A stretch of 62,884 nt of DNA, the filler included. It is 9 parts of 9 records of this genome, joined end to end, with 100 filler letters (N's around TTAATTAATTAA, not from the genome) between each part and the next. Parts side by side here need not be neighbours in the genome. Positions count along the whole stretch, not along the records: positions 1 to 6,290 come from SRR31147125_46814; 8 more parts are not named here. The stretch is one strand, 5' to 3'. A program made the translations under genes and the position numbers. The notes beneath the pieces were generated by a model. That model made no database searches. It saw only the letters and a program-made list of their open reading frames with translations, and was not told the DNA's origin. This document shows positions 1 through 62,884 of this stretch, one piece after another. Position 1 is the first letter of the stretch, and every line of letters starts with the position of its first letter.

Positions 1-1
1 A

Positions 2-436
2 ATTATTCAATTTAACGGGCGAATGAAAGCACTTGTCTCGGCAGCAAAACTATTACAGTCGATACTACCATATATGTGGTTGTATAAAATAAATGCCTGG
101 ATTTTAATTCCTTCGAAAAAACATGCACAATCGCGAAAACTATTTATAAAAGAAGCGGTTAAACTTGGCGATCGTGAATTTAAAAAGTGGTTGAAAATGA
201 CCGCCGAAATAAAAGAAAACCTTCAGGAATTTGTTATAAAAGAAGCTTCGGCACCGGTATTATATATTATGGGCGATCGCGATCATATGTTTTTACCAAT
301 GGTAACAAACCTGGTGAAAAAACATATTAATTCAACTCTCGAAATTATTAAAAACAGCGGTCATGTTTGTAATCTCGATCAACCCGAAGAATTTAACGAA
401 CGTTCAATTCAATTTATTAAAACAATTTCAAATTAA
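2..436 (+). CDS. alpha/beta hydrolase, 5'-truncated at window edge
   Basis: C-terminal PVLYIMGDRD...SGHVCNLDQPEEFN (Asp/His of the triad); frame open back to base 2. Confidence 0.8.
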   Translation: MIQFNGRMKALVSAAKLLQSILPYMWLYKINAWILIPSKKHAQSRKLFIKEAVKLGDREFKKWLKMTAEIKENLQEFVIKEASAPVLYIMGDRDHMFLPMVTNLVKKHINSTLEIIKNSGHVCNLDQPEEFNERSIQFIKTISN

Positions 437-621
437 TATTCCCAGTTATCCTAATTTATCCCCATTCTAAATTTATTGCCAAAATAAATTAATTCGCAAG
501 TATTGAATATATTTCGTGTCTTAAACTCAATCTTATTGAATTCAAACAAATAGTAATTAACTATTTTCTTTTTTATTAAGATCATTTTTAAACCTTAAAC
601 AATTGCAGCAATCTTAGCAAT

Positions 622-1011
622 ATGCATATTGTAACAAAAATATTCATGCTGGTTTTTTGTTTTTCTATTTGTAATAATATTTCAGCAAAACAGAACGATT
701 GTAAAATTGAAATTACAATTAAAAATGAAAAGACAGAATATCAGACAAATGACACATTGGAAGTTATGGTAAAAGTACAACTTGACGAAGAATTTTGTGA
801 TGACGCCGGCGAAAAAACCAAAGTATTCTGTACAGGATTAAAAATCATAAACCGCTCGATGTGGAAAAAAATATCACCAGATGTTTTAGGGCAAAAGCTG
901 ACTTTGGCTGTATATAAAAACAACCTATCGAAATCGATAACTGCTTACCGAAAAAACGTACACCATAATTGTTTTGCTCAAAAAATCATTAATGTTGAGG
1001 AAAAAAATTAG
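622..1011 (+). CDS. secreted hypothetical protein, paralog of 2015-2389
   Basis: N-terminal signal peptide; aligns by eye with 2015-2389 (C-x-I...Y-Q-T-x-D...C...TK...GLK...W...KL); stop abuts next ATG. Confidence 0.75.
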   Translation: MHIVTKIFMLVFCFSICNNISAKQNDCKIEITIKNEKTEYQTNDTLEVMVKVQLDEEFCDDAGEKTKVFCTGLKIINRSMWKKISPDVLGQKLTLAVYKNNLSKSITAYRKNVHHNCFAQKIINVEEKN

Positions 1012-2007
1012 ATGACAAGAATTAATAAAGAAAAGATTTATCCAATTATTATATATGTTGTTCTTGGAGTGCTTTTAGTCGATTTTTTGTATAAAAGTTA
1101 CTATGGAATAACTTACCAAACGCGGGAGAATTGTATTCTTTATGCATCATTACCGCGATGGGCATTTCTAATTTACGAATTTACCATCGACCTTTTAATT
1201 ACTGTTTTGGCAGGTATTTTTGCAGGAACACTTCTTCAACGATATTTTACAAAATACAAGCGATTTTATCCAAAAACCCAAATTTCTGCCTTTTTTTATG
1301 CATCAGTAATTCCGGTTTGTTCTTGTTCTGCAATTCCTGTAATTGGCGCCATGCAAGGAAGAATTAGATTGCGTAATATTATTACGTTTGTGGTTGCAGC
1401 GCCTCTTTTAAATCCATACATAATTGCCTTGTCATTTACAGTTCTCGGAAATGAATATGCTATTCTACGTATTTTAAGTTCAATGTTACTGGCTGTTTCA
1501 ACCGGTTATTTTGCTGAACTTATTGCGCCCAACCTTCAGGTTTCCGACCCCGATAAAATGTTACAATCGAGTTGTACAACTTGTACCGTTCAGGGAAAAA
1601 ACCTGTACTCCGAAACATTTCGGATTTTCAGGCAACTGGTTCCTTATTTACTTGTGGCAGGAGCTATTAGTTTAGTATTTGAATTTATCCAGCCAGCCCT
1701 TTTTCTCGAAAAACTTCAACTAAAAGAAGGACCGTTAAGTTCCATTGTTTTTATGGTTGCCGGCATGCCCATATATTTTTGCAATGGAGCCGATATTTTG
1801 TTTCTGCAACCGCTGGTCAATTTTGGTGGATTGTCATTAGAAACATCACTGGCCTTTTCACTTACTTCAACAGCCATTTGTGTTTCATCGTTTTTAATGC
1901 TGGTAAAATACCTCGGAAAAAAATTAACTATAAATATTTCCCTGTTTATAATGGCAATGACTTTTGTTATCAGCCAGTTGGCAGGTTTTGTACAAATCTT
2001 ATTGTAA
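1012..2007 (+). CDS. DUF318/ArsP-like permease, Cys-rich
   Basis: Polytopic; PVCSCSAIP, FVVAAPLLNP and PIYFCNGAD motifs typical of the family; central CTTC. Confidence 0.8.
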   Translation: MTRINKEKIYPIIIYVVLGVLLVDFLYKSYYGITYQTRENCILYASLPRWAFLIYEFTIDLLITVLAGIFAGTLLQRYFTKYKRFYPKTQISAFFYASVIPVCSCSAIPVIGAMQGRIRLRNIITFVVAAPLLNPYIIALSFTVLGNEYAILRILSSMLLAVSTGYFAELIAPNLQVSDPDKMLQSSCTTCTVQGKNLYSETFRIFRQLVPYLLVAGAISLVFEFIQPALFLEKLQLKEGPLSSIVFMVAGMPIYFCNGADILFLQPLVNFGGLSLETSLAFSLTSTAICVSSFLMLVKYLGKKLTINISLFIMAMTFVISQLAGFVQILL

Positions 2008-2014
2008 TAAAATT

Positions 2015-2389
2015 ATGAAGAAATTGTTTGTTTTAATTCTTTTTACATTTCTGCTTTTGCCATTTCAAAAAGCAGAAGCCTGTGAAATTCATTTCTCGGT
2101 AGTTGGAGATGAAAAAGAAAATTACCAGACCGGAGATGAAATTGTATTAAAGGTAGTAGTGGTATTTACGCATCGTCACTGCCATGAAGGAATAGAAAGC
2201 ACCAAATTTAAATACGATGGTTTAAAAGTTCTTGGAGCTACAAAATGGGAAGAAACCGAATTTGGAACATTCGAACGAAAACTAAAAATTGAAGTAGTTG
2301 AAGATGATGGAGAAAATCTAAAACTGGAAGCCATAAGAACCTGTAGAAAAGAAGGCGGTTTTGGAACAATTAGTTTAAGCAGAGGATAA
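2015..2389 (+). CDS. secreted hypothetical protein with THRHC and RTC motifs
   Basis: ATG at 2015 gives MKKLFVLILF...AEA signal peptide; mature chain has three Cys. Confidence 0.8.
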   Translation: MKKLFVLILFTFLLLPFQKAEACEIHFSVVGDEKENYQTGDEIVLKVVVVFTHRHCHEGIESTKFKYDGLKVLGATKWEETEFGTFERKLKIEVVEDDGENLKLEAIRTCRKEGGFGTISLSRG

Positions 2390-2413
2390 TTATCTCTATT
2401 AATAAAAGCAACA

Positions 2414-3796
2414 ATGAACCAAAGGAAAACTCATTTTCAACATCTTGTTTTTTTCAGTATTATTTTGTTTTTTTCGGGGAACACACTCACTTTAAATGCA
2501 CAGGATTTTCAAGAAAAACAAGATGTTTTTGAAACGTTTACCGACGATTATATTGAAGGCCAAAACCAGGTTTGCGAAAGCTGCAACGATGGGGCTTGTT
2601 CTGTTGGAGCCGGCACAAACATAACAGCCCCTGTTTGGTTAAGGTATTCTATTCTTTCGTTGCTTGCACTTTCCATTGCATTTGTACTTAAAAGAAAATT
2701 CGGATGGCAGGCAGTGGGTATTTTGTTGGTTTTATTTGTACTTGGTTTTATTCCCGACAAACATGTTTGTTTTGATGCTAAAAATCAGAATGAAAATGTA
2801 GTATTATTTGCATCATCATCTTTTGCAGAACCGGAAAAAGATGAAAAAAATAACGTATCGGAAGACACTCGGAAAGATGATTTTAAAGAATTTACTGATG
2901 ATGATTTTGAACAGTTTTCCGATGATGAATTTTCTGAATTTTCCAATGAATTTAATTCCGGTTTTATCGCTGAAACTTCAATAGAAAAAGAGTATACAAT
3001 TCTATCAGATCCCAATTTTATACTCTCCATCGAAATTCTGTTGCTTACCCTTTTAGCCGGAATTCTAATTAAATTTAAGGCAACCCGGAAACTGCGTGTT
3101 TTCTTTTTGATTGGTTCTGTTGTTTATCTGGGTTTTATTAACGGTGCCTGCCCTTGTATGATTTCCAGCTTTCAAAATGTAATTCTTTTTCTTGCCGGAG
3201 TACCTGTAAAACCAGTTCTTTTCATCTGGTTTTTGGGCTTAATACCGCTTACATATTTTTTTGGCAAAGTATGGTGCGGTTGGGTTTGTCATTTAGGAGC
3301 ACTTCAGGAATTTATTTACCGTCCGGGCATTCTCAGCATTTTAAAAAATCAAAAATCTCAAATAATTCTAAAGTATTTCAGAATAGTTGTATTGGCCATT
3401 TTAATTGTACAATTACTCATTACAAAAACCAATATTTTTATTCATTACGATCCTTTTAAAGTAGCTTTCAATCTCTTTTCAGCAAATACGCCAGGCTACA
3501 TTTTACTGGTACTTTTATTAGGCTCTTCGTTGTTAATTTATCGCCCGTTTTGCAGAGCTTTTTGCCCGATTGGACTTATTTTAGGATGGGTAACATACAT
3601 TCCGGGCAGCAGTAAATTACAAAAAAACAACTCTTGCATCGATTGTAAAAGTTGTAGTAACTCGTGTAAATACAATGCCATGGTTTACGAAAACAAAAAA
3701 AGCATATTAAATAACGACGATTGTATTCTTTGCGGAGATTGTTTCGAGAGCTGCAAATTCAATTCACTTGAAATAAAAGGAATAGCAAAAAAATGA
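2414..3796 (+). CDS. membrane 4Fe-4S binding protein (NapH/YccM/NosR C-terminal type) with acidic N-terminal extension
   Basis: GACPC, WCGWVCHLG, FCRAFCPIG and two CxxCxxCxxxC motifs; multiple TM helices; ATGA overlap with next gene. Confidence 0.85.
   Translation: MNQRKTHFQHLVFFSIILFFSGNTLTLNAQDFQEKQDVFETFTDDYIEGQNQVCESCNDGACSVGAGTNITAPVWLRYSILSLLALSIAFVLKRKFGWQAVGILLVLFVLGFIPDKHVCFDAKNQNENVVLFASSSFAEPEKDEKNNVSEDTRKDDFKEFTDDDFEQFSDDEFSEFSNEFNSGFIAETSIEKEYTILSDPNFILSIEILLLTLLAGILIKFKATRKLRVFFLIGSVVYLGFINGACPCMISSFQNVILFLAGVPVKPVLFIWFLGLIPLTYFFGKVWCGWVCHLGALQEFIYRPGILSILKNQKSQIILKYFRIVVLAILIVQLLITKTNIFIHYDPFKVAFNLFSANTPGYILLVLLLGSSLLIYRPFCRAFCPIGLILGWVTYIPGSSKLQKNNSCIDCKSCSNSCKYNAMVYENKKSILNNDDCILCGDCFESCKFNSLEIKGIAKK
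2876..2953 (+). repeat. 8-aa acidic Phe repeat in coding sequence
   Basis: DDFKEFTD-DDFEQFSD-DEFSEFSN-EF, 24-nt period. Confidence 0.8.
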
Positions 3797-5100
3797 AAAG
3801 ATACTTTATTCTGTTCATCATTATTTTTATAGTAAATTCGGTAAAAGCACAATGGGAATGCCCCAGCAAACTGGCCGCTAATTTCGATCCTGTTGGAAAC
3901 AGTTCCTTATTATTGGCCGGCGAAATTAGTGTGAGTACAGGTTTTCTCGATGGCAACTCGATTAACAGTGCTTTAGGATTTCTAGGTGCCGATTATTCAT
4001 TTCATAATCATTCATTTTACTTTGAAGGTGGATTAAAATCGTGGGCGAAATATAATGTTGAAACCGAGAATCTTTTTCATAAAGTGCGGTTTGGAGTACG
4101 CGAGCTTTTTTATCAATATCGTGGAAAAACTAACAACCTGACCGTTGGAATACAAACCTCATCGCTCGACGATCATTTTATTTTAAATGAGCGAATTGCA
4201 GGAATAAATTACAGCATTGAATCGGGGCGTTGGAAATTCACAGCTGTTTCAGGATCGGTAACCAAAGATTTTGCCCGAAATGGCATTTATTGCACAACTG
4301 GGTTTTTATATGAACTCTCAACCGGACAAAATTCTGCCTTGCTGGGAAATACATTGGGAGATAAAAATATGGGAGGTTTTTCACTTACCTATTTCCCGAA
4401 AAAAGAAAAGATGACTGCTCAAATCAGCGAATCACACGACGATGAATTTGAAGCATATGACAGCAACGAATTTGAGGCATTTGACAATAACGAATTTGAA
4501 TCGTTTGAACCGGAACCAACCTCCGGAAAAAGTAATTTTCTAACCGAACTTGAAAAAGCAGGAATTGTTGCATACAGCGAATTTGGAAAATGGATTCAAC
4601 AGCCTCTTTTTATTGCCGGGGCATTTGCCGAAATAAAACTTCCGGGTGACATTTTCTTTAAACCCGAAATTTTAGTTCAGGAAGCCACTGAAAATAAAGC
4701 GTTGATTTATATAACAGAACTAGACAAAACCATAAGTTTAAAAAATGGGCACCGGCTCACATTAAATACCGGATGGTATAATTTTACTGAAATCGATAAA
4801 GGAGCAATGCTTTTAAATTCGTACAGTAATATTCTGGCAGGCGAAGTTTTACGGCTCGATGCAGCCAACATGCCCTTTTATCTTTTTGGAATTAAATACA
4901 ATATTCCATCAACAAAATTACATTTCAAAATTCAAAATGTAAATCAGTTCAACAGTAATAATCTTAAAGAATGGGATTTGGCAATTGGCAAACAATTTAA
5001 AAAGAAACTTTTGGTTAATACAAAATTTGGGTTGATAAATGGAGGCGATCTCCCTGAAAACATATTTTTAGGAAGATTAGAAATTAGGTATTATTTCTAA
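3793..5100 (+). CDS. putative outer-membrane beta-barrel protein
   Basis: Signal peptide ending VKA-Q; alternating amphipathic strands; C-terminal RLEIRYYF barrel-type signal. Confidence 0.7.
   Translation: MKRYFILFIIIFIVNSVKAQWECPSKLAANFDPVGNSSLLLAGEISVSTGFLDGNSINSALGFLGADYSFHNHSFYFEGGLKSWAKYNVETENLFHKVRFGVRELFYQYRGKTNNLTVGIQTSSLDDHFILNERIAGINYSIESGRWKFTAVSGSVTKDFARNGIYCTTGFLYELSTGQNSALLGNTLGDKNMGGFSLTYFPKKEKMTAQISESHDDEFEAYDSNEFEAFDNNEFESFEPEPTSGKSNFLTELEKAGIVAYSEFGKWIQQPLFIAGAFAEIKLPGDIFFKPEILVQEATENKALIYITELDKTISLKNGHRLTLNTGWYNFTEIDKGAMLLNSYSNILAGEVLRLDAANMPFYLFGIKYNIPSTKLHFKIQNVNQFNSNNLKEWDLAIGKQFKKKLLVNTKFGLINGGDLPENIFLGRLEIRYYF
4441..4512 (+). repeat. 8-aa acidic Phe repeat in coding sequence
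   Basis: DEFEAYDS-NEFEAFDN-NEFESFEP, 24-nt period. Confidence 0.8.
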
Positions 5101-5111
5101 AATTTTAAAAT

Positions 5112-6131
5112 GTGAAGAAGAATCTAGCACAAACAGGAAGACGCAATTTCATTTTAACAGGTTCAAAATGGGTGACAGGAAGTATTTTGTTAAGTCAATT
5201 AACTACTTCGTGTAACGAAAGTTTTTATCAGACACTTTTAATCGATAAAACTTCATGCATTGGATGCAACGATTGCTATTCTGTTTGCAACTTTAATGCC
5301 ATTGAAATTACAGGAAAATCGGCATATAACATTGAAGAAAACAGCTGTACTTTATGTGGCTGGTGTGTCGATAATTGCGAAGAAAACGCAATAAATGTCC
5401 CGGTCGAAAACTATTTAATCAATAATTTGCTTTGTACCGACTGTTCAGAGTGTGTGCCTTACTGCAATTACAATGCAATTTCAATTGCCGGAGCTTCTAC
5501 GTACGAAATAGAATCGGGTTGTGTAGGATGTGGCGATTGTATTACTGCTTGCGAAAATGAAGGAGATGCAATCACGTATGTAGTTAGTAATTATTCGGTT
5601 AAATCAAATTGCCATGGATGTGTTGGGCGTTGTTCAGGTGTATGCAGCGACAAAGCGATTTCAAAGATTGGAGGGAAAGCCTCTATTAATACTTCTAAAT
5701 GTACAAAATGTGGAAAATGCCTGGCTGCCTGTCGACATAATGCTATTAGTAAAGCGTATGTTAAAATAGTTCAGGATAAATGTATAAAATGCGGAAGTTG
5801 TTACGAGGCCTGCACGTATAAACATATAAATAAGTCAGATACTAATTCTTCGGTTGAAGCATCAACAATCGTAAGAACTGCATGTACAAATTGTGGAGAA
5901 TGTATCGATCACTGTCAGCAAGAGGCAATTTATATTGAAAAAACAGCAAATTATTTCACTCCGGTAATCGATAATAATTTATGTTCGGCCTGTGGTAAAT
6001 GTTTTGATACCTGTTCGGTCAATTCAGCCATAACACGCAAGTTGGCTACTGTAGAAATAAATCAGGAGAATTGTATGAAATGTATGAACTGCAAAGAAAT
6101 CTGCAATTCTAATGCAATTGATTTAACTTAG
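5112..6131 (+). CDS. polyferredoxin with ten 4Fe-4S motifs and a Tat/lipoprotein signal
   Basis: GTG start; TGRRNFIL twin-arginine motif; TTS-C34 lipobox-like; nine CxxCxxCxxxC plus one CxxCxxxCxxxC. Confidence 0.85.
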   Translation: MKKNLAQTGRRNFILTGSKWVTGSILLSQLTTSCNESFYQTLLIDKTSCIGCNDCYSVCNFNAIEITGKSAYNIEENSCTLCGWCVDNCEENAINVPVENYLINNLLCTDCSECVPYCNYNAISIAGASTYEIESGCVGCGDCITACENEGDAITYVVSNYSVKSNCHGCVGRCSGVCSDKAISKIGGKASINTSKCTKCGKCLAACRHNAISKAYVKIVQDKCIKCGSCYEACTYKHINKSDTNSSVEASTIVRTACTNCGECIDHCQQEAIYIEKTANYFTPVIDNNLCSACGKCFDTCSVNSAITRKLATVEINQENCMKCMNCKEICNSNAIDLT

Positions 6132-6235
6132 ATTCTGAGTCCAATTTTAAAACTGAGGTTTTTATTATTAGAAATCCGTCAATCTGCATTCGTTGTTTAC
6201 CAATAACTCTGAATAGATACCTTCAATTAATTTAA

Positions 6236-6266
6236 AATAAAAAAGGGGTAACCTCTGTCACCCCTT
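6236..6266 (-). terminator. intrinsic terminator of a convergent gene, possibly bidirectional
   Basis: Minus strand AAGGGGTGAC-AGAG-GTTACCCCTT followed by a T run. Confidence 0.65.
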
Positions 6267-6290
6267 AACCAAATCTATCTTTGTAACCAA

Positions 6291-6390
6291 NNNNNNNNNN
6301 NNNNNNNNNNNNNNNNNNNNNNNNNNNNNNNNNNTTAATTAATTAANNNNNNNNNNNNNNNNNNNNNNNNNNNNNNNNNNNNNNNNNNNN
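6291..6390. other. artificial contig linker
   Basis: N run with central TTAATTAATTAA (stops in all six frames). Confidence 0.98.
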
Positions 6391-6463
6391 CGAACCCTTT
6401 AGGGTGAAGCAATCCAGGGCTAATAGTTTATGCTCGGGATTGCTTCGCTACGCTCGCAATGAC
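6391..6463. repeat. REP/REPIN-like palindromic element, cut by contig edge
   Basis: GAAGCAATCC...GGATTGCTTC inverted repeat followed by GCTACGCTCGCAATGAC. Confidence 0.7.
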
Positions 6464-6479
6464 GAGTTCTCCATCTATC

Positions 6480-7403
6480 TTATGTTGTCCACTCCAAATC
6501 AGTTTCTCTCGTCCAAGATTCCTTAATAATGTTACTTATATCAAAAATTGCTCGATCAATATCTTTCAAACGATATTCGATTCTGTCAGATACAAAGTGT
6601 GAGAATTCCTTATCACTAATAAAAAAGTCCAAAATAATAATTCCATCACTAAGCTCTGTATTAATTCCAATAGGTGTTGAACAATCTGCGCCTAAGATTT
6701 TTAAAATTCCAAATTCAATTTCAGAGATAGTTCGTTGGTGGCCCGAATCGATTTTGGAGATGGCTTTAATCGTTTCCAAGTCGTCATTTCTGGTTTCTAT
6801 AGCAATGACACCCTGACCTGGGGCCGGAATAAAATCTCTTTTGTTAAGAATTTCTGTTACACGATCTTCCTTTGAAAGTCTTTTAAGCCCAGCATATGCA
6901 AGAATGATGGCATCGTACTGGCCTTCGTCCATCTTCTTAATACGAGTTTCAATATTTCCCCTTATAGGTTTAACATTTAGCTCTGGACGAATATTCTTTA
7001 AGATAGCTGTTCTTCTAGGACTTCCAGTTCCAACGTGCGAATCATCAGTGAGATCGCTGAGTGTCTTACCTATTAGCACATCTGAATTGTCTTCTCTGTC
7101 TAGGAAGGCGGCTAATGTAAAATCGGAGGATACTTCGGCAGGTATATCTTTTAGTGAATGAACAGCTGCATCAATTTCATCTTTCAAAAGTGCTAGTTCA
7201 AGCTCTTTAATAAAGATTCCTTTGCCGCCAACTTCAGTAATTGGTCGATCTCTTTTTCGATCGCCTGAAGTTTCTATTTTTATGATTTCTATATCAGAAT
7301 CGCAAAAGCCGTTATCAAGAAGTTCATCAATAACAATTTGTGTCTGTGCTAGTGCTAAGCTTGATGCTCGAGTTCCGATTCTCAGTTTTTTCTGAATAGT
7401 CAT
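6480..7403 (-). CDS. hemC: hydroxymethylbilane synthase
   Basis: IGTRASSLALAQ, GKGIFIKELE, VHSLKD, IRGNIETR, PAPGQG; cofactor Cys in ADCSTPIG. Confidence 0.95.
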   Translation of the reverse strand: MTIQKKLRIGTRASSLALAQTQIVIDELLDNGFCDSDIEIIKIETSGDRKRDRPITEVGGKGIFIKELELALLKDEIDAAVHSLKDIPAEVSSDFTLAAFLDREDNSDVLIGKTLSDLTDDSHVGTGSPRRTAILKNIRPELNVKPIRGNIETRIKKMDEGQYDAIILAYAGLKRLSKEDRVTEILNKRDFIPAPGQGVIAIETRNDDLETIKAISKIDSGHQRTISEIEFGILKILGADCSTPIGINTELSDGIIILDFFISDKEFSHFVSDRIEYRLKDIDRAIFDISNIIKESWTRETDLEWTT

Positions 7404-7406
7404 TGT

Positions 7407-8411
7407 TTAATTTCCGAAGATACCAGGCTTTAAAAAGCCTAGTTTATTTTCAATAAATCGTTCGATTTTTGTCATCGAAGATTTTCTAAGTTTCATGTTT
7501 TTGTCGATAGTTTCTTTTAAATCATCAATTGAGAAGAGGGCAACGTTGGGAAGATCTGCAATATCAGGTTCAACATTTCTAGGAATTGAAATATCGATGA
7601 TTGAAAGCTTTCTGCCCAGTTTCTTGATCTGATTACTAGAAATCAGATGAGATTTAGAGTTTGTCGCTGTTACAACAACATCCGATTTTTCGAGAAGTTC
7701 TGTTAAATCTCCAAATTTCAAGGCCTCGCCACCTATTTGGCTTGAGAGATCTTTTGCTTTAGAATGTGTTCTGTTGACCAAAAAGATCTTGGAAGCACCT
7801 CGTTTTGCCAGGTGTTTTGCTGTGATAGATCCCATTTCACCACAACCAACGACAAGATAACTCGATTCCTTTGGGTCGGCAATATCGCAGGCCTGTTTTG
7901 CTGCAGCTGAACCGATTGATGTGATACCGTTGTTAATTTCTGTCTCAGTTCTTACTTGCTTTCCGAGGGCAAGAGCTGTTTGAAAGAGTTTATTTAAATA
8001 TGGACCAGACCCGCCAACCTTTTTGCTTAAAAGATAAGCATCTCTGATTTGCCCGAGGATCTGCGGTTCGCCAATAACCATAGATTCTAGTCCCGCGGCG
8101 ACGCGAAAGAGATGTTTTACTACATCTTCACAGAAGAAAATGTACATTTTCTTTCGGATATTCTCTGTTGGTAGTTCATGAATTTCACTTAAGAAATCCA
8201 TTATATAAGAACTGACTGCAGTTGGTTTGTCACAAACTACATAAATTTCAATGCGATTGCATGTAGTTAATATTACACACTCTGAAATCCCATCGATTGA
8301 TTTTATATTTTTTATGATTTTTGGTTTGATATTGTCATCAAAATGAATGCTTTCTCTCATCTTGAGAGATGATCTCTTGAAGTCTGTTCCGATTACTAGG
8401 GTGTGTTTCAT
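7407..8411 (-). CDS. hemA: glutamyl-tRNA reductase, short C-terminus
   Basis: TCNRIE catalytic Cys, HLFRVAAGLESMVIGEPQILGQ, GCGEMG, DISIPRNVE; likely start MKHTL at 8411. Confidence 0.92.
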   Translation of the reverse strand: MKHTLVIGTDFKRSSLKMRESIHFDDNIKPKIIKNIKSIDGISECVILTTCNRIEIYVVCDKPTAVSSYIMDFLSEIHELPTENIRKKMYIFFCEDVVKHLFRVAAGLESMVIGEPQILGQIRDAYLLSKKVGGSGPYLNKLFQTALALGKQVRTETEINNGITSIGSAAAKQACDIADPKESSYLVVGCGEMGSITAKHLAKRGASKIFLVNRTHSKAKDLSSQIGGEALKFGDLTELLEKSDVVVTATNSKSHLISSNQIKKLGRKLSIIDISIPRNVEPDIADLPNVALFSIDDLKETIDKNMKLRKSSMTKIERFIENKLGFLKPGIFGN

Positions 8412-8557
8412 ATCGAGAACGATTATTATTCGAAGTAGGGGAATAGTCAAGAAGGCAGTGAGAAATAGTTATACCCCTTTATGTAAAGTGATGTCTAAAG
8501 CCTTAAAAGTGTCATCCTTATGGTTTCAAGTCTTGCTATACTCGGGCTGTATACACT

Positions 8558-8628
8558 GTCATCCTCGGGCTAGACCCGAGGATCTTGCTCAATAAGGTCT
8601 AGATCACCGGGCCAAGCCCGAGGATGAC
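8558..8628. repeat. REPIN-like palindromic element
   Basis: GTCATCCTCGGGCTAGACCCGAGGATC...GATCACCGGGCCAAGCCCGAGGATGAC; two hairpins in inverted orientation. Confidence 0.75.
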
Positions 8629-8647
8629 GTTCTTCAGAAAATTATAG

Positions 8648-9472
8648 TCAAGAAATTAAGAATTCATACTGATCGTCACGAATGTATTCATATTGATGAA
8701 GAAGTTCGATTTTTGCCCTGAAAATAGGGTTCATGACTGATTTCACTGCATGAGGATCCGCATATATTACGCCAACCAATTCTGAAATATCTTCATCATA
8801 ATTTGTTGTTGCATAGTCAGTTATAAAGCCATGTTCCCCAAGATTGTCGAGACAATCATTGCTTGATCTATGAGTATCAAACAGCTTCTGCCAGTCCTGT
8901 ATAAATTGTGACTTTGCATCAAATGTATAAGTTAGGAGGTGTGCAATTTCGTGATAAGATGTCTCTGAAAAAAGGCTTTCGTCAAAAAGAGTTACTATGC
9001 CAGCTGCTGTATAAGCTAGTCCCAAGAAATCCCATTCATTAAGGCCCACAGGGCGTTCTCCGGAGAAAAGAGCGACCCCACCCATAACATTTCTTAAGGG
9101 CATTGAGAGTGATTCATAAAAGGTACCAAAATCTACAAAATGGTTTTCATAGTGGTATATTTGAAATTCTTCTTTAGAATCGATATTTTGAAATAAATTT
9201 ACTAAGCTAGGAGTCCCGGCAAATCCAATGTTGTAATGCTCTTCGTGAAGCGAAAATCTTCCGTTGCCGTAGTAGTCAAGAGTCATCAATCTGCCTTCAG
9301 GTGTGATAAGGCCAATCTCTTGATCATCAGCCCTTCCTGTCAGCGCGTGGCTAAACTCAAAGCCTGTAAGAGCTTTGAGTTCCGCTCTTGCCTTAGCATC
9401 TAATTCAGGTGCTATTTTTGCTGTCTCTAGAGTAGGCGAGCCAGGCAGATTATTCATCTTTTCAATGCTCAT
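8648..9472 (-). CDS. putative zinc metallopeptidase (zincin, anthrax-LF/MtfA-like)
   Basis: HEIAH plus downstream FITDYATTNYDEDISE; probable start MSIEK at 9472. Confidence 0.65.
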   Translation of the reverse strand: MSIEKMNNLPGSPTLETAKIAPELDAKARAELKALTGFEFSHALTGRADDQEIGLITPEGRLMTLDYYGNGRFSLHEEHYNIGFAGTPSLVNLFQNIDSKEEFQIYHYENHFVDFGTFYESLSMPLRNVMGGVALFSGERPVGLNEWDFLGLAYTAAGIVTLFDESLFSETSYHEIAHLLTYTFDAKSQFIQDWQKLFDTHRSSNDCLDNLGEHGFITDYATTNYDEDISELVGVIYADPHAVKSVMNPIFRAKIELLHQYEYIRDDQYEFLIS

Positions 9473-9604
9473 ATATATTATTTTCGGCTCATAACATGGC
9501 AAAAGTTGCTTTTTTCGGCAAAAAAATACCTAATAATATTGAAAAGTTAGCAAAAATTAGATATGGAGTGGTTTAACTGTGTTAAATCTATTGTTGGGGG
9601 AAAA

Positions 9605-10804
9605 ATGTCTAAATATCGTGAAATTATTCTAATTACAGTCAAGGGTCATGATGCGCCTGGTATTACGTCAAAATTGACTGAAGTTATAGCTGCTGGAAAG
9701 GGCGTAAAGATCCTTGATATTGAACAGACTGTTGTCCATGGTAAGCTAGTGCTTTCGATTCTTTTGGGATTTATGAACGGGAGCGGAAAGACTTCACCTG
9801 TTTTAAAAGACCTGCTCTTTGTTGCAAAAGAGATTGGAATTCACCTTGATTTCGAAGTCTTTGATGAAGCTTTTTCTCCAGACGATGATCGTTTTCAATA
9901 TATTATTACATGTCTAGGTGATGAGATTGGTGCAAAGGAGATAAGCAGTATATCGACATCGTTAGCAAAGTATAATGTCAACATAGATAAGATCTCCAGA
10001 CTCTCTCATGCAAATATTCGTTGTATCGAGATGGTAGCTCATTCGACAAAGGCCTTTAATCCAAAAATTTTATCAAAGCGTCTTCTTCCTCTAAGTTCCG
10101 AGATTGGTGTCGACATCGCAATACAAAAATTTGATCTATTAAGGCAAGCAAAGCGTCTTGTGGTTATTGATATGGATTCAACTTTGATTCAAAATGAAGT
10201 GATCGATGAGTTGGCGAAAGTTAATCGTGTAGGTAAAAAAGTTAAAGCGATAACCAACAAAGCTCTGGATGGGAAGTTGTCATTTGATCAGGCTCTCAAG
10301 GCGAGAGTTAAATTATTAAAAGGGTTAAATGAACAATCACTAGAGAAAGTTTATAAAAAGATAAAACTTACAACCGGTGCTGTCAGTTTTATAAAGGTCT
10401 TAAATAAGATAGGATATAAGACAGCTCTTATTAGTGGTGGCTTTACCTTCTTTACCGAAAAGTTGCAAAAGAAGCTCGGTTTTGATTATGCTTATGCAAA
10501 TGAATTGGAAGTGGTAGATGGTAAATTGACAGGCAAAATTGTTGGACACGTTATTGACGGAAAGAGAAAGGCATCGCTCTTGAGACGTTTGGCAAAAAAT
10601 GAAGGGATTATGCTGAACCAGACAATTGCAATTGGTGACGGTGCTAACGATATCGATATGCTATCTATTGCGGGGTTGGGAATAGCTTTTCAAGCAAGAC
10701 CAGCACTGAAAGAAAAAGCTCACTATGCAATAACAAAGCATAAAGGTTTAGATTCCATTTTATACTTATTAGGCATCCCAGAAAAAGCCGTTAGGGAGAT
10801 TTAG
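9605..10804 (+). CDS. serB: phosphoserine phosphatase with ACT domains
   Basis: Two N-terminal ACT domains; DMDSTLIQNEVIDE, ISGGF and GDGAND HAD motifs. Confidence 0.95.
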   Translation: MSKYREIILITVKGHDAPGITSKLTEVIAAGKGVKILDIEQTVVHGKLVLSILLGFMNGSGKTSPVLKDLLFVAKEIGIHLDFEVFDEAFSPDDDRFQYIITCLGDEIGAKEISSISTSLAKYNVNIDKISRLSHANIRCIEMVAHSTKAFNPKILSKRLLPLSSEIGVDIAIQKFDLLRQAKRLVVIDMDSTLIQNEVIDELAKVNRVGKKVKAITNKALDGKLSFDQALKARVKLLKGLNEQSLEKVYKKIKLTTGAVSFIKVLNKIGYKTALISGGFTFFTEKLQKKLGFDYAYANELEVVDGKLTGKIVGHVIDGKRKASLLRRLAKNEGIMLNQTIAIGDGANDIDMLSIAGLGIAFQARPALKEKAHYAITKHKGLDSILYLLGIPEKAVREI

Positions 10805-10820
10805 TTACTATGTAAAAAAA

Positions 10821-10910
10821 TCCTCCCTTAGGAAAAGGGAGGTTAGGAGGGATTTTATAATAAGATTATTATAAAATCTCCCCCCAGCCCCTCTTTTTCT
10901 AAGAGGGGAG
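10821..10910. repeat. dyad palindromic element (REPIN/MITE-like)
   Basis: Hairpin CCTCCCTT/AAGGGAGG, central arms GATTTTATAA/TTATAAAATC, hairpin CCCCTCTT/AAGAGGGG. Confidence 0.7.
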
Positions 10911-10939
10911 TTTAAAATTTACTCAAACTGGAATTTTAT

Positions 10940-11527
10940 ATGAAACCAAAAGCCATATTAATAGTTGGACCTACAGGAGCAGGGAAGTCGCCGTTGGGCA
11001 ACTATTCAGAAAAATATCATAATTTTGCCCATTTTGACTTTGGTGATCAGCTAAGAAAGATTGCTTTAGGCGAGAATCAAATTTTTAGTAAAGAAGAACA
11101 GTCTTTTGTCAAGACTATGCTTGAAGAGAAGAGCTTGCTTCCAGAAGATAAATTTTATCTTGTTGAAAAGTTGCTGAAGGATTTCATTAAAGCAAATAAT
11201 GGAAAACGAATTGTATTAAATGGCTTTCCAAGGGCTCCCTATCAAGCAGAGCAGATAAAGGGATTGCTTGAAATTGATGAGTTGATTCTTTTAAAGGCCT
11301 CCGATGATGTGATCTATGAGCGAATTAGTCTCAGAAAGAATGGGCAAGGCGAGGATCACTCTAATAGAGGGGATGATAAACGAGAAGATGTAGCCTTCAA
11401 ACTACAGCTCTACAGAGAAAAGATATTTCCGCTAGTGGAGTGGTGTAGAGAACGAAATATATTAATCAGGGAGATAAGTGTTGAGGGCGATTCAACGGCT
11501 AGAAGTTTAGCCCAGGCTCTTTTTTAG
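10940..11527 (+). CDS. adenylate-kinase-family nucleoside monophosphate kinase
   Basis: GPTGAGKS P-loop, GDQLR, LNGFPR, RGDD. Confidence 0.8.
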   Translation: MKPKAILIVGPTGAGKSPLGNYSEKYHNFAHFDFGDQLRKIALGENQIFSKEEQSFVKTMLEEKSLLPEDKFYLVEKLLKDFIKANNGKRIVLNGFPRAPYQAEQIKGLLEIDELILLKASDDVIYERISLRKNGQGEDHSNRGDDKREDVAFKLQLYREKIFPLVEWCRERNILIREISVEGDSTARSLAQALF

Positions 11528-11622
11528 AGATCTAGGGGTTGACTCTATTCTATTAGATTGCTAGTTTGTCTAAAATCTTGAACACTAGGGATGTTCATAA
11601 AATAAAACAATGGGGAGGAAGA

Positions 11623-12330
11623 ATGAAAAAGTTATTAGTCGTATTTTTGTTAGTCTTTGCAATTTCTTGTGGTGGTTCAACTGGTACACCAACTGATGGT
11701 GGTGGAACAACAGGCGGCACTTCAACAGCAACAACCAAATCATATCAGGCGTTGTCATCTCTTAGCTTGGGTTTGGTAAATAGTGTATCACCTTCGATAT
11801 CTACATATCCCAAGGCTTTGGCCGATATTTCTCTTAAGACCTCTACAGTAGGGGCTTGGAGTTGTGCTGAAAGTGAAGGAACTTATACATGTGAAATTAC
11901 TGATAGTGAAGGTGGTTCATGTAGTGTGACTATGACATGGGCTGAAAGTGATGCTTCTCTATCATTCTCCTGTGACAATTATTCGTTTGAAGAAGATGGT
12001 GAAGATGTCATTATCGATGGTAATTTCTCAGAGACTTTTACAATGGTTGATAATTCAACTGAAAGTGCTTTAGATGTCGAATTTGGATTTACCGTAACTA
12101 CTCCAAATGGTTTAGACATAACAGTAGGATCTGACTCAATTTCATATGGATCTGATTTTGAACTCGATATGTCCATGACGATTACGGGAACAATTGATGG
12201 ACAGACTTTCAATATCAATATGACAATGACTTTTACTGCATCAGGCACAGTAAATGGGGAAGATGTTTCTGATTCAGTGACTATGACATGTACAGGAACT
12301 CAGACATCATATACCTGTACAGAATCATAA
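11623..12330 (+). CDS. Ser/Thr-rich beta-strand lipoprotein of unknown function
   Basis: GGAGG RBS, MKKLLVVFLLVFAIS-C lipobox, Gly/Thr linker, several Cys. Confidence 0.8.
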   Translation: MKKLLVVFLLVFAISCGGSTGTPTDGGGTTGGTSTATTKSYQALSSLSLGLVNSVSPSISTYPKALADISLKTSTVGAWSCAESEGTYTCEITDSEGGSCSVTMTWAESDASLSFSCDNYSFEEDGEDVIIDGNFSETFTMVDNSTESALDVEFGFTVTTPNGLDITVGSDSISYGSDFELDMSMTITGTIDGQTFNINMTMTFTASGTVNGEDVSDSVTMTCTGTQTSYTCTES

Positions 12331-12359
12331 TGTTGATTCGTAAGACGTAATTAGTAATT

Positions 12360-12386
12360 AGGGGCCCATTAAGGGCCCCTTTTTTT
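12360..12386 (+). terminator. intrinsic terminator
   Basis: AGGGGCCC-ATTAA-GGGCCCCT followed by a T run. Confidence 0.85.
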
Positions 12387-12401
12387 GTTTTATCAAAGTA
12401 T

Positions 12402-12519
12402 GTTATCCTCGGGTTTGACCCCTCTACTGTCCGGTTAAAGTGCAAACAGTAGCCTTGTTATCCTCGGACTTGATCCGAGGATCTTTTTGTATTCACTGGA
12501 TTCCTGCCTTCGCAGGAAT
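12402..12519. repeat. composite REPIN-like palindromes related to 8558-8628
   Basis: GTTATCCTCGGGTTTGACCC, GTTATCCTCGGACTTGATCCGAGGATC and ATTCCTGCCTTCGCAGGAAT. Confidence 0.7.
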
Positions 12520-12619
12520 NNNNNNNNNNNNNNNNNNNNNNNNNNNNNNNNNNNNNNNNNNNNTTAATTAATTAANNNNNNNNNNNNNNNNNNNNNNNNN
12601 NNNNNNNNNNNNNNNNNNN
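12520..12619. other. artificial contig linker
   Basis: N run with TTAATTAATTAA. Confidence 0.98.
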
Positions 12620-12621
12620 GG

Positions 12622-13161
12622 GGAATGGATACCTTATCTTATGGTGAAATATTGGTGGACAAATCTCAGATATCCACCTTTTCACCAAAGGAACTTACAA
12701 CCTACAGGCGCAATGACGTAGGCTTTGTATTTCAGTTTTATAATTTAGTTCCTAATTTAACAGCCAGAGAAAATGTAGAGCTGGCAACGCAGATAGTTAA
12801 AGATGCATTAAACGTGGATGAGATGCTTGAAGCAGTTGGATTATCTAGTAGAAAAAACAACTTCCCCTCACAGCTATCCGGTGGTGAGCAGCAGCGTGTC
12901 GCTATAGCTAGAGCATTGGCTAAAAACCCTAAGCTGCTATTATGCGATGAGCCAATAGGCGCACTTGACTATGAAACCAGCAAGCAAATAATGAAGCTTT
13001 TGCAGGACACTTGCAAATCCACAGGAACCACAGTTATTGTAATCACCCATAATCTAGCCCTAACCCCTATTGGTGACAAAGTAATATATCTTAAAAACGG
13101 CAAAGTGGATTCTATAGAAATAAACGATGAGCCAGTTGATATTGAAAAGGTAGAGTGGTGA
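12622..13161 (+). CDS. ABC transporter ATP-binding protein (LolD/MacB type), 5'-truncated
   Basis: [32 protein letters not shown]. Confidence 0.92.
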
Positions 13162-13162
13162 C

Positions 13163-16100
13163 ATGAAAAAGGTGCTGTGGAAGGATTCTATACGTGAAAT
13201 CAAGCTATCCTTTGGTAGGTTTATTTCTATATTTGCAATCATCTTTGTAGGTGTTGCTTTTTTTGCAGGCATTAAATCTACTGCACCAGATATGAAACAT
13301 TCTGTAGATTTATACTATGATGAATACGATATGGCAGATATCAGAGTATTATCAACATTAGGTTTGCTGGATGAAGACATTGATGCAATAGAAAAATCAG
13401 AAGGCGTAGAGAGTGTGCAGCCAGGATATTTTTGCGATGTATTAGTAACTATAGATTCTACACAGTTTGTTTATAAAGTTCATAGCATTCCGCAGGATAT
13501 AGCTAAAAGCCCTGATGAAAAGTTTATTAACAGGGTAAAGATTACAGAGGGAAGATACCCTGCAAAAAGCGGAGAATGTATAATTGAAAGCTCTCAGTTT
13601 TATGGTATCAATTTAAATATCGGCGATGTAATAGAGGTTACATCTGGCAAGGATGAAAAGATAACTGAAAACACCCTAAAGGTAGATAAGTTTACTATAG
13701 TCGGCAAAGCCCATGCTCCATATTATTTATCATTTGAAAAAGGTCAGTCAGATATTGGCAGCGGCAAGACCAACTTTTTTATGATGATATTAGATGAGGA
13801 CTTTATCTATCCGTGCTATACGGAAGCACTGGTCACTGTAAAGGGTGCAAAGGATCTAAATTCCTATGATAGCGAATATAAAAACTTAGTAGAAAAAGCT
13901 TCAGCACCACTTGAAAATCTAGGAACAGAACGAACTCAATTAAGAATTGACGACATTAGAGCTGAAGCAAATGCTCAACTTGAAGAAGCAAGAAATGAAT
14001 ATAACGAGGAAAAGGAACGGTATGAAACAGAGGTTGAAGAAGCAGAAGAAGATTTAAACAATGCTCAAATGGAGCTAGTTGAAGGTCAGGCAACTTTAGA
14101 TGCCAACAAGGAAAGTTTTGATATCTACTATAAACAATCTAAAGAGCAGCTAGACAGTGCACAGAAAAAACTAGACGATGCAGAAGATGATTATGATAAA
14201 GCGGAAGAGGATTACAATAACCTTAAAGAAACCTATGGTGATGACTTAGAAAAGCTAGATGAAACTATCAAAGAGCTAAATACTCAGCGTGCAGAAGCTC
14301 AAACAAAGGTGGATGAACTAAAAGCCAGGTTAGACGATGATGATTTAACTGATGAGGAAAGAGAAGCTATAGAGCAGTTGATAGCCTATTACGAAGAATA
14401 TATTACTACAATAGATGAGCAGCTAAAGATGCTGAATAACCTAAACAATCTAGGTCAGGAAACCATTGAAAACACCGAAAAGCAGTTGGCAGAAACAAGA
14501 AGAGAATTAGACAAGCAAGGCAGAGAATTGCGAACTGCAAAAAAAGAGCTAAAGAAAAGCAAAGACGAAGCAGAAGCAGAGTTTGAAGAAGGAAGTAAAG
14601 CTATAGAAGAAGGCTGGATTGAATACAACGAAGGAATGGCGGAACTAGAGAAACAAAAAGAAGAAGGTCAAACAAAGCTAGATGAAGGATTAAAAAAGAT
14701 TAATGAAGCAGAAAGAGAAATTGAAAGACTAAAAAAACCTAAGTGGTATGTATTGAACAGAGACAAAATATACAGTTATGTGGACTACGGTAACACAGCC
14801 GATAGAATGGATGCTATATCAAAAGTGTTCCCTATGTTTTTCTTTGTAGTTGCAAGCCTAGTCTGCCTAACCACCATGACAAGGATGGTAGATGAACAAA
14901 GAGGATGCATAGGAACATATAAAGCCTTAGGCTACAACAATTCAACCATTGCCAGAAAGTATGTTATATACGCTGCAATAGCCAGTGTTTTAGGAGGGGC
15001 ATTTGGCCTGTTTGCTGGAATAAATATATTCCCCCAAGTCATATACAATTCATGAATGTGAAATACACTTTGCCGGAATTTAGCCAGACACCACAAATTG
15101 TTTTAATGGCAGCAAGCGTATTAGCTGGAGTTTTAGTCACTTCCCTATCTGCCCTTGTTTCATGTGATGCATCACTTAAAGAAACTCCATCTATTTTAAT
15201 GCGTCCCAAATCTCCAAAGCCTGGCAAAAAAGTATTTTTAGAAAACCTAAAGGGCTTTTGGAAAAAACTTTCCTTTTCTCAAAAGGTTACTGTTAGAAAT
15301 CTGTTTAGATATAAAAAGAGATTGCTAATGACTATCATGGGTATTTTAGGCTGCTGCGCTCTGTTGCTTGCCGGCTTTGGGCTAAACAACTCTATTGGTC
15401 AAATTGTAGATAATCAATACAAGGAGATTTTCAAATATGACATAAATATGCGATATTCAGAGTTTGCAAAAAGCTATGAAAAGCAAGATATTATGAAGGA
15501 TTTAAATACTGATGAAAGTGTTTTATCGTACTTGCCTACTAGCAATTCAAATATAAGCATAAAAGGCAAAGATGATGATATTTCTGTAACATTAATTGTG
15601 CCTGACGATTTAGAAAAGTTTAAAGAGTATGTTACATTGCGTCAACGGGTCACTGGCAAGACTGTCACTTTAGCCGATAGTGGCATGATAATAACAGAAA
15701 AGCTAGCCAAGGAACTAAAAGTAAATGTAGGAGATTATATTGAAGTTAGCAGCGAAGATGGTCAAACAAAGAAAGTTATGATTTCAGGGATTACAGAAAA
15801 CTATGTTTTCCACTATGCATATATGTCCCAAGCATATTATGATGAAATGTTTTTAAGCGTACCAGAGACTAACAACCTGATGATAAAGCTAGTAGATGCA
15901 AATAGCGAGACTGAAAGCAGCCTTGGTAGCAAGCTAATATCCAGTGACGCTGTTTCATCAATCGAGTATTATTCCGAGGCTATAAGCACATTTTCTGACA
16001 CAGTAAAAATATTAAACAGCATAGTAATTGTAATAATAGCCTCTGCTGGACTTTTGGCGTTTGTCGTGGTATACAATCTGACTAATATAAATATCTGCGA

Positions 16101-16413
16101 AAGGATAAGGGAGATTGCAACGTTTAAAGTGCTTGGCTTCTATCCAAAGGAAGTTGGTGCATATGTATATAGAGAGAACATAATAATTGCAGCAATAGCA
16201 TCACTAGTGGGGCTAGTCTGCGGGGTGGTACTGCACAGGTTTGTAATGGTCTCGCTAGAGCAGGACGGAATAATGTTTGGTAATTATATAAAGTCTACCA
16301 GCTTTTTGTATGCGTTTGTAATTACCTTAGGATTTGTGGTTTTGGTGAATTTGGTGATGTATAGAAGGATTAAGAATATTCCTATGGTTGAGTCGTTGAA
16401 GTCGGTTGAATAA
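13163..16413 (+). CDS. FtsX-like ABC permease with long coiled coil; one gene with a frameshift near 15052
   Basis: Two FtsX domains; TCA TGA ATG restores to IYNS-W-NVKY by adding one G. Confidence 0.85.
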
Positions 16414-16414
16414 A

Positions 16415-16730
16415 GAAGTGACCCGCGTGGCGGGACACTTCAAAACAATTATAAACAAAAACAAATATCTATTCCACATGCCTGTGGCAGAAGGTTTTGA
16501 AAAAACCTTTGAGAACAGGCAGGTTAGTGTAGATTTGCAGTAGTAACAAGGAATTGCCCGTAGGACGATTCCCATATCAACAAAAACAATTATCTGTTCC
16601 TCATGCCTGCAAGGGAAGCGAGAGAACACATTACTTTTAAAGGTTATTTCAAGACACTTCTATAGTAAAAGTGTCGCCAATAAACTACATAGCTGAAATA
16701 TATAACGGTATGCCCTAAGCAGAAGGGCAT
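16415..16730 (+). ncRNA. candidate structured RNA or repeat-derived leader, family unknown
   Basis: Six hairpins and a 32-nt internal direct repeat in a non-coding gap. Confidence 0.35.
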
Positions 16731-16751
16731 CTTGGAAGGAGTGAAGAATAA

Positions 16752-18089
16752 ATGGAAAGAAAATATTACAACCTAACCCCTGCCCAAAAAATACTATTTG
16801 TCAGCCAAAAATACACCATTTATAAGCAGGTAAATAACATTTGCACAGCTGTCCTGATGGATGAAGATTTGGATTATGACATTATGAAACAGGCAGTTAA
16901 TGAAGCATACAAAAGAAATGATTCTTTTAGAATAAGAATTGTTGAAATAGAAAAGCAAGCAAAGCAATATTTTGCAGAGCATGAAGAACCCTACCTAGGA
17001 TTTATAGATTTTGAAGGGCTAAGCACAGAAGCAATGGATAAACATCTGCATAAGCTTGCCAAAAAGAAAGTTTCTAACTTCGGCAAACAAATGAGTAGAA
17101 TATATTTTCTAAAGGCAACTGATGGCAGGTGCGGACTATTCTTTGTTGTCAGCCACTTCATTATGGATTCATGGGCAATTACAACCTTTTATAAAGATGT
17201 GTTTGCAGTATATGATGCTATAAAAAATTCAGGCGAAATGCCAAAGCCATTGTACCCATATGAAAAGCTTTTAGAGGAAGAACTATACTACAAAAATACA
17301 GCACACTATTTAAAGGATTTGGCTTTCTGGGAAAATGAATTAAATGATACAGAGCCTATCTACACCCATGTAAACGGATGGGTGGAGTTAAGTGAATATC
17401 GCAAAAAAAATAAAGATGATTCTCTTCGCTATGGTGCATTTTTTACGCTGTTTTCTAAAGCCAGCAACACCATGCTTCCCTTCCCCAAAGAGCTGGTTGA
17501 TAAAATGGAAGCCTACTGCAAAGAAAACAAAGTAACCATGCAGTCACTTGTATTGCTTGCACTTAGAAACTATTTAGCGAACGCAAACGAAGTAAATGAT
17601 GTAAGTATGTATACAATTGTTGTCCGTAGAGGAAAGCTGAAAGAAAAAAACACAGGCGGAACCAGAGTCCACTATTTCCCCTTAAGGACTGTATTTGATA
17701 AAGATGACGATTTTAAATCCTCCAGCACTGTAATAACAAACAAGTTAAATACGATATTTAAACATGCCAATATCAACCCAACAGAAGTAGCTCAAATCTT
17801 AAAAGACAAATTTCAAGTACCACAGCTTGCTACATATTTTATAGGTATGCTTACATTCCAGCCTGTAAAGCTCCAGCTTAAAAACGGAACAAAAGTAGAG
17901 ACAAAATGGTACACTAACGGCGCAATAGCCTGTCCATTTTACCTAACTGTAATGGATGGAGATGCAAGCGGCGGATTGAAATTTTACTATGAGTATCATA
18001 AGCATCGTGTAAAAAAGGAAACTATTAAATGTTTGCATGAATATATGATTGATTTTATTGAAGAAGGAATTAAGGAGAATACTGATTAG
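16752..18089 (+). CDS. stand-alone condensation-domain protein
   Basis: YNLTPAQK start, RNDSFRIR, active-site-like SHFIMDSW (HHxxxDG variant). Confidence 0.85.
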   Translation: MERKYYNLTPAQKILFVSQKYTIYKQVNNICTAVLMDEDLDYDIMKQAVNEAYKRNDSFRIRIVEIEKQAKQYFAEHEEPYLGFIDFEGLSTEAMDKHLHKLAKKKVSNFGKQMSRIYFLKATDGRCGLFFVVSHFIMDSWAITTFYKDVFAVYDAIKNSGEMPKPLYPYEKLLEEELYYKNTAHYLKDLAFWENELNDTEPIYTHVNGWVELSEYRKKNKDDSLRYGAFFTLFSKASNTMLPFPKELVDKMEAYCKENKVTMQSLVLLALRNYLANANEVNDVSMYTIVVRRGKLKEKNTGGTRVHYFPLRTVFDKDDDFKSSSTVITNKLNTIFKHANINPTEVAQILKDKFQVPQLATYFIGMLTFQPVKLQLKNGTKVETKWYTNGAIACPFYLTVMDGDASGGLKFYYEYHKHRVKKETIKCLHEYMIDFIEEGIKENTD

Positions 18090-18091
18090 TT

Positions 18092-18120
18092 AAAAAATGC
18101 CTCAACTTTTGTTGGGGCAT
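18092..18120. terminator. terminator between convergent genes
   Basis: ATGCCTCAAC-TTTT-GTTGGGGCAT with an A run on the left. Confidence 0.7.
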
Positions 18121-18126
18121 AATAAT

Positions 18127-18510
18127 TTATAATAACTTACACTCTATATCTTCACACACTATTTTCACAACAACTCCGTCAATAAGCTCTATATTTACCT
18201 GTTTCCATTCAGTTTCTATGTCTATATATCCTAATCCTCGCATAGGTTTTTTGCCGTAATTGTTTTTTATTTTTGATAGTGATTGTTCGATTAATTCCCC
18301 ATTGTTATCTAAATAAATATCACCAATAACAGACTCATCCCATCTTCCAACATATATAATGCTTATAAAGCTCATAAATGTAAACTCATAGATAGTATTG
18401 CTATCTAATTCCACTCTGACAATAATATCTGGAGTGTCAACTATTATTTCATTTAATAGTTGATCTGCCCAATTCATTGACAAGGGATTATCGATAATTT
18501 TTGCCGTCAT
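18127..18510 (-). CDS. hypothetical protein
   Basis: 127-aa ORF with GAGGTG RBS. Confidence 0.65.
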   Translation of the reverse strand: MTAKIIDNPLSMNWADQLLNEIIVDTPDIIVRVELDSNTIYEFTFMSFISIIYVGRWDESVIGDIYLDNNGELIEQSLSKIKNNYGKKPMRGLGYIDIETEWKQVNIELIDGVVVKIVCEDIECKLL

Positions 18511-18782
18511 TGATACACCTCTTTTACGTAATGCTTTCTAATCTGGGCATCAACTTCTTTGCAATAAGAAATAAACTCTTTACATTCATTATTATCTTTA
18601 AGATAATATATGCCATAATATCTCTCATTAAGCCCATGACTTACATCATATTTTTCACATAGCAATCTAATGCTTGTAACTTCATGCCAATATATAGTTT
18701 TATGTTTTCGTATATCTTTTATTTCAATACCCTTATTATCAATGATAACTTTATTAAATGTTCCATTGAATACCTCTATCAG
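18507..18782 (-). pseudogene. bacterial PH-domain-like ORF lacking a standard start (not in ORF track)
   Basis: Open 91-codon frame with KVIIDNKGIEIKDIRKHKTIYWHEVTSI; its TGA overlaps the next ATG. Confidence 0.5.
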
Positions 18783-18788
18783 GCATCA

Positions 18789-20084
18789 TTAAACAACAGC
18801 TTTTCCTTCACTATCCTTATGGTCTATAACCTCAGGAATTATCCCCTTATTACCAAGCTCATGTTTATAAAGCTCCTCTGTTGCAAGTGCCATCTTTGTT
18901 ACGCTGAAATCAGTGCCCTCAGGGTAAATATAGAATGTATCGTTGGTGGTATTTAAATCAATACAATCACCATGCTTACCTAAATAATTATATTCTATAT
19001 GGCATGAATACAATGATGCTACAGACTTCTCTATTTTGTAGGGCTCTCCGTTGTACTCCCCTTCTACTACAAAGCCATTCATATTGTGTGTTAGCTTTGC
19101 CTTGCCAAGGTTAATATATCCTTTTGCATTCGGCAGGCTGTCCACCCTGGCATCAGATGAAAAACTATACTTTCCTTCATCAATTTCTTTTCGCACATTG
19201 GCTCTTTCCCATTCATACCAATCAGGAATATGATAAAATTCTGTTACACCATCGTCCCCCGATAGTCTGCCGTATTCGCTCATAGTCCAGCTTTTGCCGC
19301 AGCTATTGCAAATAAGCTTATCATCTTTTGATGTCATTTTATATTCAGTCATGCACTTAGGGCATTGATACAACACCTTGTGCAAGCCTTCAGCACGTTT
19401 TTCGTAATCCACTTTTACTTTGTTGTCCCACTGCCATTTGTAATCGTCATAGATAAACTCCTTTTGGATTTTGCCGTTTATCTCCTCCACTGTCATAGTC
19501 TTTAATTGTTCAGGTGTCATCAGGCATTTCATTGTGCTTTCAACAGAAATCTTTCTTTCATGCAAGTTCCAAAACGGAGAATTTATATGGTGACCGTGAT
19601 GGATAATAGTTACAATAGGAACTTTCAAAAACTTAGCCAGCTTCCCTATAGAATCAGGAAGTATAGCGTTAGTTCCGCAAAGGCTGTAGCGAGCCTCCGG
19701 ATATAATACGGCTATGTCGCCGTTTATAATAACCGTGCGCAAATGTTTAACCGTAGTTAAGTCTTTGGTAAATTTACGTTTGCATATGCACCCAACAGCA
19801 CGGAGTAATTTCTCCCCTATTATAAATCCGTCTATTGCAACAATGCTGTTTGTTCTGTGCGGAAAGGTCGCCTTAGTAACAACTTTAAAATCTAAAAATG
19901 CATTATGATTAACAAGCAAAAGATACGGCGGCTTTATGCTCTCCATATTTACTTTAGTAATTACGCTTTTACGCTTTATTGCATCTGGGAAAGATAACAG
20001 CCAAATTAAAGGTCTTAGCTTTTGACGCTTAGGCGGCTTGACCATATCAAATCTTTCAAATTCGCTTTGCGGGATTTTCTTCAT
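18789..20084 (-). CDS. PlsC-family glycerolipid acyltransferase with C-terminal extension
   Basis: NHNAFLD (NHxxxxD) and LYPEA motifs; CPKC and CNSC putative zinc ribbon. Confidence 0.85.
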   Translation of the reverse strand: MKKIPQSEFERFDMVKPPKRQKLRPLIWLLSFPDAIKRKSVITKVNMESIKPPYLLLVNHNAFLDFKVVTKATFPHRTNSIVAIDGFIIGEKLLRAVGCICKRKFTKDLTTVKHLRTVIINGDIAVLYPEARYSLCGTNAILPDSIGKLAKFLKVPIVTIIHHGHHINSPFWNLHERKISVESTMKCLMTPEQLKTMTVEEINGKIQKEFIYDDYKWQWDNKVKVDYEKRAEGLHKVLYQCPKCMTEYKMTSKDDKLICNSCGKSWTMSEYGRLSGDDGVTEFYHIPDWYEWERANVRKEIDEGKYSFSSDARVDSLPNAKGYINLGKAKLTHNMNGFVVEGEYNGEPYKIEKSVASLYSCHIEYNYLGKHGDCIDLNTTNDTFYIYPEGTDFSVTKMALATEELYKHELGNKGIIPEVIDHKDSEGKAVV

Positions 20085-20342
20085 AACTTTTCTCCATCTT
20101 CTTTATATTTTAATATATTTATTGATTATAGCATAAATGGGTTTATGTGAGTTGAATATATTTAATTATTTTGTATAATAAAATATAAATCACTTTAATA
20201 CTGAAATTAAGAATTAATTGAGCATTGAGCCTGCTTTAATACAAAAGGCGGCAAAAAAATTGTATGATGATAGCGAGATGAAATTAGCAAAGTTATAATC
20301 TTCATATAGCACATTCCCTTAGCATTAGTCTAATACACCCTC

Positions 20343-20379
20343 TTCTAATGAATTTCTAATCTTCTAATTTTCTTCTAAT
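20343..20379 (+). promoter_or_regulatory. tandem TTCTAAT direct repeats, probable OmpR-family operator
   Basis: Four TTCTAAT at 20343, 20354, 20362 and 20373 (two pairs spaced 11 bp) upstream of the regulator operon. Confidence 0.6.
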
Positions 20380-20457
20380 CTAATATAAATAGCATTCAAA
20401 TATCTTTTGGGTTATACTAAAGACAACAATTTAAATAATATGATTGGGATGAACTAT

Positions 20458-20964
20458 ATGAAATACAGTTATGTAGATATAAGAAAACTACAAAACGCTG
20501 CAGAAGTGGATTTTGAAACTGCAGACAAAGCATTAAAAAAAGCCAATGGCAATTTCAGCAAAGCTGAATATTTTGCAAGAAAAAGAAAAGTGAAAACAGA
20601 GTCCAGGTCAAGCATCACTGGCGGGATATCTGAAATATTCGGTAGATTTTTCAACTATAGATTTATTGCTTATAGAGGTAAAACAACCTATATAAATATT
20701 CGTATGTGGGTTATGCTTCTTCTATTATTTTTCCTCAACGGTACTTTCTATGATGCTATCTGGCTGCTATTATTTCCGTTTATCATTACGATCTTTATAG
20801 GCGTTGAATACAAAATCGTAAGCCTTTTTAAAAAAACAGAAGAACCATCGGTAAACATGGAGCCTGCACCAAATAATTCCCATGCAGATGAAGATCTAGT
20901 TTTCAGCGAAGAAGTGGTAAAAGATGATGACGAAGGCTTTGTGAAAGTTGAGATTGATAAATGA
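20458..20964 (+). CDS. membrane protein with UBA-like N-terminus (DUF4342-like)
   Basis: DIRKLQ...ADKALKKANGN UBA/EF-Ts-like helices, hydrophobic hairpin; ATGA overlap with the regulator; start uncertain. Confidence 0.6.
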   Translation: MKYSYVDIRKLQNAAEVDFETADKALKKANGNFSKAEYFARKRKVKTESRSSITGGISEIFGRFFNYRFIAYRGKTTYINIRMWVMLLLLFFLNGTFYDAIWLLLFPFIITIFIGVEYKIVSLFKKTEEPSVNMEPAPNNSHADEDLVFSEEVVKDDDEGFVKVEIDK

Positions 20965-21635
20965 AAATTTTAGTTGTGGAAGATGATAAAAAACTATCTA
21001 GATTCCTCCAGCTGGAATTAGAGCACGAAAACTATAAAGTAGATGTTGCCTACGATGGAAAAACTGGCCTTAAAATGGCACTGGATGAAAGTGTAGACCT
21101 GGTACTGCTTGATATTATGCTGCCGGAGCTTTCAGGCATCGGAGTATTAAAAAAGCTTAGAAAAACAAGATCTGTTCCTGTAATTATGCTGACTGCAAAA
21201 GATGATGTATCAGATAAGGTAACCGGGCTTGATTCAGGTGCAGATGATTATATGACTAAACCTTTTGACATAGAGGAATTGTTTGCAAGAATCAGAGTTG
21301 CTTTATCCAGACAAACTGCAAAAAAAACAGATGATAGTAAAATAACGTGCGGCAAGCTGACTATTAACTTAGATAATTTTCAGGCAAAATATGATGGCAC
21401 TGATTTAGGATTAACAAAAAAAGAATTTGAATTGCTTACTTATCTTGCAAGAAATAAGGGCAAAGTATTATCAAGGGATAAAATACTAAAAGACGTATGG
21501 GGATATAACTATGCAGGGGAAACCAATGTGGTAGATGTTTATATATTGTATTTAAGAAACAAAATAAACAAACCATTTAATATAGATATAATACAAACGG
21601 TCAGAGGTTTTGGCTACACACTACAAGAAAAATAG
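20961..21635 (+). CDS. OmpR-family response regulator
   Basis: VVEDD, LLDIMLP, GADDYMTKPF, TVRGFGY. Confidence 0.95.
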   Translation: MKILVVEDDKKLSRFLQLELEHENYKVDVAYDGKTGLKMALDESVDLVLLDIMLPELSGIGVLKKLRKTRSVPVIMLTAKDDVSDKVTGLDSGADDYMTKPFDIEELFARIRVALSRQTAKKTDDSKITCGKLTINLDNFQAKYDGTDLGLTKKEFELLTYLARNKGKVLSRDKILKDVWGYNYAGETNVVDVYILYLRNKINKPFNIDIIQTVRGFGYTLQEK

Positions 21636-21641
21636 AGTATT

Positions 21642-23078
21642 ATGGCAAAGTTAAAATCAAAATTATATACAGTTGGTTCAAATATAGATAATCAACCTAT
21701 AAAAAAGGTTTCTAAATCTATTAGATCAAAAATAACATCAAACTATTTATTGATCTATACAGTTATTAGCCTAAGCTTAATAGTGCTTTTATTAATTGGT
21801 ACTTTATACACAACATATGAAATTACAGAAAATATGGCATATGAATTTGTGAAAGATGCAACTAATAATTACAGCAGTATTATAGATGCAGATAATATAA
21901 CTTATAATAAAGATTATATAAATAAATATTGGATTATAGATACAGAGTCAGGACAGATAATAGCAACCAGCACTAGCCCTGCAGAATTTAATAAAGATGC
22001 TTTTTTTGAAAATCGAAAAAGCTATCTAGCGACTATAATAACAACCCAGTCCATATCAAACTATTTTTATTTCAGACAGGAAATAAAAGGCAAAATATAT
22101 GAGTTCTATTTGACTGTAGATGGTACACCTTTGCTTGATGTGGCTGGAATTTACTTTATTATTTTGTTTGTGATTATTATAGTATTCCTTTTCTTCGGTA
22201 TGTTTATAATGCTGATATTCGGGTCTTTTAATACACAACGGTATCTATCCCCATTAAAGGACATCAGCAACCTGACAACCCAGATAAATTCAGACAATCT
22301 AAACATGCGCTTGGATGTTCAGTCTGCGAGATACGAGCTTAAAGAGCTGGTTATGACAATAAACAATATGCTTGACAGAATACAGATTGGCTACCTTAAG
22401 CAAAAGCAGTTTGTATCGGATGTTTCCCACGAATTAAGGACACCAATAAGCATTATCGATGGTTATGCTAACATGCTTAAAAGATGGGCAAAAGATGATG
22501 AAAAAGTATTTGATGAATCCTTAGAAGCTATTATAGACGAAACACAAAGCATGAAAACCGTTGTTGAAAATCTATTACTGCTAGCTAGGTATGACAACAA
22601 CACATTAGTTTTGGATAAAGAAAAATACTCATTGTCTGAGCAAGTATATGAAATGTACAAAGAACTAATGATGCTAAACAACAATAAACACATAATAGAA
22701 AACACTATAGAAGCTGATGTATTCTTTCATGGTGATAAAATAAAGATAAGGCAGGCAATCAGAGAGTTCTGCAAAAATGCTATTAAATATACTCCCGTGC
22801 AGGGCAATATAACTTTGACCTTAAGCAAGACTAGAAATAGAGCAATAATTAATATAAAAGATACCGGGATTGGTATAGCAAGAAAAGACATTGGACGGAT
22901 ATTTGAACGATTCTATAGGGCAGACAGAGCAAGAAACAGGACAGAGGAGGGATATGGTCTTGGCTTATCAATAGCAAGGGCAATCATCGTAGCCCATAAA
23001 GGCACAATATCTTTAAAAAGCAAAGATGGCGTTGGAACTGAGATAGAAATAATGATTCCACTTAACCAAAAGGACTAA
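21642..23078 (+). CDS. sensor histidine kinase (HAMP-HisKA-HATPase)
   Basis: Two TM helices, SHELRTP, NAIKY, DTGIGI, GLGLSIA. Confidence 0.95.
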   Translation: MAKLKSKLYTVGSNIDNQPIKKVSKSIRSKITSNYLLIYTVISLSLIVLLLIGTLYTTYEITENMAYEFVKDATNNYSSIIDADNITYNKDYINKYWIIDTESGQIIATSTSPAEFNKDAFFENRKSYLATIITTQSISNYFYFRQEIKGKIYEFYLTVDGTPLLDVAGIYFIILFVIIIVFLFFGMFIMLIFGSFNTQRYLSPLKDISNLTTQINSDNLNMRLDVQSARYELKELVMTINNMLDRIQIGYLKQKQFVSDVSHELRTPISIIDGYANMLKRWAKDDEKVFDESLEAIIDETQSMKTVVENLLLLARYDNNTLVLDKEKYSLSEQVYEMYKELMMLNNNKHIIENTIEADVFFHGDKIKIRQAIREFCKNAIKYTPVQGNITLTLSKTRNRAIINIKDTGIGIARKDIGRIFERFYRADRARNRTEEGYGLGLSIARAIIVAHKGTISLKSKDGVGTEIEIMIPLNQKD

Positions 23079-23341
23079 AAAAATTACAAAATTGTAAGAT
23101 TGAGAATTGAAATGTAAGATGAATGAATAGATTAGAAACTTCTATAATGATATAATTTTAGTGTAATTATTATAGCAATGTTAACAAATCGCCTATAATT
23201 CATTGAAGACAAGTTTAATAAACAAAAAACCTGATTTATGTAGGTTTATTAATAGTGCAAAATAATAGGAAAGTAAAATGTGTTAAACTCCTAAGCTGCA
23301 GCAAAGGAGCAAATAGGGACTGTTGAAAAATAGAAATTTTT

Positions 23342-23441
23342 NNNNNNNNNNNNNNNNNNNNNNNNNNNNNNNNNNNNNNNNNNNNTTAATTAATTAANNN
23401 NNNNNNNNNNNNNNNNNNNNNNNNNNNNNNNNNNNNNNNNN
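23342..23441. other. artificial contig linker
   Basis: N run with TTAATTAATTAA. Confidence 0.98.
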
Positions 23442-23773
23442 GTGGTAAATCAAAAGCTGCGGAGTCCCTAATAACGATATCGTATATGTTATGGATGCTT
23501 TCCATCGATCCCGACAGAGGTTTGCATTTCAGGTATCCCCACGGAATCGCTGAAACTATACAACGTTTTTTGTTGATTTCAGAATTGGATAGAGCTGTTT
23601 TCTAACCATTATGTATCAAAGTGTATTAATAGGGCAAACATGGGAATGAAATATTTTGAAGATTTGATTGAGGGAGAGCATTTAGATCGTCATTTTTTTT
23701 AGCACCACCGGTGATTTTCGGATAATCAGATATCGCTATTTCTCGGAAATCGCCACATCAGTGGGAGAATGAT

Positions 23774-24652
23774 ATGGAAAAACAGAAACCCAGCCGTTCC
23801 GCAGGAATTCTTGCCGCACATCGCGCTTTTGAATCATCCAAACATCACGACAAAAGGATCTGTCACGATCCTTTTGCCAAACGATTTCTTCCCCCGGGAT
23901 TTACAGTAATAGGAGAGTCTCCAATACCCGAAGAGACAGCTCTTGACATGTTTAGAGAGATTGTACCCGGCTTTCATGAATTCTTTCTGGCTCGGACAAG
24001 GTATATTGATGACTATTTACTGAAAATGAGTACTAAAGGCCTTGAACAGGTGGTAATTCTGGGAGCTGGGTATGACTCTAGAGCCTATCGTTTTGATGCA
24101 TTCATAAACAATATCACGGTTTTTGAAGTTGATCATCCTGCGACTCAGGCTGTCAAAAAAGAGAAGATCAAGCAAATATGTCAAGGGATGCCGAATCATG
24201 TCAAGTTCGTCCCTCTTGATTTTCATCAAGATCACCTTTCAACATGTTTGAGTGAAAACGGGTACGACAAAAATCTCACGACCTTATTCATATGGGAAGG
24301 TGTCACCATGTACATTACCTCCAATGCAGTGGATGAGACCCTTACTTTTATTTCGCAAAACAACGGAAAAGGGAGTGCCGTAATTTTTGATTACACCTGT
24401 CCAGAAGTGATTGAAGGAACATGTGAGCTGAAAGAAGCAATGGAGTGGATTAAGATCACGGAGAAATCCGGCGAACCTCTACTTTTTGGAATCGCGAATG
24501 ATGAGGTGGAACCATTTCTGACCAAAAGAGGATTTAGTAATATCGTAACCATAACAAACGAATTTTTTAAAACCCACTATTTTGTCGGTGTGAACAAAGG
24601 AAGGCAATCCACGCCGATTCTTGCCATTGCTCATGCGGAAATCGACAATTAA
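23774..24652 (+). CDS. SAM-dependent methyltransferase (leucine carboxyl methyltransferase-like)
   Basis: ARTRYIDD, QVVILGAGYDSRAYR, FEVDHP, IWEGVTMY. Confidence 0.9.
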   Translation: MEKQKPSRSAGILAAHRAFESSKHHDKRICHDPFAKRFLPPGFTVIGESPIPEETALDMFREIVPGFHEFFLARTRYIDDYLLKMSTKGLEQVVILGAGYDSRAYRFDAFINNITVFEVDHPATQAVKKEKIKQICQGMPNHVKFVPLDFHQDHLSTCLSENGYDKNLTTLFIWEGVTMYITSNAVDETLTFISQNNGKGSAVIFDYTCPEVIEGTCELKEAMEWIKITEKSGEPLLFGIANDEVEPFLTKRGFSNIVTITNEFFKTHYFVGVNKGRQSTPILAIAHAEIDN

Positions 24653-24779
24653 AATTACAGCGTCACAGGGTCTTTGTCAAATGAGAAATGTTATAATTGT
24701 GCCCTGAACACTTCGAGAGCAGTACTCATGGGCAAGAACAATATCGCTAATTAAATGTAAAAAAACTCGGATTAAATCC

Positions 24780-25784
24780 ATGAAGAAAAAACTTCTGATC
24801 GGTTGCGGTTCAACTATCTTAGCGGTGATTGCCGTCATTGCTGGATTGTTTTTGTGGTTATGGACGTTTTCCATGCCGAATGCCCCTGAAATGACGGATT
24901 ATCACCCGTTTCGATCCAGAGAGGCAAAAGCAGAGTCTCTTCAACGGTATGATGAAGCAGCTAAGGATTGGCCGATTGTTTCTCAAACAATGTTCGTCGG
25001 TACATCATATGGTAAAACCTTTGTAAGGATAAGCGGACCATTGGAGGCACCGCCCCTAATTCTACTCCACGGAGCTGGAGCGAATTCGTTGATGTGGATG
25101 CCGAACATCATCGATTTATCTCGTTCATACAGAGTCTATGCCGTAGATAATATCGTTGACTACGGTCGCAGCGTCAACACAAGGAATATAGAACATCCGG
25201 ATGATTTTGTCGTATGGTTGGATGAAACATTTACAGCTCTTAAGCTGGACAGAAGGTTCCATCTTGTGGGGATGTCTTATGGGGGGTGGCTGGCAGGCCA
25301 ATATTCCCTTCGATTTCCTGAACGATTGAAAAAAGTCGTGCTGCTTGCACCGGGTGGAACTGTTTTGCCGTTCCGTGCAGAGTTCAAGGTTCGTGCCGCT
25401 CTAAGCTTTATTCCTCATCGGTATTTTATAAATAATTTCTTTTTTTGGCTGTTTGAGGATTTAGTGAATACAGATGAAGCCGCTCGTCAAATGGTTCGAG
25501 AATGGGTGGATGGATATTATTTTAACAGGCAAAGCTTTCAACCAAGGCCCCTGATACCTCCCACTGTATTTGAAGATCAAGAATTACAAAAAATCAGCAT
25601 ACCGGTTCTCTTTATGGTCGGGGAAAATGAAAAAATATATTCTGCCAAACAAGCCGTTGATCGACTTCATACGATTGCCCCCAATATCGAAACAGCTATC
25701 ATACCCAAAGCGGGTCATGACATTTGGATCGTGCAAGCGAAGACAGTAAACGACCACATATTGGATTTTTTAAACAAACCATAA
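24780..25784 (+). CDS. alpha/beta hydrolase (carboxylesterase) with N-terminal anchor
   Basis: LHGAG, GMSYGG nucleophile elbow, GENE, AGH. Confidence 0.9.
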   Translation: MKKKLLIGCGSTILAVIAVIAGLFLWLWTFSMPNAPEMTDYHPFRSREAKAESLQRYDEAAKDWPIVSQTMFVGTSYGKTFVRISGPLEAPPLILLHGAGANSLMWMPNIIDLSRSYRVYAVDNIVDYGRSVNTRNIEHPDDFVVWLDETFTALKLDRRFHLVGMSYGGWLAGQYSLRFPERLKKVVLLAPGGTVLPFRAEFKVRAALSFIPHRYFINNFFFWLFEDLVNTDEAARQMVREWVDGYYFNRQSFQPRPLIPPTVFEDQELQKISIPVLFMVGENEKIYSAKQAVDRLHTIAPNIETAIIPKAGHDIWIVQAKTVNDHILDFLNKP

Positions 25785-25821
25785 GGCAGGTGTTTTTCAA
25801 ATATACCAAAAAGGGAATAAT

Positions 25822-27377
25822 ATGAAAGAAAGTTCACCCCCCAATTTCGTCAATAATTTTCAGCCTCCGCCGGATGCGACCATTGAATTGAAAAACGGTA
25901 GAGTTGTCGATGTCATGAATGGCAGATATTTCAATAGGGACGTAAAATTGATTCTCAAGGGCAGAAGAATTGAAGCCATGCCCGGAGTCGACAATGAACC
26001 GTCGGATATCAAAACTGATTTTGTTATCGATCTCAAGGGAAAAACGGTCATGCCCGGTTTGTTCAATACCCATTGTCACACGACCATGACATCCCCTTCC
26101 CTACTCCCGGATATCTGGGATGTAAAGCGACTCAAAAAACATGCTGATAAACAGATGGAAAAGAGTATGGCGGACTGCCTGATCCACGGAATTACCAACA
26201 TTCGAGATACCTGGGCCGCAGATTTACGGAAGCTGAGAGTACTTCGGGAGAGGATTCAAAAGAGGGAGCTGGCAGGTCCCAGGATCATGCAATCCGTTCT
26301 CGTGGGGCCTCCCGGAGGATACTTGACGGAAACATACGGATGGATGATGAAACGAGTCAGGTCCATTATGGGGGCACCTCCCATGGAATACGATGCACAA
26401 TTTTGCGGAACGGTACTATTTCCCGTCGATGCAGATGAAAAGCAGGTAAGAGACGCCGTGGACAGAGCCATTGATGAACGGGGAGCCGAAACCATCAAAA
26501 TCGGAGAGCAGAAGGAAAATACGACAAATTTCAAACCCGATGCCACCATTATGAGCATGGAACAGTTGGCAATCATTGCAGACCAGGCACAAAAGAGAAA
26601 CGTCAAGTCAACGATCCATCACGTGTCAGCCGACTCATTTAAACGCGCCTCAAAAGCCGGGGTTTCATCTTTGGCCCACATGGCATGTGACGCACTTCTT
26701 ACTGAAGAGGATATCACCCGGTTCCTATCCCAAGGATGCATGATTGAGCCGACCATGTCCGTTGCCTACGATATCAGTTACAAAATAAAAAATGATGAAT
26801 CGCTCCTGGACGATTGTTATCTGAGTGCACTGACCCGCTTCAGAAACCAAGTTCATACCGACATTGTAAAGCAGTTTTGGATCCCCGAGTATCAACGCTG
26901 CGCCCAAAACCATCACCAAAAATTGAGCAATAAAAAAACAACAATTTTTGGAATTTTACCCATGAAAACACTGTTTGAAAACGGTGCACTCGTTTGCACC
27001 ACCGGAGCCAGAAACCTCATTAAGCTCTATATGAGCGGCGCACCCGTAAGCATTTCCAATGACGGCGGCGTCCCCCCTGTACAGTGGCCATGGTGCAACA
27101 TGAAATCGATCTACTCCACCTTTTTTTGAATCAATCCTCACAAAAAGATCTGTTCAAGGGGGCGGATGCAGTGCGGGCCGCCACCATAAACGGCGCCAGA
27201 TGCCTGGGACTTGAAAGGGATTTCGGCTCCATTGAAACCGGAAAAATCGCCGATCTGGTCATTGTGGAAGGAAATCCGTTGGAGGATTTCCGGCTCGTGG
27301 GCAGCCCTGTGGCAGCCCTTTTCATGGATGGAAGGCTGGTGATTGACAATTGCAATCTTGAGGCTGTTCCTGTTTGA
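25822..27377 (+). CDS. metal-dependent amidohydrolase; one gene with a frameshift in the C run at about 27072-27077
   Basis: PGLFNTHCH; NDGG continues into ATINGA...GSIETGKIADLVIV in the other frame. Confidence 0.85.
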
Positions 27378-27446
27378 AACGCTCATTTTTTTTTGATATC
27401 ATCCCGTGCGGGGAAAAAAACCTTGTGATGATTCAACGATTCGATT

Positions 27447-30428
27447 CTATTTGACTTGAAACCCCATGCAATCATAATCCATCCACTGATCCGATTTCCA
27501 AGGATCGGCGCCCGCTTTTGTCACGATGCCGCAGCAGGCATAACTGCCTTGAGGCAACCCCGGGGGAAAATTCATCTCAAGAAGAACAACGGTTTTGCTT
27601 TCAGACACGGTTTGATCCGATGCAAAAGGGGTCAACTCGTTGAGGGCACTAAAACCCGGTGACGGCATGGGGGATGAGAGCGTCAGAAACAGTCCATCGG
27701 GAAAGATGATTGCCCCATAGAGATCCAATCTCTCATGTTCATCTGTTATATTTTCGTTGTTATCATTGACGACGATACTGAACCGAAAGGGGGCATCTGC
27801 TTCGAAAACCGAGTTGTTGAGATCGACACTGAGTTCCACATCGTTAGGGGGCGGATCACTACTTGTTACCGCTTCGATCGTCAGATAATCGAGCATGGTG
27901 TACTCGTCAAATATTCCCACGTCAATGGTCAATTTTGAATCTGTAACCGTCACCTCTTTTTTCCGAACAATAAATGGATCCGATGCTTCATCATCAATGA
28001 AGCTCACCCCCTCAATCACCACCCGATTCCGGGAGCGAACCTTTCTTGGCGTTCCCACGGAAATCTCCACTTCGTAAGTTCCGGAAGGAAGATCAAACTC
28101 AAAGACACTGGGATGGTGGGCCCAGTCATCATATACATAGGTGATTTTCCGCTCATCTGTTTCCTCTCCCCATGGATCTCTTCCGGTTTTGAAATGGGTG
28201 GTGTCGTCCAACCAGCCGAAACCGGCCTGATCATCGTAGGACTCCGTCCCCACCTGGAGATAATCATGACCGGCCAGGGTAACATACCTAAAGAGATAAC
28301 CGCTTCCAAAGTCATCCTCTGTCCGGATCGTCATCGGCTCTCCGGCAGGATCCTGAAAATTGATGTAGTAATTTCCCGGTGTGCCTTCCGCCCGGGGATG
28401 ACCTGCTTGGGGATGAATATCGGGAATGGTGTCGATCTCCCCGCCGATTTTTAACCCCATCAATCTTCGCAATTCATATAAAAAGGCGTCGTCACGGCTG
28501 TATGAGGCGACGCCTTGGATTATCTTTTCAGCTAAATAATCGGCGGAATCATCTCCATTGCCCCCTTTGAAGCGGGATGAGTCGATTGAAGATCCCCCCC
28601 TTGTTTTTGTGTTGATTTGCGTCTCGGTTCCGGTTGATTCCCTCCGTTAATGAGATACAAATATTCATAATCTTCAAGGGCATCTCTCAATAATTCGAAT
28701 CGGATGGATGAGACAAACCGGTGGTTTGTGCCGCCGTAAGAAATGGGTTGATTATCCTCAGATGGTGGATAGAGCATGGAGAGATCTCCATTGTGACCGC
28801 TGTTGATGGGGTCCACCCACGGATTTTTACTCCAGTTGTTCAAAGAGTAATAGGCGATACCCCGAATCCGGTATTTCCAGAGAAACCAGCCCGTCAACTT
28901 GCTTTCGATACCGGGATGATCCAGGGTGATGGGATTAAAAAAGGGAGGGCGTGTGCCGTAAAGCCAATAGATCCAGGTTTCTTCTCCGTGATGTTGCTCT
29001 CGATCCGCTGAAATGTCCGGATCGAAATGATTGAGGACAGGAAGCCAGATATCGACCTGACCCGATGCGATATAGTTCGGATGATTGAAAATTTCAGGTT
29101 TCGGCTCTTCGGAGACCATCAGTTTGAGGTTGGGAGCGGCGGCTTTCAGATAACGGGAGTACCAGGCAACGGCATCGTAATCGGCCTGATCCTGGGGTTC
29201 GTTTGCCATGTAGTGGTAGGCCTTGTCCAAATAGCCCAGCTGATCCAGGTAGCTCTCAAGACCGGTCATGTATTGGAACCATTTTTCATTGTACTGAGAG
29301 GATGGGGTGTCAGACTCATACCAGTCCGTACTCTGTCGGTTGATCCCGCAAAATTCAGAGGGGCGTTGATCTTGAGCCGGGTCATTGTTTCTAAAGGTGG
29401 CAGCCATGAATGAGGGAAACCCGGCGGCATAGGACTCTTCGGAATTTGCATTTGCATCTACCGGTGTATTGAATGCTGTCGGGAATGTGCCGGACATCGT
29501 ACCGATGCCGTCTAAATAACGCAACGCCGGCTCTTCAAATCCCCAGATGCCGTCATTGTCCGTCAGGGTGCCGTTGCAGTCGTAATCGATGTAGGGACGG
29601 CCGCCGCCGGAGGTCACCCCGCCGGACCAGAGAAGGCTTTTGGGGGTTAAGCGATGATCAAAGAAAAACGCCTTGATATTGTCCACGTATTGCCAGTAGT
29701 CATCTCCGCAGCAATCGACGCCGTAGGATTCGAGAATGGTCTGATGGGAAAAATTCATTTGGGATTTGATATGAAGCTCCCTTGGAATGGAAAAATTGAA
29801 GACATGAAGATTCAGAGGAATATCGATATTATTTAGATGCAGTGTCGAAGTGTAGTCCCCCGGTGTTGTTTCATTCGATATATGGGCGGTGATCCAAATA
29901 GGGCAGTTTTCATTGGCGGGAAGTGTGAGGATCTCTCCAACTTCCAATGGCATCAGAGGATCGGGCCACTCCCCTACCCTTCCGAGCAGGTCGGTGGGTT
30001 GATCGATTTGTATATATTTGACCTGATGAATCTCTGCCTCAATGCCGGTTCCGGATTCAGGGATGCTGTTGTCATTTACGGGATTGCCGGTACTCATGTC
30101 GCTTGTCCTTAGAAAGGGATCCATGTTGATTTCCAACTGAGTTGACCGGGTCGGGGTGAGGATCACCTGAAACGGCTCAAATTCATTGCCGGCTGCATAG
30201 ATGCGGATTTCAGATGCCGTTTCCGATGGAATCGAGTCATCTTTAAATATCTTTACCGTCGGGGGCGCCGTCCAAATGGAGAGAAGATCGGAGGATTGAG
30301 ACAGTCGGTAGTGCATTGGCGCTTCACTGTAAGTTTCTTCGGCATGGATACAAGGGGTCCCTTTGATGAGCATTCCCAGGAAAATCAAACTGATGAAAAG
30401 ATGTCTCCAATATTGGTATACTCTTTTT
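27447..30428 (-). CDS. secreted DUF4091/GH123-like protein with C-terminal beta-sandwich domains; frameshift near 28550-28640; 5'-truncated
   Basis: NEFEPFQV, WPDPL, NEP, SIRFELLRDALEDYEYL; second frame continues DSADYLAEKII...LRRLMGLKIG; signal peptide runs to contig edge. Confidence 0.7.
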
Positions 30429-30528
30429 NNNNNNNNNNNNNNNNNNNNNNNNNNNNNNNNNNNNNNNNNNNNTTAATTAATTAANNNNNNNNNNNNNNNN
30501 NNNNNNNNNNNNNNNNNNNNNNNNNNNN
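30429..30528. other. artificial contig linker
   Basis: N run with TTAATTAATTAA. Confidence 0.98.
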
Positions 30529-30530
30529 CA

Positions 30531-30734
30531 AACCACGTTCTGCCAACTTCATCAACGGCAAAATTTTCATCTCCACTAGGAGTTGACGATTTTGTCAAAA
30601 GGTCATCTGTAATATACTACAGTAAGGATAAGTTAGAAAGTGTTTATAAAGACATCGACGCATTTGCAACATTAGAAGGGCTTGATGCTCATGCAAACAG
30701 CGTATCTATCAGATTTGACGATAAAGGAGAATAA
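30531..30734 (+). CDS. hisD: histidinol dehydrogenase, 3' end (not in ORF track)
   Basis: Translates NHVLPTSSTAKFSSPLGVDDFVKRSS...EGLDAHANSVSIRF. Confidence 0.92.
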   Translation, partial: NHVLPTSSTAKFSSPLGVDDFVKRSSVIYYSKDKLESVYKDIDAFATLEGLDAHANSVSIRFDDKGE

Positions 30735-30735
30735 A

Positions 30736-31320
30736 ATGCGTACATCACAGATAAAAAGAAAGACAAATGAAACAAATATTAATGTATCAGTTAATATCGA
30801 CGGCAATGGTAAGTCAACTATAGAAACTGGTGTAGGTTTTTTTGATCACATGCTTTGCCTTTTTGCTAAACACTCATTAATGGATATTAATCTTACATGC
30901 AAAGGTGACACCTTCATTGATTGTCACCACACTGTAGAAGATGTTGGTATTGCTCTAGGTCAATGTGTAAAAGATGCTCTTGGAGAGAAAAAGAGTATCA
31001 CAAGATACGGTACTTGCTTTTTGCCTATGGACGAAGCACTAGCTATGGTCAGCCTTGATCTATCTGGCAGAAGCTATTTAGTATTTGATGGTGATTTTGT
31101 TACTCCGAAGCTAGGAGACTTTGATACAGAAATGGTTGAAGATTTCTTTCAGGCTTTTTCATCGGCATGTGGTGTAACATTGCACGTTAAAGTAATGTAT
31201 GGTAGAAATACACACCACATAATCGAAGCAATATTTAAGGCCTTTGCAAAAGCTATGGATAAAGCAACAATTGTAGATAAAAGAGTAACTGGTGTACCAT
31301 CCACAAAAGGAGTGTTATGA
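30736..31320 (+). CDS. hisB: imidazoleglycerol-phosphate dehydratase
   Basis: RKTNET, GFFDHML, HHTVEDVG, PMDEAL, HHIIEAIFKA, PSTKGVL. Confidence 0.95.
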   Translation: MRTSQIKRKTNETNINVSVNIDGNGKSTIETGVGFFDHMLCLFAKHSLMDINLTCKGDTFIDCHHTVEDVGIALGQCVKDALGEKKSITRYGTCFLPMDEALAMVSLDLSGRSYLVFDGDFVTPKLGDFDTEMVEDFFQAFSSACGVTLHVKVMYGRNTHHIIEAIFKAFAKAMDKATIVDKRVTGVPSTKGVL

Positions 31321-31931
31321 TAACAATTATTGACTATGGAATGGGTAATTTAAGAAGTGCACAAAAAGCATTTGAGTTTATCGGTTTTGAAGCTGAAATA
31401 ACCGACAGAAAATCTGATATTCAAAAAACAAGCAAAATAGTCTTACCTGGCGTTGGTGCATTTGCAGATGCTATGGAAAGGCTAAATACTTCTGGCATTA
31501 GTAAAGTTATAAAAGAAAAGGTAGCAGATGGAACACCTTTCTTAGGAATATGCCTTGGTATGCAGTTAGTATTTGATGTATCATATGAAAACGGTGAGTT
31601 TGAAGGATTGGGATTAATTAAAGGAGAAATAAAAAGGTTTGATTTGCCCAAAGAATACAAAGTCCCTCATATGGGTTGGAATAAACTTAAAGTTAGTGAT
31701 AATTTGTTATTTAATGATATAAGTGATGATATATACACATACTTTGTGCATTCATATTACGCTAACCCCAAAAACAAGGATAGGATTATAGCAACGAGTG
31801 ATTACGGTATTGAATTTACAGCAGTAGTTAATAAAAACAATGTCTTTGCAACACAGTTCCATCCTGAGAAAAGTGGAAATCCAGGGCTTAAAATGCTTGG
31901 GAATTTTGCTCAGTTAAAAGGAGATAATTAA
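31317..31931 (+). CDS. hisH: IGP synthase glutaminase subunit
   Basis: DYGMGN, PGVG, GICLGMQ, QFHPEKS. Confidence 0.95.
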   Translation: MITIIDYGMGNLRSAQKAFEFIGFEAEITDRKSDIQKTSKIVLPGVGAFADAMERLNTSGISKVIKEKVADGTPFLGICLGMQLVFDVSYENGEFEGLGLIKGEIKRFDLPKEYKVPHMGWNKLKVSDNLLFNDISDDIYTYFVHSYYANPKNKDRIIATSDYGIEFTAVVNKNNVFATQFHPEKSGNPGLKMLGNFAQLKGDN

Positions 31932-32650
31932 TGAGTTTTATAATATATCCTGCCATCGATTTAAAGGATTCTCAAGCAGTAAGGCTAGAACAAGGAGATA
32001 TGGATAAATCCACAGTCTATGGATTAGAACCTGCAAAAGTTGCAAAAGAGTTTGAGTGTAAAGGTGCCAAATGGATACATGTAGTTGATTTGAACGGTGC
32101 ATTTGCAGGTAAGTCTAAAAACCTAGATGCAATTAAATCAATAGTTAGCTCTGTTCGTATTCCTGTACAACTAGGCGGAGGCATACGCACAATGGAAAAC
32201 ATTGAAACAATGCTAGAAGATGTAGGCGTTAAAAGAGTAATACTAGGTACAGTAGCCGCTAAAAATCCAGAATTGGTTGAAGAAGCAGTAAAAAGATACG
32301 GTGACCGTATTGCTGTTGGTATAGATGCAAAAAACGGATATGTTGCTGTGAATGGTTGGGCTGAAGAATCCAACATATTAGCTGTTGACTTAGCAAAAGC
32401 CATGAAAAAAGCTGGTGTTAAAACAATTATCTATACAGACATTTCAAAAGACGGTATGATGGAAGGACCAAATATTGAGCAAACAAAAGGCATATCGGCT
32501 ATCGGTGACATTAACGTAATACTCTCTGGGGGTATTGCCAACACACAAGATATATTAAATGCAAAAACAGAATGCTTTGCAGGAGCTATTACAGGGAAAG
32601 CTATTTATCAAGGAGCAATTAATTTAGAAGAGGTAATAAAACTATGCTAA
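31931..32650 (+). CDS. hisA: ProFAR isomerase
   Basis: [27 protein letters not shown]. Confidence 0.95.
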
Positions 32651-33402
32651 CAAAAAGAGTGATACCTTGTTTGGATGTTCATGACGGCAGAGTTGTAAAA
32701 GGTGTGAACTTTGTTAATTTGCAGGATGCTGGAGACCCTGTGGAAATAGCTAAAGCTTATAATAAAGCTGGCGCAGATGAAATAGTGTTTTTAGACATTA
32801 CAGCATCGTCAGATAAACGAAATATAATGCTTGAGGTGGTGGAAAAGACTGCTGAGCAAATATTTATCCCTTTGACTGTTGGCGGCGGAATAAGATCAGT
32901 TGAGGACTTTAGAAGGATATTAAGAGTTGGTGCAGATAAGATATCCATTAATTCATCAGCACTAAATAATCCTCAATTAATATCAGATGCCGCATGGAAA
33001 TTTGGCTCCCAATGTGTAGTAGTTGCAATTGATGCAAAGCGTAACGGGGATGGAACGTGGAATACATACATAAACGGAGGTAGAAAAGATTTTGGAATTG
33101 ATGCAGTTAAATGGGCTATGAAAGCAGAAAAATTAGGTGCAGGCGAAATACTTCTTACATCTATGGACTGCGATGGCACAAAAACAGGATATGATATAGA
33201 ATTAACTCGCACAATATCTGAAGGTGTTAACATCCCAGTTATAGCATCAGGTGGTGCAGGAACATTAGATCATTTTTCTGATGTATGCATTGATGGTAAA
33301 GCAGATGCAGTATTAGCAGCTTCCCTATTCCACTATAATGAATTAACTATTACACAGGTTAAAAACCATATGAGAAGTAAAGATATACCTGTTCGTAGAT
33401 AA
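32644..33402 (+). CDS. hisF: IGP synthase cyclase subunit
   Basis: [29 protein letters not shown]. Confidence 0.96.
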
Positions 33403-33407
33403 TATTA

Positions 33408-33539
33408 TTGAACATACTTAAGTATAGTCGCATTATTATTGTTGGCAATAATGCTAGCGGGAAAAGTTTGATATAAGATTTCTTAATTTTCTTAAAGGGT
33501 TGTGACGTTTCCCAAGGACACGTAAACTTTTTATATTGA
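33408..33539 (+). pseudogene. remnant of a P-loop (AAA_15/21-like) ATPase gene
   Basis: LNILKYSRIIIVGNNASGKSLI-stop-DFLIFLK. Confidence 0.45.
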
Positions 33540-33702
33540 ATTTACATGAAAAGAATATTCATAAATCGTTTTTAGTTATTTAAAACAGAAGAAAAATGAA
33601 AATATAATTAGATAATTGAGAAATGAAAAGCCAAACATTTAGGTTATATAGAGTAAGATAGTGAACATCAACAAAAAGTTGTTAATATAGAAAGGCAAAT
33701 AA

Positions 33703-34314
33703 ATGAACTTAGAAAATATTAGTTTTAATGAAAACGGATTAGTTCCTGCAATAGCGCAAGACATAAAAAGTGGTCAGGTCTTAATGATGGCTTGGATGAA
33801 TAAGGAATCGTTAAAAATGACAATTGAAACAGGATATGCCACTTACTTTTCAAGAAGCAGACAAGAACTTTGGAAAAAAGGTGATACTTCAGGTAATGTA
33901 CAAAAGGTTGTATCAATGAAATACGACTGTGACGGAGATACATTGCTTTTATTGGTAAAGCAAACAGGCGTTGCTTGCCACACAGGTAGGATATCCTGCT
34001 TCTTCAACAATTTCTATGGTGACGATGTAGGTATCCAACCAAGCATATTAGATGAGGTATATAACGTAATCTTGGATAGACAAGCCAACCCAAAAGAAGA
34101 CTCATATACAAACTATCTACTAGAAAAAGGCAAGGAAAAAACTTGCAAAAAGGTTGGTGAAGAAGCATCAGAAATAATCATCGGTGCAATTGGCAACGAC
34201 AGCGAAAACGTAGCGTATGAAACAGGTGATCTTTTATATCACCTAAGTGTCCTTTTAGTGCAATGCAACCTAACTTGGGATGATATATTTACAGAGCTAA
34301 AAAAGCGCAGATAG
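33703..34314 (+). CDS. hisIE: bifunctional PR-AMP cyclohydrolase / PR-ATP diphosphatase
   Basis: [31 protein letters not shown]. Confidence 0.95.
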
Positions 34315-35463
34315 CTAAAGAAGCATAATAGAGCCTTTACCTTGAGCATATTTATCCTCATTCAGGTCAACAGCATTTTTCATTATTAACGTCTTAATTT
34401 TTTCAGGCGTTATTTTTTTATATGCTTCATAATACAAAAGTGCAGATCCTGCTACAACTGGTGTTGCTACACTTGTTCCAGACATAACTGTATATGCTGG
34501 TTGAAGCTTATTATTAGTGGATGTAATATTTACACCCGGTGCAACAATTTCAGGCTTCAATATTCTCACATTAGCCGGACCTCTGCTTGAAAAATCTGCA
34601 ACTTTGTCATCTTGAGTTGTTACGGTTCTATTATCATCACTGGCTCCCACTGTCATAATATTAGGATTTATACCAGGTGTTGTTATGGTTGATCTTCCTG
34701 GTCCTGAATTTCCGGCAGCCGCAACTACAAATATTCCTTCATCCCATAGTGCCTGTGCACCTTTTGACAAAATGTCAGATTGTTTAGATCCTGCAATAGC
34801 TCCTAAAGACATGGAAACTACTTTTATATTTAACTCCTTATGATGGTCGGTAACATACTGCATAGCTTCTAATATTGCAGAACCGTCACCTCCACCATTC
34901 TTATCCATTGTCTTGAATGAAAAAATATTAGCCCTAGGCGCAATGCCTTTATATAATCCTCTGGAAGCATATCCATTACCTGCAACAACCCCTGTTACAA
35001 AAGTTCCGTGCCCATTATCATCATATGGAGACGGCTTCCCATTAACCAAATCAATAAACCTTCTAATTCGATACTTCGGACGAGTAAAATCAGGATGAGG
35101 ATATAGACCAGTATCAATTATTGCTACTCCTAGATTTCTTCCTGTTAATCCTTTTTTATGGAGCTTATCCGCTCCTATCACCTTGCTTGCTATATTAATC
35201 TGAGTACTTGCCTTTACATCAGAGCAAATATAATTAATTTGTTTCATCTCTGCAAGGCTTGGAATAGATGATCGCTGCACATTAACAACATATGCGTTAA
35301 TAAAGGGGAGATTTTTTACTATTTGTACTTCTGATGATACTAAATCATTTTTTAGTTTCAAATAATCAGTAGCTAGTACAATTATTTTTATAGAACTTGT
35401 TGATTTAATATTTATGGAGTTTAACAAAACCGGATCAATTTTATTCATATATATCTGTTTCAT
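34315..35463 (-). CDS. intracellular S8 serine protease, AprX-like
   Basis: IDTG, DDNGHGT, AAGNSG, GTSVATP; no signal peptide. Confidence 0.88.
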   Translation of the reverse strand: MKQIYMNKIDPVLLNSINIKSTSSIKIIVLATDYLKLKNDLVSSEVQIVKNLPFINAYVVNVQRSSIPSLAEMKQINYICSDVKASTQINIASKVIGADKLHKKGLTGRNLGVAIIDTGLYPHPDFTRPKYRIRRFIDLVNGKPSPYDDNGHGTFVTGVVAGNGYASRGLYKGIAPRANIFSFKTMDKNGGGDGSAILEAMQYVTDHHKELNIKVVSMSLGAIAGSKQSDILSKGAQALWDEGIFVVAAAGNSGPGRSTITTPGINPNIMTVGASDDNRTVTTQDDKVADFSSRGPANVRILKPEIVAPGVNITSTNNKLQPAYTVMSGTSVATPVVAGSALLYYEAYKKITPEKIKTLIMKNAVDLNEDKYAQGKGSIMLL

Positions 35464-35496
35464 ATAACCAACCTTTCAATCTTTCTTGCAATTACC

Positions 35497-35524
35497 ATTT
35501 TATGTACATTAAATCCAGTTGGTG
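35497..35524 (-). promoter_or_regulatory. sigma-K-like sporulation promoter
   Basis: Minus strand CACC-N16-CATAAAAT upstream of the protease. Confidence 0.55.
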
Positions 35525-35598
35525 ATTATTATTGTTCTTTTTTTGTTTTTTTAGAATATATTTTTATATACCCTATAGCAAATATAAGGAGTAGTAGT

Positions 35599-36321
35599 AT
35601 GCAAGAAAAAGCTAAAGGTTGGGATGTTAAAGAGATAGAATATCTGCAGAATGAAATAGAAAGGTGTATTAGTAAAAGTAAATCACTATCAGTAGCATTT
35701 AAAAATACTGCTGAGTTTACTGAAAGAAACTGTAATAGTGTAAGAAATTTTTATTATACCTTTTTGAGAAAGCAAATGCTTAATAACAATATAGATAAAA
35801 TAAAGCGCAGAGAAAATATGGATTTTGAATCGTTTACAGATGGTGAAATTCATTACCTAGTGAAATATATAATCATGGGTACATCATCTGGAAAATCGAT
35901 TAGGCAGTGTGCTAATGAGTTAGCAAACGGCAACACAAAACTTATACTACGATATCAAAACAAATATCGTTCTGTATTAAAAAGACACAAAAACATAGTA
36001 GATGAAGTTTTAGATGTTTTAGACAATGAAGGTTTTGAGTATATATCTCCATATAAAAAGGAACATTCGAAATCAGAAAAAGCACTCGAAGCCATAAAAT
36101 CACAAAATGATCTAGCTTCATTTATTAAATATGTGAATGTTTTATATGAAAGTGGAGTTATTGAAGGCAACACAAGAAAAAATTTAATATACACCAAGGC
36201 TATGGTTGAAGGCGAATATAATAAAATTCAAAAATCAAAAATGCTACATGAATTCTATTTAGAGAAACTAAATAAATTAATTGATGAGAACGTGAATTTA
36301 AAAAATAAAACAGGCGATTAA
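35599..36321 (+). CDS. RsfA-like protein with tandem Myb-like helical repeats
   Basis: WDVKEIEYL...AFKNTAEFTER..NSVRNFYY and a second FTDGEI...RYQNKYR repeat; C-terminal coiled coil. Confidence 0.55.
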   Translation: MQEKAKGWDVKEIEYLQNEIERCISKSKSLSVAFKNTAEFTERNCNSVRNFYYTFLRKQMLNNNIDKIKRRENMDFESFTDGEIHYLVKYIIMGTSSGKSIRQCANELANGNTKLILRYQNKYRSVLKRHKNIVDEVLDVLDNEGFEYISPYKKEHSKSEKALEAIKSQNDLASFIKYVNVLYESGVIEGNTRKNLIYTKAMVEGEYNKIQKSKMLHEFYLEKLNKLIDENVNLKNKTGD

Positions 36322-36369
36322 TAGTTAAACAACCCTTAAATAAGGGACTGTAAATAATTGGACCTGTTG

Positions 36370-36469
36370 NNNNNNNNNNNNNNNNNNNNNNNNNNNNNNN
36401 NNNNNNNNNNNNNTTAATTAATTAANNNNNNNNNNNNNNNNNNNNNNNNNNNNNNNNNNNNNNNNNNNN
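36370..36469. other. artificial contig linker
   Basis: N run with TTAATTAATTAA. Confidence 0.98.
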
Positions 36470-36502
36470 ACTTACAAAAACTGTCCGAAGTGTTGTTATC
36501 AC

Positions 36503-39500
36503 TCAATTTTGAATTCGAAACAGCTTATATCGTTCCGGCACCACTTTCCAATCCAGATCCCGCTTGATCTGATAAATCACATCTGCCGAATTTCGAATGC
36601 CGGGAGGCAGATCAAACGTTTGACAGAACATCTCTCCCCAACTGTTTCGATAAACCGCAGAGCACTCCGTAATCACCTTGGCATTTCTCGGGGAAGTAAA
36701 GTTGACGGAAACAAAAAGAGAATCGATTCTGCTCTTATTGAATAGATCCTTACTGGCCGTGCCTCTCTCCATGTCCGGTAGAAAAAAGTCATACATGTTT
36801 TTTAAGAGCAGACGAATATCATTGGCCCGGACATGGGTAGGGTTGGGGTCCAGTTTGATGTAGGCATCCGGAGAGTAAAGACGGTTATGAATGAGCCAGG
36901 CGGCAATATCCTCCACGGTTGAGGCGGATTTCAACTGCTCCACCTCTTCTATCCCCTTTTTCCGATCTCCCCATTTATGAATCAAGGTCCAGACGGATTG
37001 TTTTCGTCGATCATAGGAGTGAAGCAGACTCAACCCGTTGAGAAGGCCGTCACTGGCCACCAGAAGCACGGTCTGGACTTTTGACGCCTCTTTGTTGAAC
37101 TGCACAAACATTTTTCTGCCCAGTACGGTACGATCCCTGGGAGTCAACAACGATTCCTCTTCAGTGGAAACACCCAAGGCATCCCGGACACTGTTGTAAG
37201 TCCTCACCATGAAGCGCTCGATGCGAAGGCTTTCCTTGGACATTGCCCGAAAAGACCAATTGTTGATATCTCCTGCGCGAAACACATCCCCCTTTTCCCA
37301 GCCCCACTCTTCCATACACTTTTCAACAAGAATCCACTTAAGCCCAAAGGCACTTTTGCGAAGACTTTTATCATCGGTGATATGTATTTTCGAAAAAAAA
37401 CAGGATTGAACCAGACTACAAAATTGCTTTTTGTTTATATTTTTCCCATAAAACGCCACCAGACTTTTCAGCAATATATAATAGGGATCCGACTTGGTTA
37501 AACTGAACTGAAGCCCCGGATTCATCCAGTGATCCTTAAATTGATTGCAAAGCAGCATTCGGGAATCTTTCTTCTCATGGATATACCGCTCTAAAAGACC
37601 CATTTTCAGCACGGATTTAAAAGGGCTTTTTAAATATTTGAACATCTGCCACACCGATGCTCCGAAGTATTCTCCAACCGGTATATCGTGGATATCTCCA
37701 AAATCGATATACATACCGCTCTTCGGTGTCGGGCATGCTCTGACATAAAGATCGTGATAATAATTTTTACTCACCTTCGTCGAAAGCGTGGCCCAAAAGG
37801 GAATTTTTCCAGCCACATGAATCATGCTGCGGTAGAACTCTTCTTTTAAAAGTCTTCCCTGGGCGGAACCGGAACTTTCACTGTCGGATTCTCCAAAAAT
37901 GGATCGTTTGGCATCTTCAATATCAACAATGAAAAAATGAATTTCCGTTTTGAATTGCAGTTCAGCCCATGATTCAATCGCTCTGAGTTTCTCGTTCAAC
38001 AGCGTTATCATCTCATTATCGAACATCACCGACTGAATACAGACCCAATAATCAATATCCGATCCCTGGGTGTGGGCAATGGAACCGATACTGCCGATGG
38101 TGAATACGCCTTCTATGGCGCTGTCCCGATTTTCTCTAAATGCAATGCCGTAATCGTTATCCAGGTATTTTGCTGCGGCATATTTTCGATAGAGTTTCTC
38201 TGTTTCGGCACCGGGCAGATAACCGGCAATTCCCTTTGGAATTTTTTTCAGCTTATTTCGTTTTCGGTCTTTCCATGTGGCATCAAAGACCATCTGTGCC
38301 AACTGCCGGGATCGGGAAGAGGATTTGTAAAGATCGATGTTTTCATGAAGAAGTAATGGGACCAACTCAAAAAGATCGGCCTGTTCCGGCTGAAAAAGAT
38401 CAAATGCCACGGTAAGGGCATATCTGTTTTTTTGAAAAAAAGTGCGTTTCCCCTGCTGGATCAGTTCCGTAAAGAGAAGAAGGTTCCATTCATTGGCAAT
38501 GGTGGTATCCTGCAAAATGATTTTCAACAACGGACTGACGGACTGGGTCGGGAGATCAAATATTTTTTCAGCAAGGCTGGCGTACTCTGTCTCTGCTTTT
38601 GAAAGGCTGTGGGGGGTGAATCGACAAAATTTACCCACCACCCCGGAAAAATCGGTGTTATCTAATTTGGCCTTTTCAAATGATACATAACTAATCCGAG
38701 ATCCTACAAAAGTAGCACCGGATAAATCCGTACCGGAGGATCCATCAATACTTTCTATCCCCATCCCGTTTACGGCAGGATTTCGAGTATTTTTATCCCC
38801 CCTAAAGAATTTCCACGCTTCTGAGATGCTCCATTTTTATTGTTCCCGTCTCCCTGGCCCCCTTGGGTGTTCTCAATATCATATCTGGAAAAACGGGTAA
38901 GAGCGAGATGGCAATCTGCAAAGACCGCATCCTCCATGACCGCAGAATCAAAGTTGCTTTTAAAGATGGATGAACCGGTAAAGCTGCACCGATAAAACGT
39001 TGCGCCGACAGCGGATGCATCGATGAACACGCACTTTTCAAAGTGGGCATACTGAAATGCACTCCCGATCATTTTGGTACAGTAGAACGTTGTGTGGTAA
39101 AAATGGACATCTTCAAAAGTAGAAAAAGAGAAATCCACATCCCTAATCACACAACGATAAAAAACAATGGATGTGGGAATTGTATTGAATGAGAGATCGA
39201 TTCCCTCAAACAACTCTTCTTCAAACCGCATCTCATTAAAAGTATCCGAGGTTTTCAGCGCTTCGATTTTTTGATCCAGTGTGGTCCGGAACATGGATTT
39301 AAAAAAACCGCTTTTCTCTTTTTTGGGCTGAAAATTCCGGGCATGTTGAAGCATGGCATCAAATGAGACTCTAATCCTTTTTTCTCATGATCGAGCAGCG
39401 GTGAAATGGTCTCTTTCAATCGGGAGAGGGCTTGACCAATCCGGGCATTGGGATGGTCCCGGTATATTTGAAGCTGAGAAAGAATGCGCTCGGGCCGTTT

Positions 39501-40664
39501 CCGGATCATGCCGCAGATCAGTGCATGCTGGACCGGGCTGTTATGGAACAAAGTGCCGGAGGGGTCTTCAGCCATCTCTTGAATGAAACAGATGGCCACC
39601 CTTGAAAATGAGGAAAGTTCCTGCTGAATCAACGGCATCAGTTCCGGAAAATCCTTTACCGTTTTATGAAGCAGCACCCTTAATGAAAACGCCCTCCCCC
39701 TGGAGATGACGGCGGCTTTAAAAAGGGTCATGGCCTCTTTCAACCGGTCGGACCGCTCAGTATCGGACAGGGCGTTCTTCTCGTTATCCGGATTAAGGGC
39801 AATGAGCGTATCGAGAATGGTATCCGTTAATTGGTAATAGCTGCCCACCGAGGACTGTTCAACAATTTTAAAGGTTGTCTTTCGAATCTCCGGAGAGGTT
39901 TCCGTTGTCATAAGCTTCAAAATCAATGTGGGATTGATCCCCTCAGACAAAACGGCAGCCGCTTTTAATGCCTGATTTCGCTCTTCAACGCCATACGCTT
40001 TTCTGCTCAAAGCCATTGATAACAAATCAGCACTGTTTCTCAGTGTCGGTTTGATATTTTCAACAAAAAGATCATAGGGGATTTCATGGTCGAACAGATG
40101 GGCACAGAAGGTCATGACCGCCTTGGCATCGCTGATTCCCCGGAGCATCTTCAGGAACGGATCGGCATACGCTCTTCTCAATGAAGGCGCTGCTGAAAGA
40201 TATTGGACGACAAGGGCCAATCGTCCCTGTTCAGACACAGTTGAAGCAACTAAACTGATGGCCTGCAGGCCCAGTTGACGGCCGTCGGTCATTTTTTTGC
40301 GGCAAATCTTCCAGGCATAAAATGGGCTTCGTCCTCCAAATTCAAGCAAGGTCTCCAAGTAGAGTTTCATCTCCTGGGGTGTCAGGTTCCCATGAATTTG
40401 ATTGCTCAGATGAACGGAGATGAGAGCGGAATCAACGATGGCGTCGGTTTTCTCATCGGCTTCCAATGCCTGCGTCATTCGATTTTGGAGGATATCAAGG
40501 ATCTCCCGTGATCGATTTCTGACAAGAAAGTGGAATGATACCAATCCCGTCACCACGGGAACGATGGCATCACGAAGGGGCATTTTCAAAGATTTCTCAA
40601 GGATCTCCAACTGCCCGGTTTGATCCGATCCGTTCCACTTCCGATTGAATGTGTTCAGTTCCAT
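36503..40664 (-). CDS. class I adenylate cyclase with N-terminal helical and pentapeptide-repeat domains; one gene with frameshifts near 39380 and 38800
   Basis: IGSIGSIAHTQGSDIDYW, SSGSAQGRLLKEEFYR, SPFKSVLK; adding one base to an A6 and a G6 run joins the three ORFs. Confidence 0.85.
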
Positions 40665-40912
40665 TTTGCCCTATGCACTTTTACTTTCACATACAAGTAG
40701 CAACAATACTCTCATTAAATTCATCAACTGTTTATCATCTCATACTGTTTCCAAGACTGTAAAGATCAATTGTCAAACAATTGAAATTTAGGAATTTGAA
40801 AAATTGATTGAATAATTATCAAAAAAAAATGTATTACTCATTTTAACACAATGACATGATTACTCATCTCTTCTGAAGAATCGGTAACCGGCGAGGTAAT
40901 AGATTAACACCC

Positions 40913-43775
40913 ATGGCCCCTAAAAAAGAAAAAGTAAAAAAAATAGAACTCAGGAACGACAAAAATTTCTTAAAAAAAGCTGCTCACAACTCATCGCCCA
41001 AGGAGATAAAGCCGTATCTTCGGGAGATTATCGAAACGCCATCTTATGCTTTCAAACGGCGTTGAAGCATCCGGATGCGTCAAAAGATCCCATCCCTATT
41101 CAGACAAAGCTTTTCCAGGCGTATTATCAGCGCGCGCTGGAGTTAGATGCCAAAGGGATGACAAAAGAGGCAACTGCCATGAAAAAACAGGCGTTGGCAG
41201 CGGCTCCCGAAGTGAAGCTGCTGGCAGTTGACGACATGATCGCATACCTGAACCTGTGCGATCTCGATCGGGCGTTTACGGCCTATCTGGAATACGTTGA
41301 TGCGCACGGCAACACCCCGAAACTAGAACACATTCCGGCGGATTTTTTCATCAGTAAAAAATGCTGGAAGTACGAGCGCCGTCTTCCCCAGGATGCCCTA
41401 CTAAAACGAGGTATCCCGATCATGAAAAAGAGTGTTCCCTTTATGGATCAAGGAAAATGGTCAAATGCGTTGGCAGTAATGAAATCCCTTCCACGGTCAT
41501 CTCCCTTTGCCCATGCCAGGCTTTTTTGTCGTGCCATGATCGCATTTAATGAAAACAACGACGCAGATTTTAAAAAAGCGGTCTCGATGCTGCCCCCACT
41601 TCCATTTTGATGCAGGTGGCAGATAAAATGAGGGTTGGGATCGAATTGGAACGGTTGGGGAACGCCACGCAAACGGCACTGACCGATTCCGAATTTTCAG
41701 TGATCCGAGAACTTTGGGATGGGCCTTTCAACATTGATAGACACCTCAACACTCTGATCAAATTTGATCGAGAGGGACGCTACACATCGGGAATGGGAAA
41801 CGCCATCAAACAGATTGCAAAACAAATCTCTCCCAAAGATACAAAGCCGGCGCTGCTTTATATTGTGGAAACCGTGGCAGACAGCAGCCACAGCCGAGAC
41901 AACGCATTTTTTAAAATGGCTCAAAAGGTGATCGGCACCAGCGCAGAGATGGTGAGGGACAAAATTGCTATTTTAACAATGGAAAATCCCCTGAAATCCG
42001 CATTCGATCTCTTTACCCATTTTGAAAAAGAGTTTACCGATCCCGAAGAGCGGGCCATTGCAAAATCCATGATTATTTGTCGACTGGCAACGACGTATTA
42101 CCATTCTGCCGGCCATATGACGCTTGTTACAGAGCCTTCATTTCTGAAAGATCATTTTAAGATCGGCTCTTCTCACTGGAAAGAGGCCGTCCTCGAGCTG
42201 ATTTTATTCGGCATTGAATTGGATCCGAGAAACCGGAATCTGTATGAGCTGGCAAAAGAGATCCGGATAAAATCCAGAAATGAGAAAAAACTGATGGAGT
42301 CCATTTGGGATGCCATGGCTGACACTTGGCCCGATGATGCCGAACCCTGTCTGAGACTGGCCACCCTGTATCACACCAAAGGGGCCTACAGAAAAGCGGA
42401 AAACATACTAAAAAAAGCAGCTGTGCTTGCTCCCCATGACACCCGTGTGGTGGATATGCAGGTCATCTCTTTACTCATTGCGACGGACAGAAATGCCGGG
42501 AACAACAGGTTTCATCTGGTCTGGCCCGATTTTGAAAAGGCACGGGAAACCTATGCTCCCAAATGCCGACTGCTTCTGGGGGCCAAGCAGATTCTGTATA
42601 AAGCCCTTGAAACGGGTAAGCTGAATCATAGTGAGATGGAAAAAGTTCTCACCCCCTTTTCCTTATCGGATCAATTGAGAATGATATTGATGCTGATAAA
42701 AGATATTGACGACAAAACCCTTGGCAATAAAAGCAGAAAAAAACTTAAAAAAGAAGCCAAAGAGAGTTTCAACAAAACCTTCAAGCAGTTAAATGAACTC
42801 AGCTCCCTCGACATATTGGCCGTTTTGCAACATCTTCCCAGCGAGTGGCGGAATCTTTACAATGAGTTCAGCCCATTGATGACGATTCCCGGATCCCCCG
42901 GCAAATTACTCTCCAGGCTGGAGGATACCCACCTGTTTTCCTTGGTTCACTCCAACAACGACTTTGAAATGAGAACTCTTAGATCGGAAATCAACCGAAG
43001 AGCAGAACGGGAACCCGGCAAAAAAGCGACTGCCAAAGAGTGGTCTGACTGGAAAATCCTTGAGTTTTACCGCATCACACTGGAAAACATCTCCGGTGGG
43101 CCATTTTCCGTGTTCAATGCCTATGAAGATTACATGTATTTACTGGAAGATATTGACCCTGAGACGGAAAACCGGCTCAAACAAGCGGCATCTCAGTTGT
43201 CAAGCATGACGTTCGGGCCTTTGCAGGCGGCATTGGATCGATTTGACTTTGAGATTCTCGCTCCCCCACCGTTTCCATCCTCTCCATTGGACTTTTTGGA
43301 TGATGATTGGGATGACGACGACTGGGACGACGATGATTGGGACGACGATGATGAGTGGGATGATGATGACTTTTTCGACTCTCTTTTTGGGGGAAAACGC
43401 CCCTCACCATTTGATTTCGGAAGCCCCAAAGGCGGTCGCGGCAAAAAAGGCAAAGCGACATCCGGTCCACTGATTCCGGGATTGCCATTTGAGATGGATG
43501 AAATCGGCCAAATGGCGGATATGATTCGACAGATCCTCAATACACGCGAAGGGCAAGAGCTTAAAAAAATTCTTGACCAATGCTTGGACGACCTTGAGCA
43601 CGTTGTTGATATGGAAGGCCTCAGGGGCAAATCCGATGCTGTATTGCAAAAAGCCAGAAAACGATTTCTCAAAGATCCGGAAATCAAGCTGAATTTGGAC
43701 ATGATCAATGCATGCTACAAACCGGAAGCAAGAAAAAAACTATCCAAAGAGGCCAAAACACTCTTCCTGTCTTAG
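40913..43775 (+). CDS. large TPR-like helical protein with acidic Asp/Trp tract; frameshifts near 40925 and 41595
   Basis: ATG 40913 after GAGG; frames rejoin at A and C runs; TPR-like LATLYHTKGAYRKAENILKKA..LAPHD. Confidence 0.65.
43300..43370 (+). repeat. DDDDW tandem coding repeat
   Basis: DDDWDDDDWDDDDWDDDDEWDDDD, about 15-nt period. Confidence 0.8.
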
Positions 43776-43827
43776 AAAAGCGTTGAGACATCCTAAGTAA
43801 TATAACGGCCATGTCAGGCCACCTGAC

Positions 43828-43927
43828 NNNNNNNNNNNNNNNNNNNNNNNNNNNNNNNNNNNNNNNNNNNNTTAATTAATTAANNNNNNNNNNNNNNNNN
43901 NNNNNNNNNNNNNNNNNNNNNNNNNNN
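43828..43927. other. artificial contig linker
   Basis: N run with TTAATTAATTAA. Confidence 0.98.
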
Positions 43928-45902
43928 AAAAGATTTTTGCACCAGACCGAGACATCATAGCGTCCCCAGCGGAATCCGGCTTTGAGGTTGAACAGGGCAT
44001 AGCCGTCATCCTCCAGGGTATTGGCTGCATCAAAGTATTGTTGCCCGGCCCAGAAAACATTGGCCGTGCTGTAAAAGCCGCTGTCATGGGTGTAGGAAAC
44101 CCCTGCATTGGCCGTCAGATCCGGGGCCCAGGGCAGGGTACATCCGCTGTAATCCTTGACGCTGCCGTCCAGGGTTCCGATCCAGTGATCAATTTCAGCC
44201 TCGGCATACCCGATGCCTGCAAAGACCTCCAGATTATAGGCGGGAAGGGCTCTCACCTCCAGTTCAACCCCCTGGGTGTGGGCGTCGGCCGCATTGGTGA
44301 TCTTCCATGACCCGATGCTGCCGTCGGCAACCTCCTCTTTGATCTGCTTGTCTTTAATCTCGGTATAAAACACGGAGAAACTTGCGTTGAGGCGGTTGTT
44401 GAAGAATGAACTTTTTATTCCGGCCTCGTAATTTGTCGTATATTCCGGTTCATAGGCGAAATTATCCTGGGAGGTGGCTGAGTAATAATCATACCCCCCG
44501 GCCATCCACCCCGTGGAAAAGATCAGATACCCTGTGGTCTCCGGTGTGAACTTCCAGGACAGGGAGGTTGTGGGCAAAAGTTGGGTATCTGAAAGATCCT
44601 CGGTATAAAAGGTGGTCCCGGATGTGCTGATATAGGTCTGGGCACCGGATGCCGATGCATGGTCCACCCGCAGGCCCGCCGTAAAGGATAATTTTTCCGT
44701 AAGGGCCCGGGTGGCATTGCCAAACAGGGCCAGGCTGTCTGCATGGGAGTCTGTCAGCCGCTGGTTGGCCAGGGCCGCGCTCACATGTTCCAGTTCCCAG
44801 TCATTCTCGATCTCCTCTTTGGAGGCATAGGCCCCCACCAGCCAGGAAGAGAAAAAACCTGTGGAAGCGGAGCTAAAAAGACGGAATTCCTGGGTCCAGG
44901 ATTCCCGGGATAGGTCGATATAAGAGACGCTCAGGGCTGAATCGGTCCGGTCCGAATCCATGAGACGTTTTCTGTTAAAATCCTGGTGTGAACTAACCGA
45001 AACCAGGTCGGCATCCTTAAAATGGTACTTTGTCTTCAGAGATTGACCTAAGCTGTCCTGTTCGGCACGGGATTCCTGGTTGTTGATCACCGTGTAGGCC
45101 TCTGTGGCCCAAGCACCGTCAAGGTACCTCAAATTGTCAAGCCCCTGGTCCTGGTCTGCACCGTTCAGGGCAAAGGTGATATCCAGGTCCTCATTGGGGG
45201 TGAATCTCAGGCTGGCCCGGCCTGTAAAACTTTCATTATCCGAGGCGGTATCCGTCCCCATATTTGAATTGTCCATGTACCCGTCCGACATACTTTTCAA
45301 GGCCGATATTGTATAAAACAGGGTATCCTTCTTCAAGGCTCCTCCCACCATGGCCCCGCCGGTAAAGGAATCGTAGGAGGCCGCCTCCAGCAGCACCCGG
45401 GCCCGGGGGTGTTTCCCTGGGACGCCGTCACCAGATTGATCACCCCCGAAGAACTGTTCTTTCCGTAAAGGGTGGACTGGGGCCCTCTGAGCACCTCGAT
45501 GCGCTCAAGGTCAAACAAGGGCTGAGCCTGCATATAACTTAAGGGGAAGGCCAGGTCATCCATGTAAAAGCCCATGGGCGAGTACAGGGAGGTATCTATG
45601 GTGGAAATGCCCCGGCTGACAAAGGCATCCCCTGAAGTGGCGGTTTTAAAGAAAAGGTTGGGCACAAGTTGGCTCATCTCACCACTGGTTCGGATATTTT
45701 GCTCCTCCAATTCCCGGCTGCCCATCACGGTGATACTGGCAGCCACATCCTTGGCCAGTCCCACTTTTTTCTCTGCCGTCACCACAATGGTGTCCAGCTG
45801 GACGGTCTCAGATTCCTCTTCCGCCATTGCCCTGGACGCTGTTGTCAGGATCATGGCCGCGAATATCAAGACGGGAAGCATCTTTTTTAAGATATACCAC
45901 AT
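43928..45902 (-). CDS. TonB-dependent receptor (FyuA-like); frameshift near 45405; 3'-truncated
   Basis: Signal peptide, DTIVVTAEK TonB box, ERIEVLRGPQSTLYG plug motif, NYEAGIK. Confidence 0.9.
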
Positions 45903-46019
45903 GGTGAACTCCTCTGTGTTTTTTAGGTTGGCCTTACTTATGGTTTTTGATCGAAGTTTAGGCAAGATGAGATCAAAAGGCTATCATTTGCGGAACGGTT
46001 TGGATAATACCGTGAAAGG

Positions 46020-46040
46020 AATTGCAAATAATTTAGCATT
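46020..46040. promoter_or_regulatory. possible Fur box
   Basis: AATTGCAAATAATTTAGCATT imperfect dyad between the divergent receptor and AraC genes. Confidence 0.45.
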
Positions 46041-46081
46041 GTGGTCTATTGGTTAGCCTGAACAAACTTTAATAGGTGCCC

Positions 46082-47059
46082 ATGAAAGCATTTATCCAGC
46101 ATCCTAAAGAGGGATTTGTCCGGTTCAGTAAGACGGACTGCCCCGGCAGCACTAACCGTGAGGCCCTAAGGCCGGTGCCCGAACATCTGGGCCAGGGCCG
46201 GTTCCTGACCATAAACTGCCGGCAGGGCATGGACTTGTGCCTGAGTCGCTGCCGATTCTCCAGGGAATACCGGGCAAGGATCTCCTGGCCGTCCCCCATG
46301 CTGACCTTTGTTTTCTGTATGGCCGGCACCAGCCAGACCCGGGCAGAGGGCCTGGCGTCCCCCATTGAAATGGCCGCAGGCAAGGCCTATCTTCACTATT
46401 TTGAAGCCCCGGTTCTGGACCGCAGCGTTCCCGGGCAAAGGGAACTGCAGGCCGTAGTCGTCCGATTGTCCGGAGAGGTGCTGTTTTCCCTTCTGGATAT
46501 GGGCTCCGGGGGATGGACCCAGACAAATCTGCCCAAGGCCATGGACCAGGCCCGTATCTTCTGGAGTACTAAGATGGACCATGCCATGCAGGCGGTATTG
46601 TTCCAGATGTTTGCCTGCCCCCACAAGGGGCTTGTGCGCAGCATCTTTCTTGAAAGCAAGGCCCTGGAACTTGTGGCCTATACCCTGGAGCAGTTTCTGG
46701 GGCCCTCCTCCTTCTGTCTTTCCCGACCGGCTATGTTGGAAGATGAAAAGGAACGCATTCTCCAGGCCAGGGATCTTTTGATCCGGCAGATCAAGTTCCC
46801 GCCGGCTCTTCCGGAATTGGCCGGGGAGGTGGGTATGAGCCATGTCAGATTGACCCGGGGATTTAAAAAAGTCTTTGGATGCACCGTGTTTGAGTATCTG
46901 AGACAGGAACGCCTGGCCTACGCCAGACATCTTTTATCTGAAAATCGGATGAGTATTACCCAGGTCGCGTTTGAGGCGGGATTCTGCAGTTCCAGCCACT
47001 TTTCCTCAGCTTTTTTTAAACGCTTCGGGATTTTACCCTCGGATTTCAGGCGGGTATAA
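46082..47059 (+). CDS. AraC-family regulator (PchR/YbtA-like)
   Basis: LESKALEL, FKKVFGCTVFEYL, VAFEAGF.SSSHFSSAF..RFG. Confidence 0.9.
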   Translation: MKAFIQHPKEGFVRFSKTDCPGSTNREALRPVPEHLGQGRFLTINCRQGMDLCLSRCRFSREYRARISWPSPMLTFVFCMAGTSQTRAEGLASPIEMAAGKAYLHYFEAPVLDRSVPGQRELQAVVVRLSGEVLFSLLDMGSGGWTQTNLPKAMDQARIFWSTKMDHAMQAVLFQMFACPHKGLVRSIFLESKALELVAYTLEQFLGPSSFCLSRPAMLEDEKERILQARDLLIRQIKFPPALPELAGEVGMSHVRLTRGFKKVFGCTVFEYLRQERLAYARHLLSENRMSITQVAFEAGFCSSSHFSSAFFKRFGILPSDFRRV

Positions 47060-47209
47060 AAAAACGCAAATTTATTTTTAAGCGCTTGGAATATCTTCCA
47101 GTCGGTGCACCACACCTTTGCCTACGGTTGTCCTTTTGGGCGACCAATGCCATGGTGAAAAAGGCGGGCGCCTCATGCCGGGAAGATAACGATGGGAAAG
47201 GGTGCTGCC

Positions 47210-47400
47210 TGTAAAATAAACCCTTGGCATCCCAAATCTTGTATTCATAGCCAAAACCGGCAATTAATCCAAGTGTCCATTGGTCTTCAGCAGAAGTAAA
47301 ATCTGTGGTGTCTTTAATTTGGGTTGTTGGGTCGGCCTTTCCCTGGGATACGCCAATGGTAAGGCCTATATACTGACCATTCCAGCCTGAAAAAGAGGGC
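47210..47400 (-). pseudogene. possible remnant of a small outer-membrane beta-barrel gene
   Basis: Fragments FSGWNGQYIGLTIGVSQG and LGLIAGFGYEYKI in different frames. Confidence 0.35.
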
Positions 47401-47808
47401 TTCTCACCTCCATTGCCTGATTTACCATTAACAAAACGCCCTTTAATAAAATTGTAACACTTGTTTTAAATGCCATTTTTATTTCTCCAATTTTGTCGTT
47501 GGTTTTTGATGCCATTACCAAAATAGAATCGATCGTATTTATTAGAAGTAAAATTTTATTTTCTGCCATGATTTTGACGGGTTGGTTCAAGGTAAAAATA
47601 AAAATGACTTTTTGAACGGTCGATCTGCTCTAATCTGCCCGGCAAATGTCTGGGTTCTTATTGTTCCGGTGGCTGCTGCCGAGTCTAATGAGGGGGGCGA
47701 GTCGCCATGGGCTTGGGTTTTAGACCTTGACATCCAGGGCTTTGGGTGAGACTCTGATTAAAATGTATCATCAAAGTTCTTTTGGAAATCTGATCGGAAC
47801 CCCTGACC

Positions 47809-50650
47809 ATGACCATCACCCAACACACCTGCCCGGTTACCGGGCTTGCCATGTTTTCAGACCCGGATTGGGCCTGGCTGTCCCCTGACAAACGCTGTGC
47901 CGCGACAGCCTGCCTGATCTCGGACCGGATTTTATTGATCCGGGCCAGGGGGGATATCCGGGTTGAGGACCAAAGGCAGATCAGCCGGATGGTCTCGACA
48001 TTGGTGGTGGAGTCAATCCCCTCGGGAACAGAAGTGATTCTGGTGTTTGACTGGGCCCGGGTGTCAGGGACGGACTACGCTGCAAGATCCCGGTTTTTTG
48101 ATCAGTTGAGCCGGAGGCAGTCCAGTATTCGGGGCCTGGTGTTTTACAGCCTCTCCTTTGTGTCCCGGCTGAGCATCAAGCTGGGGGCCCGTCTCAACCG
48201 GCTGCCCTTTCCTGTGTTTTTTTCCCGGGATTTTACCCGGGCCATGTCACAGGCCTGTGAACTGGCAGGGCAAGGGCCTGTCACGGCAAGGGTTCCAGGA
48301 GAGAATCCAGAGGGTTCGGATGACCGGGCAAAGGGCCTGGAGGGGTATCGGGACGAGTTGCTGGATTTTCTGGGCGGCCTGACCTGGGATGAACCTGGGG
48401 CCGCCCCTCCAAAGATTCCGGATGACCATCCCTTCCGGGAGGTGTTTGGCGCCTTGAATCTCATCAAGGCGGATCTGGATGTGGTCTTCAGGCATAGGGA
48501 TGACCTGGAGGCTGAACTGCGGTCCCACCAGGGCAAGCTGGAGGATATGATCCGCCAGCGAACCCTTGCCCTTGAAGCGGAAGCAGCCCAGAAACGCCAC
48601 GCCCGAACCATTAACACCGTTCTTTTTGACATCTCTACGGCCGTCACCACCACCGCCAGTCTGGACGATTTGTATCCCCTGATTCATGAGCGCCTTGAAC
48701 GGATTCTCAGCCTTCCCAATTTTTTTATAGGGATTTACGATTCCCGCAATGATTGTCTTGATATTCCCTATTGCGTGGATGAGCATGAACCTGAATTGTC
48801 CAAAATTTCAGAGGTATCAAAGGGGGGCTCTTTGGCCGGCAGCGTGCTCATGACCCAGGACCCCCTGCTTCTGGTTAAAGAACAATTGCTTGATGAATCC
48901 CATCGGCTGAGGACGGAGCATATCCCTGAATACTGGCTGGGGGTGCCCTTGGTCGGCCAGAACCGGGTCATGGGCATCATGGTGGTGAAAAGCTATTTTA
49001 AAAGCGATGCCCTGACCCAAAAGGATCTTGAACTGCTCATGTCCGTCTCCAACCAGGTGGCCGTGGCCATTGAGCGGAGACGGGCCCTGGATGATGTGAG
49101 TCGGCGGGAGCAAAAGTATCGTAAACTGATTCGGACCACCTCTGCCGGTTATCTTCTAGTGGATGAAAATGATGTCATCGTGGAGGTGAACCCGGCCCTG
49201 TGTGATTTGACCGGATATTCTGCCAAGGATCTCATGGGGAAATCTCCTTTGGAGATTATTGAACAGGAGAGCCGGGAAACCTATCAGTCCAGCAGTCTTG
49301 TGTTTCGCCAGGACCATGAACGCCGGTACGAGCTCACGGTGGTCCGCAAGGATGACAGCCTTGTCCGGGTCAAGGTGGCGGCCTCCTCTCTATTTGATGA
49401 TGCCGGCGGATACCGGGGCCTTTGCCTTTATCACGGATATTTCCGAGCGCTACCAGGCCCAACAGGCATTGAGGCTGGCCAGGGACAAGGCTGAAGAGGC
49501 CTCCCGGGCCAAGTCCCATTTTCTGGCCAATATGAGTCATGAGATCCGCACCCCGATTAACGGCATCCTGGGCATGGCAGAGATCCTCATGGGAACCGGT
49601 TTGAATGCCTCCCGGGAAAAATTTGTACAAACCATAGAGACCGAGGCCGAAGCCCTTTTGGGCATTGTCAATTCCATCCTGGACTTTTCAAAAATTGAGG
49701 CGGGCCGAATGGAGATGGAATCCATCCCCTTTGATCTGGGCAAGGTTTTTGACGATTTGGCCAATGTGATCAGTGTCAGGGCCCGGAAAAAGGATTTGGA
49801 TTGTATTGTTCACTTGGAATCCGGTGTTCCCAGGGGGCTTAAGGGGGATCCGGGCCGGCTGCGCCAGATTCTGCTCAACCTGGCGGACAATGCCCTTAAA
49901 TTTACCGCATCCGGCCAGGTCAGCATTTTTGGTTCCAGGATTTTTGTTTCCCATACCGAGACAAAGATTCGGTTTGAAGTCCGGGATACCGGCATTGGTA
50001 TCCCCAGTGACAAAAAGGCCAAGATTTTTTCAAGTTTTTCCCAGGCAGACGGCTCCACCACCCGGAAATATGGGGGCACAGGTCTGGGGACCACCATTGC
50101 CAAACAATTGGTGGAACTTATGGGCGGCACCATTGATTTTGACAGTGAGCTTGGGGTGGGGACCTCTTTCTGGTTTACGGTCCGGTTTCCCAGGTGCCGG
50201 AGAGAGGCGCCTAAGCTCTCTGCTCCGGTTGATTTAAGTCAGACCACCATTCTGGTGGCAGACGCCAATGTTGCCCATGGCCGGGGGGTGTGCCGGGCAC
50301 TTGATTCCCTGGGAGCAGATGCCTGCTTTGCCCAAACCTATGAGAAGGCCCTGACACTGCTGGCCTCCCCGGAATCTGATTTTTCCCTTGTCATTGCCGA
50401 CCATTGCCCGGTAACGGTCTCCGGATTTGAGTTTGCCTCAGCCATGCCACAAGGCGCTCCAGGGCATCGGCTGCCCCTTATTCTCATGACGGCCCGGGGA
50501 CAGAAGGGGGACGGCAGCCGCTGCCGGGAACTTGGCATTGAAGGGTATTTGACCAAACCTGTTGGGCAAGATGACCTGGAGGCTGCGGTGACACAGATTC
50601 TTGCCGCGCCTGACCGGGAGGAAAACAGGCCATTGATCACAGCCCATTCC
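47809..50650 (+). CDS. hybrid sensor histidine kinase (GAF-PAS-HisKA-HATPase-REC); frameshift near 49416; 3'-truncated
   Basis: WLGVPL GAF, VNPALC PAS, FLANMSHEIRTP, GDPGRLRQIL, GGTGLG, YLTKPV. Confidence 0.9.
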
Positions 50651-50750
50651 NNNNNNNNNNNNNNNNNNNNNNNNNNNNNNNNNNNNNNNNNNNNTTAATT
50701 AATTAANNNNNNNNNNNNNNNNNNNNNNNNNNNNNNNNNNNNNNNNNNNN
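50651..50750. other. artificial contig linker
   Basis: N run with TTAATTAATTAA. Confidence 0.98.
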
Positions 50751-51084
50751 GAGCTCCGAAAAAAAAGGGTCTTAATTCCCTCTTCGCACTTAACCCCACA
50801 AGCTCTTGAAATAAGTCGACACCAGCAACTCTCCCTGGCAAGGGCTTCCCCAAGATCTTTGATGCCCATACAATGGGCATTCCATCAACATTAACGATGT
50901 CACACGAATTAATGATTGCTTTGAGTTGGTGATCGTTTTGCATGTTTACGATCTTTGCAACATTCACCACAACATGTTGCCTTGGGGCGCCCTTTTTTAT
51001 TATTCTTTCTACCAATTGAATCGTATCATTCATAGTAAGCGCATCAATTTGGCAGCCAAAGATAGAACACGTATTTTCTTTCAT
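50751..51084 (-). CDS. WecB/TagA/CpsF family glycosyltransferase, 3'-truncated
   Basis: VVVNVAK, DGMPIVWAS, RVAGVDL, FFFGA. Confidence 0.9.
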
Positions 51085-51102
51085 TTAATTCTACACCTTA
51101 CG

Positions 51103-52245
51103 TCAAGTTGATCCAATATCAATTTCTGAGAGATATAGGGATAGGGCAAAAAACATCCAGGCTTGTGACCACCGAATATAAGGAATCTTGTTCGTGTACC
51201 ACTTAGTTTTCTGGTAATAGAAAAAGCCTTCTTTATCTTGCATATTTACAATGGCCCAAGATGCAATTTTGTTGACCATTTCTTCACTTCTATTATCAAA
51301 ATCTCGAAGTTTCAGACAGGTAATAATTCCTTGAGCGGAACAATGGATGTCAATTGGGTATAAAGAATTATTGTAGTATTTTGGGCAGCCGTTCTCCAAC
51401 CAAAATGTATCTAAATAATATTTGTATGCACCAACCAACTTCTTTTGCCAATCGTATTCGCCGGTATTTTTCATCCAGTTGTAAAGAGCGACAAGGTTAA
51501 ATCCGGTATGGAAATTATCAACGAATTTATGATGGTGTCGTTCGCCATAAGGCCAGGAGAAATCATTTTCTAACGCATCGGTCGAATACTTCATTGCCTT
51601 TCTAGATTTCTCGAGTAGCTGATGATTACCAAATTGAACATAAACCCGAGACAATAACGCGGCACCCAACATATTAGCATTATGCACCCTGGCCTCTTCA
51701 CCTGGGATATAACCAAAACAGAGAGAATCCTTATTTTCAAAAAGCAAAAGATGGGATAAAAGAAATTTGCATGCCCCCTTAGCTATATTGAGAGCTCTTT
51801 CATCACCTGTTACTTCAAAATAGTCCATAAAACTGTTTGCAATAAAAACGGTTGCTACAAGATTGGGTTTACCCTGAGGGACAGAAAATGCACGGGCCTC
51901 CCAGTCGAAATTATACCCCCACGAAATACCTTTGTAACCGGAGCAGGTCATATTTTCCAGTCGAGAATACAGAATCCTGCTTTCTTCGATATTGCCTATT
52001 TTCAACAAGCCAGTGGCAAATAAAGCCAACCCTTTTGCATTATATCCAATGGGGACGAAGGTTACAGGCCTAAGATTTAGAGGGGAATGTTTGAAACATT
52101 GAATCCAGGCAAGACGTAATAGCTTTATCTTGGACAACGGCATTGCTTTAAACAACCTTGAATTAAGGCCGTCAAACAAGTCATATCCTTTATACCGTCT
52201 TGCAAGACAATAGTTACGTAGTGATTGAAAAGAAGATTGAATCAT
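51103..52245 (-). CDS. (alpha/alpha)6-barrel-like protein of polysaccharide loci
   Basis: GYDLFDGLNS, WGYNFDW, VHNANMLGA, DNFHTGF, YIRWSQAW. Confidence 0.65.
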   Translation of the reverse strand: MIQSSFQSLRNYCLARRYKGYDLFDGLNSRLFKAMPLSKIKLLRLAWIQCFKHSPLNLRPVTFVPIGYNAKGLALFATGLLKIGNIEESRILYSRLENMTCSGYKGISWGYNFDWEARAFSVPQGKPNLVATVFIANSFMDYFEVTGDERALNIAKGACKFLLSHLLLFENKDSLCFGYIPGEEARVHNANMLGAALLSRVYVQFGNHQLLEKSRKAMKYSTDALENDFSWPYGERHHHKFVDNFHTGFNLVALYNWMKNTGEYDWQKKLVGAYKYYLDTFWLENGCPKYYNNSLYPIDIHCSAQGIITCLKLRDFDNRSEEMVNKIASWAIVNMQDKEGFFYYQKTKWYTNKIPYIRWSQAWMFFALSLYLSEIDIGST

Positions 52246-52278
52246 ACTAATTTTATGCGAAGAAATTACTTCTCGCTA

Positions 52279-54470
52279 TCACGCCTCGCCCACTATAGCA
52301 GAAACCACCGCCGCCGGATCAATCCACAATGGGCAATCAAGGGCCATACTTTCCACAGCCATAATTGTTGCCAATGCTGTTCGTATCTGGCTTTCATAAT
52401 TCAGGCAGGGGACCCCTTCATGCAAACCATTAATCCATGCATATAGCATGGCCTCCTGTCCTTTATCCTGACCACGTATCTTATGTTTGCTGGTTTTGCT
52501 GTCACTTTTAAAAAATCTAACTTCTTTAAAATCATCAAGAATAGCTGAACGCCCCCCCAAAAACTTCTACATACTCTTTTGCCATGGCTTTTGAGCCATC
52601 GGCTGTGTAAACGATATTTGCTATACTACCGTTCTCCATCGACAGATTAATACTCACATTGTCATTGAGCACAGCAGACTTATTCTGTTTTCTGCTGCCA
52701 GAGGTATACACCTTGACAGGCAGGGAGCCAGTCAGTGCCGAGGCCAAATCAATAAAATGGCAGCCTTCGCCTATAATACGTCCGCCCCCAACTATCGGAT
52801 CCTGAATCCAATGATCATCAGGTATAAACCCGGCATTGATGCGAATATTGACCACCAGAGGACCTTTAACACCAGAGAAATAATTTACAACCTCCCTTGT
52901 AAGCGGAGCAAAGCGACGATTGTAGCCGGTCATAAGCTGAGCGCCATGACTTTGTTGCCAAGCATTATGAATTTTTTTAATTCATCCACGGTAAGTGCAA
53001 GAGGCTTCTCAACATACACATCTTTATTGGCTTTTATAGCAGCAGAAACTGAGCATGCATGTGTATCATGACGTGTTGCAATCATGACAACATCTGTATC
53101 GTCGGTAAGCAACTCATTGAAGGTATCTGCACAAAAGGAAAAACCAAATTGTTTGGCCACTGCCTGAGCAGTCCTGCCACTTGCAGTAACCAGTCCCCGG
53201 AATTCAATTTTGGAGAGGTTTTTCAGGGCGGGAAGCAGAATAGCCGTGGCATAATTTCCAGCGCCATAAAAAGATATTCCAAGTTTTTGACGGTCGACCT
53301 CCCCCGGTGTTATTTCAATTCGCCCGATCAGAGTCTTTAAATCTGTTTTGCTATCATTGAACTTTAAAATAATTCCAAGGTATGGCTCTTCTTTTTGCCT
53401 TCAATAAGGGCATATGCCTCCGGAGCCTGGTCAATTGTAAAACGATGGGTGATCAAACTATTAATATCAAGCTTGCCTTGTGCAACTAGAGCAAGAAAAC
53501 TCTCCATATTTCGTTGTTCTGTGAAGCGTACATAGCCAATAGGATAATCATTTCCACCCTCTTCATAGAATGGATCATACCTCCCAGGACCATAAGATCG
53601 GGAAATTACAACGCTGATTTCTTTTTTGAAATAAGGCTCTCTTGGGATATCCATTCTCACTGCGCCAACAACCACTACACGTCCTTTTATGCGGGAAACT
53701 TCCGCGCATAATTCAATTGGACCATTACTATTGGTTCCTGCGCAAACGATCACACCGTCGACTCCATGGCCACTGGTCAAATCTTCACATACCTTGGCAG
53801 CATCATCGGAGGAACGAATACCAATAGCGCCAAATTTTTTTGCCAATTCGACAAGATTGTTATCGAGATCAGTGCCTATCACCCGACATCCATTTGCCCT
53901 CAACAACTGGACCGTAAGTTGCCCGATTAAGCCAAGGCCCAACACCATAAATGTCTCTCCGAGTAGAGGCTGAGCCAAACGCAATCCCTGCATTGCAATA
54001 GCACCAATAGTTGCAAAAGCACTTTCTTCATGGTTGATTCCGTCCGGCACCTTAACAACTAGGTTACGAGGCACGGCAACAAACTCGGCATGATTGGCAT
54101 ACCCAGCACCACCACAGGCCACATTATCACCGGGTGAAATCCCTTCGACTAATCCGCCAACAGCAATTACCCTTCCCGCGCTGCTGTAACCAAGCGGACT
54201 AGGAGAATCGAGCCTTGTCTTAACAGTCTGCCAGGTTTTTGCAAAACCTTCAATTTGAACTTTTTTAAGAACCTGTTTAACAAGGTCTGGGCGGGCTTTG
54301 GCCTTTTGTATTAGGCTTTTTTTGCCCATATCAATTTTTGTCTTCTCGGTACCAGCGCTGATGATCGAAGCAATGTTCCTGACAAGAACTACTTTATCGG
54401 TCAAAGCAGGGAGAGGTACATCGTTAACATCAATGATACCGGTTTTTAAAGTCTGTATGACTTGTTTCAT
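52279..54470 (-). CDS. bi-domain oxidoreductase (Zn-type ADH plus Gfo/Idh/MocA); several frameshifts
   Basis: ISAGTE, LGYSSAG, GLGLIG, SRSYGPGRYD; then VEKPLA, GYNRRFAP, GGGRIIGEGCHFID in successive frames. Confidence 0.85.
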
Positions 54471-54499
54471 TTCTTATTCCTAAATAAATAACTATATCT

Positions 54500-55010
54500 T
54501 TAATTCCGCCATTTAATAATCTTTGCCGGCACACCAGCAACGATACTAAATGCAGGCACATTTTTTGTTACAACGCTTCCTGCCGCAACAACGGCCCCTT
54601 CGCCAATTGTTATTCCAGGTAGAATAATAGAATTACCCCCAATCCAAACATCATTTTCGATAGTAACTTTTTCTTGTGTGTGCTTGGCTGATATAATTTT
54701 CTTTTCTCATGGGTATAGTGTGATTTTGTGATAGAATTTGTGTTCGATAACCGATCAACACTCTATCGCCAATATTAACATCCCCATTTGTAGTAATTAT
54801 CACACCGAAAGCTATATCGACATCGTCCCCTATGGTTAATCCTTTACCTGGAAATATCCAAACACCTGGATAAATGGTAGTTCTTTTTCCAATTCTTGCG
54901 CCTACTATTCTTAAACAACCTGCTTTTAATTCACTAAAGAATAGAACCCTTGGCAAGTTAAATATAGTACATAAAAGCAATTCATAAATGGCAACTATAA
55001 TCTTTTTCAT
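54500..55010 (-). CDS. hexapeptide-repeat acyltransferase; frameshift near 54670
   Basis: IGDDVDI repeats; second frame [11 protein letters not shown]...[23 protein letters not shown]. Confidence 0.85.
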
Positions 55011-55041
55011 ATCAATTAATTTAGTTAAAGTAGTGAGCTAC

Positions 55042-55960
55042 TCATTTTTTCCCCAAATTATATGCTTGGACAATTGAGTTTAAGTACTGTATTGCTTTGT
55101 TTTCTGGAGTTGGGTATTCGGAAAGAATTTTTTTCCCGTTTATAACAAGGTTTTTTTTTATTCTTTTTGATCTTACAATTTCAATGATTTTTTTGGAAGA
55201 ATTATCTATATCATTAAGTTCCAAATAATAAGCTGCATCTTTACATGAATCAACAGACCAATCAGATTTTGTAACAAGTAATGGTTTTTCCATTGCCCAA
55301 GCTTCAACGAAATTATTACTAAAACTTTCTAATCTACTAAATGTACACATGAATTCGCATAGATTTATTACAGTAGAAACATCGCCAGTATTAATCGGTC
55401 CAATATTTATAAAATGTTTATAAACATTCATTTGTTTAGCTTTATTTATTAGTTTCCTTAAATAATTATTTGAATTGGCCGTTAAAACAAATCTAAATTC
55501 ATGAAATCCTTTCTGCTTTAATTTGCACGCGATTTTCGGTAAAATATGTAATCTTTTATTCGGATGAGCTCCGCATAAAAATAAGAAGCAATTATTAATA
55601 TCTTTTAAAAAATTGTATTTAGTATTACTTTTGACAAACTTATTTCCAATTAATTTACTGCGAGCCATTTTTATAACGCGGCATCGCTTTGATGGAAATC
55701 CAAACTCTGATACCGCTTTTTCCATTAATAAGTTTGTTTCAAAGATCCAAAAATCCAATTTTGTATATCTATATATCCGATATCTATCTTTAATTTTTTT
55801 TAATAATTTAAAAAAAGGATTTAAATTTTTCCAAAAATCTATATCAGGATAAAAGACATTTGAAATTGCCATACCTCCGATATTTAATGTATAATCAGAC
55901 GCGGTCAACATAGGAGGTCCAAATATTGAGAAGACAATACCATTTTTACACAAATGCTTT
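55042..55960 (-). CDS. GT4 glycosyltransferase, 5'-truncated
   Basis: HPNKRL, SRLESFSNNFVEAWAMEKP. Confidence 0.8.
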
Positions 55961-56060
55961 NNNNNNNNNNNNNNNNNNNNNNNNNNNNNNNNNNNNNNNN
56001 NNNNTTAATTAATTAANNNNNNNNNNNNNNNNNNNNNNNNNNNNNNNNNNNNNNNNNNNN
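55961..56060. other. artificial contig linker
   Basis: N run with TTAATTAATTAA. Confidence 0.98.
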
Positions 56061-56120
56061 CTGACCGCTAGACGATGGGGCCAAAAAACTGGTCTTATAT
56101 ATTTGAATTCTGATGTGATG

Positions 56121-57035
56121 TCAATAAAAAAATAACTGGTTGCCAATAATAGATAGAATAAAAATAAATAGCGAACTATTAAGAATAATATAATTGAATC
56201 GGTATGGGCACTCTTTTCGGAAAAAGAGGGTGGTTATAAAATAGAGTACCGTGCCGGTTGAAAGTAGTATTATTACCCATTGGGTCGATTGCCTTATCGA
56301 ATATATCCAAATTGAGCCTATCATCATAAGGATGGCGAATAAAAAAATCCAAATAAACAAGATTTGTTCGAGTTGACTGGGGGGAAACAGTTTCAACATT
56401 GAAGGAAACAAGCTTTCACGATAATCTGGTGCTTGTTTGAGAAGAATTAGCCAGAAATGAGGGAGTTGCCAAACTCCGATGACACATATAAAAGGAAGTA
56501 TTGGATTTAAAAAAAGGGATTTCTCATTTTCTGAAATGAACGCATTGACAAATGGTCCACCCGCCGCACACCATCCCATGATTGAAGGCATCATACCGCA
56601 TAGGGCTCCGGGAATGATCGCAAGTATTGTTTTGGGTTTGAGTGGCGTATATAGAGCATTGTATAACAGAATCCCCATGAAGCCCCAGAAGATCGTTTCC
56701 AGAGAGTTTCGAGTGAAATACAAGCCAACCAATCCTACAACGATGGATGAGACGGATTGAATTAAAACGGTCTTGGGAGATATGACTCCCATGGGAAGTG
56801 GGCGTTTGGCGGTTCTTTTTAAATATTTGTCGCTGATTCTTTCTTGGAAATTATTGAGGGCGCCGCTTCCGGAGCAGAGTAAAAGGGTCGAACCGGTTGT
56901 TAGCCAAAATCTATCATCGATTTTAGGAAAAAAAGAAGATATCCTGCTGCGCTTGATAGCGTAAGCCCGAGTGAAATATGGAGTTTGGCAACATGTAAGT
57001 GGACCAGTATTGATTTAAAAATTGTGCCTTGAATA
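56121..57035 (-). CDS. ctaB: protoheme IX farnesyltransferase; frameshift near 56930; start approximate
   Basis: ALNNFQERISDKYLKRTAKRPLP, YNALYTPLK, WQLPHFW. Confidence 0.8.
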
Positions 57036-57038
57036 TGA

Positions 57039-57621
57039 TTATTCTTCAGTGTTCAACCACTCCTCATACGCTTCGGATGACACAACACGAAGTACGGCAG
57101 TCATATCGGCATGACCAATCCCGCAGAATTCGGTACACTGGATAAAATAGCGTCCGATTTTCTCGGGATAGAACCAAGCATAGGTGTGAACGCCGGGAAC
57201 AGCGTCCACCTTTATTCTGAATGCCGGAATAAATAGTCCGTGGATGACGTCATCGGAGGTGATATTGAGACGGATAGGACGTCCCATTGGAACCACCAGC
57301 TCACTGTCTGTCTCTTTCTCATTGGGATAGATAAATATCCAAGAGTACATTTGGGCAATGGTTTCAATTTCTAAGGCCCGCATAGGATGACCACCCAATC
57401 CAGAACATACTCAATGCAATGAGGGTCGGGATGACCGTCCAGACCACCTCCAGCTTCCAGTTTCCTCGAATGTCGGCAGGGACGGGATGTTTACTTCTAC
57501 GATATTTAATCGTAAACCAGATCATGGTCAGGGTGATCAGCGTCAGTAGAATCAAAGATATTCCAATAATATAAATGAATGCCGCATCAACGTGTTCAAC
57601 AGGACTCATTATGTCACTCAT
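57039..57621 (-). CDS. coxB: cytochrome c oxidase subunit II, disrupted near 57370
   Basis: Two TM helices, LEVVWTVIP, DVIHG, CTEFCGIGHADM CuA site; no fused cytochrome c. Confidence 0.88.
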
Positions 57622-57652
57622 ATGGACGGACTCCGTTTTTTATTCAAAAAAG

Positions 57653-57940
57653 TTATCGGAAAGCGATATCCCAAAATAAAAATCCGATCAATATGGCCAA
57701 AAATCCGATGGTGACAAGAAAAGAGCTCTTGATTAAAATCGGTTCATATTTCAAGTGCATGAAATAGAGTAAAACAAAAGAGGCTTTAATAGACGCAATA
57801 ATGAGTGCCATCCAGATGTTGAGTACACCCAGATCGAGCCGCGATACCAATACGGTTACGATGGTTAAGCCCAATAATATCAACAAAATTTTAAAAAGTT
57901 GACCATAGGATTGTATATGCATTTCATTGTTTTCTTTCAA
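57653..57940 (-). CDS. coxD: cytochrome c oxidase subunit IV
   Basis: Three TM helices, KASFVLLYFMHLKYE. Confidence 0.85.
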   Translation of the reverse strand: MKENNEMHIQSYGQLFKILLILLGLTIVTVLVSRLDLGVLNIWMALIIASIKASFVLLYFMHLKYEPILIKSSFLVTIGFLAILIGFLFWDIAFR

Positions 57941-58060
57941 TGGCGTCTCTCCTAAGTACGAATAAATGAAAGATCGGGCAAAGGAAGTTGAGTTTTTTAT
58001 CAGTCGCCGGTTCAGATGAGTGACTAAGAGTGTAATCGGTTGGTTTACCCCACGCTTGTA

Positions 58061-58696
58061 TCATAGAAGCAGATAAAACAGGGGGAAAATAAAAATCCAG
58101 ATCAAATCGACAAGGTGCCAGTAAAGTCCGCTGTTCTCAAGGAAAACATATTTTTTTGAATGGATGTTGCCTGTCATGATCAACCCCATGGTGATCAACA
58201 AGACAACCATACCAATGATGATATGAATGCCGTGAAGGCCTGTGATGGTGTAATATAGGTTGAAAAACAAAACTCTTCCGTGGGCACTCTCTTCCAGAAT
58301 CGGCGAATTGGGGTAAATACCCAGCTCAAATTTATGGCCCCACTCAAAATATTTGTTGATCAGGAAAATCGCTCCCACCAAAACGGCAAAACCAAGCAAT
58401 GCAAGCGCTTTTATTTTACTCTCCCTTTGGATTGCCGTAATCGATGCCGCCACCGTGAAGCTGCTCATCAGTAGAATTACCGTATTCGCGGCCCCCATCA
58501 TCATATTCAGCTCTTTTCCGGATCCCACAAAATCCGCCGTATGCATTCGGTAGTATGCCGCATACAGAACAAATAAACCGCCGAACAGCATGATTTCGGT
58601 GTAGAGAAAGAGCCACATGCCGATTCTTGCACCGCTGGGATCTTTTGAAGCAGAGCCCTGATGTCCGATAGCCGGAGTGTGGGAGAGTTTTTTCAT
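58061..58696 (-). CDS. coxC: cytochrome c oxidase subunit III
   Basis: GMWLFLYTEIMLFGGLF, TGLHGIH, GLYWHLVDLIW. Confidence 0.92.
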   Translation of the reverse strand: MKKLSHTPAIGHQGSASKDPSGARIGMWLFLYTEIMLFGGLFVLYAAYYRMHTADFVGSGKELNMMMGAANTVILLMSSFTVAASITAIQRESKIKALALLGFAVLVGAIFLINKYFEWGHKFELGIYPNSPILEESAHGRVLFFNLYYTITGLHGIHIIIGMVVLLITMGLIMTGNIHSKKYVFLENSGLYWHLVDLIWIFIFPLFYLLL

Positions 58697-60357
58697 GATA
58701 CACCTCCCTTGTTGTGCGTTTCTTTGACTCCTTCTCGATCAATCACTTTGGAAAAATCGTAAGGGTATGTCTCAATGGTGGGCACATGGACAAAGTTATT
58801 GAGGGGTGGCGGAGAGGGAACCTGCCATTCCAGTGTGGTGCCGCCCCAAGGATCGGACGGTGCGGATTTGCCGTTTTTAAAACTGATCAGTAAGTTGATC
58901 AGCATCAAAAATATACCTGCCACCAAAATAAAGGCGCCGAATCCGGCAAAATAGTTACCGGTCTCAAACTCAGGGAGATAATCGTAATAGCGTCTCGGCA
59001 TCCCTTGGATGCCCAATACAAACATGGGAACATAATGAAGCATGAATCCCACAGTGGTCAATATGGCGGATATATATGCAACTTTAAAATTATAGAGCTT
59101 TCCAAATACCTTGGGCCACCAAAAATGGAGGGCGGCGAAAAACGCAAATCCCGTCCCACCGAACATCACAAAATGAAAGTGGGCTACGACAAAATGGGTG
59201 TCATGAACTTGAATGTTGGTCCCGGCAGCGCCCAACACCAACCCGGTCAATCCGCCCACGGAAAAAAGATAGATGAAGCAAAGGGCGAAAAAAAGCGGCG
59301 GTGTCATTAATATGGAGCCTTTATACATGGTGGAGACCCATGAAAAAACTTTGATGGCACTGGGAATGGCGACGATAAAGGTAAGAAATGAAAAGACAAA
59401 TACCGCCACATCACTCATTCCGCTGGTGAACATGTGATGTGCCCATACTAGGGATCCGGCAATGGCGATGCCCATACTGGATGCAACGATGGCTTTATAC
59501 CCGAAAATCGATTTTCTAGAAAATACCGGAATGATTTCAGATATCACCCCCATTCCCGGTAAAATCATGATATAAACCGCTGGATGGGAGTACATCCAAA
59601 ATAGATGCTGATACAAGATCGGATCCCCTCCCTTTGCCGGATCGAATAGCCCGCCGCCGAACACCCGCTCCACTATGACCAACAAAAGGGTGATGGAGAG
59701 AACCGGCGTGGCAAGCAGTTGAACCCATGCCGTGGCGTACAGGGTCCATGTAAACAGAGGAATTTGAGTCCATTTCATTCCCGGCATTCGCATCCGATGG
59801 ACCGTGGTGATAAAGTTGAGTCCGGTCAGCATGGAGGACATTCCAAGGATAAATGCTGCAGTTACGGTCAACCCCACATTGGTCTCTGTGGATACGCTAA
59901 AAGGGACATAAAAGGTCCATCCCGTATCCGGCGGTCCTTCGGCAAATAGAGATAAAATGGCTAAAAAGCCGCCGAGCATATAGAGATACCATGAGAGAAG
60001 GTTCAGCTTGGGAAAGAAAACATCGTCGGTACCCAGTTGGATGGGAAGTAAGAAATTTCCAAAAATGGCAGGAATCGCCGGGATGACAAAGAGAAAGATC
60101 ATAATCACCCCGTGCAGCGTAAACACGGCATTGTAAGTTTCCGCTTCCATGATGGTGACACCGCCGGCCATCAGTTCCGTCCGAATGGCCAGCCCCAGGA
60201 TAATGGCTATGATGAACCAGACCATCACAGCCGCCATGTACATCAAGCCAATACGCTTATGATCGATGGTCAAAAGCCAAGCCCCCAATCCCGTAAATCG
60301 TGCCGGTGAAGGGGTTTGATAAAATGATTTCGTGGTTTCCAGAGCCCTTTCCTCCAA
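58693..60357 (-). CDS. coxA: cytochrome c oxidase subunit I, A2 type
   Basis: DHKRIG, TLHG, GWTFY, YSHPAVY, WAHHM, AHFH, GMPRRY. Confidence 0.95.
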   Translation of the reverse strand: MEERALETTKSFYQTPSPARFTGLGAWLLTIDHKRIGLMYMAAVMVWFIIAIILGLAIRTELMAGGVTIMEAETYNAVFTLHGVIMIFLFVIPAIPAIFGNFLLPIQLGTDDVFFPKLNLLSWYLYMLGGFLAILSLFAEGPPDTGWTFYVPFSVSTETNVGLTVTAAFILGMSSMLTGLNFITTVHRMRMPGMKWTQIPLFTWTLYATAWVQLLATPVLSITLLLVIVERVFGGGLFDPAKGGDPILYQHLFWMYSHPAVYIMILPGMGVISEIIPVFSRKSIFGYKAIVASSMGIAIAGSLVWAHHMFTSGMSDVAVFVFSFLTFIVAIPSAIKVFSWVSTMYKGSILMTPPLFFALCFIYLFSVGGLTGLVLGAAGTNIQVHDTHFVVAHFHFVMFGGTGFAFFAALHFWWPKVFGKLYNFKVAYISAILTTVGFMLHYVPMFVLGIQGMPRRYYDYLPEFETGNYFAGFGAFILVAGIFLMLINLLISFKNGKSAPSDPWGGTTLEWQVPSPPPLNNFVHVPTIETYPYDFSKVIDREGVKETHNKGGVS

Positions 60358-60386
60358 AATGATAAAGTGATCAGATGACAGGCTGA

Positions 60387-61337
60387 TTACCGGGTATATC
60401 TATTTTTTGAGTTTCCCTTTTTCAACAAGAAGAAGAAAAATCCTCCCAATCCCATAAGTAAAATTACCCCAAAAACACGAAACGACTTAAAGACATACGT
60501 TTTTCCTTTGGGATCGTAATCAAAGCAGTAAGTCAGTAATTTTTTGATGGAAATGGATGGGGTTCCCCGACTTGCTTCAGTGATGGCCATACTCACATCA
60601 AAGGGAAGATACTCCACGCCATAAAGATAGCGAATTATGACACCATCCTCCCCCAATGCGATCAATACATTGGGGTGAACAAAATTATGCTGCTCCAAAC
60701 GCTTGAACTTATATCCGGCACTGGATGTCAACGCATGGATCGAAGGGATGGTGCCGGTCAGATAGAACCATTGGTCCTTGGGGAAATCCTTTGACACGAG
60801 ATTCATGTAGTTGGCTTTGGTGTCCGATGCAATGGTGGGCGTATCTTCGTGATCAAAGCTGACGGTGATGATACGGTATTCTTCGCCGGGATTGAAGGTA
60901 ACCGACTTCAAAATAGACGCCAAATTGGCCATCATCATGTTACACGCCCCCGGACAATGATAAAAGACCAGTTGCAACAGAACCGGGCGATCAACGAGTT
61001 CTCCGAGCGTCACTTCATGACCATGCTCATCATTAAAAGTTAAATCCAGTTGGATTTTTTCTCCTAATTTCTCATCAACCCCTACAGTGGAGAATAGATG
61101 GTTTGCTTTTTCATCATCACTCATCGTTACATGGACATGTTTATGTTCGTGCTGTTTGTCCATGTTCATATCCATCTCAGCGTTCATGGGGTGCTGATGA
61201 TCACCGGAGTGGGATTCTTCTCCTAAGCAGGGGGCTATAAAAACAGCAAGTAATCCCCACAGCAAGCAGATGATTAAAAGAAGTACTTGCCGTAATTTTT
61301 TTTGGTGATAGTGTGTCACTCCGTTAATGAAATACAT
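60387..61337 (-). CDS. SCO family copper chaperone with His/Met-rich N-terminus
   Basis: FYHCPGAC, FVHP; HSGDHQHPMNAEMDMNMDKQHEHKHVH. Confidence 0.88.
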   Translation of the reverse strand: MYFINGVTHYHQKKLRQVLLLIICLLWGLLAVFIAPCLGEESHSGDHQHPMNAEMDMNMDKQHEHKHVHVTMSDDEKANHLFSTVGVDEKLGEKIQLDLTFNDEHGHEVTLGELVDRPVLLQLVFYHCPGACNMMMANLASILKSVTFNPGEEYRIITVSFDHEDTPTIASDTKANYMNLVSKDFPKDQWFYLTGTIPSIHALTSSAGYKFKRLEQHNFVHPNVLIALGEDGVIIRYLYGVEYLPFDVSMAITEASRGTPSISIKKLLTYCFDYDPKGKTYVFKSFRVFGVILLMGLGGFFFFLLKKGNSKNRYTR

Positions 61338-61422
61338 CGATATTGTTCTCCATTTGAGTGAGTGGATTGTTGGCCAAGCAGACTCGTCATAGAGAGCGAC
61401 AAGACAAGAATGGAATTATGGA

Positions 61423-61785
61423 TTATTTGATTTTCTTGAATTTTCCGCTGTTCAAATTCACTTCTAGCACGGTTCTGAATTTATGACGGGTTTTGAAACT
61501 GTCCCGACCTGAACTGTAAGCTAAAAGTACCGTCGTTTCTTCCTTCGGTGAAATGACAGTATCATTTTCATCGCCGGAGTTAAGCGGGATTGAAAAGTGT
61601 ATGGTTGTGGTGCCGTTTTCTTCACTTCCGGAAATATTGGAGGCATTATTCTTTCCTCCCAGTTTTTCATCGGACTTATGAATGGATTTAAAATTTCTCC
61701 CGGAGGATATGATGATTGGAAAATGCTATGGATAGACGACCTGCGGCAATGACCGATATCGGCAACTTTTTAGACGTTTAGCCAT
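61423..61785 (-). pseudogene. DOMON-domain gene with internal deletion (not in ORF track)
   Basis: HKSDEKLGG...GSEENGTTTIHFSIPLNSGD...VLLAY...RDSFKTRH is the C-terminal half; the N-terminal half is absent and an in-frame TAG follows the ATG. Confidence 0.65.
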
Positions 61786-62205
61786 ATTGAAGCTCTCCAC
61801 CCGTAAATCCCAACCCGGTAGCAAACGCCAAACAAACGGCATAAGCGATTAATATTTTAAGATCATTGTCTCGTTGTTCATCCCTTGAAAGTTTAATGGC
61901 GAATAAAAAAGCCACGGTCAACGCAACAGCAAGGATCATCTTTATTACAATTAAGCTGCTCCACTCCCCGCCAAAACGGTACTGCCAATCGGTAAACCCG
62001 AATAAGACCGTCGGGAAAATGCCGACAAAGCCAAAAGATACGCAGTAATAAGCGGTTTGAAGAAACTCTTTTTTTCAAAAAAATAAAAAATCAGGGCAAA
62101 GACAAATCCACCCATTGCCATTCCCATGGGAATATGCGTCATTGCAGGGTGGAGGGGATGTGCAAAACCAACGGCTTCCAGTAAATGGTACATTGAATCG
62201 ATCAT
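61778..62205 (-). CDS. DUF2231-like membrane protein; frameshift in T/A runs near 62075
   Basis: HPLHPAMTHIPMG; corrected frame gives GFTDWQYRFGG...IKMILA...LGFTGGELQYG. Confidence 0.7.
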
Positions 62206-62471
62206 AAACTCACCTCATGAATAAAAGTTGAAAGGTTACAATCGGGTACAGAGTCGTTTTTTAGGTCAGCCCGATTATGAAGAACGGACTTTGGGGAAGT
62301 TTCAGATATGAATAGGTGTTTTTCTGCGTTCAATAAAAGTAAGTGCAAAAAGGAAAATATTCAAGCTATTTTGCAAAAACGCCAATCAAAGAAGAGAAAT
62401 ATTCGACTTCTTTTTGGATGAAAAATTCTGAGATATGGAAGAGTTCGTGTTTTTTCAGCGTTTTGATTGCT

Positions 62472-62884
62472 CTAGTTTTTTTTGTAAAAAACGAAAAAAA
62501 AGAGATGGAATGAAAATATCATAAATAATGCATCCCGTGCCACAGTCCAAAGATCTGCCGAGGACTCACCGGAAGATGTTGAGAAGCATCCGCAGCTGAT
62601 ATCGAGCCCTCTGTAGATATTGAATCCAAGGGCACCGATAAAAATGATCAGCAAAAGATTGACGAGCAGGACGGTTCCGGGCAACATCATACCGAAAATG
62701 AGGAAAACTCCCAATATGAGTTCCAACCAAGGGAGAATTAAAGCACAGAGGTTGACAAGAAAGTCGGGTAAAATTTGATAATTATAAACAGCTTTGGCAA
62801 ATTGAGCCGGATGGATGATTTTGTCGCAAGCCGCGTAAATAAACACGACACCCAATATCCATCGGGAAGCCAGTATCAAGGGGG
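62472..62884 (-). CDS. DoxX/MauE family membrane protein, 5'-truncated
   Basis: RWILGVVFIYA..DKI, LPWLE, RGLDISCGCF. Confidence 0.85.
   Translation of the reverse strand, partial: PLILASRWILGVVFIYAACDKIIHPAQFAKAVYNYQILPDFLVNLCALILPWLELILGVFLIFGMMLPGTVLLVNLLLIIFIGALGFNIYRGLDISCGCFSTSSGESSADLWTVARDALFMIFSFHLFFFVFYKKN

Follow-up and report, generated by a model that had tools for sequence, protein, structure and literature searches.

Six co-oriented genes, g1 to g6, on the + strand of the window (the whole stretch of 62,884 nucleotides analysed here, filler included) encode a set of envelope proteins that recurs in other Bacteroidota and whose probable role is electron transfer across the envelope in the handling of a metal. 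Our best reading, held tentatively, is that g1 to g6 make up a single conserved module of Bacteroidia that spans the envelope and serves both redox chemistry and transport; its function may be the reductive handling of a metal, with iron as the likeliest substrate. An ORF scan of positions 622-6131 reproduces the layout described in a first-pass annotation of this DNA, with intergenic distances of 0, 7, 24, -4 and 11 nt from g1 to g6. The parts list given there (secreted paralogues, permease, NapH-type protein, barrel and exported 10-cluster polyferredoxin) is borne out as well. The features are:

437..621, + strand: leader and putative promoter region 5' of g1
622..1011, + strand: g1, small secreted Ig-like protein of 129 aa (ORF, paralogue of g3), of the S' type that precedes the permease
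1012..2007, + strand: g2, ArsP_1 (DUF318) permease of 331 aa, PF03773
2015..2389, + strand: g3, small Ig-like probable lipoprotein of 124 aa, of the S type that precedes the NapH-like and barrel genes
2414..3796, + strand: g4, NapH-like membrane Fe-S protein of 460 aa, two Fer4_5 matches and a C-terminal 2x[4Fe-4S] domain
2801..2983, + strand: acidic linker of g4, probably periplasmic, [DEN][DE]F repeats at residues 155, 163, 171 and 178
3793..5100, + strand: g5, 18-strand outer-membrane beta-barrel of 435 aa (AlphaFold2 model, Foldseek)
4414..4527, + strand: disordered acidic insert of g5 between strands 8 and 9, [DEN][DE]F at residues 217, 225 and 233
5112..6131, + strand: g6, exported lipoprotein polyferredoxin of 339 aa, 10 [4Fe-4S] motifs, GTG start
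5112..5213, + strand: signal of g6, with twin-arginine motif, hydrophobic stretch and lipobox-like site LTTS-C34

The start of g3 is taken at the internal ATG at 2015; the listed ORF begins at a TTG at 1964. According to the ORF listing, an alpha/beta-hydrolase gene ends 185 nt before g1, and approximately positions 440-545 are conserved, as judged by eye, with the Draconibacterium-like loci L002, L019 and L060. The 437-621 leader matches no Rfam family at E<=1 and contains no riboswitch, and among upstream regions compared by k-mers no regulator-site motif was enriched.

The set was found again at 59 loci in genomes and 72 in metagenomes, almost all with a Bacteroidota label; the two collections overlap and their members are related by descent, and their counts are therefore not independent. 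The genes thus co-occur elsewhere, as the reading in the first-pass annotation requires, and a literature search found neither a characterised operon that matches the cluster nor a description of it. Since the arrangement is syntenic in dozens of other genomes, it is far beyond chance. The usual order in ORF maps of relatives is S-NapH-barrel-ferredoxin-S'-permease, and tblastn around the barrel gene of the 59 genome loci detects g3-like sequences in 54, g4-like in 46, g6-like in 40 and g2-like in 34. The set occurs in a minority of Bacteroidia: the barrel is carried by 2 of 401 sampled Bacteroidia genomes and, within the family of the query genome, by 13 of 201, the query itself being included in both counts. 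Eight minimal genome loci consist of barrel and S without a NapH-like gene, and a Fer4_5 protein was found nowhere in two of three searched genomes with such loci; it follows that the outer-membrane core does not depend on g4. These g4-free loci are a point against the best reading.

The barrel protein g5 has no match in Pfam or NCBIfam. Its AlphaFold2 model is confident (pLDDT 84.4, pTM 0.81) and has 18 strands, as in OprD and AlgE; Foldseek matches it to solved outer-membrane barrels at E of about 1e-10, which upholds the earlier assignment of 3793-5100 to a barrel. An alignment of 94 sequences of the family shows C23 in every one and C167 in 90% or more, with F as the last residue of the consensus. 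Residues 208-245 have pLDDT below 50, and usual barrel topology would place the insert in the periplasm. The model thus strongly predicts an 18-strand outer-membrane channel with an acidic tether similar to that of g4.

The match of g4 to Fer4_5 scores 53.4 bits (cut-off 22), and a dicluster domain is present at the C-terminus. Among its relatives, G.CPCM is found in 39 of 46, WC.W.CH.G in 44, PFCR..CP.G in 43, and two C-terminal cluster motifs in all 46. In 9 of the 59 genome loci g4 and g5 are one in-frame ORF, and 11 more such fusions occur among 47 metagenome loci; here the ferredoxin domain runs into a basic stretch, then a hydrophobic helix and A-x-A, with QWEC next. Because the NapH-like part of these fusions leads in frame into the signal peptide of the barrel, the C-terminus of g4 is placed in the cytoplasm, and g4 is strongly predicted to be a NapH-like inner-membrane protein whose two [4Fe-4S] clusters face the cytoplasm. 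Its N-terminal extension is new. By hydropathy, a signal peptide and two transmembrane segments precede the linker, which puts the acidic repeat tether, together with the Cys motifs, on the periplasmic side, again as a strong prediction. Per 100 aa, [DEN][DE]F occurs 0.94 times in NapH-like proteins and 0.52 times in barrels, compared with 0.11 times in 498 other ORFs; at least three copies are present in 28/37 NapH-like proteins, 19/50 barrels and 6/498 other ORFs. Both g4 and g5 carry the repeat in their putative periplasmic tethers.

In g6, RRNFI is found at residue 10 and Cys34 follows the hydrophobic stretch; nine of its cluster motifs are CxxCxxCxxxC and one is CxxCxxxCxxxC. Ferredoxins of the cluster have 10-14 clusters with about 30 residues between them. 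The signal peptide ends in [ASG]-C, lipoprotein-like, in 59 of 59, of which 29 are Tat-type (RR.F[LI]-type motif) and 30 Sec-type; TatC is present in four of five relatives' genomes tested. There is thus a strong case that g6 carries a chain of ten [4Fe-4S] clusters, leaves the cytoplasm by the Tat route and is anchored by lipid.

The two Ig-like proteins align over 97 aa with 27% identity (pairwise E 1e-9) and are therefore regarded as paralogues; g1 belongs to no Pfam family. The AlphaFold2 model of g3 (pLDDT 89.2) is an 8-strand sandwich with generic fold matches only. Relatives of g3 have a signal peptide ending in [ASG]-C in 45 of 47 cases, and H..C and R.C..[ED]G in all 47. These data strongly indicate that g3 is an Ig-like lipoprotein, found almost without exception together with the barrel, and g1 its soluble paralogue. 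DsbD_N is among the ESM Atlas structural look-alikes of a g3 homologue (TM 0.58), a lead only.

The permease g2 matches Pfam ArsP_1 (PF03773) at 83.8 bits (cut-off 32.3, E 1.5e-23), with eight hydropathy peaks and CSC at residues 103-105. This motif marks metal efflux permeases in the ArsP family, which, as far as bioRxiv 10.1101/2022.07.06.499078 describes it in part, is known for efflux of soft metals and organoarsenicals and not for iron uptake; the family is to that extent a point against iron uptake. An S-family gene lies directly before the permease in 32 of the 33 genome loci with a called permease ORF, a pairing not mentioned in those parts of the literature on ArsP, SO_0444 and SaoE permeases on which we drew.

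As had been noted from the sequence, CxxCH haem motifs are absent from all six products. The earlier remark that every product has extra Cys agrees with the counts (6, 7, 3, 18, 2 and 41 from g1 to g6), but a role in redox or metal binding need not apply to all of these residues: the first Cys of g3 and Cys34 of g6 occupy lipobox positions, and the Cys pairs of g3 and g5 could be disulfides.

Among known systems, NapGH, like MauMN and NosGH, pairs a Fer4_5 membrane protein, which ends in a 2x[4Fe-4S] domain, with a periplasmic ferredoxin that has a Tat signal; NapH acts with periplasmic NapG in electron transfer, according to part of PMC5928378. Unlike NapH/MauN, g4 scores 65.7 bits against TIGR02163, under the cut-off of 213, and has the new extension; its first motif is CX3CH and not CX3CP in 44/46 relatives, and the mapped loci encode no NapA or other terminal reductase. 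NapG has four clusters, whereas g6 has ten and a lipobox. NosR and PceC/RdhC, as outlined in PMC8238504 and PMC5928378, similarly use a NapH-like module with an extracytoplasmic N-terminal part to feed periplasmic partners; unlike them, g4 has no FMN_bind domain or flavinylation motif, and has Cys motifs, two extra transmembrane segments and the tether instead. The products of Rubrivivax ftrAPBCD include two periplasmic proteins, one that binds iron and one that is an oxidase, besides an outer-membrane protein, a permease and a polyferredoxin of the membrane (partial account in PMC7415376). The cluster resembles FtrABCD/FtrAPBCD in uniting, in one operon, two periplasmic beta-sandwich proteins with an outer-membrane protein, a permease and a membrane polyferredoxin (PMC7415376, PMC11966278, in part). 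It differs in that g2 is ArsP_1 and not FTR1, in its additional soluble polyferredoxin, in ligands that are Cys-rich rather than carboxylate/His, and in the proposed reduction, where Ftr oxidises Fe(II); in a scan of 75 S-family members, the 25 families with most matches, out of 51 at E<=1, include neither P19 nor a cupredoxin family.

Like MtrCAB and PioAB, the cluster encodes a periplasmic multi-centre redox protein beside an outer-membrane barrel, and like MtrC its redox partners are lipoproteins; the centres here are Fe-S clusters and not CxxCH haems. An MtrB-type sheath has 26 strands, and threading of the ferredoxin chain through g5 in porin-cytochrome fashion is unlikely, 18 strands being too narrow to sheathe a ferredoxin. 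The trans-envelope Fe-S conduit of the first-pass annotation is thus supported in part, by the resemblance to NapH/NapG, but not in its porin-cytochrome analogy.

Some relatives have additional neighbours. A DUF2271 protein with a T9SS tail is encoded in 16/58 genome and 18/47 metagenome loci, with the [ST]GA[ST] flavinylation motif in 13 of the 16, and in only one of five relatives' genomes searched. PMC8238504, in part, links this motif in DUF2271 to iron assimilation by PepSY-like/DUF2271 reductase clusters; unlike those, the mapped loci show neither PepSY nor DUF4198, their DUF2271 protein ends in a T9SS sorting tail, and a membrane partner, where there is one, is NapH-like. The window has no DUF2271 gene. 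ECF sigma/FecR/TonB receptor genes are found in 5 genome and 8 metagenome loci; for ferritin-like genes (DUF2202) the numbers are 4 and 3. Only a minority of loci have such iron-related neighbours, and neither the window nor the Draconibacterium-like loci do, which counts against the best reading.

A dissimilatory role is conceivable, if unlikely: g4 and a polyferredoxin wire would take fermentation-derived electrons to the outer membrane and on to a mineral, humics or an electrode, in many relatives with a surface flavoprotein at the last step and the permease pair as accessory. Long (10-14 clusters), lipid-anchored ferredoxins suit this, as do the T9SS-secreted, flavinylation-motif DUF2271 proteins encoded directly after the permease in the same orientation (L080, L086 and L090-L092, among others), the ability of the cytoplasmic domain of g4 to accept, potentially, electrons from reduced ferredoxin, and the HydABC-like hydrogenase genes adjoining four Draconibacterium loci. 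However, by comparison with MtrB a barrel of 18 strands leaves no space for a wire made of protein, and beyond two Cys it shows no evident redox cofactor site; the cluster is rare; and retention of permease and S' in 33/33 untruncated NapH loci with a Sec-type ferredoxin and 19/25 with a Tat-type one argues for transport. Transport outward, by which the cell would rid itself of a thiophilic metal(loid), for example Cu, Zn, Cd, Hg, As, Se or Te, is improbable: g2 would export the species from the cytoplasm, the Ig-like proteins chaperone it, the Fe-S chain alter its oxidation state in the periplasm and the barrel release it. The nearest named relatives of g2 are indeed the SO_0444 Cu/Zn efflux and SaoE efflux families, which share CSC, far under their cut-offs (46.9 against 300 and 42.8 against 325 bits), and the CPC motif at the periplasmic end of a g4 helix (39/46 relatives) and the HxxC and Cys motifs of g3 are conserved; yet the mapped loci lack ArsR, MerR, CueR and P-type ATPases, TonB receptors imply import, and 17/35 S' sequences keep only one conserved Cys.

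We give still less credence to a thiol/disulfide relay or extracytoplasmic Fe-S maturation, in which exported Cys-rich proteins would owe their reduced state to the periplasmic Cys motifs of g4 together with the Ig-like Cys proteins and the CSC permease; these might also supply iron and sulfur to load ferredoxins exported unfolded. The Sec-type signals on 30/59 ferredoxins, the permease in 33/33 untruncated NapH loci with such a ferredoxin against 19/25 with a Tat-type one, and the failure to find TatC in six of six genomes with minimal loci (including a complete 2.69-Mb chromosome) point this way, together with a full-length DsbD directly upstream in L073 and L090-L092 and the DsbD_N likeness, a lead only. 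The DsbD link is, however, confined to this single lineage, the Tat-type ferredoxin of the window would not need such service, no permease lies near the minimal Sec-type loci, for which 3/3 genomes have just a remote ArsP_1 (23-26% identity) elsewhere, and neither an Fe-S scaffold nor a cysteine desulfurase is found in the set throughout.

For reductive metal handling, g4 would take up low-potential electrons, either from donors in the cytoplasm or from the quinone pool, and pass them to the periplasmic polyferredoxin, which the shared [DEN][DE]F tethers would keep between the two membranes. The ferredoxin would reduce a metal species entering through, or held at, the barrel with g3, most likely Fe(III) and possibly a thiophilic metal, and the Ig-like proteins would pass the reduced ion to the permease. 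Several observations count against this: no substrate, regulator or catalytic subunit was identified in the six genes and mapped loci, 10-14 clusters seem more than an assimilatory reductase needs, and Cys/His-rich sites suit soft metals more than Fe(III). The metal(loid) uptake, reduction or efflux machine that the first-pass annotation offered as its alternative fits at least as well as its conduit, because of the CSC permease, the binding-protein-like Ig paralogues and the TonB receptor/FecR, ferritin-like and flavinylation-motif DUF2271 neighbours. If reductive metal handling is correct, the cluster would be a haem-free analogue of redox-coupled metal acquisition, of the Ftr or PepSY/DUF2271 type, and not a copy of a porin-cytochrome respiratory conduit.

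The cluster consists of six co-oriented genes separated by 0, 7, 24, -4 and 11 nt, and none of their products contains a CxxCH motif; both points, made in the first-pass annotation, are borne out by the ORF listing and by a motif scan, respectively. The coordinates are those of the ORF listing, except that g3 is taken to start at the ATG of MKKLF, internal to the listed TTG ORF.

622-1011, + strand: g1, small secreted Ig-like protein of the S' type
1012-2007, + strand: g2, ArsP_1 permease
2015-2389, + strand: g3, Ig-like protein of the S type
2414-3796, + strand: g4, NapH-like membrane Fe-S protein
3793-5100, + strand: g5, predicted outer-membrane barrel
5112-6131, + strand: g6, exported polyferredoxin

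A fragment of an alpha/beta-hydrolase gene lies upstream of the cluster and convergent hemC and hemA genes lie downstream, in a region with a G+C content of 29-38%. In Draconibacterium (loci L002, L003, L004, L019 and L060), the place of hemC and hemA is occupied by HydABC-like genes, which are located on the minus strand 3' of the ferredoxin gene, converge on the cluster, and encode a NuoE-like 2Fe-2S protein, the large subunit of [FeFe]-hydrogenase, and a 597-aa Fe-S protein that we take to be NuoF-like. An Rfam search of positions 1-7000 at E<=1 found no riboswitch or other family, the sole match being a chance hit to RNA-OUT (E 0.89), and the same search of ten relatives' loci returned one tRNA and nothing else. 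A scan for sigma-70 promoters and terminators did no better than on shuffled sequences. Apart from a leader with lineage-specific conservation, a k-mer search of upstream regions brought up no convincing candidate for a regulator site. This leader, at 440-545, 5' of g1, has no Rfam match, holds conserved blocks common to the Draconibacterium-like loci L002, L019 and L060 (for example, TTATTTAATCC...TCTAAATTT and TTCGCAAGT...CGTGTC), and may be a promoter plus operator.

The genes co-occur well beyond the window, as would be expected of the functional system that the first-pass annotation had proposed: the cluster recurs in 59 loci from a scan of species-representative genomes and in 72 further loci from a metagenome scan, of which 49 of at least 6 kb share the architecture, though some metagenome loci duplicate genome loci and the counts are not independent. 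Chance adjacency of the six genes can be rejected on the basis of this synteny. Nearly all of the 59 genome loci are labelled as Bacteroidota or its subgroups, the exceptions being one Kapabacteria and two without a taxon label. With the window proteins as tblastn queries, g3-like genes were found in 54/59 genome loci (a contig end truncates three of the five loci without one), g4-like in 46/59, g6-like in 40/59 and g2-like in 34/59; ORF-based motif detection found exported ferredoxin-like genes in 50 of 58. The usual gene order is S, NapH-like, barrel, ferredoxin, S', permease; the window and six Draconibacterium-like loci have hydrolase, S', permease, S, NapH-like, barrel, ferredoxin. A large protein collection contains 93 homologues of the barrel, the best match sharing 59% identity; those that carry a name are from Draconibacterium, Prolixibacteraceae, Saccharicrinis and Carboxylicivirga. 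The barrel is rare: of 401 sampled genomes of the class, 2 encode it, as do 13 of 201 in the query genome's family, and both counts include the query genome itself.

In g4, Pfam detects Fer4_5 over two stretches and a dicluster ferredoxin domain at the C-terminus. The protein scores above the gathering threshold of Fer4_5 (PF12801; 53.4 bits vs 22) and resembles NapH/MauN and NosR, yet falls well under the curated NCBIfam cut-offs of NapH/MauN (TIGR02163, 65.7 bits vs 213.05; PRK09477, 49.6 vs 234). From hydropathy, the predicted order is a signal peptide, a periplasmic Cys segment, two transmembrane helices, an acidic linker, five more helices, and a cytoplasmic ferredoxin domain. Protein g4 shares with NapH/MauN the Fer4_5 superfamily and a cytoplasmic 2x[4Fe-4S] domain, but differs in that the first CX3CP motif is replaced by CX3CH: the first motif of the membrane module reads WC.W.CH.G in 44 of 46 relatives, and CP is found there in none of the 46. 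The second motif, PFCR..CP.G, is found in 43/46, a G.CPCM motif in 39/46, and the C-terminal pair of CxxCxxCxxxC motifs in all 46; six of the 46, at under 400 aa, are missing the greater part of the N-terminal extension, some being truncated at a contig end. The genomic context is different as well, as no nap, mau or nos genes are found in the window or the annotated loci. Unlike the flavinylated NosR/PceC systems, g4 has no FMN-binding domain (no FMN_bind match in Pfam), and the window has no gene for an FMN-binding domain with an [ST]GA[ST]-type site; a DUF2271 protein with this motif is encoded only in some relatives.

The NapH-like and barrel genes are merged into a single ORF of 866-933 aa at 9 of the 59 genome loci and at 11 of 47 metagenome loci; within it, the ferredoxin domain is followed in frame by a basic stretch, a hydrophobic helix and the sequence A-x-A|QWEC. 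Such in-frame fusions to the barrel signal peptide place the Fe-S domain of g4 on the cytoplasmic side and the barrel portion outside the cytoplasm, and they argue for a 1:1 partnership; a cytoplasmic Fe-S domain has likewise been published for NapH-type proteins (PMC5928378). The fused genome loci are L012, L014, L016, L017, L018, L020, L029, L031 and L040, and their junctions lie some 110 aa ahead of QWEC. All retain the signal peptide of the barrel and the A-x-A|Q site between the two halves, which points to internal signal-peptide cleavage that would release the outer-membrane protein. The acidic linker of g4 and a disordered acidic insert of g5 (residues 208-245 in the model) both contain [DEN][DE]F repeats. 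The frequency of this motif per 100 aa is 0.94 in NapH-like proteins, 0.52 in barrels and 0.11 in the other ORFs of the same loci (n=498), and at least three copies are found in 28/37, 19/50 and 6/498 of these proteins, respectively. Given periplasmic termini, the g5 insert, between strands 8 and 9, would be a periplasmic turn, in which case both membranes would expose a common short motif on their periplasmic sides.

No Pfam or NCBIfam family matches g5, and 32 members of its family have no meaningful Pfam match; a DUF5723 assignment, suggested by the UniRef label of one homologue, was rejected, as none of these 32 matches DUF5723 meaningfully. The call of a barrel at 3793-5100 in the first-pass annotation stands, in that the model built on an alignment of 94 sequences from the homologue search has 18 strands (pLDDT 84.4, pTM 0.81). 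An N-terminal hydrophobic segment is seen in the hydropathy plot, and the family consensus ends in ...R.xF. Foldseek comparison of the model with PDB retrieves OprD/Occ, AlgE, chitoporin and MOMP (E 1e-10 to 1e-8, TM 0.45-0.56), which we take to be 18-strand substrate channels, and g5 is therefore predicted to be an outer-membrane beta-barrel with an OprD/AlgE-like fold. In porin-cytochrome conduits of the MtrAB kind, by contrast, MtrB has 26 strands and the periplasmic partner is a multihaem cytochrome with CxxCH sites, a motif absent from all six products here; since 18 strands are too few to sheathe a ferredoxin domain, g5 is not thought to work like MtrB, and a role in passing or holding a small substrate is more likely. 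A complex of mature g5 and mature g3, predicted with alignments unused, scored 0.00, which speaks neither for nor against binding.

In the polyferredoxin g6, RRNFI at residue 10 represents a twin-arginine motif, Cys34 follows a hydrophobic stretch, and ten cluster motifs are spaced by about 30 residues. By pattern match, every cluster ferredoxin, 58 from genome loci and the one in the window, has a signal peptide ending in [ASG]-C. Twin-arginine motifs are present in 29 of these 59, including every long one with 7-14 clusters, and the remaining 30 are Sec-type proteins with 2-6 clusters. Periplasmic Fe-S proteins are thought to need Tat export as folded holo-proteins, and TatC was found in four of five relatives' genomes tested. 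Eight genome loci are minimal, with genes only for a divergent, putative ferredoxin lipoprotein of 92-106 aa, DUF2271, S and the barrel; TatC was detected in none of six minimal-locus genomes tested vs all four full-locus genomes, and no Fer4_5 protein was found genome-wide in two of three minimal-locus genomes searched. Sec-type lipoprotein signals on ferredoxin-like 2x[4Fe-4S] proteins are found in loci L041-L044, L047, L048, L056, L057 and many others, in genomes for which TatC went undetected (0 of 6). If the Sec-type ferredoxins do carry Fe-S clusters, these would have to be inserted outside the cytoplasm. The permease gene is present in 33/33 untruncated NapH loci with a Sec-type ferredoxin vs 19/25 of those with a Tat-type one, and a gene for full-length DsbD (DsbD_N, DsbD_TM and thioredoxin-like domains) lies directly upstream on the same strand at L090:2912-5008, with matching ORFs in L073, L091 and L092; the four are 75-91% identical and so represent one lineage. 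As the loci are related and partly redundant, the link of the permease trend and DsbD to extracytoplasmic Fe-S loading is only suggestive.

Proteins g1 and g3 are paralogous, with 27% identity across 97 aa (E 1e-9). The g3 model (pLDDT 89.2) is an eight-strand Ig-like sandwich, for which fold searches returned generic Ig-like domains and no functional family (Foldseek E no better than 6.6e-4; highest VIA Z 9.6, for pilin and macroglobulin domains); a g3 homologue, P0102, matched unnamed Bacteroidota clusters in the Atlas and DsbD_N at TM 0.58, which is a lead only. In S-type proteins, encoded before the NapH-like protein and the barrel, the signal peptide ends in [ASG]-C in 45 of 47 by pattern match, so that the first Cys is probably a lipidation site; H..C and R.C..[ED]G are conserved in all 47, and the other two Cys may form a disulfide or a metal site. 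S'-type proteins, encoded before the permease, mostly retain a single Cys. An S-family profile gave 357 matches at E<=0.001 among 1.84 billion representatives; the best 150 of these are all stand-alone proteins of 74-176 aa with no informative domain fusion. When 75 S-family members were scanned at E<=1, 51 families were matched, and neither P19 nor a cupredoxin family is among the 25 with the most matches. The permease g2 matches ArsP_1 only (PF03773, E 1.5e-23, 83.8 bits vs a threshold of 32.3); it shows eight hydropathy peaks and a CSC motif at C103-S-C105, a conserved feature of ArsP_1 permeases described in the Haft preprint. It belongs to neither the SO_0444 nor the SaoE equivalog, scoring 46.9 vs 300 for SO_0444 Cu/Zn efflux and 42.8 vs 325 for SaoE.

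In the relatives, a DUF2271 protein with a T9SS sorting tail is encoded at 16/58 genome and 18/47 metagenome loci, often directly after the permease. The [ST]GA[ST] motif, found in 13 of the 16 genome-locus proteins, is the ApbE flavinylation site of DUF2271, and such proteins have been tied to iron reduction and assimilation (PMC8238504). ApbE is encoded in all five genomes tested, and DUF2271 in only one of them, where it is adjacent to the cluster. Genes for an ECF sigma factor, FecR and a TonB receptor head or follow the cluster in five genome and eight metagenome loci, DUF2202 ferritin-like genes are seen in four genome and three metagenome loci, and rubrerythrin, AhpC and SufS are occasional neighbours; none of these genes is found beside the window's copy. 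NCBIfam searches with the neighbouring TonB receptor, the DUF2202 protein, a 410-aa ORF of L006 and others named no substrate.

The first-pass annotation had not recognised the arrangement as a named system, and we likewise found no description of it in the literature searched; Supplementary file 1 of PMC8238504, a list of clusters with NapH-like and DUF2271 proteins, might include relatives. We file the cluster with NapH-based extracytoplasmic electron transfer, with outer-membrane parts that are not described in that literature. The barrel, the Ig-like S proteins and the N-terminal extension of g4 are families without a Pfam model. The firm part of our reading is the layout, in which g4 is a cytoplasm-facing Fe-S entry point, g6 an exported ten-cluster chain, probably lipid-anchored, g5 an outer-membrane channel with its own probable lipoprotein, g3, and g2 a permease accompanied by soluble Ig-like g1. 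The precedent of NapH/NapG lends support, by analogy, to the passage of electrons from the membrane to the periplasmic ferredoxin (PMC5928378).

As to function, we tentatively rank reductive metal acquisition first, with iron as the most likely metal, because the set of roles is Ftr-like and the neighbours in relatives include TonB/FecR, ferritin-like and DUF2271 genes. The Rubrivivax FtrAPBCD system comprises the same roles, with two periplasmic proteins (one iron-binding, one redox-active), one protein of the outer membrane, a permease, and a polyferredoxin in the membrane (PMC7415376). The protein families of FtrABCD and FtrAPBCD, which include an FTR1-family permease and P19 or cupredoxin periplasmic proteins, nevertheless differ from those of the cluster, g2 being ArsP_1 and not FTR1. 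Several observations run against metal acquisition. The iron-related neighbours are present in a minority of loci and absent from the window, and the chain of ferredoxin clusters exceeds the length that assimilation would seem to call for. The family of g2 is known for efflux of soft metals and organoarsenicals, and Cys/His chemistry fits soft metals. Among the rival readings, a dissimilatory electron sink appears unlikely to us, soft-metal detoxification is, in our estimate, distinctly improbable, and a role in thiol or Fe-S maturation, near which the DsbD genes and the permease trend would fall, deserves still less credence.

Beyond reductive metal acquisition, one may speculate, at low probability, that the cluster represents a new haem-free wiring of the envelope, in which a lipid-anchored Fe-S chain would be joined by shared acidic tethers to the NapH-like protein and a small barrel; in Tat-less relatives, export would be by Sec and Fe-S assembly extracytoplasmic, with the CSC permease and its Ig-like partner as candidate suppliers. 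We know of no Fe-S cluster assembly outside the cytoplasm in bacteria.

Elsewhere in the window, a haem-copper oxidase set (COX1, COX3, COX4_pro, a short COX2 piece, UbiA-like, and SCO1/SenC) and a MauE-like gene occupy 57042-62879 on the minus strand; an organism so equipped is probably able to respire oxygen, which bears on survival of an exported Fe-S chain. A TonB-dependent receptor on the minus strand at 43879-45965 appears to be divided between two ORFs, one for the Plug domain (45336-45965) and one for the barrel (43879-45396), with an overlap of about 60 nt; a frameshift, a pseudogene or a mistake in assembly could explain this. An amidohydrolase at 25822-27374 on the plus strand is also split, into a 435-aa ORF and a 97-aa ORF holding the C-terminal end of the family; together with short fragments of COX2 (119 aa, 57042-57398) and WecG (129 aa, 50698-51084), this suggests that several genes are broken or that sequencing errors are present. 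The minus strand at 36506-38764 encodes a class-I adenylate cyclase (Adenylate_cycl and Adenyl_cycl_N), of a family best known from Gammaproteobacteria.

To our knowledge, the routes described for electrons through the Gram-negative envelope make use of multihaem cytochromes or flavins, and the Bacteroidia that carry the cluster are fermentative sediment dwellers without such cytochrome conduits. The cluster brings together an outer-membrane barrel and a polyferredoxin that is exported and apparently lipid-anchored, and it could account for metal reduction or acquisition by these Bacteroidia. Cultured carriers include Draconibacterium, Saccharicrinis, Carboxylicivirga and Bacteroides reticulotermitis, so that genetics is feasible, and the putative Sec-type ferredoxin lipoproteins of Tat-less relatives raise the question of Fe-S insertion outside the cytoplasm.

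Follow-up and report, generated by a model that had tools for sequence, protein, structure and literature searches.

A ten-motif polyferredoxin with a predicted Tat lipoprotein signal, encoded beside a NapH-like membrane protein and an outer-membrane barrel

To our knowledge, bacteria build their long-range electron paths across the envelope from multihaem cytochromes, and the many-cluster polyferredoxins that we know of belong, in the cytoplasm, to enzyme complexes of methanogens. The locus described here raises the question of whether a polyferredoxin could also work outside the cytoplasm and, if it does, how its clusters would be arranged and which proteins it would serve. The window, by which we mean the whole stretch of DNA analyzed, comprises 62,884 nucleotides from nine records of one genome, joined end to end with 100 filler letters between parts. 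A search of sequencing runs listed one DNA run that contains the stretch and may be where it comes from, and no RNA run. The gene of interest, g6 (5112..6131, + strand), closes a tightly packed run of six genes, g1–g6. It is an open reading frame with a GTG start that encodes a polyferredoxin precursor of 339 amino acids, and its homologues start at an aligned methionine.

The predicted protein has 41 cysteines, made up of Cys34 and the 40 residues of ten Cys4 motifs, which begin at residues 49, 79, 108, 137, 167, 197, 224, 258, 291, and 321 and are thus spaced by about 30 residues. The residue that follows the fourth cysteine of motifs 1–10 is, in order, N, E, N, E, S, R, T, Q, S, and N; this residue-by-residue reading bears out the proposal of the initial annotation that none of the ten motifs ends in the canonical CP. 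The CxxCxxxC spacing that it had picked out in motif 5 is likewise present, the full motif being CHGCVGRCSGVC, or CxxCxxxCxxxC. Pfam Fer4 matches seven stretches of g6 (E 3.8e-35), and five Pfam dicluster models match it with E values of 1e-25 to 1e-30. All 40 motif cysteines are invariant among close homologues in a seven-sequence alignment (40/40), no CxxCH was found on reading the g6 sequence, and the mature protein is acidic, with a pI of about 5.

Complete absence of CP is peculiar to the g6 of the window, because in all six close homologues (52–57% identity) motif 8 is followed by proline. A low CP content, on the other hand, is a trait of the g6 family: among the best 150 profile hits, 25% of the motifs in the 29 signal-bearing sequences end in CP (44/173), compared with 83% (617/739) in the 121 hits that do not carry a signal.

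Where g6 works depends on how its N terminus is read. Residues 8–15 read TGRRNFIL and residues 31–34 read TTSC, as the initial annotation had reported. These elements define a predicted signal peptide of residues 1–33 (5112..5210, +), with an n-region containing Arg10 and Arg11 (nt 5139–5144) and an h-region that ends in TTS, followed by Cys34 (5211..5213, +) as the putative +1 cysteine of a lipobox, invariant in aligned relatives. The features found are those of a Tat lipoprotein, namely twin arginines in the n-region, then a hydrophobic h-region, and a lipobox whose +1 cysteine does not vary. Arg10, Arg11, Phe13, and Cys34 are conserved without exception in three alignments of relatives (A1, 7/7; A2, 17/17; and A4, 16/16, a MAFFT alignment that includes members with 8 and 12 motifs), which is the conservation of the arginine pair and Cys34 that the initial annotation had proposed to look for. 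RRxF and a cysteine after the h-region are present in 22 of the 25 best profile hits, and the other three are pieces of 153–218 amino acids that match only inner or C-terminal positions of the profile. In the relative L111 the pair is RG and not RR. At the −1 position of the lipobox the aligned relatives have Ser, Ala, or Gly; at −3 the threonine of the window is a weak fit, and the relatives mostly have Leu, Ile, or Val. A TatC gene scored above cut-off in all five host genomes of g6 relatives considered, a set that does not contain the window's own genome. From these sequence features we infer that g6 is exported and lipid-anchored outside the cytoplasm.

The competing view is that the first 33 residues are no signal, or that translation starts downstream, and that g6 serves cytoplasmic redox enzymes in the manner of MvhB or FwdF. 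The nearest solved sequences are indeed those of cytoplasmic archaeal polyferredoxins (MvhB, 9sw6_G, E 6.6e-33; FwdF, 5t5i_F, E 1.9e-22), and residues 1–46 of g6 matched no family and no curated Tat-signal model in a Pfam scan at E ≤ 10. However, the RRxF, the hydrophobic stretch, and the cysteine keep their position in all relatives aligned (17/17 and 16/16), which also share a start, so that the homologues lacking RR and lipobox, or starting downstream, that would have spoken against export did not appear. The signal-less polyferredoxins, moreover, form a separate, lower-scoring group with the high CP share given above, and the neighbors of g6 are envelope proteins. We therefore regard a cytoplasmic g6 as very improbable. 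The generalization behind the initial annotation, that polyferredoxins are cytoplasmic, holds for MvhB and FwdF but not throughout, since exported ones are already on record: passages of PMC5449189 describe NapG as a ferredoxin that is exported by Tat and acts together with NapH, and a NapH–NapG fusion found in nature as having been shown to depend on Tat.

Export across the inner membrane does not by itself say on which side of the outer membrane the protein would reside. The tested surface-export signal of Bacteroidota lipoproteins, as defined in the accessible part of PMC5080379, consists after Cys+1 of a Lys or polar residue followed by at least two Asp or Glu residues (C-X-K-(D/E)2, SDDDD, SDDFE). 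The g6 sequence departs from this definition: it continues after Cys34 as C-N-E-S-F-Y, with one acidic residue, and the relatives have C-S-D/E-S-F-Y and similar sequences, again with one acidic residue.

The g6 family is rare. A word-indexed search of 5.8 billion proteins returned only the six close relatives, and a profile search of 1.84 billion cluster representatives gave 19 hits at E ≤ 1e-30 and 215 at E ≤ 1e-10, the lower-scoring ones being signal-less polyferredoxins of archaeal type. Members range from 6 to 22 motifs; a search for longer homologues returned none at E ≤ 0.001, a weak negative since relatives of 538–723 amino acids were found through genome loci. No description of a g6-type family was found in the literature searched, which took in main texts and a minority of subscription journals. 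The hosts are Prolixibacteraceae, other Bacteroidales-level Bacteroidota, and Zixibacteria, and the family thus falls in lineages poorly studied for respiration. Two of the relatives (L003 and L004) come from cultured Draconibacterium isolates, which makes the family open to testing.

The variation in motif number is informative about how the clusters may be arranged. All members share a center that runs from motif 4 (CVGCGDC...G.AI.Y) through the irregular motif 5 to motifs 6 and 7; the CVGCGDC element (with Gly139 and Gly141) and the cysteines of motifs 4–7 are invariant in alignment A4. Using CVGCGDC as a landmark, we split each sequence after motif 5 and called the halves balanced when their cysteine counts in the mature protein agreed within two. 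By this count the halves are balanced in 34 of 37 sequences, and by eye in 8 of 9 further ones, so that 42 of the 46 signal-bearing sequences read have equal halves. These 46 include close relatives and are hence not independent; for that reason the meaningful count is not 42 but the eight size classes, which are 3+3 (P0033), 4+4 (for example P0017–P0025), 5+5 (the g6 of the window, its close relatives, and L082), 6+6 (P0011, P0013, L084, and L089), 7+7 (L108), 8+8 (L007, L110, L111, and L113), 10+10 (L006 and L112), and 11+11 (L008 and L009). The four exceptions are P0027 (4+3), P0029 (4+2 plus a Cys-poor tail), and P0032 and P0034, which are probably broken, as their C-terminal parts are not ferredoxin-like.

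What is gained or lost on the two sides of the center is not the same kind of unit. In the MAFFT alignment A4, all seven members with eight motifs are without exactly motifs 3 and 8 of the window (7/7), and P0011 has its extra units between motifs 1 and 2 and between motifs 9 and 10. Units added to the N-terminal half have the form CxxCxxCx3C, often with Pro next, and those added to the C-terminal half have the form CxxCxxCx5C followed by ...YGAI...P..Y..P.I. Because automatic assignment of repeat units was noisy and missed variant motifs, the architecture was taken from the MAFFT alignment, the cysteine counts, and reading of the sequences. The additions to the N- and C-terminal halves are two different repeat types, which grow in lock-step.

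This behavior bears on the suggestion of the initial annotation that the motifs pair in a nested way (5+6, 4+7, and so on), and the equal motif numbers on each side of the center in eight size classes lend it comparative support. If motif i pairs with motif N+1−i, every conserved motif keeps its partner, and a member can grow only by gaining an A unit and a B unit together, as seen. With sequential pairing (1+2, 3+4), an even total would suffice, and motif 4 would swap partners between the odd and even classes. Lock-step growth thus suggests a folded-back rod. On the sequence of the window, motifs 1–3 (residues 49–59, 79–89, and 108–118; 5256..5465, +) would form an outbound arm in which motif 3 is the expandable type-A unit; motifs 4–7 (residues 137–147, 167–178, 197–207, and 224–234; 5520..5813, +), including the odd-spaced motif 5, would be the conserved center and tip; and motifs 8–10 (residues 258–268, 291–301, and 321–331; 5883..6104, +) would form the return arm, with motif 8 as the expandable type-B unit. 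Both the hairpin shape and the Fe-S content of g6 are read from its sequence and are to be taken as predictions.

Nested pairing of this kind has precedent in four-cluster subunits of the DmsB/FdnH type, in which Cys groups I and IV, and II and III, pair to give a linear chain of clusters. Neighboring Fe-S clusters are usually 10–12 Å apart, and we estimate a length of about 100 Å for a rod of ten clusters and about 250 Å for one of 22. An AlphaFold2 prediction of g6 from a 17-sequence alignment reached a pLDDT of 45.4 and a pTM of 0.22, at which pairing and rod length are unreadable. A second precedent for nesting is MvhB, in which, according to the part of PMC13580544 available, ferredoxin domains are inserted within others.

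The genes upstream of g6 indicate which partners such a protein could have. The nearest, g5 (3793..5100, +), ends 11 nucleotides before g6 and encodes a 435-amino acid protein predicted to be an outer-membrane β-barrel. It has no Pfam family, and its 93 homologues are all named hypothetical; AlphaFold2 with 82 sequences gives a barrel of 18 strands (pLDDT 85, pTM 0.81), which Foldseek matches most closely to AlgE (3rbh, E 7.6e-11) and then to OprD/Occ porins. The model has an insert of acidic D/N-E-F repeats (residues 208–245; 4414..4527, +; pLDDT <50) that separates strands 8 and 9 and that by strand parity would be a periplasmic turn; such repeats are also found in g5 homologues. Upstream, g4 (2414..3796, +), whose stop overlaps the g5 start by 4 nucleotides, encodes a 460-amino acid NapH/NosR-like membrane Fe-S protein with two Fer4_5 stretches (Pfam, E 2.5e-14) and a C-terminal dicluster domain. 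Its score against the NapH/MauN model TIGR02163 (65.7 bits, cut-off 213 bits) places it in the superfamily and not in the equivalog. Hydrophobic segments and positive-inside charges would place its Fe-S motifs in the cytoplasm. The N-terminal part of g4 has acidic repeats of its own (DDF/DEF/NEF, residues 155–181; 2876..2956, +), which are probably periplasmic too, because in the homologue L092 repeats of this type directly follow the signal peptide. Acidic repeats of g4 and g5 were also considered as electrostatic docks for g6, which is unlikely given that mature g6 is itself acidic. The remaining genes are g1 (622..1011, +), for a small secreted protein of 129 amino acids; g2 (1012..2007, +), for an ArsP_1-type permease (PF03773, E 1.5e-23); and g3 (2015..2389, +), for a small secreted protein of 124 amino acids, of which g1 is a distant paralogue (the two cross-hit the same loci in tblastn). 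No Pfam family matched g3, and only unnamed Bacteroidota clusters did in the ESM Atlas. A gene for a periplasmic terminal reductase (NapA, NosZ) was not found in positions 1–8450.

Comparison across genomes shows how tightly these genes travel together. Synteny over the whole run g0–g6, upstream hydrolase included, holds in five Draconibacterium genomes, across which identity is 53–57% for g6 and 73–80% for the hydrolase, and the g3-g4-g5-g6 core is also found in one Zixibacteria MAG and one Bacteroidales MAG. A g5 profile detected the barrel in 2 of 401 sampled genomes of the phylum and 25 of 301 of the order. A g6-type gene directly follows g5 in 12 of these 25, and the other 13 have none within 1.5 kb; six genomes with the g3-g4-g5 core gave no g6-type match at E ≤ 1e-15 in a search that did find g6 in four control genomes. 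Because so many genomes with g5 are without a g6-type gene, we take g3-g4-g5, in which g3 is upstream of g4 in most related loci, to be the core and g6 to be a frequent add-on. In genome L085 the place is taken instead by a ferredoxin lipoprotein of 96 amino acids with two clusters and a KR signal; after it come homologues of g1 and g2, which in this distant genome are re-associated with g4-g5 in a different gene order.

This conserved company could also be explained by the handling of a metal or metalloid: the porin g5 and the acidic repeats would capture a cation, g4, with g6 where there is one, would reduce it, g1 and g3 would act as chaperones, and g2 would move it, leaving g6 as a feeder of a reductase and not a long-range respiratory wire. 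Such a role would account for the D/E-F repeats in both g4 and g5, the conserved Cys and His residues of g1 and g3, and the rejoining of g1-g2 with g4-g5 in L085. The assignment of g2 to ArsP_1 and its weak hits to SO_0444 Cu/Zn efflux and SaoE models fit as well, and NapH has a relative, CcoG, that acts as a cupric reductase. Yet the hits of g2 to the named efflux models are far below cut-offs, no metal-binding family matched g1 or g3 (Pfam and NCBIfam for both, and ESM Atlas for g3), and nothing in the operon identifies a metal. We consider this reading unlikely.

A different use of the barrel would be as part of a conduit across the outer membrane, in which the g6 rod is held by or threaded through g5, or is flipped to the cell surface, and, as an Fe-S counterpart of MtrA/MtrB, passes electrons to or from minerals, Fe(0), or partner cells. 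The adjacency of g5 and g6 recurs across phyla, and the ten redox centers of g6 equal those of decahaem MtrA. The variable length of the family could suit such a span, and in L008 and L009 the 22-motif member is followed, with a 4-nucleotide overlap, by an Omp85-superfamily barrel (E 4.3e-10) that could be a translocator. On the other hand, barrels of the AlgE/OprD type are narrow substrate channels that a folded ferredoxin domain would hardly fit, and we know of no route by which a folded Fe-S lipoprotein would cross the outer membrane of Bacteroidota. A threaded conduit like MtrAB is unlikely, because g5 has 18 strands and resembles narrow channels. The residues after Cys34 also miss the surface-export signal in the form in which the available part of PMC5080379 gives it. 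A complex prediction for g5 and g6 scored 0.01 against a mark of 0.34, which counts neither for nor against contact between them. Overall, the case for such a conduit is quite doubtful.

We favor, with a probability of roughly 0.55, the reading of g6 as a ten-cluster, Tat-exported, lipid-anchored periplasmic hairpin rod that serves as an electron wire for the adjacent module, with g4 as its likeliest partner. The protein would receive its ten [4Fe-4S] clusters in the cytoplasm and then be exported folded through the Tat system, cleaved at Cys34, and lipid-anchored; carrying no acidic surface-export signal of Bacteroidota lipoproteins, it would stay in the periplasm. The chain would fold back so that motif i pairs with motif 11−i (1+10, 2+9, 3+8, 4+7, and 5+6), giving a rod-like stack of five ferredoxin-like domains with two clusters each, in which the lipid anchor and both termini would be at the base and motifs 4–7 at the far tip. 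Its likeliest partner would be g4, as NapH is for NapG, and electrons would be carried toward the outer membrane, the site of the porin g5. Conjecture in this scheme extends beyond export, lipidation, cluster content, and the hairpin to the partner, to which way the electrons run, and to where they end up. Some observations complicate the scheme: the core does its work in genomes that have no g6, g4 is read as having its Fe-S motifs in the cytoplasm, and the operon has no terminal enzyme. Because the core can work without g6, g4 is to be taken as a candidate partner.

A bolder extension of the hairpin rod is a cytochrome-free Fe-S wire of tunable length, with 6 to 22 clusters (roughly 60–250 Å), which would span the distance from the NapH-like protein of the inner membrane to the porin or reach the surface with the aid of the porin or an Omp85-like barrel. 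We hold this to be improbable; if it were true, sediment Bacteroidota and Zixibacteria would need no multihaem cytochromes to pass electrons to and from extracellular minerals, metals, or partner cells. Even a polyferredoxin that is simply exported by Tat and lipid-anchored would, if confirmed, represent a second material for periplasmic wiring, with a length set by matched half-domains. The lock-step rule also provides a natural experiment on the pairing of ferredoxin half-domains, and natural rods of 6 to 22 clusters could be useful for biophysics and bioelectronics.

Like MvhB, VhuB, and FwdF, its best PDB sequence matches, it has tandem clostridial-type Cys4 motifs. Those proteins, however, are cytoplasmic, branched or T-shaped parts of Hdr/Fwd complexes, with no signal and nearly always CP motifs, whereas g6 has a twin-arginine signal, a lipobox, scarce CP, and envelope proteins for neighbors; it scores 64.5 and 64.1 bits against the VhuB and FwdF NCBIfam models, for which the cut-offs are 600 and 375. 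With the DmsB/FdnH/NarH/NrfC type, g6 as proposed would share nested pairing of Cys groups and, as for many of these proteins, export by Tat, but these proteins stop at four clusters and invariably belong to a catalytic enzyme as subunits. Fer4_11, which we take to be the Pfam model of this type, is not among the 12 Pfam families that match g6, and the best 60 PDB hits contain no DmsB-type protein. The locus resembles MtrA/MtrB/MtrC in having ten redox centers in a (proposed) rod, a lipoprotein component, and an adjacent gene for an outer-membrane barrel, and that complex provides a functional parallel for electron transfer through the envelope; the centers are haems in decahaem MtrA and would be Fe-S clusters in g6, and the MtrB barrel has 26 strands compared with the 18 AlgE/OprD-like strands of g5. 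Irregular spacing in one motif is a further point shared with MvhB, to judge from the part of PMC13580544 at hand.

By sequence, g6 is a twin-arginine ferredoxin encoded with a membrane protein of the NapH superfamily, an arrangement that recalls NapG with NapH, NosG with NosH, MauM with MauN, and the fusion of the MLMS-1 δ-proteobacterium. It differs from NapG, which has four clusters and no lipid anchor, in its ten predicted clusters (6 to 22 in the family) and its lipobox, and its operon differs in having no terminal enzyme of the NapA or NosZ type and in having a porin gene between g4 and g6. NapG/NapH is nonetheless the closest known arrangement, and g6 may therefore be read as a lipid-anchored, extended analogue of NapG.

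The ArsP_1 permease g2, which carries a VCSCS motif, is flanked by two genes for small secreted proteins, g1 and g3 (all within window positions 622-2389), and these are distant paralogues of each other with a conserved cysteine near the mature N-terminus in both. The g3 protein additionally contains THRHCHEG. In this layout, g1, g2 and g3 resemble a set of chaperones and a permease for a soft metal.

The mature N-terminus of the porin-like barrel g5, QWECPS (residues 21-26, window 3853-3870), and its Cys167 (window 4291-4293) are both invariant or nearly so across 82 homologues. This conservation suggests a disulfide that would fix the porin's N-terminal segment to a long loop. Acidic D/N-D/E-F repeats (DDF, DEF, NEF) are common to g5 (window 4414-4527) and the NapH-like g4 (window 2876-2956). 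Elsewhere, the g4 and g5 homologues of other genomes have these repeats too, in variable number. The repeat-bearing parts of g4 and g5 should face the periplasm, and a role in cation capture is a guess.

Beyond the operon, two minus-strand ORFs at window 6480-8450 point toward it from the downstream side in window coordinates; they lie on another record, which need not be its neighbour in the genome. Their sequences mark them as putative hemC and hemA genes, for porphobilinogen deaminase and glutamyl-tRNA reductase respectively. Paired 44-base runs of N, 12 bases apart and labelled as masked stretches, occur at eight places spaced 5-11 kb, where filler joins the parts of the window (6291-6390, 12520-12619, 23342-23441, 30429-30528, 36370-36469, 43828-43927, 50651-50750 and 55961-56060).

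In one other genome, L085, the gene after g5 encodes a 96-aa two-cluster ferredoxin (1205-1495, minus strand), and homologues of g1 and g2 come after it. Its signal is of the lipoprotein type (ending IIVNSC) with KR in place of RR. An apparently Sec-type signal of this kind is odd for an Fe-S protein. An 8+8 member of the polyferredoxin family, the 538-aa minus-strand ORF of L111, has D-R-G-D-F at the place of the RRxF of other members, so that either conservation of the twin arginine is less than strict or the sequence contains an error. At L114, L106 and L109 (G459:C7), g5 is split in two pieces and the polyferredoxin is reduced to a 182-aa C-terminal piece; this copy of the locus appears to have decayed.

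The 22-motif (11+11) family members, of 722-723 aa, are found with a downstream barrel at L008 (4368-7921) and L009 (1280-4840). In both loci, the gene after the polyferredoxin encodes not a g5-type porin but a barrel of the Omp85 superfamily (Pfam E 4.3e-10) that lacks POTRA domains. The two genes overlap by 4 nt in L008, and the g5 homologue of that genome lies on a different contig from the 22-motif member.
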